A stretch of DNA of 44,012 nucleotides from an uncultured bacterium (GTDB taxonomy: Bacteria; Zhuqueibacterota; QNDG01; DTFT01), in the NCBI GenBank assembly GCA_963736115.1, contig CAVTNR010000004.1, positions 1 through 44,012 of the forward strand, in the 5' to 3' direction. The position numbers were made by a program, and so were the translations under genes. Below, piece after piece: positions 1 through 44,012 of the stretch. The notes below the pieces were generated by a model. That model was not told the origin of the DNA and ran no database searches. It saw only the letters and a list, made by a program, of their open reading frames with translations. How positions within the stretch are numbered: the first letter of the stretch is position 1; the number at the start of each line of letters is the position of its first letter.

Positions 1-177
1 GGCCGCGGCTTCCATCTTGACCGGCGTCTGGAATGTGTGACCCTGCTCCGATGCCATCTGGATCAATTTAAGGAAGCCCTCGTATCCGGGGTTGGGTTCG
101 TCGGAGGGTTGCGCCATAACCGCTGTCGTGAAAGCCAGCAGGATGAACAATGCGAGCCGCCGGGTTTTAACCGTCAT
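1..177 (-). CDS. Secreted protein of unknown function, N-terminal part only (runs off the window edge)
   Basis: Manual translation from ATG at 177, preceded by AGGAGG: MTVKTRRLALFILLAFTTAVMAQPSDEPNPGYEGF..., open to position 1; Sec signal peptide. Absent from the ORF track because it is partial. Confidence 0.75.
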   Translation of the reverse strand, partial: MTVKTRRLALFILLAFTTAVMAQPSDEPNPGYEGFLKLIQMASEQGHTFQTPVKMEAAA

Positions 178-246
178 TTCAGCCTCCTAGATGAGTGTGA
201 CCGGTCGGTGTGTCGTGGAAACGCGATGGGGTGTTCGGTGTATGGT

Positions 247-275
247 AAAGTAGGAAATAATATAATGAAATGCAA
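247..275 (-). promoter_or_regulatory. Putative sigma70 promoter for the partial gene at 1-177
   Basis: Minus strand TTGCAT-17 nt-TACTTT in an AT-rich intergenic patch. Confidence 0.45.
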
Positions 276-341
276 TAAAAACAGGAATGCGGAGACGTTT
301 TTCAGAGGGGCCGGCCGCAACGGGGTGGGTCGGTAAAAACC

Positions 342-377
342 TGGGGCTGTCCAAAAAGATCCTTTTGGACAGCCCCA
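342..377 (-). terminator. Intrinsic terminator-like hairpin downstream of the amidohydrolase
   Basis: GGGGCTGTCCAAAA / TTTTGGACAGCCCC inverted repeat; on the minus strand it is followed by GGTTTTT. Confidence 0.7.
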
Positions 378-442
378 AATGAACCCGTCCCAAGCCGGGC
401 TTTTAAACATACGGATCATCCGGCTCTACGCCGTTGGACGGC

Positions 443-2464
443 TTATCGGATGAATACGCTCTTTTTCACGTCCTTCCCTTTACCGGATCTCAGAATGACC
501 ATGTAAACCCCGCCGGGCACCTGCTTCCCCGCGTCATCCGACCCATCCCATTGAATCGAATGGTTGCCCGCTTCCATCCGGCCGTGGGCCAGGGTCCTGA
601 TGCGTCTTCCGAGCACATCCGTGACCGCCAGCTCGACATCGGCGGCTGTTGGGACGTCGATCTGAATCGTCGTGACCGGATTGAAGGGATTGGGATAGTT
701 CTGGGAAACCGTGCAGCGTGCCGGGATCGCCGGCCTGCCGCCATGCCTCGGCACGGACGTGTCCGGATTGTTCCCATCGTCGTATTCGATCACACCGCCG
801 ACGATCGTCATCTGCGCCTCCAAATCCATCGCCTCGGACGGATCCATGGTGTACAGGTCATGCGACCAGATCACGAGGTCTGCGAACTTGCCGGGTTCCA
901 GCGAACCCGTGGTGGAATCGGCGAATCCGGCGTAAGCCGATCCCATGGTGTGAATACGCAGGGCTTCCTGAATCGACAGCTTTTGAGACGGATTGTATAC
1001 CGTTTCCGATGGGGAGCCGCGGCGCGCGGTCGCACCGTAGAAAGCGTACTTCGGCTCCTGAAAGAGCGAAGCCGGTACGTCGCACCCGAATGCGATGCGC
1101 ATGCCGTTGCTCAGCATCGTTTTCAGCGGCAAAAGGCGGCTGAGCGTCGCGGCATCGGTCATCCTGGCGTATGCGTCTCCGTACCACCGGATCCATTGCG
1201 GTTGTGTGGACAGGATGATGTTTCCCGCCTTCATCCGCTGCAGCGCGGATTGCGTGGGAAAGAGCCCGTGCTCGATGCGCAGCCTCGGATCAGGCCGTGG
1301 ATTGGCCGCCATGGCTTCCTCGAAAGCGGTGAGCGTCATGTCGATTCCCTCGTCCCCTGAGACGTGAACCGCCACCTGAAGGCCGGTGTTGTACAGCGTC
1401 TTGACCATCCGGTTCAGTTCCTCCTGGGAATGGTAGGGATAGGCGAGCTTGGCCGCGGGAAGGTTTCTATCGTAAAAAAGCATGGTCCCGGCGGCGAGCC
1501 CGCCGTCCTGGGCCAGTTTCCATCCGCCGAACCGGAACATGCCCGAATCGAACGGCGTGTAATTCGCCGCAAACGTATCGGCCTGCTGCGGAAAATCGAG
1601 ATACAGCATGGTGTACAGCCGCACTTTCAGGAGACCGCTGTCCGCGAACTGCTTATAGAGCCGGATGTGGTCCGCATTGCTCACGATCACGTCCTGAATG
1701 GAGGTGTACCCGGCCTCGAGGCAGAGTTGCTGGCCGGCCTCGATATCCTCGAAATACTGCGCTTCGGTCCGGTCCCCATACCCTGTGGCGTACAGACCCA
1801 CGAGGTTTTCAGCCGGGTAATGAGACAGAACGCCCGTGGCTTCGCCATCGTCATTCCTCCGGATCACGCTCCCGGGCGGATTGGGTGTATCCTTGTCGAT
1901 TCCCGCGGAATCGAGCGCCGCGGAGTTGACCACTGAATACTGCCCGCTGCTGTGGCGAAGGTACACGGGGTTGTTCGGTGTGACCGCATCCAACACCCAG
2001 CGATCCAGCGTATCCGTGGCCAGGATGGTAAAACCCTGATTCCCCGAAATCCATTCTCCGGGCTGCAATTGGGCGGCCCGGTCGCCGACGACCTGCAGGA
2101 GATCGGCCAGCGACTTGACCGCCGGGAACCGGATGTCGAGGTAGCCCGGCCAGAACTGGGCGCCGAAATACATGAGATGGTAATGGGAGTCGATCAGACC
2201 CGGGGTCACGGTTTTACCGCGCAGGTCGATCATGGTGCACTGCGGCCCAGCCAAGGGCGTGATTTCAGCATCTGTGCCGACGCCGAGTATCTTGTCTCCT
2301 TTGACCGCCACGGCCTGGACGATACGGTCCTGCGGATCGACCGTGATCACCTTTCCGTTGAACAGGATCAGGTCGGCCTGTCCGTCCGCCGGGAAGAGCG
2401 GGGAGACGATGAAACTCAGGGCACTGCAGAGGATTCCAGCCCGAATGACAGTATTCATCCTCAT
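443..2464 (-). CDS. YtcJ-like amidohydrolase (Amidohydro_3) with signal peptide and C-terminal T9SS type A / FlgD-Ig-like sorting domain
   Basis: Motifs ADLILFNGKVITVD, PGLIDSHYH (HxH), AVHVSGD, RIEH, FGCD, GSLEPGKFADLV; C-terminal QNYPNPFNPVTTI...WDGSDDAGKQVPGGVY; GGGAGG RBS. Confidence 0.88.
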   Translation of the reverse strand: MRMNTVIRAGILCSALSFIVSPLFPADGQADLILFNGKVITVDPQDRIVQAVAVKGDKILGVGTDAEITPLAGPQCTMIDLRGKTVTPGLIDSHYHLMYFGAQFWPGYLDIRFPAVKSLADLLQVVGDRAAQLQPGEWISGNQGFTILATDTLDRWVLDAVTPNNPVYLRHSSGQYSVVNSAALDSAGIDKDTPNPPGSVIRRNDDGEATGVLSHYPAENLVGLYATGYGDRTEAQYFEDIEAGQQLCLEAGYTSIQDVIVSNADHIRLYKQFADSGLLKVRLYTMLYLDFPQQADTFAANYTPFDSGMFRFGGWKLAQDGGLAAGTMLFYDRNLPAAKLAYPYHSQEELNRMVKTLYNTGLQVAVHVSGDEGIDMTLTAFEEAMAANPRPDPRLRIEHGLFPTQSALQRMKAGNIILSTQPQWIRWYGDAYARMTDAATLSRLLPLKTMLSNGMRIAFGCDVPASLFQEPKYAFYGATARRGSPSETVYNPSQKLSIQEALRIHTMGSAYAGFADSTTGSLEPGKFADLVIWSHDLYTMDPSEAMDLEAQMTIVGGVIEYDDGNNPDTSVPRHGGRPAIPARCTVSQNYPNPFNPVTTIQIDVPTAADVELAVTDVLGRRIRTLAHGRMEAGNHSIQWDGSDDAGKQVPGGVYMVILRSGKGKDVKKSVFIR

Positions 2465-2649
2465 ACCGACCTCCCGTGCATGCGCACCATAAGCCGTAAA
2501 GCCGCGTCACGATCCGATTGTTACTTATTATTTCAGAAAACCGGACTATTTCGAAAAAGGGTCTTTGATCGCGCGTCATTCCAGGAGGAATCAGGAGGGG
2601 ATGAAAAGGGATGGGTCAAACGACGAATGCCCTCCCGCTTGTATAGTTC

Positions 2650-2678
2650 TATATAATGAGTTAATCTTGAAAAATCAA
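2650..2678 (-). promoter_or_regulatory. Putative sigma70 promoter for the amidohydrolase
   Basis: Minus strand TTGATT-17 nt-TATATA. Confidence 0.35.
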
Positions 2679-2738
2679 GCAAATATTTGCCAAGCGGATC
2701 TGTGAATGAGTGCCGTAAAGCTGTGTCTACAACAAGAA

Positions 2739-2818
2739 CAACCTCCCGCGGGTTTTTGCACACCCTCGGGAGGTTGGTTTACCAAACGGTCGACGCGCCT
2801 TCAAGGTGCGTCGACCGT
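2739..2818. repeat. Two adjacent REP-like palindromes; may terminate the serine hydrolase transcript
   Basis: CAACCTCCCG...CGGGAGGTTG (2739-2776) and ACGGTCGACGCGCCTTCAAGGTGCGTCGACCGT (2786-2818). Confidence 0.6.
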
Positions 2819-2825
2819 GATCCAT

Positions 2826-3975
2826 CTATCTCCCGCTCAGATGATACTCGATCAGCTTCCCGATCACCGTATCCATGGCCCCGGGAGTCGTGCTCGCGCA
2901 GATGTTCGTGGCCGCGATAACGCCGAACTTCCGGTTCGGGGCGAGCCAAGCGACCGCGAAATTGTACGTATTGCTCCCGGAATGCGTCATCGCCTTCCCC
3001 TCCGCCCAATCCCGCTGAAGCACGATCCACCCGGCCGCATAGGATCCTTCCCCGGGCATGGGAGTCGCGCCCGTCGTCAGAACCGCCGCGGTCTCGGCAC
3101 TCAGGCCGACAGGATTACCGGCTTCGCATGCCAGAACCCACTGGATATACCTGCCCCAATCGCCGATGGACATGTGGAGCCTGCCCGCGGAGTTGTATAC
3201 CGAAGGATTATCCGCTGATTCCGTGGGTTCAAGGGGCTTGTATTTCGGAGAATGCTGAAGGGGTCTGGTCCTCCAAACCGATAGTGCCCATGGGGCCCCA
3301 TCCGGCTGTTGTGATTCCCAGCGGACCGAGAACACGCTCAAACAGGAGGTCCTCATAAGGAGTACCGGTCAGCTTGTCCGCAATTGCCGCGGCAATGATA
3401 TACCCGACATTGCTGTAATTGTAAGTGCCCCTTGCATTGGTCGGGTTCTGCTGAAGCGCCCAGGAGGTGACTTCCCTCCTCTGCTCGACGATTGTTGGTG
3501 TCGTCATCTGAGAAGCGACGTTCCCGACCAGTCCGCTTCCATGGGACAGAACATCTTTAACAGTCACGGATTTATACTGATCTTGCATGATTTCAGCATA
3601 CTCTGGAAAGATGGCCGGCAATGTCGTGTCCCAGGTTAAAAGTCCATCGTCGACCAGGTATCCGACCAGGACAGCCGTGAGCGCTTTCGTGTCCGAGCCA
3701 AGATGGAACTTGTCATTATCCGTCACATTCGCCTCTCCGGCGTATCTCCGGCACCCGACAGCTCTTGCCTCCACCACACCCGTATCCGTGACGACCGCAC
3801 CCGCCAGAGCTGGAAGGTCGTAAGCATACCGGAGCGAATCCAGTATTGTTGCAAAACGGGAGTCATGAACAGTCGGGGCTGGCGGTTGGGGCTTATCCGA
3901 ACCAGTCGAGGATTTTCCGCAGGAGTTGGAGGTTATCACAATGAACACGAATGACAGCAGGAAGCATCTCTTCAT
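2826..3975 (-). pseudogene. Serine hydrolase (beta-lactamase/AmpC-like family) lipoprotein, split by a +1 frameshift near 3264 (possibly a sequencing error)
   Basis: ORF 3229-3975 has a lipobox-like SNSC, SxxK (GSDTK), LSHGSGL and YSN. ORF 2826-3356 supplies the C-terminus with HSGS. Removing one base at about 3264 gives a continuous GLEDQPLQHSPK. Confidence 0.8.
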
Positions 3976-4138
3976 CTGGTTCCCCTTCCGGATCTCTTTT
4001 GGGTGGTTATTACCGTAAAATACTCAATTATTTCTGAAAAGTGAAGCTCGGACTCAATGTTCAGGATGAAGGGACAATCATCCAATTTTAATGCCTGTCA
4101 CAAGAGGCTCAATTATCGACAGGACAGGAAACATCGAG

Positions 4139-5905
4139 CTAAAACGTATTCCTCACCCCCACATGCACCTTGCCCCTCGACAGGCTGCCGCCCTCGCCGA
4201 GCCCGTAATCGACTCCCACAACCCCAAGCCGCGTTTCCAGACGGATACCCAGGCCGTAACCGAAAACCGTATCCTCCACCCGAAAACCGGACTTTTCACG
4301 ACGCTGGTAGGTTCCGATATCCATGAAAAGAAAAGCTCTGGACCTGGGTCCGAAGAGGTAGCGGTACTCGGCGTTCAGCCAGGCGGCCTCAGAGGCGCGG
4401 AAAGCATCCTCCTCATACCCCCGCACGGTCAGAGTGCCTCCGAATCGAATCTGATCCGCCAGAGGCACTGCGCCTTCCCCGGTTTCAACCTCCCTGCCGT
4501 GCAGGCCGAGGTAAACCGCCTGACGCCTGAAGGTCGGCAGAACCGCTTCCACATCCGCGGACAGGAAACGGGTGTTCGAAGAACGGACCAGGCTGTCCTC
4601 CGCGATCAGGTAGGTTGGCCCCAGATTCCGCTTGCGGCCGAAAGAAACCGTGGAACGGGTTCTGGCCCCGCGCCTGGGATTCACCGGATCGTCTAAAGCG
4701 TTGTAATCCGCGGAAAAGGACACGAACCAGGTCGAATTCCTCGGCACGCGCGAAATCGCGCTTCCGAGAGAATCCGGGAGAATGAACTTCCGTCCCGCCT
4801 GTACAGCCGCGGACAGGGATGGCCAGGGCGCGGCCCTGACAGCCGCCTGCCATTCCCGCTCCACATAAGTCGTGTCGCGTATCTCCTGCCTGAAATATAT
4901 GCCAGGATAAAGGGGCTTTCCAAACAACCAGGGCTCCTCATAACCGAAACGGATGTTCTGCGTGCGCTCGTCCTTCTTCTCCCAGAAAGCCTCGAGCTTG
5001 CGGCCCGTGCCCATGAGGTTCTGGAACTCGAACTCCAGCCTGCCCGTGAAATAGCCCTTCGCGTCCAAATCCTCGGTCCTGGGGGGATTGTAACCGATCA
5101 CGCCGTCAAAGGTGTTCGTTCCGCCTTCCTGCACCGTGAAGGAAACATCCGCTTTGTCTGCGTAAAAACGCAGATCCGGATCCTGCACGTCCTTGAAATA
5201 GCCCAGCCGCCGCAGGTTGGCGGTCGCGGCTTCGACATCCCTTGTGCGGAAAACCTGGCCCGGTTTCAGCCGCGTTTCCCGCAGAATGACGTACTTTCGG
5301 GTCAGGGTATTGCCGGACGTGTTCAGGTTTCCTATTATAACCTGCGGACCCGCGGTCACATCCAGATCCGCTTCGATTCCGTAACCGTCCGGAGCCGGGT
5401 AAACGGACTGTATCGTAACCGAGGCCAGGGGACGGCCCTGGTTGGACAGATGGGACAGGATGCGGGACATGCCGGATTGCAGACGGGATTCCATGAATGG
5501 AGAACCGGGATCCATGTCGAGAATCTCCCGCAATACCGGGCTCTCGTTTCCGTCCATGCGGATGCGGATGTTTCCCGTTCTGGCGACAGGACCTTCGGTC
5601 AGCCAGATTTCAAGCCTGAGTCTTCCATTCTCCATTTTTTCAAAACGGATCGAGTCGACGCGGGAGTCGAAGTATCCGTCGTTTTGATATGCCTCTAAAA
5701 GTTTTTCTATGGATTGATTCGGCCAGTCTTTTGGCAGAGGGCTGCCGGGTTTTATCGCAAGGGATTGGACGATTTGGGACGTGGACAGGTGTCTGCGGCC
5801 GTGGATACGGATGTCGCCGATCACGGAGGAGTCCTGGTGAGCCGCGAGGGAGACGCCGAAGGTTATAAGGGAATAGAGCAGGATTTGTTTTATCGTTCTA
5901 TTCAT
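4139..5905 (-). CDS. Omp85 (BamA/TamA-family) outer-membrane protein with POTRA domains
   Basis: Signal peptide; POTRA-like IRIHGRRHLS and SGNTLTRKYVILRE...RLGYF; barrel NLMGTGRKL, VRGYEE motif, GYGLGIRLETRLG; terminal Phe. Confidence 0.88.
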   Translation of the reverse strand: MNRTIKQILLYSLITFGVSLAAHQDSSVIGDIRIHGRRHLSTSQIVQSLAIKPGSPLPKDWPNQSIEKLLEAYQNDGYFDSRVDSIRFEKMENGRLRLEIWLTEGPVARTGNIRIRMDGNESPVLREILDMDPGSPFMESRLQSGMSRILSHLSNQGRPLASVTIQSVYPAPDGYGIEADLDVTAGPQVIIGNLNTSGNTLTRKYVILRETRLKPGQVFRTRDVEAATANLRRLGYFKDVQDPDLRFYADKADVSFTVQEGGTNTFDGVIGYNPPRTEDLDAKGYFTGRLEFEFQNLMGTGRKLEAFWEKKDERTQNIRFGYEEPWLFGKPLYPGIYFRQEIRDTTYVEREWQAAVRAAPWPSLSAAVQAGRKFILPDSLGSAISRVPRNSTWFVSFSADYNALDDPVNPRRGARTRSTVSFGRKRNLGPTYLIAEDSLVRSSNTRFLSADVEAVLPTFRRQAVYLGLHGREVETGEGAVPLADQIRFGGTLTVRGYEEDAFRASEAAWLNAEYRYLFGPRSRAFLFMDIGTYQRREKSGFRVEDTVFGYGLGIRLETRLGVVGVDYGLGEGGSLSRGKVHVGVRNTF

Positions 5906-5936
5906 TTATTTCAATAACCCCACACACTACCCATGG

Positions 5937-6006
5937 ATCCCCGATAGAAGAATTCGGGGATGACATTTCACCAACCTTCGGGAGGCTCGGAACCTCCCGG
6001 AGGTTG
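5937..6006. repeat. Two REP-like palindromes between the large OMP and the Omp85 gene
   Basis: ATCCCCGA-9 nt-TCGGGGAT followed by GAC (5937-5964); CAACCTTCGGGAGG...CCTCCCGGAGGTTG (5972-6006), which resembles the 2739-2776 element. Confidence 0.6.
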
Positions 6007-6037
6007 AATGGTCGCACCGCGAAGCGGCGCTTCAGTA

Positions 6038-9000
6038 TCAGAAAAACGCCCTCACCTCCACCTGGCCCGCGTGGAAGATTTTCGGCCGCCAGGGCTCGCG
6101 GCGTGCGCGGTACGAAAACGTGGCAGTTGCATGGCCGGACAACCGGTAGGTCATGATCCCGTTCACACGCACCGTGCGTCCCGGCTGGTCGCCCGTGAGC
6201 ATTTCATACGGCAGGGTCCTGCCCTTGGGCTCCACGGACACGCTCCCGGCCTCCAGCTCCAGCCTGAACTGGCCGCGGGTTTTCAGGGAAAAAGTCACAC
6301 GCGGCATGAGGAAAAGGGAGCGGGCAGACGTGGCTGGATCCGGCTCCTCGTCATCCGCGATCCTGGCCTTGACTTTCAGCGCCAGCTCGATGTCCTGCCT
6401 CGGCCGGTAAGATCCTTCCGCGGTCGCCGCGTCGACACGGATGTTCCGGTCCTGCCGCAGGGCCTGGATATAATCTTTTTTCTCCCCGGACCGCTCCACC
6501 TCGACCAGAAGCCCGACCAGGCGTGACGGGCTGGCCTTGACCCTCAGCCCGCTGCCGGAAGCCCGGCGGATCTGGCCCTCGTTGAGAAGCTGACGGTTTT
6601 CGGAATCGTCGCTTCTGAGCCGCAGGCGGACGTTCAGTCCGGCGCCCCGCGTAGTGTATTCCACGTCCTGCATCAGAGACACCACGCCGGACACGGTCGT
6701 GGAATCCGTTCCCCACACGGGACTGAAAGCCCTGCGGTTCACGGTCCCGAAGTCGCGGGTCCTGTCCTTGCGCTCGACGCGCGCCAGGGACCGGGTCTGG
6801 AAGCCGGAGATGAAACCGGCCAGTCCCCCGGCTTTGCGCCATTTCTTCGACGCGTCGATCTTCACATCCGCTTCGGTTTCGACCGCGTTCACGGGCGTGA
6901 AGCGACCGGTCTGTATGGTGCGGAACAGCACGTCGCCGTCCATGTCCGGCACGTATTCGCCGAGGGACTCGTCGAAACGGTAATCGCCCAGGCCGGCGCC
7001 TATTTTAATCGTGTCCGTGGCCATCTCGGACACCTGAGTGGACGAAAAGCGGTAGTTCAGGTCCGCGGAAACAACACGGCTTCCCGGCGAATAGCCGAAA
7101 CGCGCTTCCGCGAGGTCGGTTTTCTGGTCCTGCGCCGAGGGGCCGGTGTAGTCGCGCGTCCGGTGCGTAAAAATCAGGGACGAGGACAGGCCGCCGTCCG
7201 TCCGGGCTTCGAGCCCGAAGCGATCCGTCCTGGCCAAGGAATTCCTTTCCAGAATGCCTTGTCTGTAAACCCGGTCGTCGCGCATCGAAGAACCGGCCTC
7301 GAGACGCAGGGAACTGCGATTGAACGCCAGCTTCCCGGCCCATTCGTCGAAGCGGAATCCGGCCGCGGCGGAATCCGGCGTGGAATTTCTGCGATGCTCG
7401 CCCTCATAGGTGACGGAAGGATTGAGCATCTTCCATGGACCCTGGACGTTTCCGCTGTGGCGCAGCCAGGCACCCGTGGTTCCCGGACCGATGCGGGAGT
7501 CAATCCATTCCGCGCCGTAATGGACCAGGGGATCGCCGCCCGCGGACCGGGCCCAGGTGGCGGAAGCGGACCTGCGCTCGGAGCTGAATGTCCCCCGGCT
7601 GAACGATCCGAAGCCGGCATTCAGGCTCATGCGCAGGACCGGCGCATACGCGGCGGTGAATTCGGCGGACCGCTCGCCCCACGTCACACCCTCCGAAGCC
7701 CCCCACTTGCGGCCGTGCTCCACGTCCTCGGTTCTGCCGAGCGGCCTGAACGCGTCGTCCGTTCTGCGCAGGCGGCCGTCGAATGCGATGCGTCCCAGCC
7801 CGAGGCCGCCGATTCTCAGGCCGCGTTCCGACACGGTCAGGCGTCCGGTCGCCGCCTTGCCGGTGTTGTCTCCGTCGTCCCGGCCGGAAAACAGGTTCCG
7901 GTCCAGGTGGCTCAACGCCACTTCCCCGTCCAGCACGACTCCGGCCAGAGGCTCGAATGCCGCGCCCGCGTCCGCGATCTGCTGTCCGGACGCCAGGGGC
8001 AGGAAAATAACGGGAAGGTACACGCCTTTTCCCGGGCCCTCGTAACGGTAAATGTCGTATCCCTGAAAACTGTAATCGCCCTTCGCAGGCCCCACGTAGG
8101 AGAAATGCACGGACCAGTCGCCGTTTCCCAGTCCGCGGTACAGGTACACAGTGTTCCCCAGGGAATCAACTTTGGAGTAGTTTCCCTTGCCGGGGCCCGC
8201 GTATTTGGCGCCAGCGGTCACGGCCGAATCCGCGGCATCTCCCGCGGACCGGAGAACGGACCGGACTTCGTCCGTGATCGTCAAATCGAGCGGATTGTCC
8301 TTGTCATCCGACTCGGAAATAAAGGCGCCGCGCAGGCGGATGCGGTTCTTCCACGCGGTCATGGCCCCGGCCGCGCCCATCATCTGCCTCTGGTACTGGC
8401 GGCCCGAATATTCGAAATCCACCGTGATGCGCGATTCGGCGGTGACCAGGCATTTGCGGGTGAAGGTGATCTGGCCGGTGGCGTACTCGATGACATAGTC
8501 GTTGTCCTCGCCCCGCGTCAGCGGCCGGCCGTCCATCCAGACCTTTTCCGTGCCGGCCAGGACGATGATTTCTAGCGTGCCGCCCTCGCCCGTGAGCTGA
8601 TAGGGCCCCTGGTTGCCCTCGGTTCCGTTGAAATGGCTGGTCGTGAACTCGCCCCTGGATGCGGCCGCGAAAACCGTGACCGACCCCAGGCTTCCCTCGG
8701 CCGTCCCGGTCGCGCCCTGGAGCTTGCGCGAATACGCGGCCAGGCTCGATGCAGGCGCCTGAAACTGGAAGTCGCCGAGCGTGGCCCTGAAATGCGGCGC
8801 CCGGATTTCGATGAACACCTTGTCGATTTCCTGCAGGGTCTGGGTGTTGCCCTCGGGCTGGATCGGCGTGTTTTGATCCGTGAGAGACGCGACCACCTCA
8901 ACGTCCGAGGCGATGCGGCCCGACACCTGGAGCCGCAGGCCGGACTGGAGCCGCATGCCCTGATCCGTGCCCAGGCTCACACCCCGGAAAATGGACCCGC

Positions 9001-9445
9001 TTTTCTGGAGATTGTCCGCGAAATCATCAGCCGGGGGTCGAACCCTGGCGCGGCCGGTTGCAGGGACCGACACGGCGGACCGCGGCGCGCCGTCCGCCGT
9101 GTCCGGAGCGGATGCCGTGTACATCCGTACCGCGGTTTCGAGTTTCAGCGGCAGGCTCCTGAAACGGACGCGTATGACTTTTCCGGAATCAGGCGGCCGG
9201 GTGAAGCGGATTTCGCCGGCTGTCTCGCGGACTGTGTAGTCGCGCCATCGCTGGAGCGCTTGGGAGTCCACGAAAACGGAATCCGAACCGGGTACGATGA
9301 AAGGCCTGCCGAGTGAAAGCACGGTGTCGCGGCCCGCGGACAGATGCTCGATCCTGTGCAGGGCCGGATCCTGAAACCGGAGTGTCTGGCCCATGGAGGA
9401 GGCGGCCGTTGCGAGGATGAAAGTGAAGGGAAGTATCCGGTTCAA
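6038..9445 (-). CDS. Large predicted outer-membrane beta-barrel protein of unknown function (1135 aa)
   Basis: Signal peptide, conserved-looking block SGLRLQVSG...TDQNTPIQPEGNTQTLQEIDKVFI, many amphipathic strands, C-terminal EVRAFF beta-signal. Confidence 0.75.
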   Translation of the reverse strand: MNRILPFTFILATAASSMGQTLRFQDPALHRIEHLSAGRDTVLSLGRPFIVPGSDSVFVDSQALQRWRDYTVRETAGEIRFTRPPDSGKVIRVRFRSLPLKLETAVRMYTASAPDTADGAPRSAVSVPATGRARVRPPADDFADNLQKSGSIFRGVSLGTDQGMRLQSGLRLQVSGRIASDVEVVASLTDQNTPIQPEGNTQTLQEIDKVFIEIRAPHFRATLGDFQFQAPASSLAAYSRKLQGATGTAEGSLGSVTVFAAASRGEFTTSHFNGTEGNQGPYQLTGEGGTLEIIVLAGTEKVWMDGRPLTRGEDNDYVIEYATGQITFTRKCLVTAESRITVDFEYSGRQYQRQMMGAAGAMTAWKNRIRLRGAFISESDDKDNPLDLTITDEVRSVLRSAGDAADSAVTAGAKYAGPGKGNYSKVDSLGNTVYLYRGLGNGDWSVHFSYVGPAKGDYSFQGYDIYRYEGPGKGVYLPVIFLPLASGQQIADAGAAFEPLAGVVLDGEVALSHLDRNLFSGRDDGDNTGKAATGRLTVSERGLRIGGLGLGRIAFDGRLRRTDDAFRPLGRTEDVEHGRKWGASEGVTWGERSAEFTAAYAPVLRMSLNAGFGSFSRGTFSSERRSASATWARSAGGDPLVHYGAEWIDSRIGPGTTGAWLRHSGNVQGPWKMLNPSVTYEGEHRRNSTPDSAAAGFRFDEWAGKLAFNRSSLRLEAGSSMRDDRVYRQGILERNSLARTDRFGLEARTDGGLSSSLIFTHRTRDYTGPSAQDQKTDLAEARFGYSPGSRVVSADLNYRFSSTQVSEMATDTIKIGAGLGDYRFDESLGEYVPDMDGDVLFRTIQTGRFTPVNAVETEADVKIDASKKWRKAGGLAGFISGFQTRSLARVERKDRTRDFGTVNRRAFSPVWGTDSTTVSGVVSLMQDVEYTTRGAGLNVRLRLRSDDSENRQLLNEGQIRRASGSGLRVKASPSRLVGLLVEVERSGEKKDYIQALRQDRNIRVDAATAEGSYRPRQDIELALKVKARIADDEEPDPATSARSLFLMPRVTFSLKTRGQFRLELEAGSVSVEPKGRTLPYEMLTGDQPGRTVRVNGIMTYRLSGHATATFSYRARREPWRPKIFHAGQVEVRAFF

Positions 9446-9564
9446 GATGCGCCTGGAATCGGTCTTTGGGATGGGAGACTGGAAAAAGATACGAAATAAA
9501 GGATTAATTATAAAGGGGTTTTTACGGGGACTGATTCTGCCGGAGCGGCCAACTGAATAACAAC

Positions 9565-9594
9565 GCCCGGGGCCCTTCGGCCTGCGGCCCGGGC
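9565..9594 (-). terminator. GC-rich hairpin after the VTC gene, possible weak terminator
   Basis: GCCCGGG...CCCGGGC inverted repeat about 20 nt after the stop codon, followed by GTTGTTATT on the minus strand. Confidence 0.4.
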
Positions 9595-9613
9595 CGTCAT
9601 TTAGGGGATGAAG

Positions 9614-10399
9614 TCACTGGTACGTCGAATATGTGAAAATCGAATTCCTCGAAGGCGTGATGGAGCCCAGCGTGTGGTCAATGCCGTAGCAGTATTTCGA
9701 GAAGGGCCTCTGGTGCAGGCCGAACCTCCGGATGAGCGCGATGACCCACTGGGGCACGAGCGGCTCGACCTTGATCTCGAGCAGAACGGGCGATTCCGAG
9801 TGCAGGGTGGTGACGGGGTCGTCATAGAAAACCATGTCCGATTCCCGGTAATCGAGGTCCGTTGAGCCGCGCGCCAGGCGGTAGCAGAGACTGCGGTCGA
9901 ACGTGATGCGGCCGTACGATTCGAGCGTGAAGACGTAGGGTTCTCGGAAATAACGGACGTGCAATACGGGGTTCGCGCCGGTCCAGTGCAGGATATCCTC
10001 GAAACGGTCGAGCCGCTCCAGGATCTCGGGCTCGCGCCGCTCGGCCGGCGCGACCTCGAACAGACCGGGGAAATGGTCGACCGGCAGCCGGTACCGCTTC
10101 TTCCAGATCACGCTTCCCTGGCGGTACTTGATCTCGGGCCATATCCATTCGCCGGCCTTCACGCCGTAATAACGCGCCCTGGCCTTGTAGCGCATGGGCT
10201 TGCGAAACTTGGTATCGTAGTAGAACTTGAGGGAAGGCGTATCGAAATACAGATTGTTCACGGTGTAGCCCGGCTCGCCGCAGTGCACGTGCCGGTCCAG
10301 TCCGACCATCGGCGCGATGTACTCCTTGATCGCCGCGGCCACGTCTTCGGTGATCGCGTACTTCAGCTCGTATCTCCGGATATCAACGAGATCCTTCAA
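9614..10399 (-). CDS. VTC-domain (polyphosphate polymerase-like, CYTH/TTM tunnel fold) protein
   Basis: Motifs RRYELKY, NLYFDT, KARARYY, EIKYR, YFREPY, RITFD, LLEIK, FSKYC. Start reassigned to TTG at 10399 behind GGAGG, because the ORF-track extension overlaps tolC. No signal peptide. Confidence 0.88.
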   Translation of the reverse strand: MKDLVDIRRYELKYAITEDVAAAIKEYIAPMVGLDRHVHCGEPGYTVNNLYFDTPSLKFYYDTKFRKPMRYKARARYYGVKAGEWIWPEIKYRQGSVIWKKRYRLPVDHFPGLFEVAPAERREPEILERLDRFEDILHWTGANPVLHVRYFREPYVFTLESYGRITFDRSLCYRLARGSTDLDYRESDMVFYDDPVTTLHSESPVLLEIKVEPLVPQWVIALIRRFGLHQRPFSKYCYGIDHTLGSITPSRNSIFTYSTYQ

Positions 10400-10421
10400 T
10401 GCGCCTCCGGCGGATGAGCAG

Positions 10422-11741
10422 TCACTGCGCCTGGGGCAGGCTGTCCACGCCCATGGCAAAGAGGAGCTCGGACAGGGCATAGTCCAGGTCCCGCCGCTTC
10501 CCGGCCAGTTCCCGCCTGGCGTCGATGACGTCCAACTCCAGCTCGAGCATTTCATCGGAACGGACGGTTTCGTATCCCGGCGCCAGACGGAGGACGTCCT
10601 CGGCCTCCCGGGTATGGGTGTCGGTGGCCGCGCTGAAATTGTCCCAGTCGAGCCGCAGGTCGCGATACAGCTCGTACGCGGCCTGCACCTCTTCTGCGAT
10701 GGATTCGAGAACGCCCTCGACGCGCGCCTCGCGCTTCCGCACGGCCAGGTTGACGGCTTTGATGTTGCCGATGTTCCAGTTGAACAGCGGAACGTCGAAT
10801 CCGGCGCTCACCTCGCCCCAGTCTTTGGGCCGGGTCTTCTCGCGGTGGTAGGAGAACTGGATGTAGTTAAGCTGGGGCAGGAGCTTGAAGCGCTCATAGT
10901 CCCTCTGCTTCCGGGCGAGTGAAATTTCCTGGCGGACCAAAGCCGCTTCGGGACGGTTTTGGGAGGCGACGGCCACGGCTTCGTCCAGACCCGCCGGTGC
11001 CCCGGGCGGGACCGGGCTCTCCTGAACGGCCACGTCCTGGGAAAGGCCCGTCCGCATGGCCAGGTGCCGCCTGGCCGCGGCCTGCTTCTGCACGGCCCTG
11101 GCCAGGTCGTTCCGAGCCTCGGTCCGCATCGACTTGGCTTTCATGTAGTACACGACAGACCGGTCTCCCGTCTGCAGCAGGTTCTCGATCATCCCGATCC
11201 TGCGGTCGAGCAGGCTCACCTGTTTCTCCGCGAGCGCGGCCAGCTTGTCCGCCGCGATGACGTCCGCGAAGTCGCGGCGCACCCGGCCGGTCAGCTCCTG
11301 CTCGTACCGTATTTTCTCCAGCTCAATTTCCACGAGGTCGGTCCTGGCTTTCTCCCTGTCCTCGGTCAGTTCTCCGAGATCCGGAATCCGCACCCGCAGG
11401 GCCGCGCGCATTTCGTCGAAATCGTCGTCGTAACTCTGCCGGGTCACGTTGCTGATGCGGATTTCGGGGTTTTCGGGCTTTCCGGCGGAGGCGAGCCTGT
11501 GTCGCGAGATCTCCACGTTCGCGGTCAGGGACTGGAGCCTCCGGCTCCGTGCCAGGGTTTTCGCGATAACGGTGTCCTCGGTGACATACGCGCCGGACCG
11601 GGCAACGGCGAAGATGCGGCCCGACACGGCCGTGTCCGCGGGCTCCGCGGCGGAAATACGGACCGGGAAGGCGGCCAGAGCCAGGCAGACCACAGCGGCC
11701 GCTGGACGCAGACGGGATGACGTTTGTGGATGCCGCCTCAT
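10422..11741 (-). CDS. TolC-family outer-membrane efflux protein
   Basis: Signal peptide; long helical repeats; AVAVASQNRPE, LLPQL, AGFDVPLFNWNIGNI and terminal LFAMG patterns; adjacent to a HlyD-like gene. Confidence 0.8.
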   Translation of the reverse strand: MRRHPQTSSRLRPAAAVVCLALAAFPVRISAAEPADTAVSGRIFAVARSGAYVTEDTVIAKTLARSRRLQSLTANVEISRHRLASAGKPENPEIRISNVTRQSYDDDFDEMRAALRVRIPDLGELTEDREKARTDLVEIELEKIRYEQELTGRVRRDFADVIAADKLAALAEKQVSLLDRRIGMIENLLQTGDRSVVYYMKAKSMRTEARNDLARAVQKQAAARRHLAMRTGLSQDVAVQESPVPPGAPAGLDEAVAVASQNRPEAALVRQEISLARKQRDYERFKLLPQLNYIQFSYHREKTRPKDWGEVSAGFDVPLFNWNIGNIKAVNLAVRKREARVEGVLESIAEEVQAAYELYRDLRLDWDNFSAATDTHTREAEDVLRLAPGYETVRSDEMLELELDVIDARRELAGKRRDLDYALSELLFAMGVDSLPQAQ

Positions 11742-12778
11742 CCGCCCTCCGGGGATATATGCACGTTCACCACCTCGCCCGGAAGCAGGGCGTGGCTGGA
11801 ATCGAGTGCGACGCGGACTTTGCGGGCCCAGAACAACTGGCCCCGGAACGAAAGACGCTCAGGCGCGCGCGAGATTCCGGGGGCCGTGAATATCACGGTT
11901 CCCCGCGAGTCGTATTTACGGCCCCGCTGAGATGAGATGCGGACCGACACGCCGGAATCCGGCCGGATGGACGTTTTCTCCGGCAGGTAGACGGTCATAT
12001 AGGCCGGCCTTCTCTCCTCCACCGTGATGAGTGAGTCGAAATCCTCGACCACATCCCCGGGCCTCGCATTGATGTCGGTCACCACGCCGTCGATCGGGGA
12101 CACCAGAGACCGCATGCGGATCTGGCTCTCCAGGAGCAATCTTCCGCGCCGAGACTCCTCGGGATGCGCCGGACGCTTCCCGGGCACGGATCCCGACAGG
12201 CTGTCCAGTGCCGCGGGCTTCAGCATCTGAACAGCCCTGCGAAGCCCGGACGCCTCCCTTGACAGCCGCTCCTTCTCGCCGTGCTGGATCCGCATATAGG
12301 CTTCGAGTCCGTCCCTCTGGAGGATGAGGCCGTGCAGGTCCCGGCTGGAGCCGAGACCTGCCTTTTCCGCGTTCTGGAACCGCTCGATCTGACTGTTGAG
12401 CGTGGCCAGCTGAACCTCACTGGACTCGAGAGTCGCGACCCGGTCCATGAGATCCGCGGCCTCATTTTCGAGCTGGAACCTCAGCCTCTGCATCTCCACC
12501 GCGGGAAGGCCTTCGGTCAGGTCGGACACATCCAGCACGGCTATGACCTGGTCCTTGCGTACGGAATCGCCGACTTCGACCATGAGCGCGGCGATCCGGC
12601 CCGGCTCCTGCGGTCCGAGGTAATGGGCCCTGCGCTCCACGATGCCGATGACGTTCCGGCCGACAAACCACCGGAAGGCCAGGCCCGCGACGGCCAGCAA
12701 TGCGGCCAGCCACAGGAGATTGTATGCGTGGCGGCGGAGCTGAAGCCGGATTTTCCCGGAGTTCACGGCCGGCCTCAT
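11738..12778 (-). CDS. HlyD-family periplasmic adaptor (membrane fusion protein)
   Basis: N-terminal TM anchor; split lipoyl motifs GRIAALMVEVGDSVRKDQVIAVLD and SPIDGVVTDINARPGDVV around a coiled coil; C-terminal LLPGEVVNV. Confidence 0.85.
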   Translation of the reverse strand: MRPAVNSGKIRLQLRRHAYNLLWLAALLAVAGLAFRWFVGRNVIGIVERRAHYLGPQEPGRIAALMVEVGDSVRKDQVIAVLDVSDLTEGLPAVEMQRLRFQLENEAADLMDRVATLESSEVQLATLNSQIERFQNAEKAGLGSSRDLHGLILQRDGLEAYMRIQHGEKERLSREASGLRRAVQMLKPAALDSLSGSVPGKRPAHPEESRRGRLLLESQIRMRSLVSPIDGVVTDINARPGDVVEDFDSLITVEERRPAYMTVYLPEKTSIRPDSGVSVRISSQRGRKYDSRGTVIFTAPGISRAPERLSFRGQLFWARKVRVALDSSHALLPGEVVNVHISPEGG

Positions 12779-13452
12779 ACTTCCACCGTCGCTTCCTGAT
12801 TGATGTAGGTCAGCCCCCGGATGTCCCTGACCTTACGCAGTTCCGCGATCAGGCTCTCCTGGTCACCGGGATTCGCCAGCCGCACCTGGTAGGAATAATC
12901 GAAGGCCTGGCCCTGGGCCACGTCGCGCAGGGTAACCAGGACGAAATGCTTCGTCCCGGAACGCAGGATTTGGGTCACTTTTTCCGCCGCGTCCGGATGG
13001 GCCGGAAGCTGAAAGCGCAGGAGCCCGTCGTGCTTCCGCCTCGCGCCGAAAGGCGACACGTTCAGGGCCGTTGCGACGAGGCAGAACACCGCGGAGCCCG
13101 TGACGGCCGTGGCATAGCTCTGCACGCCGCAGCTCACGCCGACGCCCAGGGACGCGAATATGAAGACCAGGTCCCGGGGCTCGCGCAGGTTGGTGCGGAA
13201 GCGGATGATGGCCAGGGACCCGACAATGCCGATGCCCCGGGCGATGTTGTCGCCGATCGAGATCATCAGGAGACAGGTGACGATGCTGCCGAGAATCATG
13301 CTCTGCACTAGTCCGCGCGAGTATGACAGGCCCTGGTAAGTCTTCTCGTACAGGAGCGCGATGCAAGTGGTCAAAAGAAAGGTCAGCAGGAAGGAGAGGA
13401 GCGCGACCTGCCATTCGATCTGTTCGAATCCGTAACTGAGAAGTGTCTGCAT
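12775..13452 (-). CDS. DUF4956-family inner-membrane protein (MgtC-like TM bundle plus small C-terminal domain)
   Basis: Signature IGDNIARGIGIVGSLAIIRFRTNLREPRDLVFIF; several hydrophobic helices; family typically found beside VTC-domain genes. Confidence 0.88.
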   Translation of the reverse strand: MQTLLSYGFEQIEWQVALLSFLLTFLLTTCIALLYEKTYQGLSYSRGLVQSMILGSIVTCLLMISIGDNIARGIGIVGSLAIIRFRTNLREPRDLVFIFASLGVGVSCGVQSYATAVTGSAVFCLVATALNVSPFGARRKHDGLLRFQLPAHPDAAEKVTQILRSGTKHFVLVTLRDVAQGQAFDYSYQVRLANPGDQESLIAELRKVRDIRGLTYINQEATVEV

Positions 13453-13586
13453 TCAGTGTTCCTCGATCCAGTTGCGTCCGCCGGCCGGTCCGGAACCGGC
13501 CGAATCCCGGCGCCTTTGGCGCCGGGTATCAGCCTATAATATAGTAAGAAATCCGCCGGTTTCCATACGGGATGGTCCGTTCGTAC

Positions 13587-13615
13587 AAAATATTACATCC
13601 GCGTTCATTGTGCAA
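13587..13615 (-). promoter_or_regulatory. Putative sigma70 promoter of the DUF4956-HlyD-TolC-VTC operon
   Basis: Minus strand TTGCAC-17 nt-TATTTT. The leader contains a perfect 9-bp hairpin CCCGGCGCC-TTT-GGCGCCGGG at 13506-13526. Confidence 0.45.
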
Positions 13616-13684
13616 ACCGGGTGCCCGGTGCGTGGTCTCCGCCCTTCCAATCGATGACGGGGCGGAAGGGGGTTCTTTGGCCCA

Positions 13685-14662
13685 TCAGGGCGACTCCCGT
13701 TCATCCGGCCGCGGCCATTCGAATACGTGGACTTCCGATCTTTCCCGGTCGAGCACGAAAATCCGGCCGTCCCTGTATACGGCATCCACGGGTACGCCAA
13801 ATCCGCCGTCCGGCACGATTTCACGGCCGAACGAGCCGGCCGCCGCCCATTTGCGGAACCAGTGAACGCGCTTGTTCCCGGAATCGCAGACGAACAGGAT
13901 GCCGCCGTCCGGCGTCTCGGCCATGCCGGCAGGCCGGTCGAGTGTTTCTTCGCCGAACGCGAAGAGATAATTGCCGTACGTGTCGAAAACGACTACCCGT
14001 CCCTCCTCCGCGTCGGTCGCCAGTACGCGGCCGGATCCGGTCACATGGATGCGCTCCGGCGATCCCAGGCGGCCCTCCCCGGAATCGACGCCGCCGAAAG
14101 CGATCTGCGGCGTCCCCCCGGGGCCGAGCTTGAGGATGCGGCGATTCTCCCCATCCAGGCAGAACAGCTCGGACTGCGGCGTGAAGAATACATCGAGCGG
14201 AAAATCAAAGGCCAGGGACTCAGCCCATCCGGAGGAGGCGCGCAGGGTGGAGATGTAATGCAGATCCTTGTCGTACCGCTCGATGCGGCCGTTGTCGACA
14301 TCCGCCACGAACACATCGAGCCCGTTTCCCGCCCACACGGAAACAGGGTCGTTGAAGCGCTCGCGTCCCCATCCGAAACCGCCGATGGCGGCCAGCAAGT
14401 TTCCGGCCCCGTCGAATTTCTGGATACGGTGGTTCCCCGTATCCGCAACATAGAGGTTACCGGATGGATCGGCGGAAAGAGCCCGCGGTCCGTCCATACG
14501 GCCCGGTTCCTGTCCGGGACCTCCGAACCGGCCGATATGCCGGGGCGGAAATCCGTCCCCCGGCTCCCGGCCGAAGACCGCGGCCGCGATCAGAGCCGGC
14601 AGAAGCAAGCCGAGGTAAAGACCGGCCGGTTTGCGACGATTGCCGATTTCACGTATCCGCAT
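13685..14662 (-). CDS. NHL-repeat beta-propeller protein, exported
   Basis: Repeats such as GPRALSADPSGNLYVADTGNHRIQKFD and DPVSVWAGNGLDVFVADVDNGRIERYD; hydrophobic N-terminal segment; start taken at MRIREIG. Confidence 0.85.
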   Translation of the reverse strand: MRIREIGNRRKPAGLYLGLLLPALIAAAVFGREPGDGFPPRHIGRFGGPGQEPGRMDGPRALSADPSGNLYVADTGNHRIQKFDGAGNLLAAIGGFGWGRERFNDPVSVWAGNGLDVFVADVDNGRIERYDKDLHYISTLRASSGWAESLAFDFPLDVFFTPQSELFCLDGENRRILKLGPGGTPQIAFGGVDSGEGRLGSPERIHVTGSGRVLATDAEEGRVVVFDTYGNYLFAFGEETLDRPAGMAETPDGGILFVCDSGNKRVHWFRKWAAAGSFGREIVPDGGFGVPVDAVYRDGRIFVLDRERSEVHVFEWPRPDERESP

Positions 14663-14688
14663 GGGTGATTCCCCGGCTTGAAGTGACT

Positions 14689-16461
14689 TCATTCCAGCGG
14701 CCGCCATCCGGTCCGGGATAACTCCTCGTCCGTCAGTTCCGGCAGGATGTCGTCCGTCGTGCCAGGCCGGCCGTCCGGACCGGCGGACAGCAGTGTGTAG
14801 GTTTCTCCGGACGGATCCAACCTGTAAAAAAACGGAACAGCCGCTCCAGCTTCTCCTCCGCTTGCCGGATCCAGGAATTGGATCAGGGTGTCGCCCCCGG
14901 CCGCAAGCATGGGGAGGGATTCAGGGTAAACGCTCGTCCGCTCCCGGTACGCCTCAGCCGCGTGGACTAAACCGCTGAGACGCATACGCGTTTCAGCGGT
15001 CGTCGATTCCCTGGACGATTTTAAAGCCGCCGGTTTCGGTTCGAAACGACTGATAAAGGCTGAGGTCGAGATCAGCCCGCCTAGGACGGCCAGGGCGATG
15101 ATGCGGCCGCCGCCGGAGCGCCTTCTCGTCCAGCCGTAGAATACGGCGGCGGACGATACGATCGGCCCGATAACCGGGATAAACGAAGCAATCGCCAGAG
15201 CGTATCCGGGCCAGCCGATGGACTGATGGATTTTCTGCTCTCGGTCGAAGGCCAGGCGCTCGGCCGCGATCATGGATTCGATGCGGAAACGCTGAATGTC
15301 CGGGTCTTCCTGCGGAAGTTCGGCCTTCGGACGGCCGCTTGCGGCGGGCTGCGACTGTGCCTGTTGCGGAACCGCATTCCCACCGGCATGGTTCAGGGGA
15401 TCCGCGGGGATCATGGGTTCCAGTTCCGCAACGCCCCCGGCTTTGAGAAAAGCCTCCTGGTATCGGAGAGCCGTATTCCGGTCCACTCCGGATTTGACGC
15501 TCACGGGCCGGCCGGAGAAAAGCGCGTCCGCCCGGCGGCTGTCCAGCCTGAAAGCGGCGGTCAGGGCGGCTTTCACATGTTCGTGATTCTTTCCTTCTGC
15601 TACCGTGCCGTTGAAAACCACGCGATACAGCCTGCCGTCTCCGGTATCCGTTTCCGACCGGGCGGCCGGAACCGAGGCCCCGCGGTTTTCATGCTGCAGA
15701 CCGGAACTTGAACCGGCCCTCCTTCCCTCGGGTTCCCGCGGATTCCCGGAGGAGAGCCCGCGGGTCCTCAGCGGGATGCCGTAACCGCGTTCCGTTTTCC
15801 CGATGTTCCACCACAGGACATGGAGCGGCCACAGCGGGCCCGAAGAACGGATGGAACGGACCAGATCGGACTCCCTGTCCGTCCAGGCCGCCAGCCAGCC
15901 GGAATTGTCCGCGTCCGCGGCATGCTTTCCGCTTTCCGACAGGAGCCTGACGCCTTCGAGGTGTTCAGCGATGAGTTCCAGGGGATCGTCCGTCCTGACC
16001 AGGAGCAGCCGTCTTCGGAACGGCCTTGGTTCATGCCGGGTCCGGCTGTCCGTCGTCGTGGTCAAGTCTCCCCCATCATCGAGAAAAGTGGCGCATTCGA
16101 AGGAGACTTTGTTTTCTCGCTGCCTGACGCAGAAGAGCATGGACCCGTCCGGTTTCCGGAAGACGCGCATCCGGTTTTCCGGAAGAGTCGGCCGAGTGAA
16201 ATCGCCGATTCGCTGCAAACCGGCTCCTTCCGCGAGATCGGACGTGAGACTGAACCCTGGAGAATCCGGCCGCCCCGGAGCGGAAGCGTCCCGCTGCCAG
16301 GAGGGTCTCGCCGAAACATTATGCCGTGTCACGAGGCCGGCAATCAGCAGTATGTATAATGGAAGACAGACGAATACGGAAACCGGCCACGGAATTCTCA
16401 GCGTGAACACGAGGGAAATGAATGCGGCCGCGGATAACGCAGCCAGCGCTCCGGCTTTCAT
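14689..16461 (-). CDS. Multidomain membrane protein ending in a type II secretion GspG-like C-terminal domain
   Basis: Start reassigned to MKAGALAA (16461). N-terminal TMs; internal YRVVFNG...ADALFSGRPVSVKSGVD...LKAGG domain; TM pair; C-terminal YPESL...DP...FYRL...YTLLSAGPDGRPGTTDDI. Confidence 0.65.
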   Translation of the reverse strand: MKAGALAALSAAAFISLVFTLRIPWPVSVFVCLPLYILLIAGLVTRHNVSARPSWQRDASAPGRPDSPGFSLTSDLAEGAGLQRIGDFTRPTLPENRMRVFRKPDGSMLFCVRQRENKVSFECATFLDDGGDLTTTTDSRTRHEPRPFRRRLLLVRTDDPLELIAEHLEGVRLLSESGKHAADADNSGWLAAWTDRESDLVRSIRSSGPLWPLHVLWWNIGKTERGYGIPLRTRGLSSGNPREPEGRRAGSSSGLQHENRGASVPAARSETDTGDGRLYRVVFNGTVAEGKNHEHVKAALTAAFRLDSRRADALFSGRPVSVKSGVDRNTALRYQEAFLKAGGVAELEPMIPADPLNHAGGNAVPQQAQSQPAASGRPKAELPQEDPDIQRFRIESMIAAERLAFDREQKIHQSIGWPGYALAIASFIPVIGPIVSSAAVFYGWTRRRSGGGRIIALAVLGGLISTSAFISRFEPKPAALKSSRESTTAETRMRLSGLVHAAEAYRERTSVYPESLPMLAAGGDTLIQFLDPASGGEAGAAVPFFYRLDPSGETYTLLSAGPDGRPGTTDDILPELTDEELSRTGWRPLE

Positions 16462-16605
16462 GTCTCTTCCGGCGAGTAAATGACCCCGCTGCAAGCAGCG
16501 GAGGTTTACAGGAAAATAGGATGATGGGCACTGCCCGCTGCGCGGGACCAAGCTATTATAAACCTTCTGGTTGAAGGCAAGCGGCGCTGTATCGGACTCG
16601 TCGGA

Positions 16606-16674
16606 GCTGTCAGAAGCCCGCATCAACCGACGTTTAAGTGTAATATTTTAATTGGTCAGCGGGCTTCTGACAGC
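16606..16674. repeat. 16-bp perfect inverted repeat with AT-rich 37-nt spacer
   Basis: GCTGTCAGAAGCCCGC (16606-16621) and GCGGGCTTCTGACAGC (16659-16674). Confidence 0.8.
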
Positions 16675-16704
16675 CCGATTGGAACAGAATGCGTAACTTC
16701 GGAA

Positions 16705-16733
16705 AAAATAGGTATTTTTGGGGGGAATGTCAA
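16705..16733 (-). promoter_or_regulatory. Sigma70 promoter overlapping the trpG stop codon
   Basis: Minus strand TTGACA-17 nt-TATTTT. Confidence 0.6.
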
Positions 16734-17293
16734 GACAGATTTAGGAAATTGGAGAGAATGCGCTTTCCTTCGGATGTCAGTATCGATTCCGGATGAAATT
16801 GCAGGCCTTCGACCGGATCTTCCTTGTGACGGATTCCCATGATGGTCCCATCGTCGGTCCACGCCGTCACCTCGAGACAGTCCGGCAGGCTGGCTCGGTC
16901 CACCACCAGGGAATGATAGCGCGTGGCATCGAAGGTCTTCTCCAGGTTGCGGAAAACCGTCCGGCCGTCATGCCGGATGGCCGATACCTTGCCGTGCACG
17001 GGCACGGCCCGGATCACGCGGCCGCCGAACGCCTCTGCGATGGACTGATGCCCCAGGCATACGCCGAGCACGGGACATCGGCCCTTCATCGCAGTGACGA
17101 GCGGAACCGAAATGCCGGCATCAGCCGGTATTCCGGGTCCGGGCGAGATCACCACGGCCTCAGGACCAAGCGCCACAACGTCGGCCACGCTCACCTCATC
17201 GTTGCGGCGCACTTCGAGCCTGCGGCCGGTCTCGCCGATCAATTGGACCAGATTATAGGTAAACGAGTCGTAGTTGTCGAGAATGAAAACCAT
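16730..17293 (-). CDS. trpG: Anthranilate synthase component II (glutamine amidotransferase)
   Basis: ILDNYDSFTYNL, ISPGPG, GVCLGHQ, RYHSL, QFHPES; located in the trp operon. Confidence 0.93.
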   Translation of the reverse strand: MVFILDNYDSFTYNLVQLIGETGRRLEVRRNDEVSVADVVALGPEAVVISPGPGIPADAGISVPLVTAMKGRCPVLGVCLGHQSIAEAFGGRVIRAVPVHGKVSAIRHDGRTVFRNLEKTFDATRYHSLVVDRASLPDCLEVTAWTDDGTIMGIRHKEDPVEGLQFHPESILTSEGKRILSNFLNLS

Positions 17294-17314
17294 GAATCCC
17301 TCCGTTTCGGGCTC

Positions 17315-18853
17315 TCAGCCCTCGGCCGTTCCTGATGCCGTTTCCGCCGACGTTCCCGCCGCCGTGACCGCCTGGAAAAGCGCGCGTGCCTTGTTCAACG
17401 TTTCCTGGTATTCCTTCGCCGGGTCCGAGTCCGCGACGATTCCCGCGCCGGCCTGCAGACTGCCCTCGGCGCCCCGGAGCACGAGCGTCCGGATGGCAAT
17501 GCACATGTCCATGTTGCCGCCGAAGTCGAAATAACCGATCGAGCCGCCGTACACGCCCCGCCGTTCCGGTTCGAGTTCGTCGATGATCTCCATGGCCCGG
17601 ACCTTGGGCGCGCCGGACACCGTGCCCGCCGGAAAGCACGCCGAAAAGCAGTCGAACGCGTCCTTGTCCGGCCGGAGCCGGCCTGTGACATGCGATACGA
17701 GGTGCATGACCCTGGAGTAGCGCTCGACCGTAAAGAGCTCCGAGGCCCGGACGGAGCCGAAGCGGCAGACCCGGCCGATGTCGTTGCGCGCGAGGTCCAC
17801 GAGCATGACATGTTCCGCGCGTTCCTTCTCGTCCGCCTTCAGTTCCGCCTCGAGGCGGAGATCCTCCTCTTCCGTGCGGCCCCTGCGGCGCGTGCCCGCG
17901 AGCGGCCGGATGGAAACCCGGCCCGCCTCGGCTTTGACGAGAATTTCAGGCGAAGACCCGAGAATGCGAAGGTCCTCGAGGGCCAGGTAATACATATACG
18001 GAGACGGATTGGCCAGCCGGAGCGCCTCGTACATCTTCAGCGGATCCGTGCGCACCGGAAAAGTGAAACGCTGGGACAGCACCACCTGAAAGGCGTCTCC
18101 GGCGAGTATGTACTCCTTCGCCCGGCGGACGGCCGCCTCGAACTCCGGCCGGGTCATATGGGAACGGAACGAATCCGGTCCGGACTCGTCATCCGGTTGA
18201 CAGGAAAGAGCAAGGACGGCTGCATCCGGATCAGGACCGGGATCTGAAGCGCTTTCCGTAACCGGCAAGTCTCCCAGTGAATTACACAGGTCCGTGAGTT
18301 CGAGAAGCCGGTTCTCGGACGGATCGTCCGAATGGATCACGATGTCCACGGTTTTCTCGAGATGATCGAATACCAGAACCTCCTCGGGGAACATGAAAAA
18401 AAACTCGGGTACTGCCGTAGGGTCTGGGTTGGAGTCCGGAATGCGTTCGAACCGGCGTATGGCGTCATACGACACAAAACCGACCGCGCCGCCGGAGAAA
18501 GGCCTCACCGAGGCGTCCATGCGGGCTTCGTTCACCAGGCGGCGCAGGACCTCAAGCGGGTGGCCTTCTATCCGGTGCGTGATCCAGTCCGGATCCGTGG
18601 CTCCCGGTTCCGGACCGGCGGACCGGGCCGGCCGGACGCGGACCTGGATGTCCTGTCCCGAGGCCTTGAACACAGCATAGGGTTTTCCGCCGAGAAACGA
18701 GTACCGTCCCCGCTTGCCGTCGCTCTCGAGGGACTCGTAGAGAAAGCCGAACGTTTCAGCCGCGTACAGGGCTTCGAAAGCAGACACCGGCGGCCATAAG
18801 GCCGGTATCCTGCGGTGGTGCACGATTCGGCGGGACAGGAGAGGATCGTTCAC
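17315..18853 (-). CDS. trpE: Anthranilate synthase component I
   Basis: GDAFQVVLSQR, NPSPYM, SSPE, PLAGTR (not the PIKGT of PabB), EHVMLVDLARND, SGAPKVRAM, QAGAGIVADS. Confidence 0.93.
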   Translation of the reverse strand: MNDPLLSRRIVHHRRIPALWPPVSAFEALYAAETFGFLYESLESDGKRGRYSFLGGKPYAVFKASGQDIQVRVRPARSAGPEPGATDPDWITHRIEGHPLEVLRRLVNEARMDASVRPFSGGAVGFVSYDAIRRFERIPDSNPDPTAVPEFFFMFPEEVLVFDHLEKTVDIVIHSDDPSENRLLELTDLCNSLGDLPVTESASDPGPDPDAAVLALSCQPDDESGPDSFRSHMTRPEFEAAVRRAKEYILAGDAFQVVLSQRFTFPVRTDPLKMYEALRLANPSPYMYYLALEDLRILGSSPEILVKAEAGRVSIRPLAGTRRRGRTEEEDLRLEAELKADEKERAEHVMLVDLARNDIGRVCRFGSVRASELFTVERYSRVMHLVSHVTGRLRPDKDAFDCFSACFPAGTVSGAPKVRAMEIIDELEPERRGVYGGSIGYFDFGGNMDMCIAIRTLVLRGAEGSLQAGAGIVADSDPAKEYQETLNKARALFQAVTAAGTSAETASGTAEG

Positions 18854-19659
18854 CGGCCGCCCCCCCGCAGGCCGCGGACTTTCAGCCCCGCTTCATGCCG
18901 TGTCGCGTCCTTGAGGCTCCGGACCAGGGCGGCGATGTTCTCGCCTTGCGCCGCGGCCCGGACGATTCGGCTTCCCACGATGACGCCGTCCGCAAGCCTT
19001 GAAAACCGTTTCACATGCTCCGGAGTGGAAACGCCGAATCCGACGGCCAGAGGCTTTTTCGTCTGCTTGCGCATGCGCCTGAGAAAGGATTCGGCGCCCG
19101 CGGCCACGGTGTTCCGGCTGCCCGTGGTCCCGGTAAGACTCACACAGTACACGAACCCGGACGATGCGGCTGCGATTTTCGCGAGACGGTCCGGGGGCGA
19201 TGTGGGAGCCGCGAGAAAAATCAGGTCCAGGCCGGCCTTGCGGCAGGCGACCGACCAATCGCCGGCTTCATCGGCCGGAAGATCGGGGATGATCAAGCCT
19301 TCAAAGCCCGCGGCTTTGAGCTCGCGGCACACCCGGTTCACGCCCCTGCGGTGGAGCGGATTGAGATAGGACATCAGGATCAGCGGGACCCGTCCGTTCA
19401 TGGAACGGGCGGCGCCGAAAACCGTGTCAAGGTCGGCCCCGTTTGCCAGCCCGATGTTCGATGCTTGCTGGATCACGGGCCCGTCCGCGATCGGGTCCGA
19501 GAACGGAAGGCCGATCTCGATGAAGTCGGCGCCGTTCTCCGCGAGCGTGCGCATGTTTTCGAGGAATTTTTCAATCGTCGGGTGGCCGGCCATGAGATAG
19601 GCCACGAGTCCGGCCTCGTTCCTGAACCGGAGTTCCTTCCATTTCTCGGACAGCGTCAT
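18850..19659 (-). CDS. trpA: Tryptophan synthase alpha chain
   Basis: [41 protein letters not shown]. Confidence 0.96.
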
Positions 19660-20882
19660 AACCGGCCTCCCGCGATGTCGAGGTCCTTGTCTCCCCGGCC
19701 GGACAGGTTCACGACCAGAATGCGGCCCGGTGTTTGACTGGAGATTCGGAGCGCGTAGGCCAGGGCGTGGCTGCTTTCGAGCGCGGGCAGTATGCCCTCC
19801 AGCTCGGACATGCGATGGAAGGCCTCGAGCGCCGCGTCGTCCGGAACCGATGTGTACCGGATGCGGCCCGAATCCTTCAGAAAGGCATGCTCCGGTCCCA
19901 CTCCGGGGTAATCCAGGCCCGCGGATATGGAATGCGTGGGAAGCACCTGTCCCTTCGCGTCCTGCAGGAGATAGCTCAATGCGCCGTGCAGAATACCCGG
20001 CTGTCCGTGGCAGAGCGTGGCGCCGTGCCGGCCGGGCTGCCGGCCGCGGCCGCCCGCCTCGACGCCGACCATGGAGACGTTCGTATTCAGAAATGGGTGA
20101 AACAGCCCCATGGCGTTGCTTCCCCCGCCCACGCAGGCCACCAGCAGGTCGGGCAGGCGGCCCTCCTCCTTCAGAATCTGCCGTTTCGCCTCGAGACCGA
20201 TGACGGACTGGAAATCACGTACCATCAGCGGATACGGATGGGGACCGACCACGGACCCGATGCAGTAATAGGTGTCCCGCACGGCCGTCACCCAGTCGCG
20301 CATCGCTTCGTTGATCGCGTCCTTCAGAGTGCGGGTGCCGGATTCGACCGGAACGACCTCGGCGCCGAGCAGCTGCATCCGGTACACGTTCATGGCCTGA
20401 CGCCGGACGTCGTCGCTGCCCATGTACACCGTGCATTTCAATCCGAACAGCGCGCAGGCCGTGGCCGTAGCCACGCCGTGCTGGCCCGCGCCGGTTTCGG
20501 CTATCACCCGGCGCTTGCCCATGCGCCTGGCCAGGAGAACCTGGCCGACGGTGTTGTTGATCTTATGCGCGCCCGTGTGGCAGAGATCCTCGCGCTTGAG
20601 ATACATCCGCGTTTCCAAGTGCCGGTTCCGGCGCGTTTTCCCGGACGAAGGGACGGGTGCCTTCCCTGTTCCGGCTGGAAAACGGAGCACGCGGGTCAGG
20701 GGTGTGGGACGGCCCACGGTGTTCCGGAGCAGGTCCCCGAGCTCCCGCCGGAACGCGCGGTCCCGCCGTATGGCGCGGTAAGCGCGGTCCAGTTCGTCGA
20801 GCGCCGGGAATACGGTGTCCGGGACATAACGGCCGCCGTAGTTTCCGAAATAACCCCGGCGGTCCGGCTGGGATGGAATCAT
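19656..20882 (-). CDS. trpB: Tryptophan synthase beta chain
   Basis: [29 protein letters not shown] (PLP lysine), [34 protein letters not shown]. Confidence 0.97.
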
Positions 20883-21559
20883 CTGGCCTCCGAAATAAAA
20901 CGCTTCATTTTTTCAAAATCCTTCAATCCGGACGCCTGCTCCACGCCCGTGGACACGTCCACGGCCGCGGGGTTCAGTAGCGTGACGGCCCGCTTCACAT
21001 TGTCCGGCGTCAATCCACCCGCGAGCCAGAAGGGACGGTTCAGGCCCCGGCTCAAAGGCTGGGGCAAGCCCCGGCTCAAAGGCTGGGGCAAGCCCCGGCT
21101 CAAAGGCCGGGACAAGCCCCGAAACCGGTCCCAGTCGAAAGGGACTCCGTCTCCCGCCCCTGGATCGAGAAGCGGGACCGCATCGCCGCAATCATCCATC
21201 CTGCGGCCGATGGAAACTGCGTCGTCTCCGGGGCGGACGGGAATGCGCCGGATCAGGCGGAACCGGCCCGCAAGTACGGAACAACCTGCGGGATTGTTTT
21301 CCCCGTGTATCTGGACGGTACGGATGCCCGCGGTCTCAGCGGCGCGGGCCGCTTCTTCCTCCGCTTCATCCCGGAAAACGGCGACCGGAATCACGGGTCC
21401 GGGCAATTTCGCGACGATGCGGCCTGCTTCATCGGGCGTGATCCTGCGTCTGGACCTCGTGAACACGAATCCAAGATAGTCCGCGCCGAGCCCGGCCGCG
21501 GCGAGCGCATCGTCGAGGTTCGTGATGCCGCAGATCTTTATTTTCAATTCAGGGTTCAT
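20879..21559 (-). CDS. trpF: Phosphoribosylanthranilate isomerase carrying an in-frame tandem repeat
   Basis: [40 protein letters not shown]. Confidence 0.93.
21044..21120. repeat. 24-bp tandem repeat (3 copies plus partial) inside trpF
   Basis: GCCCCGGCTCAAAGGCTGGGGCAA at 21044, 21068 and, slightly diverged, 21092; encodes PLSRGLPQ units. Confidence 0.92.
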
Positions 21560-21580
21560 CTTTTCGTGTTCGTCTTTGAC

Positions 21581-21710
21581 AGTTCATTGTTCATGGTTCA
21601 TAGTTCATGGTTCGGATTTTAAAGATAAAAAGAGATTTGTCGGCATTTCCTATTTTTATTAACTATGAACCATGAACAATGAACTATGAACATATTTCCC
21701 CATGAACTAT
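21581..21710. repeat. Inverted arrays of heptamer tandem repeats (ATGAACY) between trpC and trpF
   Basis: AGTTCATTGTTCATGGTTCATAGTT (21581-21605) is the exact reverse complement of AACTATGAACCATGAACAATGAACT (21661-21685). Confidence 0.85.
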
Positions 21711-22483
21711 TGTATCCTCGCGAGCTCCCCGAGCAGCCCCGGTTTCCGAATAACCGCCTCCCCCACCAGTATCGCGTCATACCCCGCCTCCCGGAGCCGC
21801 CGGGCGTCGTCCGCCGACCGGATGCCGCTTTCCGCCACCTTGGTCACGGAATCCGGAAGCGACGACGCCATTTCGAGCGAGACCGAGAGATCCGTTTCGA
21901 GCGTGTCCAGATCCCGGTTGTTCACGCCGATGATCGAAGCGCCTGCGGCCACGGCTTCGTCGAGCTCCTTCCGGTTCCGGATCTCGACGAGGCAGGTCAT
22001 CCCTGCCGATAACGCGGACCGGTGCAGGTCTGCCAGCCGCTCCGGGGACAGGATTCGGGCGATGAGGAGAATCGCGTCAGCTCCTGCTTCGCGGGACTGC
22101 AGGATCTGGATTTCGTCGATGATGAACTCCTTGCGCAGAACGGGGAGTCCGCAGGCGGATCCAGCCTTCCGCATATCCTCGATGTCCCCCCCGAAGTACA
22201 CGCTGTCCGTCAGCACGGAAACGGCTCTGGCGCCGGCCTTCGCGTAATCAACGGCCGTGACCGCCGGGTTCAAATCCGCCTGCAATTCACCCGCGGACGG
22301 AGATTTCCGTTTCATCTCCGCGATCACGGACAGTCCGGCCGCGTCCATAGCGCCTTTGAAGTCCCTGATCGGTTTACGGGAGCGCACGCCGTCAGTCGTG
22401 CTTTTACCGGACGATGACGATGCCCGTTTCAGCAGGCGGATTTCCTCCCGCTTGGCCGCGAGCAGTTCTTCCAGTCTGAACAT
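21707..22483 (-). CDS. trpC: Indole-3-glycerol phosphate synthase
   Basis: IAEMKRKSPSAG, SVLTD, PVLRKEFI, GADAILLI, IGVNNRDL, VAESGI, LVGEA; start reassigned to MFRLEELL (22483). Confidence 0.94.
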   Translation of the reverse strand: MFRLEELLAAKREEIRLLKRASSSSGKSTTDGVRSRKPIRDFKGAMDAAGLSVIAEMKRKSPSAGELQADLNPAVTAVDYAKAGARAVSVLTDSVYFGGDIEDMRKAGSACGLPVLRKEFIIDEIQILQSREAGADAILLIARILSPERLADLHRSALSAGMTCLVEIRNRKELDEAVAAGASIIGVNNRDLDTLETDLSVSLEMASSLPDSVTKVAESGIRSADDARRLREAGYDAILVGEAVIRKPGLLGELARIQ

Positions 22484-22488
22484 ACGGC

Positions 22489-23505
22489 TCAGGCGCCCCC
22501 GCTGATGCGCTTCATGCATTCCAGCTTCTCGAGGGCCCGTCCGGAATCGATGGATTCCGCTGCCATCCGGATGCCGTCCGCGATAGTCGGCGCCACGCCC
22601 GCCACGTAAGCGACCGCGCCGCCGTTCAGCAGAACCATGTCGCGCGCCGCGCCTTTCTTCCCCTTCAGCACGTCCATCGCGATAACCGAGTTGGCCTGCG
22701 CGTCGCCTCCGATCAGCGATTCCCGGCTTGCCCGGTTGAGCCCGAAATCTTCGGGACGCACGGTGAAGGACCGGATCCGGCCTTCCTTCAGCTCCGTGAC
22801 GGCCGTTGGACCGGTGAGCGTGATTTCATCCAGCCCGTCCTCCCCGTGCACGACGAGCACATGCTCCGAGCCAAGCTTTTTCAGGACGCCGGCCACGGTT
22901 TCGGTCATGGCTCCGTCAAACACGCCGATGAGCTGGCGCCTGGCGCCGGCCGGGTTGGTCAGGGGGCCGAGAATATTGAAAATTGTCCTGACACCGATTT
23001 CCCGCCTGGGTCCGACCGCGTGCTTCATGGCCGGATGCAGAGCCGGCGCGAACAGGAAACCGATTCCATTTTCGTCGATGCAGGCTGAAACGGTTTCGGG
23101 CGGCGCGTCGATTTTCACGCCCAGCGCCAAAAACAGGTCCGCGCTTCCGCATTGGCTGGACACGGAACGGTTCCCATGCTTGGCAACGCGGCATCCGGCG
23201 CCCGCTGCCGCGAGGGCCGCGAGCGTGGACACGTTGAACGTGCCGGAACTGTCCCCGCCCGTGCCGCACGTGTCCACGAGCCCGTCCCTGAGGCATCTCA
23301 CCGGGGTCGCTGCTTCGCGCATGGCGCGGGCGAAGCCCGTGATTTCGTCCTCGGTCTCGCCCTTCATGCGGAGCGCCACGAGCAGGGCGGCGATCTGCGC
23401 GCCGGTCGCCTCGCCCTTCATGATGGCCGTGGCCGCCTGGTGGGCTTCTGCCTCGGTGAGGGATTCGGACCGCATCGCCTTGCCGATCGATTCCTTGATT
23501 GCCAT
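22489..23505 (-). CDS. trpD: Anthranilate phosphoribosyltransferase
   Basis: DTCGTGGD, FNVST, VAKHGNRSVSS, HPAMK, RTIFNILGPLTNP, GLDEI. Confidence 0.96.
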   Translation of the reverse strand: MAIKESIGKAMRSESLTEAEAHQAATAIMKGEATGAQIAALLVALRMKGETEDEITGFARAMREAATPVRCLRDGLVDTCGTGGDSSGTFNVSTLAALAAAGAGCRVAKHGNRSVSSQCGSADLFLALGVKIDAPPETVSACIDENGIGFLFAPALHPAMKHAVGPRREIGVRTIFNILGPLTNPAGARRQLIGVFDGAMTETVAGVLKKLGSEHVLVVHGEDGLDEITLTGPTAVTELKEGRIRSFTVRPEDFGLNRASRESLIGGDAQANSVIAMDVLKGKKGAARDMVLLNGGAVAYVAGVAPTIADGIRMAAESIDSGRALEKLECMKRISGGA

Positions 23506-23586
23506 AACCGGTTCCCTTCTGTCTGCGATTCCGCTTTCTTCTCTGTCGCCCGGGTGCCCGGGCGTCGTGAAAACGCTCTCTCCCTG

Positions 23587-23618
23587 AAAAATAAAAACCG
23601 CGGGGTTTGTCCCGCGGT
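23587..23618 (-). terminator. trp attenuator terminator hairpin
   Basis: Minus strand ACCGCGGG-ACAAAC-CCCGCGGT followed by TTTTATTTTT, lying between the leader peptide and trpD. Confidence 0.85.
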
Positions 23619-23688
23619 CCTGGTCGTTATTTGAATAGGGGCGGGATGCATCCGATGGTCCCGTCCCGGATCGGCTTTCATGCGCCGT

Positions 23689-23742
23689 TCAGGGAGGGCT
23701 TCCTATGCCTTGCCACAACCATTTATTCAAGTTTTGAATCAT
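23689..23742 (-). CDS. trpL: trp operon leader peptide MIQNLNKWLWQGIGSPP
   Basis: 17-codon ORF with two Trp codons (W-L-W), directly after the promoter and before the terminator and trpD. Confidence 0.8.
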   Translation of the reverse strand: MIQNLNKWLWQGIGSPP

Positions 23743-23787
23743 TGCCGTCTTTTCCGTTTCGGGATAATTGTTACTATAAGTAGAAAC

Positions 23788-23816
23788 AATATAGCATAGA
23801 AAAAGGCGCTTGTCAA
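23788..23816 (-). promoter_or_regulatory. trp operon sigma70 promoter
   Basis: Minus strand TTGACA-17 nt-TATATT with an extended -10 TG. Confidence 0.75.
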
Positions 23817-23863
23817 GCGCAAAATAACATTTTATCGATTGACGAAACGGATAATGTAAGTTC

Positions 23864-23945
23864 CATAGTTCATGGTTCATAGTTAAAGAGGGGACAGGGA
23901 AACTGCCAATCCCAGTTTCCAACCATGAACTATGAACTATGAACT
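23864..23945. repeat. Second inverted heptamer-repeat array (ATGAACY)
   Basis: CATAGTTCATGGTTCATAGTT (23864-23884) facing AACCATGAACTATGAACTATGAACT (23921-23945). Confidence 0.8.
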
Positions 23946-23957
23946 TTTTCACCCGCC

Positions 23958-26933
23958 TCACCGCATCAGCGCGCACTTTCGCACTTGACTGAAACCGCCG
24001 GCTTCGACGCGGAGAAAATATACGCCGGAAGCGAGCCCGTCCGCCTGCCATGGGATGCGGTGCGGCCCGGCAGGCAGATTCGGAACCGTCCAGGCCTGAA
24101 TTTCCCTGCCGAGCGGATCGAATACGGCCATGCGCACATCCCCGCCTGCGGGAAGCCCGATTTCGAGCATGGTCACGGCATTGAAAGGATTGGGATAGGG
24201 CGGCATCATCGCGAAACCGGCCGGCGTCCCGTCCGGTGTGGCAGGGCCGTGGACGGACGACGGAGCGGCCTGAAACTTCATGTCGTCGAATACCAGACTG
24301 CCGCTTCCGGACCCCGCGTTCCCCATCGTCACATTCAGGCCGATCCGGGTGAGCGCGGCCGTGTTCGGCCTGGCGATTCCGACATTCGGCGCGAACGCGT
24401 CGAGCGGAAGGGTCACGGTCTCTGGATCCGTCCCGTTCAGAACCCGGTCCGCGTACCAGTACTTTGTGTCCGTCTCCTGAAGCCGGATGTGCAGGGTGCG
24501 ACCTGATCCGTCCGGCTTGAGCCAGAAGCGGAGCGAACCGATGCGGCTCAAATCCCCGGAAAGCGCCCGGGAAAGGCCCGCGTAGGAAAGACTGCCGCCG
24601 CCCAGCGTGTACTCCATGCGCAGGCCGCTCCCGCCTTCGCCCGGATTGACCGTTTCCAGAAATGCAGCGGCAGTCGTGCCCTGCCGGACCGTCCAGGCGG
24701 CGCGCAGGTCTTCGTCCGATCCGTATTCCTCGAAATCGTCAATGCTCCCGAATTTCTGGATGACGATGTCCAGGGTGTCCGGCTGCAGCCCCTCCGAGGA
24801 GGCGGTCACTGTGCACACTCCGGACGCGCCGCCGGCGCGGAGGACGACGGAGGCGGTTCCCCCGGATGGAACCGCCGGGTTGGTGCCTTCCAGATTGCCG
24901 GGACCGGAAACCGTGAACAGCACCGGGCCGGCCGCGGTCGCGCAGAGCCGTCCGTCCCGGTCCAGGACAAAACAGGTGATCTCCGACGCATAGACCGGGT
25001 CGCTGAAAAGACGGCCCGGGTCCGCGGCCAGCGAGAGCCGGACGGGGACATTTCCGGCCTCGGCCCTGCGTATGACAAATGCCGCATCCGCACGTCCTTC
25101 GGGCAGTGCCGGACTCTCCGCGGCCAGCAAACCGGCCGCGGACAGGCGGATGTCCATGCCGACCGTATCGGCGGTCCACGTGTCCAGCCAGGTCACGCCA
25201 TAGGCGCCGTCGGACAGCCCGGTCAGCGTGAAACGCGAAGGCGTCAGCGCGGCGCCGTTCATCTGGCGGATCCACCCGAACGCGACCGAGTCGGCTTCGA
25301 GCGCATATCCGTCGCATCCTTCGACGGATGCGGAAGCGGCTGTCAGAGGCAGGTGGGCGTAGTCAAGGGTCCGACTCACGGTCGAGAACACCCTCATCTG
25401 CTCCAGGAGGTCAGGCGTAAAAATGGATTTGGTGCCGAAGTCCCACCACAGCGGAGCCGCTGCCAGACCCGATGCCCAGGTCACCCACAGGGCATTGTGG
25501 AACAGCCGCAGGTAATTTTCGGATCCGGCCGCATAGCCGCCGTAATTGTCGGTATGCCCCGCCTCCCCGAAAATGCCGGGTTTTTCGAAATCTTTACGGA
25601 AACGGGCCGCGATGTCCCCGTAAATCCACAGGCTGGAGCGCAGGGGATTGTTCGGAAAGCGCGCCACCCAGCTCCTTTCGTATAGATGGACGTTCGGCAG
25701 GTCGGAGACCCGATATCCGTCGGTCCAGTACTGGCCGCCGCCTTGAGACACCGTGGTGGGACGGCCATATGGATCGTTCTCCCGGAAAAACCGGTGCACC
25801 CGCTCCGTCCAGTCGAGTACATCCGCCCGGTCGTCGAACGCCCATCCGTCCGTACCGTTTATTTCGCAAACGCTTTCCCATGCCGCCAGGCTCCGGCTGT
25901 GCCCCCACCGGGCGATGAGGTACCGGTACTGGCTGATCTCGAAATCCCAGGCCGCGTCGCTCCAGAAGAATTCCGTGACGTCGCAGATCAGGTTGTAGGG
26001 ATTGATGTTCCAGGCCTTGGGCCATCCGGATACGTTCGCGCAGAGTAGGTCGTGCGGCCAGATGGAAAGAATCATGTGCAGACCCCGGGCTTCGGACCAT
26101 TCGAGAATCTGGTCGATGCGGCCGCATTTCGCCTGGTCGTACCGGCCCAGGCCCGAGGCCAAGGATTCAATGAGATTGCCCTCTCCGCCGTAGGTGATGT
26201 TCCAGTAGTAATAGAGATTGGCGCCGGATGCCTCAAGCTGGGCCAGACCCGTTGGGCCGTCGTTCACGCCCCAGGGATAAGAGGGTCCCACGCCGTAGAA
26301 GGAGGTTCCGTCGTCATGCATCAGGTAATGCGGATTGTCCGTGGAGACGCGTATCCAGCCGTGCAATGCGGAAGGCGCGGCGTCAAACCCGTATTCCGGG
26401 CTGGTTCCGGTCCCCGCCGGTGTTTTCGCCGTGATCGTGTACCGCCACCGTCCGGTCTCGTTCGGGGAGAACCGGACCTTCCATTGGTTCCGGTTCTGGA
26501 AATTGTCAAAAAACCCGAACACCGGCCAGACGCGTCCCGATGGAGAGATGAAAGAGGCGCGGACATCGATCTGCATCGGGTCGAAGGGATTCGAATAGGA
26601 TGCGTTCTGAAGGCTCAGCACGGTTTCGAATTTAGAGTACAGTCCGGGACGTGCCGTGTTGGTCTGAATGACGGACACGGAAGGCGGATCCGCCAGAAGC
26701 GGGGACGGATCCAACAGTGCCTGTCCGGCCCACAGGACCGTCAGCGCGATTCCAACCAGTCGATTGAAGCTCCCCGCCGCCCGCTGCGCGGGATCAAGCA
26801 ATTGGATTTTTGAATTATTGAAGACAAGCGGCGGGGAATCTTCTATCTGTAGAGAAGAGACATCTGATATTCGCTCGCTTACCCCGCGGCAAGCCGCGGG
26901 GAATAAGCTCGCGATCAGATTCCGTGTGTGCAT
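23958..26933 (-). CDS. Secreted modular glycoside hydrolase: DUF5060-like + clan GH-A (GH5-like) barrel + Ig-like + CBM11/CIA30-like + T9SS type A domain
   Basis: YSNPFDP...WKVRFSPNETGRWRY; YLIARWG..LAAWESVCE and KPGIFGEAG (two catalytic Glu positions); IDDFEEY...LRFWLKPDGSG; PYPNPFNAVT...LASGVYF. Start set at MHTR behind AGAAGGGAAG. Confidence 0.8.
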   Translation of the reverse strand: MHTRNLIASLFPAACRGVSERISDVSSLQIEDSPPLVFNNSKIQLLDPAQRAAGSFNRLVGIALTVLWAGQALLDPSPLLADPPSVSVIQTNTARPGLYSKFETVLSLQNASYSNPFDPMQIDVRASFISPSGRVWPVFGFFDNFQNRNQWKVRFSPNETGRWRYTITAKTPAGTGTSPEYGFDAAPSALHGWIRVSTDNPHYLMHDDGTSFYGVGPSYPWGVNDGPTGLAQLEASGANLYYYWNITYGGEGNLIESLASGLGRYDQAKCGRIDQILEWSEARGLHMILSIWPHDLLCANVSGWPKAWNINPYNLICDVTEFFWSDAAWDFEISQYRYLIARWGHSRSLAAWESVCEINGTDGWAFDDRADVLDWTERVHRFFRENDPYGRPTTVSQGGGQYWTDGYRVSDLPNVHLYERSWVARFPNNPLRSSLWIYGDIAARFRKDFEKPGIFGEAGHTDNYGGYAAGSENYLRLFHNALWVTWASGLAAAPLWWDFGTKSIFTPDLLEQMRVFSTVSRTLDYAHLPLTAASASVEGCDGYALEADSVAFGWIRQMNGAALTPSRFTLTGLSDGAYGVTWLDTWTADTVGMDIRLSAAGLLAAESPALPEGRADAAFVIRRAEAGNVPVRLSLAADPGRLFSDPVYASEITCFVLDRDGRLCATAAGPVLFTVSGPGNLEGTNPAVPSGGTASVVLRAGGASGVCTVTASSEGLQPDTLDIVIQKFGSIDDFEEYGSDEDLRAAWTVRQGTTAAAFLETVNPGEGGSGLRMEYTLGGGSLSYAGLSRALSGDLSRIGSLRFWLKPDGSGRTLHIRLQETDTKYWYADRVLNGTDPETVTLPLDAFAPNVGIARPNTAALTRIGLNVTMGNAGSGSGSLVFDDMKFQAAPSSVHGPATPDGTPAGFAMMPPYPNPFNAVTMLEIGLPAGGDVRMAVFDPLGREIQAWTVPNLPAGPHRIPWQADGLASGVYFLRVEAGGFSQVRKCALMR
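26763..26922. mobile_element. Composite palindromic (REP/MITE-like) element inside the 5' end of the hydrolase gene
   Basis: TCCCCGCCGC(26771)...GCGGCGGGGA(26837) enclosing CCCGC-TGC-GCGGG and an AT-rich stretch; second palindrome CCCCGCGGC-AA-GCCGCGGGG (26882-26901) flanked by GCTCGC motifs. Confidence 0.6.
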
Positions 26934-27153
26934 GATCGCTTCCCTTCTGGATACGAATCCTTGAAGCCGACTGCCTTGAAAGGCATTCAAGCGGATTGCG
27001 CCGCTTACCCGCCAGGAGGCCCTTCATGGGCAAAGCAGGAGGGTGGGTCTCAGGGCGACATTTCCCGGTTCGGAACGACCGTGGGAACCGGATGTCCAAC
27101 TGGCGGATAGTGTATCATTAAACGCTTTACGCCTTGCGCTTTGCGCCGGGCCG

Positions 27154-27197
27154 AACGGAAGGGGCAACCCGGCTCCGCCGGATTGCCCCTTCCCGTT
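27154..27197 (-). terminator. Strong hairpin after the multi-CBM gene (terminator or stabiliser; poor U-tract)
   Basis: GGAAGGGGCAA / TTGCCCCTTCC inverted repeat with inner CCGG/CCGG. Confidence 0.5.
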
Positions 27198-27221
27198 AGA
27201 CTTGATACGGACAATGCCCGT

Positions 27222-29691
27222 TTACTTGAGCAGAGTCATCTTCTGGATCTGGGTGGTTCCGCCGGCGTTCATCCTGCAGATATAGATACCGCTCGGAACC
27301 TTCTGCCCCCGGCTGTCCGTGCCGTCCCAGGACGCTGTGTACGCGCCCGCGGTTTTCCGGCCTGAAACGAGTGTCCGGACTTCCCGGCCCGTCATGTCGA
27401 ACACCTTGAGGGAAACGTCCGATGTCCGGCCGACCTGGTAGTGCATCACGGTCGCGGGATTGAACGGGTTCGGATAATTGCGGTCCAGACCGAAACGGAA
27501 GGGAGCGTCTCCGGCCGATTCGACCGCCGACGGAAGCGGAGTGCTCGTCAGCTTGAACGGCGCGGCCCAGGCTTCGGCCCTCTGCCAGTTCTGGAAATTG
27601 CCGGGTGTGTCGCCCCAGTGGTTCTGCAGGGACCGGGTGGCCGTGGTGGATTCAGTGTCATTGTCATTCACGTCGATCTTGCCGCACAGAATCATACCGT
27701 CGGCCGGCGCGAAGGAACCGTTGAACTTGGCGTTCATCGAGGCAAATCGGAATCTTCATCTCAACGATCTATCCGCCGGGGAAAACCTCGTGGGCGAACT
27801 CGACTCCCTCCGGATCCCACGGCGCGTACCCGTTGACCTGGATGTGGTTGCCCTGGCTCGGGCCGACGGCCGCGCCGAGCCGGAACCCGCCGCCCGTGTT
27901 CGGGTCGGTTACCGCGCCCTGCTGCTGGTCATCGCCTCGCCAGTAGGAGGTCAGGTCGCGCACATCGTACAAACCGCCGAAGAAATCGAAGCCGTCTCCG
28001 GCCCAGCACTGCGCGTCGCCGTTGGAGAGATCATCGACCACGTTCATGGCGATGTAAAGGTTGTCTGCGTCCATGACCACGTACCCGGTGAAGTTCAGAT
28101 CGTCCGATTCGGTCGTCCAGGCGCCTGCCTCGTCCCCTGCCGCGTGCTGGTTCCGGAGGGTGCAGCGCGTGAACGTCTGCGCCAGACCCTCGAACTCGTC
28201 GAGGTACGCGTCCGCAGCGAACCCGAAATTCTGCACGAACGGAATCTCGAACAGTTTCGACGTGTTCGCGATCACCGGTCCGCTGTTGCTGATGCCGTCG
28301 CGGACTTCCTTCTCGACCACGGCGCTGCCCTGCAGGCCGGTCACGGTCATGGCGTAGTACACGGTTTTGGACCCGCCGTCTTCGGTGTAAATGCGGTGGT
28401 GCCAGACCTGGGTGCCGCGGCCGATGTGCCTGGAGATCTGGATGACGCCGGGCGCGGTCACATCCGTGATCTTTCCGGTCTCGCTGAAATAGAGGCTGTA
28501 CGTCTCTCCGATGTCCGCGATCAGATCCGTCCATTCGATGTCATTGTAATAGAACACTTCGCCCGTGAACGGGTCCGTGTAGTCGGCCAGCCCGGCGGTG
28601 ACGGTGATGGCCGGGGACAGCAGGTCCGCGGTGGCCGGCGGCGCCGCCTGCAGAAGGACGATGTCGTCCATGAAAATGGCGCCCGTGAAGGAATTGTTGT
28701 TCTCGAATCCGATCCAGATCCGGCCGAATCCGCCGGATGAATAGGGCGTGAAGCTGGAGGAATCCGTCTCATAGGCCTTCAGGATGTCGAGGTAGATCTC
28801 GCTCCACTGGCCCTTGAGCAGATCCGCGCCCGTGTAGCGCTGATGGACCCCGTCGGACCAGTGGCTCCGGTCCTGTCCCACGATGTGGATGACGTTTTCG
28901 TCCGGAAATTCCGCCGGCACCCAGATCCTGAAGGCGGCCACGTGGTCCAGACTGGACAGGTTGATCATGCCGGAGGTCAGCTGGCCGACGTTGCCGAGCG
29001 TGAAATCGAGGCCCACGGACATGACGTGATTGCCCGCGGCCGTGGGATCCTCGATACGCTCCACCGCGCTGATGCCCGGGGACCAGCCCGAGTTTTCCCA
29101 GGTGTTCAGGCTCGTCTCGAAATCGGCCTGCACCCGAGGCACGTCGCCCAGAAGGGTCACGTCGTCGATCAGAATCTGCCCCGTATAGGCGGCCGAAGTG
29201 GAAATCTGCACGCCCCATTTGCCGAACTGGTTCGGTGAATAGGGATTGAACGTCGCGGAATTCTTCAGATTGAATCCCCTGATGTGGAAGTTCAGGCTCA
29301 CCCATGTTTCCTTGGGCAGGTCGACTCCGTTGTAGTTCTCGGTGGTATGCGACCAGCTGGAGTTGTCCTGGCCCCAGAACTGGATGACCCCGTCATCCGG
29401 GAAATCGGCCGGCAGATAGAAATGGAAGCTGATGACATGACCGTTCTTCGGGTCGAAATTGCCCTTTTCAATGACCCCGGCCGTGCCGTTGTACTCGAGG
29501 CCGAGCACGAATCCGCTGGCGCCGGTCGGGTCCGCGATGCGCGACACGCTCGTCAGCGCCGTGCCCCAGCCGTTGTCCGCGAATCCGCCCGTGCCCAGGG
29601 CCTCGGTTTCGAAATCCGCGATGACCTGGGCCTGGACCGCCGGAACGGCGAGCAGGCACAGGAGCGAAAGAATCCACAACCTGGTTCTCAT
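27222..29691 (-). pseudogene. Secreted multi-module carbohydrate-binding protein (two tandem lectin-like domains, CBM9/DOMON-like domain, T9SS type A domain), interrupted near 27747-27771
   Basis: ORFs 27769-29691 and 27222-27737 join as GG*IVEMKIP/FASMNAKF if the TAG at 27769-27771 is read as Tyr and one base at about 27747 is removed. Duplicated ADFET...GW...DPT...DD modules; NLYIAMNVVDD...GDGFDF; NYPNPFNPAT. Confidence 0.75.
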
Positions 29692-29848
29692 TCTGATTTC
29701 TCCTTCAATATGATTTCCTTTCCTCGGATCGGGTCCGGGGATTTCGGATCAGAATCCCTTTCCCCCTTCAGGATAATATCCGGCGATCACCTCCTCTGCA
29801 TGGCAGTCGATCTCGATTGTCACGTCCGCCCGGGCATCCGGCCGGCTG

Positions 29849-31075
29849 TCATTGGGCTTCCAGAACCCCCGTGTCGATCCGGACGAGACGGCCACCGGCT
29901 CCCATGTTTTTTGTCCGGTTGACGACCGCGTACAGATATCGGTCCGTTCCCCAGGACATTTGATCCACCGGAGCGGGAATAATGCCGTAGAACAGCGTGT
30001 TCCAGAGTCCCGTGGCCATGTCGAAGGTCACCACGGGACGGTCGGGATGGTTGTTGCCGATGTAGAGAACGCCGTCTTCCGACAGCACCAGCGCGGCCAT
30101 GACGGCATCCGGAGCCGGCCCCTGGGCCCAGTCGCAGACCAGTTCGCCCTCGGCCAGCGTGCCGTCGCCCTGTATGGCGTGACGCCAGACGCCGGCCGGA
30201 ACCGGAACCGTTCCGTTGCCCCCGTATTTGGCGGCCACGTAAACCTGGTTCCCGTACACCCGGACGCAATAGATGTCATGCGTGCCGTAAAGGCCGGACT
30301 TGACCGCGTCCGTCGGCGAACGGATGATGATCAGGTCGCTGTTCTTCCCGCCGCCGTATATCACGCCATTGGGGCCGAAATCCAGGGATTTCACCCGGTC
30401 GTTCCTGCTGGCCAGCGTGATGAACGTCTGCACCGCGGCTGTGTCGTCCTCAAGACGGTAGATGATGTTATTGGAGCGGGCCGCATAAACCATCCCGTCC
30501 GGTCCGTTCGCCAGGTCCGTCCACAGGGCGCTGGCGCTGGTCTTGGCAAAACCCAGGTCCTGTGTCCCGTCCGGATTCAGGCGGATGAAGCTCGTGCTGC
30601 CCATGGCCACGGTCAGCTTTTCATCCGCACCCGCGGCGCAGGCGAGAAAAGCGTCGAGATTCGCGAAAAATCCGAAGGTTTCGACCACCGGAACCATTTT
30701 ATAAGGCGACTGCCTGGCGATGCCCACCGCCCCGTCCACGACCACGCTGATGCGGACGGAATCGCCGATCACATTCGGCCTGAGCACGGTGATCCGGTCG
30801 ACGGACGCGCTTTTGATCACTGCCGGCGTGCCGTCGAAATAAACGGTATTGAGCGACACGGTCTCCCCGAAATGGTCACCAATCAGAGTGATTTCGCTCG
30901 CCGCTCCGGCTTCCTGGGGCTCGACGGCGGTGATCACGGGAAGAATCCGGTCGGCGTTCCGGGCCTGCTCCCAGGGCGAGGCGGGCGCCTTGTATTCGCA
31001 GGCCGACAGGAGGAGCAGAAGGCCGGCCGCAGCCGGGAGCGCGCTCCGGTTCCACGATTTCTGGTTCATAACCAC
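29849..31075 (-). CDS. Lipoprotein with IPT/TIG domain and beta-propeller
   Basis: Lipobox LLLSAC; PVITAVEP...ITLIGDHFG...NTVYFDG...ITVLRP; propeller-like repeats DLANGPDGMVY and LDFGPNGVIY. Confidence 0.8.
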   Translation of the reverse strand: MVMNQKSWNRSALPAAAGLLLLLSACEYKAPASPWEQARNADRILPVITAVEPQEAGAASEITLIGDHFGETVSLNTVYFDGTPAVIKSASVDRITVLRPNVIGDSVRISVVVDGAVGIARQSPYKMVPVVETFGFFANLDAFLACAAGADEKLTVAMGSTSFIRLNPDGTQDLGFAKTSASALWTDLANGPDGMVYAARSNNIIYRLEDDTAAVQTFITLASRNDRVKSLDFGPNGVIYGGGKNSDLIIIRSPTDAVKSGLYGTHDIYCVRVYGNQVYVAAKYGGNGTVPVPAGVWRHAIQGDGTLAEGELVCDWAQGPAPDAVMAALVLSEDGVLYIGNNHPDRPVVTFDMATGLWNTLFYGIIPAPVDQMSWGTDRYLYAVVNRTKNMGAGGRLVRIDTGVLEAQ

Positions 31076-31092
31076 TCTCCGAATTTTAATGG

Positions 31093-32109
31093 TCAGTGCG
31101 ACAGCCGGAGCGTGAGACGCTGGACGCTGTCCCAGACGCCGTATGGCGCGTAGGCGTAATCCACCGTGAGGCCCGACCAGGACAGGCCGATACCGGCCGT
31201 CAGGGTATTCTCGTCGTTCCGCGAAATATAACCGACGCGGCCGGAGAGCAGGCGCATCACCCGGTAATCGATCCCCACGCAGATCTGCTCGGCGTGGGAA
31301 CGGTCATGCTTCGCATCGACGGACAGAATGGCGGACTGCTCGAATCCGGCGTCCGGGAGCCAGTCCATGAGGTCCGCGCTGATGCCCAACGTGAACACCA
31401 GGGGCAGTTCGAAGCTCTCCCGGAGGTACTTCACCTCAGCCGCGAAATTGCGCACCGACATGCCGAACGTGAGACTTTTGAACCCGGTCCTGAACAGGGT
31501 GCCGAAATCGAAGGCCAGGGGGTTCTTCTTGAAATTCGAGACCTCGTCCAGCGTCGTATCCGGCATGGGGACCATGAAATCCCCGAAATCCTGCCGGACC
31601 ATGCGGACCTGGCCGCCCACGGAAAACCGGTCGTTGAGCATCTTTCCATACCCGACGCCGACCGCGAACGCGGACGGTTCAAGGTCCCCCGTGTCGATGT
31701 ATCCGTTCGAACTGATGTTCTCGGGAACCACCACCGTCCCGAACAGGTTATCCCCGTAATCGACGTTCTGAAGCGAGAAGGCCAGCGTTCCCCAGCGGCC
31801 CTTGGCCGGCCGCAGCGCGAGGCTGGCGGTCGTGTGCCGGATGCCGGCGATCCACTGGTTGTCGCTCACCGAGACGTCGACCCGCCGGTCCATTTCGGCC
31901 AGACCCGCCGGGTTGAAGAATATCGAGCTTGATCCGAGAGACATGCTGTTGACGGCGTTCCCCATGGCCGCGGCCCGCGCGTCGGACACCACGGATAGGA
32001 ACTGAAAGCCCGTCTGCGCCAGCTTCTGGTTCTCTCCGGCATGCCCCGGAAAGGCCCAGAGTCCGACGAGGACAAGCCCGGACAGTGCGAAACTCCGCAG
32101 GTTCTTCAT
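31093..32109 (-). CDS. PorV/PorQ-family outer-membrane barrel (T9SS shuttle-like)
   Basis: QTGFQFLSVVSDARAAAMG, SIFFNPAGLA, FDFGTLF, GMSVRNF, ELPLVFTLG, VDYAYAPYG. Confidence 0.85.
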   Translation of the reverse strand: MKNLRSFALSGLVLVGLWAFPGHAGENQKLAQTGFQFLSVVSDARAAAMGNAVNSMSLGSSSIFFNPAGLAEMDRRVDVSVSDNQWIAGIRHTTASLALRPAKGRWGTLAFSLQNVDYGDNLFGTVVVPENISSNGYIDTGDLEPSAFAVGVGYGKMLNDRFSVGGQVRMVRQDFGDFMVPMPDTTLDEVSNFKKNPLAFDFGTLFRTGFKSLTFGMSVRNFAAEVKYLRESFELPLVFTLGISADLMDWLPDAGFEQSAILSVDAKHDRSHAEQICVGIDYRVMRLLSGRVGYISRNDENTLTAGIGLSWSGLTVDYAYAPYGVWDSVQRLTLRLSH

Positions 32110-32125
32110 TGCGCGCTTCTCCCCG

Positions 32126-34294
32126 TTATCGGATGACGATGAATTTTCGGTACGTGTTCTGCCCCTTCCGGAAGAGCTGGACGCCCTCCGAATTCGCGTA
32201 ATCCTGGGTGACCTCGAAATACGCGACGTAGAGCCCGGTGACGATGATCTGATTGGAGGAAGTCACGGACTCCCATTTCTCATCCCCGGTTCCGTTGTCG
32301 TGGTCGATCGACTGGATCAGGTCGCCGCGCTCCGTGAAGATTTTAATCTTGCAGAACGGCGGCAGACCGAAAAAGGCGATGCGGTCGTATCCGCTCTGCA
32401 TCCCGAACTGAAGCGCCTGCTTGCTGATGACATAGGGATTCGGGACCACGCGGATCGAGTCGAGGCTCGTTCCCGCTGGCCTGCGAAGGTAAGCCGGCTT
32501 GTTCGTCATCGTGTAGAATTTACTGCTGACCAGAGGCGTTCCCGAATGCGCGTCATTCCGCGATCCGTCGTCCTTGCTGACGATATAATAGTAGTAATCG
32601 ACGCCACGCTGAGCGGACATGTCATCGTACCGGGTCGGTGCGCTGTTCCCGTCGCATTCCCAGATCTTCTCGTACACCGCGTTCGGCTGATCCACGATGC
32701 CCTTGGCGCGCCAGATCTCGTAACCATCAAAATTCGCATCGCTTTCGGCGTTCGCCGACCAGGTCAGCATGATGCGGTCGCCTCCCGAAGAGACCGTGAA
32801 GGTTTCGGGCGGAGGCGGCGGCTGGGGAAAACCGAAATCCGACTCATAGGCCGCTTTGGCCAGTCGGAACGACTGCATCAGTGAATCCTCGCAGGTCCAG
32901 ACCCATTCCCGCTTGTATAGGCCGTGATCGGTGGTCGCCTGGCCGTTGGGACGTACCAGGGCCGGCTTGTCCGCCGCTGCTTTGTCCCACAGGATCCAAT
33001 TCCGGGCGACTTCACGGTTCTTGGCCCGGCTCAGGCCTGCGACGGCCTCGGCCTGGACGATGCGGATGCTGTCGCCGGGCGCCAGGGTGTAGGGCCCGTA
33101 GCTCGTGCAGGGCGCGTATCCCCCGCCGTCCGAACCCCACGTGTCCGCGAACCCGTCCCCGACTTCTTCGGCGTGACTGCGCGCCGCGTGTCCGGCCTTG
33201 GCCAGGTTGTACTTGCGCTGCATGAGGGTCTCGTCGTACTGCGTGACCGTGGCCGCGTACACCACGTCGTCACTTCCCGTGTAGGCCGTGGTGACGGGCT
33301 GAAAGGGGTTGTCCGACGGATCGGACGCGCTGCGGTCCGCGTGCAGGGTCATGATGCCGGCGTACCGCGCCGCGGCCAGAATCTCATTCGGCACATTATC
33401 GGTCGGATCGGCCTGTTCGTTCGGGCATCCCCAGTCGTCCGACACGGTTCGCGTCGACTGCGGCCCGTACCAGGCGAACACGGCCCGTATGCCTTCGTAG
33501 TCACCCGCATTCGGGTCCGTGCCCATCACGTCGCTGATGGTGTTCCGGCCCCAGGTCGAGGCCCAAGTGCCCCAGCCCTGGTTGTACCCGGTCACGGACT
33601 CGCCGGAGAGGGCATAGCGGTGGCTCATGAAAAAGTAACAGTCTTGGAGCGTCTGGCTGTAGGCGCCCCCCTGGGCGTCGATGATGCCGGTGTTCTTGAA
33701 GACGTATTCGATGACATAATAGTTGTCATGGTTCTGCTGGGTGAACGCCAGTATTTTCTTCGTCATGGTGATGCCCATGGACGAATGGAGCTTCGTGACG
33801 ATCATCCGGTCGGCAATCATGCCGTCGTCGATCTCGTCCACGACGTCCCAGGTCTCGTTCTCGCTCGCGGATTCATTGTCCACGGAGACCGCGGGGGCCG
33901 GGAACCGGGCGATGAGCCGGTGCGACACCGGGAACATTTGGTTCGGCCAGTCCGTGACGAACCGGTATCCCGTTCCCACGGCCTTGGCCGGATACGTCCT
34001 CTGCCGGACGGGGTCGAAGAAATCACGACACATCAGCCATACGGCGTTCTGCGCGAGCGATGACTGCGCCATCCCGTATTCGGCCGGCCAGGCCAGTCCG
34101 TAGCAGATGCTCGGCGCCGAGGCGATGGCGTTCTCGACCTGCGCGCCCTGCTCGGAGAAATTGCTCCGGAGCGATCCGGCGCGCATCCACTTCATCTCCC
34201 CGCCCTGGCCGTAAAGCGCGCCGGACAGCAGGAGAACCGGAAGACCCAGCCATGCGGCGATGCGCGCCGCGTGATTTTTTTTCAGTCCATTCAT
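32126..34294 (-). CDS. Secreted protein with FN3-like domain and a variant T9SS-like C-terminal domain
   Basis: Signal peptide; PQPPPPPETFTVSSGGDRIMLTW...GYEIWR...YYYYIVSKD; IRVVPNPY...FFGLPPFCKIKIFTERGDLI...W...GLY. Confidence 0.72.
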   Translation of the reverse strand: MNGLKKNHAARIAAWLGLPVLLLSGALYGQGGEMKWMRAGSLRSNFSEQGAQVENAIASAPSICYGLAWPAEYGMAQSSLAQNAVWLMCRDFFDPVRQRTYPAKAVGTGYRFVTDWPNQMFPVSHRLIARFPAPAVSVDNESASENETWDVVDEIDDGMIADRMIVTKLHSSMGITMTKKILAFTQQNHDNYYVIEYVFKNTGIIDAQGGAYSQTLQDCYFFMSHRYALSGESVTGYNQGWGTWASTWGRNTISDVMGTDPNAGDYEGIRAVFAWYGPQSTRTVSDDWGCPNEQADPTDNVPNEILAAARYAGIMTLHADRSASDPSDNPFQPVTTAYTGSDDVVYAATVTQYDETLMQRKYNLAKAGHAARSHAEEVGDGFADTWGSDGGGYAPCTSYGPYTLAPGDSIRIVQAEAVAGLSRAKNREVARNWILWDKAAADKPALVRPNGQATTDHGLYKREWVWTCEDSLMQSFRLAKAAYESDFGFPQPPPPPETFTVSSGGDRIMLTWSANAESDANFDGYEIWRAKGIVDQPNAVYEKIWECDGNSAPTRYDDMSAQRGVDYYYYIVSKDDGSRNDAHSGTPLVSSKFYTMTNKPAYLRRPAGTSLDSIRVVPNPYVISKQALQFGMQSGYDRIAFFGLPPFCKIKIFTERGDLIQSIDHDNGTGDEKWESVTSSNQIIVTGLYVAYFEVTQDYANSEGVQLFRKGQNTYRKFIVIR

Positions 34295-34309
34295 GAGGCA
34301 CGCTCTCCG

Positions 34310-37300
34310 TTAGAGGTTCAGTGTGACCCGGACGCCGTAGAAGATCTGGCGCGGGTTGAGAAACCAGAAGGACGTCATGTTCGGCATGTCGATATAGGCC
34401 TTGTCGTCCAGAATCCTATCCATCCGCTTCTTTTCCACCTGCGTCCACTGGCTGTCCTTGTACTCCATGTACCGCCGGTTCGTCAAGTCGTAATAGATGA
34501 CGCCCGCGTCCCCGGCGGCGCTTGTCTCGTCGATGACGCCCTGTGACAGCACCGGCTGATAGGCGACACCCTGCTTCCGGGTGGCGCCGAACTTGTCGTC
34601 GCCCGGAATGTTGTTGTATCCGGCATTTTTCGGCAGGTGGAGGGACTCCATGTAGTAAATCTGGTCCTGATAATCCGCGAACGAGTTGATGCCGCCGTAG
34701 AAGTTGAGGAACTTCGCGTTGAGCGCATTGTTGACGTCCGCGTAGAAATAGAGATCCATCTTCCGCATGGGGATCTTTTTGCTGATCCGCAGAACCAGGT
34801 TGTGCATGTCCGTGGTGGCCAGGTTGAACGAGATGGCGGCAACGTTCCTCGGATTCCACGTTGTGAATCCGCCCTTCTGCCAGTCAAAGAGCACGTTCAC
34901 CAGCCAGTCGTTCAGCGGGCCGATACCGCCGATGCGGGGCCCGAAGTCGGGCGGCGTGAACAGGGACAGATTCATCCGGGCATACGGCTGGGGGATCGGC
35001 CGGTTCTGATACAGGTTCGACGTCGCCTGGTCGTACTGCGCCTGCTGGGACGGGCTCTGGTACACCCGAGGCCGGCCGAACTGGCCCGATTTGGAGGACG
35101 AGTAGGTGTAGTTGGCGAACCCGTTCCACCACCGGCCCAGCGGCTTCTTCAGGGTCAGCTCGAAGCCGCGGATGTCGGCGTATCCGTTGTTCGTGGTCTT
35201 GGAATAGGAGATGTCCTGGATACCGAAGTAATTGACCGTTTGCTCCTGATCGCTGATATCCTTGTAGAAGGCCGCCACCTGCACCAGCAGGGCGTTATTG
35301 AACAGCGAATGGTCATATCCGAGTTCATACGAAATGGTCTTGGCCAGCACGAGGTTTGGGTCGCCGATCGCGTTCAGCTTACGCGTGGACTGCCGAGTCT
35401 CGATCAGCAGGTTGTCGTACGACGGCATCTGCATGAAGTGGCCGTAGTTGAAAAAGAGCTTGGAGTTCTCCGTCACGGGGTGGGAGATACCGAGACGCGG
35501 GCTGAACTGGAACTGGCCCTTCGTGGACTCGGTCGGAAATTCCATGGAGGACTTGTACTTCGTCGAGTAGTACGGGGCGTAGAACGGGCCGAAATCGTAC
35601 CAGTCGGTGTTCGCGTTGCTGTAGTCCAGCCTCAGCCCCGCGTTGACGATGAACCCCCTGGCTTCCATCTTGTCCTGCACGTACCACGCGGCCCGGATGG
35701 GCGAATCGCTGCGTTTTGTGGTGTCCGTCATCTGGCGGTAGTTCAGGTCGATCCGGTTGACTTCGAATTCCAGCCCGGTCTTGACCATGTGCTGACGGTT
35801 GATCTGGCTGGTGAAATCCGTCCTGAGCTTGGTGACGCCGATCTCCGTGTCGTCCGTGAAACGGCAGGAGTGGCCGCCCATGCCCATACTGTTGATGGCC
35901 TTCGATCCCATCTCCGCATCGTATCCGAACGGGGCCTCGCTGAGAAAATAGCCCGGCACGACCTCGGCGTTCCGCGCCGGGTCCACCGGGTCCGCCGTCC
36001 GGCCCCAGTAGGTGCGCCGGAGGTGCTCCAGCGAGGCCTCGTAATACGTTTTCGGGGAGAACGTGTGCGTCAGTTTGGCCGAATAGGTCTGGTACCCGAT
36101 GTCGTTCAGGCTGAACCATCCGGTGTTGAAGAGGCCTTCTCCGTAATTGCCCGCGATTCGGTTCACGACACGGTCGGGCGACCGGACGTCCCACCCGTAC
36201 ACCCAGTTGTCGAGCATGCCATACTGCGTGCCGGCCATGGCGGTGAGGCGCAGTTTCATGTTCGACTTGATGTCCGAGAGCACGCTGACCATCAGGTCGT
36301 TGTCCGTGTAATCGTCACGTGTCAGGGGGACGATCAGCATCTCTCGGTGACGCCGGTACGACGCGAAGAAGCGCAGGCCGCCCAGGGTCCGTCCGATGAC
36401 CGGCACGGGGCCGCCGAATCCGGCGTCCACGTCGAAATCCGCCTGGTCCGTGACCGGACGGCGGCGGTGCTGGTAAAGAAACACATTCTGCGCGCCGATC
36501 GGCGACAGGTCGTCCGACGGGTCGCTGTTGGTCATCAGGGTGCGCGAGATGGAATCCCACCCCTCGAACTGCGCGTACTGACGCTGGGTGTACTTGTCCC
36601 AGCCCGCGATGGTCCCCTGCCAGGCGACCGCGTCATCCAGGTACGGCCGCATCCAGAAGGAGTTGCGGTCATAGGGCGAGGGGCCGAAATACTTCTTCTG
36701 CGCCGGGCTGGCCTTGAATTCGGCCGAGACCTGGTACTTCTCCCTCGATCCCTCGCGGGTCACGACGTTGATGATGCCCGACTGCACCTGTCCGTATTCG
36801 GCGTTGAATCCGCCGCGTTCGATCGAGATGGCCTCGACCGCGTTGATCGGGACCGTGGCGATCGGCTGGTTCCGCCGGGGATCGCGCATGGTGATGCCGT
36901 CCACCATGAACAGCGAGCTGTTCGAGGAACTGCCGCGGATGTCCAGGCCGCGGATGCCCGCCTGCATGCCGACCACGCCCTGCACATTCGACACCGGAAG
37001 CATCGTCAGTTCCTGGCTGGTGACGGACGTCACGCTCGTGGTCACATCGGGTTTCACCGCCTTCCGTTCGGCCACCACCGTGACCGTCTCGCCCTTGATG
37101 ACCTCGGGCGACATGCGGACGGTCACATCGCTGGTCTGGTCGATCCGGACCTCCACACCCTGGACGATCGTCTGGCTGTATCCCAGAATCGAAGCCCGGA
37201 CGGAATAGGATCCGGGCGGCACGTACAGAATGGCGTAGTTCCCGTCCAGGTCCGAAACCGCCCCGAGTGCGGTTCCGGCGACCAGGATGTTGACGCCTGG

Positions 37301-37432
37301 AATCGGCGCACCGGTCTTCTGGTCGATGATCCTGCCGGCGACCTTGCCCGTCACGCCGCCGAAGGCGACCGACGCTAGAATCAGCGAAAAGAGGACGAGC
37401 GTCGTGACCATGGGCCTTCTTCTCACTTCCAT
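34310..37432 (-). CDS. TonB-dependent receptor with N-terminal carboxypeptidase-regulatory-like domain
   Basis: TGKVAGRIID...GVNI...SDLDGNY; plug IRGS...DGI...GGFNAEYG..SGIINVVTREG; NAGLRLDY, FSPRLGISHP, SYELG, NPRQIFYG. Start reassigned to MEVRRR behind AGGAGG. Confidence 0.92.
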   Translation of the reverse strand: MEVRRRPMVTTLVLFSLILASVAFGGVTGKVAGRIIDQKTGAPIPGVNILVAGTALGAVSDLDGNYAILYVPPGSYSVRASILGYSQTIVQGVEVRIDQTSDVTVRMSPEVIKGETVTVVAERKAVKPDVTTSVTSVTSQELTMLPVSNVQGVVGMQAGIRGLDIRGSSSNSSLFMVDGITMRDPRRNQPIATVPINAVEAISIERGGFNAEYGQVQSGIINVVTREGSREKYQVSAEFKASPAQKKYFGPSPYDRNSFWMRPYLDDAVAWQGTIAGWDKYTQRQYAQFEGWDSISRTLMTNSDPSDDLSPIGAQNVFLYQHRRRPVTDQADFDVDAGFGGPVPVIGRTLGGLRFFASYRRHREMLIVPLTRDDYTDNDLMVSVLSDIKSNMKLRLTAMAGTQYGMLDNWVYGWDVRSPDRVVNRIAGNYGEGLFNTGWFSLNDIGYQTYSAKLTHTFSPKTYYEASLEHLRRTYWGRTADPVDPARNAEVVPGYFLSEAPFGYDAEMGSKAINSMGMGGHSCRFTDDTEIGVTKLRTDFTSQINRQHMVKTGLEFEVNRIDLNYRQMTDTTKRSDSPIRAAWYVQDKMEARGFIVNAGLRLDYSNANTDWYDFGPFYAPYYSTKYKSSMEFPTESTKGQFQFSPRLGISHPVTENSKLFFNYGHFMQMPSYDNLLIETRQSTRKLNAIGDPNLVLAKTISYELGYDHSLFNNALLVQVAAFYKDISDQEQTVNYFGIQDISYSKTTNNGYADIRGFELTLKKPLGRWWNGFANYTYSSSKSGQFGRPRVYQSPSQQAQYDQATSNLYQNRPIPQPYARMNLSLFTPPDFGPRIGGIGPLNDWLVNVLFDWQKGGFTTWNPRNVAAISFNLATTDMHNLVLRISKKIPMRKMDLYFYADVNNALNAKFLNFYGGINSFADYQDQIYYMESLHLPKNAGYNNIPGDDKFGATRKQGVAYQPVLSQGVIDETSAAGDAGVIYYDLTNRRYMEYKDSQWTQVEKKRMDRILDDKAYIDMPNMTSFWFLNPRQIFYGVRVTLNL

Positions 37433-37532
37433 ATCCGACCTCCTGGATGAAATGGGATGTTCTTTGCTCGTCAAACGCGGGACCGGCAGGGCCGTCCCGT
37501 TCGAAGCCGATAATCCTCCCGCTTGGCGGAAC

Positions 37533-38534
37533 TCACGCGGATGTGCCGTCGCGGCGCGATACGGAGCCGCGCTCGACCATCTGCACCGGCATGACGATCA
37601 CCGGTCGGTTATCGCCGCCTTGGACCATGCGGAGTATGGTGCGCGCGGCGATGGACCCGAATTCCCGCTTGGGTACGCGCACCGTGGTCAGCGGCGGCGA
37701 GGCCATGGCCGCGAGATCGATGTCGTCGAAACCAACGACACTGACGTCGTCCGGAATGCGCAGGCCCGCATCGTGCACGGCTTTGTATCCCCGTATCGCA
37801 TTGATGTCGTTCGCCACGAAAATACCGGTCGGCGGCCGGCTCTCCAGCAGTGTCTTGAAATGCGCATACCCGTCCTCGAGTCCGCCGATCCGGACCAGCC
37901 GGTCGTCGGTTTCCAGTCCGTGCATGCGGAGCGCCTTCCGGTACCCGTCGAACCGCTGGCGGAAGCTCAAGCGGCTCAGATCGCCGGACACGAACCCAAT
38001 GGCGCGGTGGCCGTTGCGGATCAGATATTCAGTGGCAAGGAAACCGCCGTATTCGTTGTCGATCTGGACCTGCGCGTAATCGTCGGTCTGTTTCTGCGGA
38101 TCGACCATCACCACCGGAAGGCCTTCGGAGCGCAGGCGCTCCAGAAAATCCTCGTGAAAAATTCCGATGAGAATAACTCCGTCCACATGCCGCTCGCGTA
38201 TCATTTTCGGGAGTCCGCGGTGGCTGGGCTGGATGATGCTCAGGATCATATTGTGATTATTGAGAGACAGTTCCGATTCGACGCCTTCGAGCACTTTGGA
38301 ATAGAAAGGATTGTCCGAAAGAGCCTGCCGGTCCCGGCTGAAAAGAAGCCCGACGTTCTCGGTGGAACGGGTTTTCAGTCCCTTTCCGAACGAATTCGGG
38401 CTGTACCCGTGGGTATCTGCGATTTCAAGCACTTTCCGGCGGGTTTCGGCGCTCACGTCGTTTCGGTTGTTCAGCGCTTTTGAAACCGTGGACGGCGAAA
38501 CACCGGCCAGACGCGCGAGGGTTCGAATATCCAT
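37533..38534 (-). CDS. LacI-family transcriptional regulator
   Basis: MDIRTLARLAGVSPSTVSKALN HTH; IPDDVSVVGFDD, PPLTTV; start reassigned to 38534. Confidence 0.95.
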   Translation of the reverse strand: MDIRTLARLAGVSPSTVSKALNNRNDVSAETRRKVLEIADTHGYSPNSFGKGLKTRSTENVGLLFSRDRQALSDNPFYSKVLEGVESELSLNNHNMILSIIQPSHRGLPKMIRERHVDGVILIGIFHEDFLERLRSEGLPVVMVDPQKQTDDYAQVQIDNEYGGFLATEYLIRNGHRAIGFVSGDLSRLSFRQRFDGYRKALRMHGLETDDRLVRIGGLEDGYAHFKTLLESRPPTGIFVANDINAIRGYKAVHDAGLRIPDDVSVVGFDDIDLAAMASPPLTTVRVPKREFGSIAARTILRMVQGGDNRPVIVMPVQMVERGSVSRRDGTSA

Positions 38535-38599
38535 GGACTCCGAAAAAAGATATTTGTTGATATACTGGAGGATTGGATGGAAACCGCAATCAGTCCCAC

Positions 38600-38613
38600 C
38601 GAAATCGGTTTCG
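38600..38613. promoter_or_regulatory. Candidate LacI-type operator
   Basis: Near-perfect CG-centred palindrome CGAAATCGGTTTCG about 65 bp upstream of the lacI-family start. Confidence 0.55.
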
Positions 38614-38789
38614 AACAAAAATACAATTTCAGGAAAAATTTTGCTTTCATTTAAGTCCCAAAAAAGGTCTAATATGTTGCATGAATTCTTTCAGGCAACT
38701 ATATCCAATAAAATCAATGAATTTCGAGAGGGGCTCAAGAAAGCTCAATATCTACAATTAGATAAGCCGGATCAAGTCATCGAAAGACA

Positions 38790-38801
38790 GAAAACGTTTT
38801 C
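38790..38801. promoter_or_regulatory. Second candidate LacI-type operator
   Basis: Perfect palindrome GAAAACGTTTTC in the same AT-rich intergenic region. Confidence 0.45.
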
Positions 38802-38899
38802 GCAAATAACCCAGAAAATGGTCATCCTAATCGATATTAAGGATGAAAATGTTGTCTTGAATAGAGAAAAGAGGCTTAACTACGAAACATTCCGGCCCG

Positions 38900-41800
38900 T
38901 TATTTCGATGAACGCCGAAACTCTTTCGGGGATTTGCCCAATCTGGCGTGGAAGAGCTGGCTGAAATGCGAGGGATATTTGAAACCGATGTCATAGGCGA
39001 TCTCAGTGACCGACCGGTCCGTCTGCTCCAGCAATTGAACGGCTTTTCTCATCCGTATGGTCTGTATGAAATCGAAAGGCGTCTCTGATGTGAGGGTTTT
39101 CATCCTCCGGAAAAGCTGGGACCGGCTCAGCCCGATCTCGCGGCTCAGTTTTTCAACTCCGAATTCCGGATCAGACAGGTTGGATTCGATCAGTGCCACG
39201 GTGCGCCTCAGGAATTCAGCGTCCGCAGGATTCTCCGCAAGTTCCGCCGGATCGGACCGCCATTCCCTGCTGAATTGCTCCCGCAGGCGCCGCCTCGTTT
39301 CAATGATATTACGAAGCCTGGCCCTGAGCGTTTCCATATTGAAGGGCTTGACAATGTAGTCGTCCGCTCCGCTTTCCAGTCCTTCGAGCTGGGCGGATTC
39401 TTCCTGCCGCGCGGTCAGGAGCACAATGGGGATGTGACCCGTAGCCGGGTTGTCCTTCAGACGGCGGCAGAGTTCGAGCCCGTCCGTGCCGTCCATCATG
39501 ATGTCGCTGAGAATCAGGTCCGGCATGCGCTGGCCGGCCAGCGCCAGGCCCGCGGCCGCGTCCGGCGCTTCCAGAACACGGAAGGACTCTCCGAGCCTCT
39601 GGTTCAGATACAAACGCATTTCGGCGTCGTCCTCGATGATCAGAACGGTGTGAGTCGACGCGGACGTTTCCGCATCCGGCTGTTTGCCCGGGACCGCGGC
39701 CGCGTCCGGACATGCTTCGCCCTCCGGACGGATTCCGGGCTGGGCGGAGCCGGTCCCGCCGGCCGGACGATCGTCCGGCGTGTTTTCGGGCAGCGTCACC
39801 GTGAAACGTGCGCCCGTTGCGCCGGCCGGTCCTGCGGCGATCGAGCCGCCGTGCAGTTCCACGATCTCCTTGGCCAGAGAGAGGCCGATTCCGGATCCCC
39901 CCGTATGTCCGTCGTCTCCCCCGCGCCCTCCCCTGTAAAACCGGTCGAAGATCCGGCCCCATTCATCCGGCCCCACACCGGGCCCGGAATCCTCGACCGC
40001 GATTTCGGCCGCACCGTCGCCTGCTGCGGCGCGCACGGTCATGGATACGCTTCCGCCCCTGGGCGTGTACTTGAAGGCGTTGGAGAGCAGGTTGAAGACC
40101 ACGGTATCGAGTTTGTCCGGATCAAAACGGGCCGTGATGACGGGCCGGTTGCTGCCGAACGTGAACGTGACCTGCCGGTCCGCGGCCATCAGGGTGAACG
40201 TGTCCGCGATGCCTCGGCAGAAGGACACCAGATCCGACTCGCGGCGTTCGAGTGTCATGCGGCCGGCCTCGATCCGGTTGAAGTCGATCACCTGGTTCAC
40301 CAGCCGGAGCAGGCGCTCCGCGCTTTTCTGCATGACGTGGAGCCGCGACTGGATCAGGGGCCATTCCATGTTCCGGCCGGCCGCCGCGATTTCCCGCAGG
40401 GGCGCGAGAATCAGAGTCAGGGGCGTCCGGAACTCATGGGAAATGTTCGCGAAGAACCTGGACTGGAGGGCATCGAGCTCGAGCGCCTTTTCCTTCTCCA
40501 GCGTCTGCTCCCGCAAGTCGCTGCGGAGCCGGACGAGATTCGACTGGTAGCGGTGATAGGCGACCACCACTGCGCCGGCGAGGAGCAGGTAGAGCAGAAG
40601 GGCCCAGGGCGATTTCCAGAACGGCGGCTCAAGCGTGACGCGGATCCGCGCCTCGGTGGCTCCGGCCGGATTCCAGAGGTCGTCCGTGTTCGTCGCAACC
40701 ACCCGGAACGTGTAGTCGCCCGGATCGAGATTGGTGAAGGTCGCGGACCGGCCCGCGGCCGCGTCAATCCATCCGTCGTGGTAACCGTCGAGCCGGTACC
40801 GGTAGCGGATCTTGCCCGGCTTGACGAATTCCGGGGCCGTGAAGTGCAAGGTGAACATCTTGGCCTCGGCGTGCGATAGCCGCACGCCGCCGTCCGCGGA
40901 CTGCGCTTTCCGCACAGGCGCGGACGCCCGGTCGGACGATTTTCCTGCGGCCATGACTTCAACGGCCGTGATGACCGGAGACGGTTCGGTCGTCCTCTCC
41001 GACACGCTGTCCGGGTGGAAAAGCGTGAATCCGGCGGTTCCGCCGAAAGCCATTTCCCCGCCGGGAAGCCGGATGCAGGATCCGTGTATGAATTCGTCGC
41101 CCTGTAGGCCGTCCTGACGCGTGTAGACCCGGGTCTCGAGCGTCTCCGGATGGAAACGGACGAGACCGGCGTTGGTGGAGAACCAGAGCCGGCCGCGGCT
41201 GTCTTCGAGCAGGCCGTTGATGACCTCGCTGGGGAATCCGTTCCTGACACCGAAGCGGCTGAAGACGCCGGTCTTCCGGTCGAGCCGGTTCAGTCCGCCG
41301 TAGGTGCCGACCCAGAGCCGGCCCTTCACGTCCTCGTGCAGCGTGTACACCCAGTTGTGGCTGAGACTGGTGGAATCGCGGTCAACGGACAAGTAGGAAG
41401 TAAACCGGCCGGTCTCCTCGTCGTACCGGCACAGGCCCACGTAGGTGCCGATCCAGAGCCGCCGTCTCTGTCCTCGAGCAAAGTCAGGCAGAAATCGCTG
41501 ACCAGGGATCCGGTCGGATTCTCCGGGTCGTGCGTGAACCGCGTGAACCGTCGCCCGCCCGGCGGTCCAGCCGGAACAGGCCCCTGCCGTTCGTGGCGAT
41601 CCACATGCGGCCGCGTCTGTCCCTGAGTATGGAGCGCACGTCTCCGAATCCCGCTCCGGACGGATCCGCAGGCCCGGAGCGAAAGCCCGGAAACGGCCGG
41701 TTCCCGGATCGAGTACGCCGAGCCCGTCCATGTAGTCGCCGATCCAGAGGGATGCAGCCGGCAGTCCGCGGCCGTCCACAGGGCCAGCACGGCGTTCGTC

Positions 41801-43030
41801 GCGCTTCCCCCGGCCCGGACGCGGTTCTGCCGGACGGCTGCGAAACGCCCGGTTTTCGGATCGAACCGGTTCAGGCCGCCGCCGTCCGTGCCGATCCACA
41901 ATCCCCCGCTGCCGTCCGGGCTGAAACAGGTCACGGAATTGTGGCTCAGCGACCGGCTGTCGCCCGGCATGCTCCGAAACGTGCGGAAAGGATTCCCGCC
42001 CTGCGGCGCGTACTCCAGTCCCTGCGTGCCGCCGAGCCAGAGAACGCCCGAGCGGTCCCGGAAAACGGACTGGATGTTCCCGTTGTGAAGGCCGCCCGGC
42101 CGCGCCGGTTCAGCCGGGAACCGCCGGACCTTTCCGTCTGAGCGGTCCAGCCGGTTGAGCCCGTTCTGCGTGGCGACCCAGAGGCCGTCCGGCCCGTCCG
42201 GGAACAGGTCCCAGCATATGTCGTTCGACAGGGATTCCACGTTCCCGGATTCCTTCCGGTAGACGCGGAATACGCCGGATGCCGGATCGAAGCGGTGCAC
42301 GCCCGCGTCCGTCCCGGCCCAGAGAATGCCGCCGCTGTCCGTGAAAAGGGAATGGATCGCGGTCGGATCGCAGGCCGTTCCCCGGTTTCGCCCCGGCCCG
42401 GAACGACTGCACGGATCCGGCCGAGGTGTCGACGCGGAGCAGGCCGCGGTTGGTGAGCCCGATCCAGAACCGGCCGTCGCGGTCGACTTCGATCCTGTGG
42501 ATATCGGCCGTCCGCGCGCCGCGCGCCTCCAGGAGCCTGGAGAGAATGGGAACGCAGAGCGAATCGTCAGGGTCGGCCCGGTAGATGCGGGAGGAAGAGG
42601 AGAGGACGACGGTTCCGTCTCCGCATTCGGCGATATCGGTGACGTCGAAAACCGTGGCCTCGGTGTTCCGGAACCGGATGAACCGGTCGTTCCGCCTGTC
42701 GTAGAGGTGCAGACCGTTCTGTGTGCCGGCCCAGAGCCGGCCCGACCGGTCGACATGCAGGCTGTGCACGACGTTCGAGGAAAGGCTCGTCCGGTCACCG
42801 GCCCTTGTGCGGTAGGTCCGGAACGCGTATCCGTCGAACCGGTTGAGCCCGTCCGTGGTGGCGATCCAGAGGAAGCCGTCCGGGTCCTGCCGGATGGCGT
42901 TGACGAAACTGGAGGACAGCCCGTTTTCCGTGGTCAGGCGGCTGAAGGCGAGCGGACGCGTCTCCGGCCGGGCGGGAATCGCCGCGACGAGGAGGGACAG
43001 GATAATGACGCAGAGCCGTCTGGATTTCAT
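38900..43030 (-). pseudogene. Hybrid two-component sensor (propeller repeats, Y_Y_Y, HisKA/HATPase, receiver, AraC HTH) with several frameshifts in 41450-42400
   Basis: LTTENGLSS..QDPDGFLWIATTDGLNRFDG; LWxGT repeats switch between frames; ATFTNLDPGDYTFRV; ISHEFRTPLTLI, NLLSNAFKYT, GSGIGL; LIIEDD..SDIMM..KPF; IAYDIGF. Confidence 0.85.
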
Positions 43031-43353
43031 GCCGATGGTTTCCGGGTTTCAGGGAGGTTCGATTATTTTAAGAAACCCTCGGGAAGGAAACAAGGGAAAA
43101 ACGAGTTCCTTTCTCTGGCCGAGGCCTTCAGTAACCGGAAAAATCCGATTGCCGGGTCCCGCTTCGCGGGGCTCCCGCCTCTGCGCCGGGGTTGAAACCG
43201 ATTCTCGACGCTCCGGAAGTTTGAACCCTCCCGGAGCGTTTCTTCTCCGAAACACCGATGACCCACGAAAACTCGGGAGCAGGAGCTCCTGAGTTGGGAA
43301 CGATAAAAAATCTGGGCTGTAAGCCTGTGACTACCGTACCTTCCCGATTCTTT

Positions 43354-43382
43354 CTTTGAACTTTGAACCTGGAACTTTGACC
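43354..43382. repeat. Short heptamer tandem repeat (CTTTGAA-like)
   Basis: CTTTGAA CTTTGAA CCTGGAA CTTTGAC just after the inferred stop of the split-barrel gene. Confidence 0.55.
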
Positions 43383-43387
43383 TAATT

Positions 43388-43947
43388 CTAAAACTCCACG
43401 GCCGGCACTTGGAATGTCCGGGATCGTTGTGGAACCCGCGCTTGTAGTTGAGCACTTCGATCTTTTCGGGCACGACTTTGATCAGGACCAGCTTGCTCCG
43501 GTCCGGGAATGCCTGCTGCCAGTAGCCCCTCTCCCGTTTTCGGATTTCGGACGGGTCCTGCACCAGAAACGCGTTCCCGACAATGTTCACGTTTCCTACG
43601 GCGGTTCCGTGGTCCGCGTAATACAGGCAGACGCGCGGATCATGGGCGATTTCACGGGCTTTCCGGCTGTCCGTGCTCGTGGCCATCCATACAGTCATGT
43701 CGTCCTCAGGCGGGAACGGGTTCATGGTTCTCGCGTGGGGCCGGCCCGTGAAGTCCACGGTCACCAGGCCGCAATAGGTCTGAAGGGACATGATTTCCCT
43801 CGCCGCGGAGATGAGCGAGTCGCGGTTGGCCGCGTTCGGGGGTTCCTGGGCGGATAGGGAACCCGTGTGAACGAACATCATGGACAGCAGAAGCAGAAGT
43901 AGGCTTTCCCCGTTATGGGAAACGGGGCGGTGGGAAGTGCGGTTCAT
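43388..43947 (-). CDS. Pyridoxamine 5'-phosphate oxidase-like / general stress protein 26 FMN-binding split-barrel protein with signal peptide; probable frameshift near 43420
   Basis: LVTVDFTGRPHARTM, WMATSTDSRKAREIAHDPRVCLYY, LIKVVPEKIEV. An alternative frame ends ...TFQVPAVEF-stop at 43388, so the ORF-track tail to 43063 looks spurious. Confidence 0.75.
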
Positions 43948-44012
43948 GCGGGGGCTCCTGTTTGAAGTACGAATGGGAACGCGGGAATCTTGAGATTGTA
44001 CGATTCGGATGA

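Follow-up and report, generated by a model that had tools for sequence, protein, structure and literature searches.

A conserved DUF4956-HlyD-TolC-VTC gene cassette as a candidate pump-less route for polyphosphate export

The analysis of a 44,012-nucleotide stretch of contig CAVTNR010000004.1 from an uncultured bacterium (the window) revealed that the genes encoding a DUF4956 protein, a HlyD-type adaptor, a TolC-type channel and a VTC-domain protein form a conserved, tightly packed unit, and that each of the four proteins belongs to the fold family so named. We consider the chances evenly balanced that these four genes encode one envelope-spanning machine, by which a phosphate polymer made in the cytoplasm would reach the cell exterior with no ABC, RND or MFS pump involved. 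No paper describing a DUF4956-HlyD-TolC-VTC cassette was found in the literature search.

A conserved and tightly packed cassette

The order of the genes on the minus strand is DUF4956, adaptor, TolC-type channel and VTC-domain protein. An earlier reading made from the letters alone (the sequence-only reading) had described them as four co-oriented genes, and this was confirmed, all of the ORFs being present as listed here together with the associated signals:

9614..10399, minus strand: VTC-domain protein (triphosphate tunnel metalloenzyme fold), 261 aa, soluble; Pfam VTC, E 3.8e-31
10404..10408, minus strand: GGAGG ribosome-binding site, 4 nt ahead of the TTG start of the VTC gene; read directly
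10422..11741, minus strand: TolC/OEP-family outer-membrane factor, 439 aa; Pfam OEP, E 2.6e-23, in two stretches
11738..12778, minus strand: HlyD-type periplasmic adaptor (membrane fusion protein), 346 aa, short form; Pfam HlyD_3, HlyD_D23 and Biotin_lipoyl_2
12775..13452, minus strand: DUF4956 protein, 225 aa, proposed inner-membrane component; Pfam DUF4956, E 1.4e-12
13536..13565, minus strand: pair of promoter-like hexamers ahead of DUF4956; consensus match only

The two ATGA overlaps claimed in that reading, DUF4956/HlyD at 12775-12778 and HlyD/TolC at 11738-11741, were both read in the sequence, and the 22-nt gap between the TolC gene (stop codon at 10422-10424) and the VTC gene was also present, with GGAGG inside it. 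The VTC start codon, left unnamed in that reading, is the TTG at 10397-10399; the longest ORF opens at an ATG at 10555, inside the TolC gene, and the protein was assigned 261 aa because 21 homologues begin at the TTG position. The promoter attributed to the unit corresponds to the hexamer pairs TGGAAA-16-TATATT and TGGAAA-18-TATTAT (13565-13536, minus strand; 9/12 consensus matches), located in the 232-nt gap that separates an NHL-repeat gene from DUF4956. Three promoter-like sites were observed in the region against 0.6 expected from shuffles, and the putative promoter is a consensus match only. A GC-rich hairpin 3' of the VTC gene folded no better than shuffles (z -0.68).

The conservation of the unit was analyzed by one genome scan with a DUF4956 alignment and the patterns LMI[AS]IGDN and ARGIGIVGS, which yielded 72 loci with DUF4956 proteins 54-97% identical; this context survey covers the close subfamily, within a wider DUF4956 family that counts 5431 representatives (E up to 1e-3). 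The adaptor gene follows DUF4956 in 72/72 loci, TolC follows in 66 of the 67 whose contig continues (L038 has no TolC), and VTC in 61 of the 62 continuing past TolC. The linkage of hlyD and tolC to DUF4956 and VTC, on which the sequence-only reading had staked its proposal, is thus kept. With 60 complete cassettes of identical gene order among these 72 loci, the arrangement is far beyond chance. The packing recurs as well, with a median DUF4956-to-HlyD gap of 4 nt and the 4-nt HlyD/TolC overlap kept in 44/65 related loci. About ten groups are named by the record titles: Myxococcota-type (17), Latescibacterota (10), KSB1 (6), Neomarinimicrobiota (5), "Deltaproteobacteria" (4), Gemmatimonadota (3), Calditrichota (2), Ignavibacteria (2) and four singletons, in addition to 19 unclassified records.

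Furthermore, the absence of an ABC, RND or MFS pump from the unit, also claimed earlier, was verified by Pfam for the four genes, and none of these domains was found among the 30 window ORFs scanned (the four cassette genes and 26 others). The constant presence of an ABC or RND pump in homologous loci had been named as evidence against the proposal, and it was not observed: pump parts were only two of the 119 neighbouring proteins scanned, a MacB-like permease at L029 and, at L064, an RND pump encoded on the opposite strand. When 474 flanking ORFs were compared, LTD/CotH/T9SS-tail proteins formed the only cluster present in more than 10 loci; across the related loci, only the cassette itself is conserved. 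LTD or CotH proteins occur in 44/72 related loci and CotH in 30/72. CotH, mentioned earlier as a frequent neighbour, is absent from the 44-kb window, where no LTD or CotH gene was found and the members of this cluster matched T9SS-tail proteins only.

The VTC enzyme and its putative membrane partner

The VTC protein keeps the active-site residues of yeast Vtc4, and from this alignment we infer that it is a polyphosphate (polyP) polymerase. A profile of 22 VTC homologues matched the Vtc4 catalytic domain (3g3q) with an E-value of 2.8e-8 over positions 8-247, and residues K13, R74, R76, E208, S234 and K235 aligned with Vtc4 K200, R264, R266, E426, S457 and K458, respectively, all six being invariant in the 22 sequences. 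The comparison of catalytic residues with Vtc4 that had been suggested earlier gave a positive result; K200, too, belongs to the catalytic residues of Vtc4. According to the available excerpt of PMC9911596, the R264A/R266A/E426N change impairs Vtc4 catalysis, and basic residues line the channel that Vtc4 feeds. VTC was the sole Pfam match in the 261-aa protein, and neither an SPX domain nor Vtc1-type transmembrane subunits were found in it or among its neighbours.

Position 11 is an invariant glutamate in the 22 bacterial sequences, where Vtc4 has T198. This position is part of ExExK, a motif found in hydrolytic and cyclase tunnel enzymes, and the resulting R-x-E-x-K is nearer to the hydrolase type; therefore, a hydrolase or other chemistry is possible. 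The same machine would then use VTC as a triphosphate or ATP hydrolase, or as a maker of short chains, to energise or gate DUF4956, and its cargo would not be long polyP but a nucleotide, a triphosphate, a metal-phosphate complex or another anion. The cassette contains no other energy-coupling protein, which would suit this explanation, as would the literature search, where no biochemically characterised bacterial VTC-domain protein and no bacterial VTC enzymology were found in the portions of the sources available. Nevertheless, we judge it rather unlikely: the VTC domain gives the best family match, with no CYTH match reported, all of the six polymerase residues are matched, and no tunnel-fold enzyme is known to act as a transport motor.

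The DUF4956 protein matched PF16316 above the gathering score (48.1 bits vs a cut-off of 30.6), and the match was also obtained in 39/39 aligned relatives. Its AF2 model (pLDDT 88.1) contains helices at 14-38, 46-66, 69-86, 92-109 and 113-132, and a C-terminal beta-alpha-beta-beta-alpha-beta unit at 143-218 that forms an ACT-like domain, a kind of domain typical of ligand sensing. MgtC (PF02308) stayed below its cut-off (16.1 bits vs 31.4), with sub-threshold matches in all 39 aligned members (best E 2.1e-5) and an NCBIfam MgtC match at E 7e-4. Foldseek with the model returned ACT domains and, at rank 11, the C-terminal domain of MgtC (2lqj; target-normalised TM 0.56), and no solved structure matched the membrane part. 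By these weak similarities DUF4956 is MgtC-like, though distantly so, with its ACT-like domain in the cytoplasm, and it is unrelated to the Vtc1-type channel. It shares with the MgtC family (MgtC/SapB/YhiD) the approximately five membrane helices and the C-terminal domain, and differs in its score, its gene context and a signature motif of its own, centred on R84-F85-R86. The motif IGDNIARGIGIVGSLAIIRFRTNLR.PRD was invariant in 39 sequences, and among 105 diverse members R86 was invariant and R84 at least 90% conserved.

A protein of this type could be an MgtC-like regulator or sensor and no conduit, in which case the polyP made by VTC would stay in the cytoplasm, the adaptor and TolC would serve a pump encoded elsewhere, and the four genes would be linked by co-regulation only, for example in phosphate or metal homeostasis. 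In the accessible part of PMC12345266, MgtC-family proteins figure as regulators, not channels, and bind to other membrane proteins; MgtC is said to act on ATP synthase and PhoR. The weak MgtC similarity and the ACT-like domain fit this alternative, as do the two-component systems that adjoin the cassette in 10 loci and the PHO4 and PhoU-like genes adjoining L070. However, gene order and the 4-nt overlaps are kept across groups with otherwise wholly different flanks, pump parts are as rare as described above, and the adaptor gene always comes next after DUF4956, the single exception being L011 with two ORFs in between. EmrA/MacA-type adaptors are as a rule encoded alongside the inner-membrane component that they work with. 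Regulation without a conduit is, in our estimation, distinctly unlikely.

Additionally, a contact between DUF4956 and VTC was weakly backed by complex prediction, with a score of 0.38 vs 0.00 for the best of three controls, no agreement between the runs (at least 0% of contacts) and a partner pLDDT of at least 74. The pass mark was reached by 58/80 solved complexes and 2/110 mismatched pairs, although at a score of 0.60 or under only 7 of the 80 solved complexes passed, together with both passing mismatches. Two singleton proteins fuse these domains in opposite orders, VTC then DUF4956 in P0271 and DUF4956 then VTC in P0274; they are single metagenomic predictions, which lost stop codons could explain.

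The adaptor and the outer-membrane channel

The model of the HlyD-type protein shows all the parts of an EmrA/MacA-like adaptor, namely lipoyl, alpha-hairpin and beta-barrel domains. Its Pfam matches include HlyD_3 (E 9.3e-11) and HlyD_D23 (2.3e-9), and the AF2 model (pLDDT 82.7) shows an N-terminal membrane helix at 8-39 followed by lipoyl strands, hairpin helices at 93-139 and 146-189, and a beta-barrel at 251-341. An invariant G-L-G (G141, L142, G143) occupies the gap between the two hairpin helices. The best Foldseek matches were EmrA (4tko, 1e-16), EmrAB-TolC (8zal, 1.7e-16) and MacA (3fpp, 2.7e-16), with MexA and AcrA also among the matches. The cassette therefore shares with the EmrAB-TolC and MacAB-TolC pumps the closest adaptor architecture, the N-terminal membrane helix and a TolC-family partner; unlike them, it has no MFS or ABC gene, either in the unit or in the scanned ORFs of the window. 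The TolC-type protein also matched the NCBIfam TolC family at 1.6e-7, below the cut-off. Of the components of tripartite efflux and type I secretion-type assemblies, the cassette has the adaptor and the outer-membrane factor and lacks an energised inner-membrane transporter of the ABC, RND or MFS family. The entrance of E. coli TolC is electronegative and would disfavour a bare polyanion, which speaks against polyP as the cargo.

A C-terminal propeller-like domain of about 340 aa, with weak phytase-like matches, was detected in 41 full-length and three partial adaptors among the 72 loci, and one singleton protein joins DUF4956 to such a domain. This domain could bind phosphorylated cargo in the periplasm, as expected if VTC and DUF4956 brought polyP to the periplasm only and the adaptor and TolC picked it up there, with no continuous sealed duct to DUF4956. 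We give this two-step route little credence: the propeller-like domain is absent from the window's own adaptor, no periplasmic binding step is evident here, and this adaptor has the same kind of N-terminal membrane helix as EmrA and MacA, two adaptors that touch the inner-membrane protein they serve.

Proposed mechanism and related systems

In the single machine proposed here, the soluble VTC enzyme would polymerise polyP from ATP while docked on the cytoplasmic face of a DUF4956 oligomer. An N-out, C-in topology, as read from loop charges on the AF2 helices, would place the conserved arginines R84, R86, R90 and R93 on that face together with the ACT-like domain. The nascent polyanion might thread through DUF4956, with chain growth and the membrane potential (negative inside) as the driving forces, and the membrane-anchored adaptor would bridge DUF4956 to the TolC-type channel, through which the chain would exit the cell. 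External polyP could form part of a matrix or donate phosphoryl groups, and may be used by secreted LTD and CotH-kinase proteins, the neighbours of the cassette in most relatives that are absent here. The polymerase-driven tripartite polyP exporter of the sequence-only reading agrees with the gene conservation, the pump-poor loci and the Vtc4 residues, while its mechanistic core, with DUF4956 as the pore, polymerisation as the driving force and polyP as the cargo, is something that we infer.

A more specific version is tentative and, on balance, doubtful. DUF4956 would represent an inner-membrane partner of a new class for ducts of adaptor and TolC and, with a soluble Vtc4-like polymerase, would constitute a polyP secretion system powered by chain growth and membrane potential in about ten named diderm groups, the secreted polyP being a substrate or scaffold for LTD/CotH kinases. 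If true, polyP would be an extracellular phosphoryl donor for these cell-surface kinases.

The tunnel-fold catalytic domain with the same six residue equivalents is shared with the eukaryotic VTC complex (yeast Vtc4/Vtc3/Vtc1), and so is the proposed logic of synthesis at the cytoplasmic face followed by a basic-lined membrane passage (PMC9911596, available excerpt). In contrast, the cassette lacks both an SPX domain and a Vtc1-type three-helix subunit, its enzyme is separate and soluble with E11 in place of T198, its membrane partner is unrelated and MgtC-like, and its target would be the cell exterior, via adaptor and TolC, instead of the vacuole.

The sequence-only reading knew of no characterised system with this layout, but pump-less polysaccharide synthase, adaptor and TolC systems have already been proposed. 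The accessible text of PMC13438883 proposes a synthase-adaptor-TolC complex without a classical pump for mixed-linkage glucan, BgsA-BgsB-TolC, and cites a cyanobacterial cellulose system as a similar synthase-dependent exporter. Both BgsA-BgsB-TolC and the cassette, the latter known by its gene content, combine a polymerising enzyme, a HlyD-type adaptor and TolC without an ABC, RND or MFS pump. The Bgs synthase is an integral membrane translocase and its polymer a neutral glucan, whereas the putative cassette polymerase is soluble, a small protein of its own forms the membrane part and the product would be an inorganic polyanion. By analogy, the cassette would be a variant on these proposed exporters and is not without precedent.

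In Gram-positive bacteria, DUF4956-like, polyP-polymerase-like and secreted CotH genes occur together without an adaptor or TolC (bioRxiv 768473, in the part available). The set beside pel loci, for example SIR_1592-1594 of S. intermedius, resembles the cassette in its pair of DUF4956 (MgtC-TM + ACT) and VTC (bioRxiv 768473 and PMC12345266, excerpts), as well as in the CotH or LTD partners found in the cassette relatives counted above. It differs in that the cassette has adaptor and TolC genes between DUF4956 and VTC, and CotH, LTD and pel genes are all absent from the window. By this comparison, the adaptor and TolC look like additions needed for crossing a second membrane. S. intermedius mutants of SIR_1592 (MgtC-TM + ACT) and SIR_1594 (CotH) showed lower Pel levels and aggregation, as described in the excerpt of PMC12345266.

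The four-gene cassette and its surroundings

The four genes were shown to form a conserved unit, in which an adaptor and an outer-membrane channel are encoded without a conventional inner-membrane pump. In the window, they follow one another in tandem on the minus strand.

Features of the cassette
13565-13536, minus strand, promoter-like hexamer pair (consensus match only)
12775-13452, minus strand, DUF4956 protein, 225 aa
11738-12778, minus strand, HlyD-type adaptor, 346 aa
10422-11741, minus strand, TolC/OEP outer-membrane factor, 439 aa
10404-10408, minus strand, GGAGG inside the 22-nt gap after the TolC TGA, 4 nt ahead of the TTG
9614-10399, minus strand, VTC-domain protein, 261 aa, TTG start

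The sequence-only reading had described four co-oriented genes, with ATGA start/stop overlaps at the DUF4956/adaptor and adaptor/TolC junctions and a VTC gene that followed TolC after 22 nt with its own ribosome-binding site, and all of these elements were found again. The VTC protein was taken to be 261 aa long, and not the 313-aa longest ORF, because the TTG start was backed by the N-termini of 21 homologues. The reading also held that the unit carried no ABC, RND or MFS pump, and no such domain was detected in the 30 window ORFs scanned. Its predicted promoter was recovered as the hexamer pair, but as a consensus match only, among 3 promoter-like sites upstream of DUF4956 against 0.6 expected. 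A terminator after VTC was not supported, as the hairpin was no better than shuffled sequences (z -0.68) and the terminator scan returned none there.

The genes around the cassette appeared functionally unrelated.

Other features of the window
443-2464 and 27222-27737, T9SS-tail proteins, elsewhere in the window
6038-9445, minus strand, 1135-aa protein, starting 168 nt after VTC
13685-14707, minus strand, NHL-repeat propeller protein, upstream of the cassette
14689-16626, minus strand, 645-aa protein of no known family, upstream of the cassette
16730-23505, minus strand, complete set of trp genes, ordered trpD, trpC, trpF, trpB, trpA, trpE, trpG, upstream of the cassette
31093-41899, minus strand, polysaccharide-utilisation-like stretch

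The NHL-repeat and 645-aa neighbours were also present in two related loci (L002 and L003) and absent from more distant ones, and the polysaccharide-utilisation-like stretch comprised a TonB-dependent receptor, a weak PorV-like protein and two regulators, one of the hybrid two-component type (Y_Y_Y and AraC) and one of the LacI type. The receptor, the hybrid regulator and the T9SS-tail proteins suggest that the DNA comes from one of the FCB-type candidate phyla. The 1135-aa protein had a hydrophobic, signal-peptide-like N-terminus and no Pfam family above the cut-off, with weak SprA/DUF2460 matches only, and the Atlas placed it at 0.99 with unnamed clusters of similar length. In relatives, its slot after VTC was often taken by lamin-tail domain (LTD) or CotH genes. 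A fusion of VTC to this downstream ORF, suggested by a long ORF in locus L001, was discarded as an artefact: a masked run of N at about 3820-3900, directly 3' of VTC, created a false 1146-aa ORF.

Conservation across related loci

An alignment of the window DUF4956 protein with 38 close homologues (224-235 aa, 68-85% identical) contained the invariant motif IGDNIARGIGIVGSLAIIRFRTNLR.PRD. An alignment-based scan of species-representative genomes recovered 72 loci (54-97% identical), and the four proteins of the window served as queries in profile searches of the ORFs in these loci. As the scan patterns picked out the window's DUF4956 subfamily only, the locus counts hold for that subfamily; in the wider family, the representatives number 5431 (E up to 1e-3) or 2359 (1e-10).

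The adaptor gene came after DUF4956 in 72/72 loci, TolC was next in 66 of the 67 whose contig extended beyond the adaptor, and VTC followed in 61 of the 62 extending beyond TolC, so that hlyD and tolC are indeed kept with DUF4956 and VTC in other genomes. All four genes stood in the same order in 60 loci. One exception (L038:1288-3198) passed directly from adaptor to VTC and then to a 1227-aa Ser/Thr kinase-AAA-TPR protein; the other (L067) lacked VTC and had frameshifted genes, with about 440 nt remaining. In a further locus (L011), two ORFs, one of them an LTD gene, separated DUF4956 from the adaptor. The 4-nt HlyD/TolC overlap was found in 44/65 loci, and the median gap from DUF4956 to the adaptor was 4 nt. 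By record title, the loci were distributed among Myxococcota-type genomes (17), Latescibacterota (10), KSB1 (6), Neomarinimicrobiota (5), 'Deltaproteobacteria' (4), Gemmatimonadota (3), Calditrichota (2) and Ignavibacteria (2), with one each in Cytophagia, Spirochaetales, Deferribacteres and Proteobacteria and 19 unclassified; four assemblies carried two copies each.

Furthermore, 474 flanking ORFs were clustered, and a single cluster (c0, 47 loci) recurred in more than 10 loci. As c0 owed part of its coherence to shared T9SS tails, with members in L004, L008, L011, L021, L026 and L030 being glycosidases, sulfotransferases and similar, its 75 members were recounted by Pfam. By this count, 42 loci had LTD proteins, 30 had CotH kinases and 44/72 had either; a T9SS sorting tail was common among these proteins, whose genes frequently lay directly 3' of VTC. 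The expected company of CotH beside DUF4956 and VTC was thus seen in relatives but not in the window, where neither an LTD nor a CotH gene was found. In locus L052 (2290-3168 and 3254-6130), a second VTC gene adjoined a gene for a CotH+LTD protein, and the complete cassette lay 5 kb downstream of the pair. Less widespread recurrent neighbours were two-component systems (10 loci), Cthe_2159 proteins (4 loci) and PPDK_N proteins (4 loci). Single loci had phosphate-related neighbours: a PHO4 transporter accompanied by a PhoU-like protein, and a calcineurin-like phosphoesterase (L070:12809-14460; L048:2011-4824; L064:2241-4382).

The regular presence of a pump in homologous loci had been named as an observation that would speak against the proposal. 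The cassettes had 247 ORFs within 2.5 kb, 85 of them in clusters c0-c3, which left 162 candidates; 119 were scanned, the other 43 being short ORFs, near-duplicates or cluster members with a scanned representative. Efflux-pump parts were present in just 2/119, a MacB-like permease (L029) and, on the opposite strand, an RND pump (L064).

Properties of the encoded proteins

As a single sequence, the VTC protein matched only GldL among solved structures (E 0.15), a chance match, and a profile search was needed. The profile built from 22 homologues matched the catalytic domain of the yeast polyphosphate (polyP) polymerase Vtc4 (E 2.8e-8). Residues K13, R74, R76, E208, S234 and K235, all invariant among the 22 homologues, aligned with Vtc4 K200, R264, R266, E426, S457 and K458. 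The roles of K200, S457 and K458 were reportedly treated by Hothorn and co-workers in 2009. The conspicuous difference was E11, likewise invariant, whose Vtc4 counterpart is T198. PolyP is the most likely product because the Vtc4 active site is intact; an enzyme with a different product, or a hydrolytic role in energising transport, appears unlikely beside it. According to an excerpt of PMC9911596, the Vtc4 R264A/R266A/E426N mutant is catalytically impaired. The 'VTC domain' named in a passage of PMC6514570 was the unrelated zinc domain of Vms1.

The DUF4956 protein was modelled with AlphaFold2 from a 105-sequence alignment (mean pLDDT 88.1) as five helices (14-38, 46-66, 69-86, 92-109 and 113-132) followed by a beta-alpha-beta-beta-alpha-beta domain at 143-218. 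Foldseek paired this domain with ACT domains and with 2lqj, the C-terminal domain of MgtC, and returned no solved structure for the membrane part. Pfam MgtC was hit below the cut-off in 39/39 aligned members (best E 2.1e-5) and ACT_4 in 5, and NCBIfam MgtC gave E 7e-4. Across the diverse family, R86 never varied and conservation of R84 reached at least 90%. From loop charges we infer an N-out, C-in topology, by which R84, R86, R90, R93 and the ACT-like domain would face the cytoplasm.

The adaptor model (pLDDT 82.7) comprised a membrane helix at the N-terminus, a lipoyl domain, a beta-barrel and a hairpin whose helices, 47 and 44 residues long, were separated by a gap with an invariant G-L-G (141-143); its best structural matches were EmrA, EmrAB-TolC and MacA (E about 1e-16). 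The window adaptor and its close relative in L003 lacked about 20 residues of the first hairpin helix (columns 93-116 of alignment A5), a stretch that most of the remaining 31 homologues in the alignment contained. Among the loci, 24 adaptors were short (about 350 aa, the window type), 41 long (about 690 aa) and 3 partial. The long ones (L005, L006, L023, L039 and others; e.g., L023:8679-10766) were extended at the C-terminus by a propeller-like domain that gave weak DUF6929, DUF6910 and phytase-like matches and for which the Atlas had leads to DUF3616. In short-form loci, no separate gene for it was found. The window NHL-repeat protein was rejected as a stand-in, since the propeller-domain HMM matched adaptors only, and neither a window ORF nor a separate locus ORF.

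Links between these proteins were also sought in longer database relatives. A 481-aa protein (P0271) carries VTC then DUF4956 and a 466-aa protein (P0274) DUF4956 then VTC; these opposite domain orders point to probably independent fusions. DUF4956 was joined to the adaptor in P0272 (2-kb contig) and to a phytase-like domain in P0273. Each of the four is one single metagenomic prediction in which a stop codon may have been lost. Complex prediction for DUF4956 with VTC scored 0.38 (best of 3 controls 0.00), a weak support given little weight; between runs, at least 0% of the contacts were shared, and pLDDT of the partners was at least 74. The mark was reached by 58/80 solved complexes and 2/110 mismatched pairs, and at scores up to 0.60 by 7/80 solved complexes and both passing mismatches.

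A putative pump-less export route

In the simplest reading, DUF4956 would be the inner-membrane partner of the adaptor and TolC. In passages of bioRxiv 768473, cotH, a polyP polymerase, DUF4956 and DUF4832 form an accessory set next to Gram-positive pel loci. [quoted passage not shown] Monoderm sets, as far as these excerpts go, thus have DUF4956 and VTC (with or without CotH) alone, whereas the window's diderm subfamily adds the adaptor and TolC, and this phyletic pattern supports DUF4956 as the inner-membrane partner. A purely regulatory MgtC-like role, with the pump encoded elsewhere, would agree with the resemblance to MgtC and seems distinctly unlikely.

What the window's subfamily adds is just the pair of proteins required for crossing a periplasm and an outer membrane, which suggests a product meant for the outside; a two-step route via the periplasm would use the same proteins and is considered very unlikely. 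An inside-negative membrane potential would favour outward movement of a polyanion. On these grounds, we give roughly even credence to the full proposal that DUF4956 is the inner-membrane partner and that polyP is the product and is exported outside.

The cassette is real, conserved and undescribed within reach of the literature searched, in which no description of its adaptor-TolC version, or of a bacterial polyP exporter, was found. The claim that no characterised system has such a layout stands, within those searches, for the cassette itself, but a precedent for pump-less, synthase-driven tripartite export has been proposed: a portion of PMC13438883 has BgsA (glucan synthase), BgsB (adaptor) and TolC forming a complex, and likewise cites a cyanobacterial cellulose system. 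The cassette would extend the same logic, and with it the eukaryotic VTC principle.

If true, the proposal would define a polyP export route in bacteria, give the MgtC-like fold a molecular role, account for secreted CotH kinases so often beside polyP polymerase and place a new kind of inner-membrane partner beside the ABC, RND and MFS transporters named in the abstract of a tripartite-pump review (PMC8277102). A specialist would be surprised by an MgtC-like protein and a Vtc4-like enzyme occupying the pump position. As the cassette consists of just four genes and offers evident active-site targets for mutation, it is directly testable in a laboratory strain.

The destination proposed, the cell outside, is the same as that of the LTD/CotH proteins with T9SS tails. 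Additionally, a DUF4956 gene adjoins a DUF2490 gene, the neighbour given beside BT3498 and a barrel of another kind, in a B. thetaiotaomicron table excerpted from PMC10434189.
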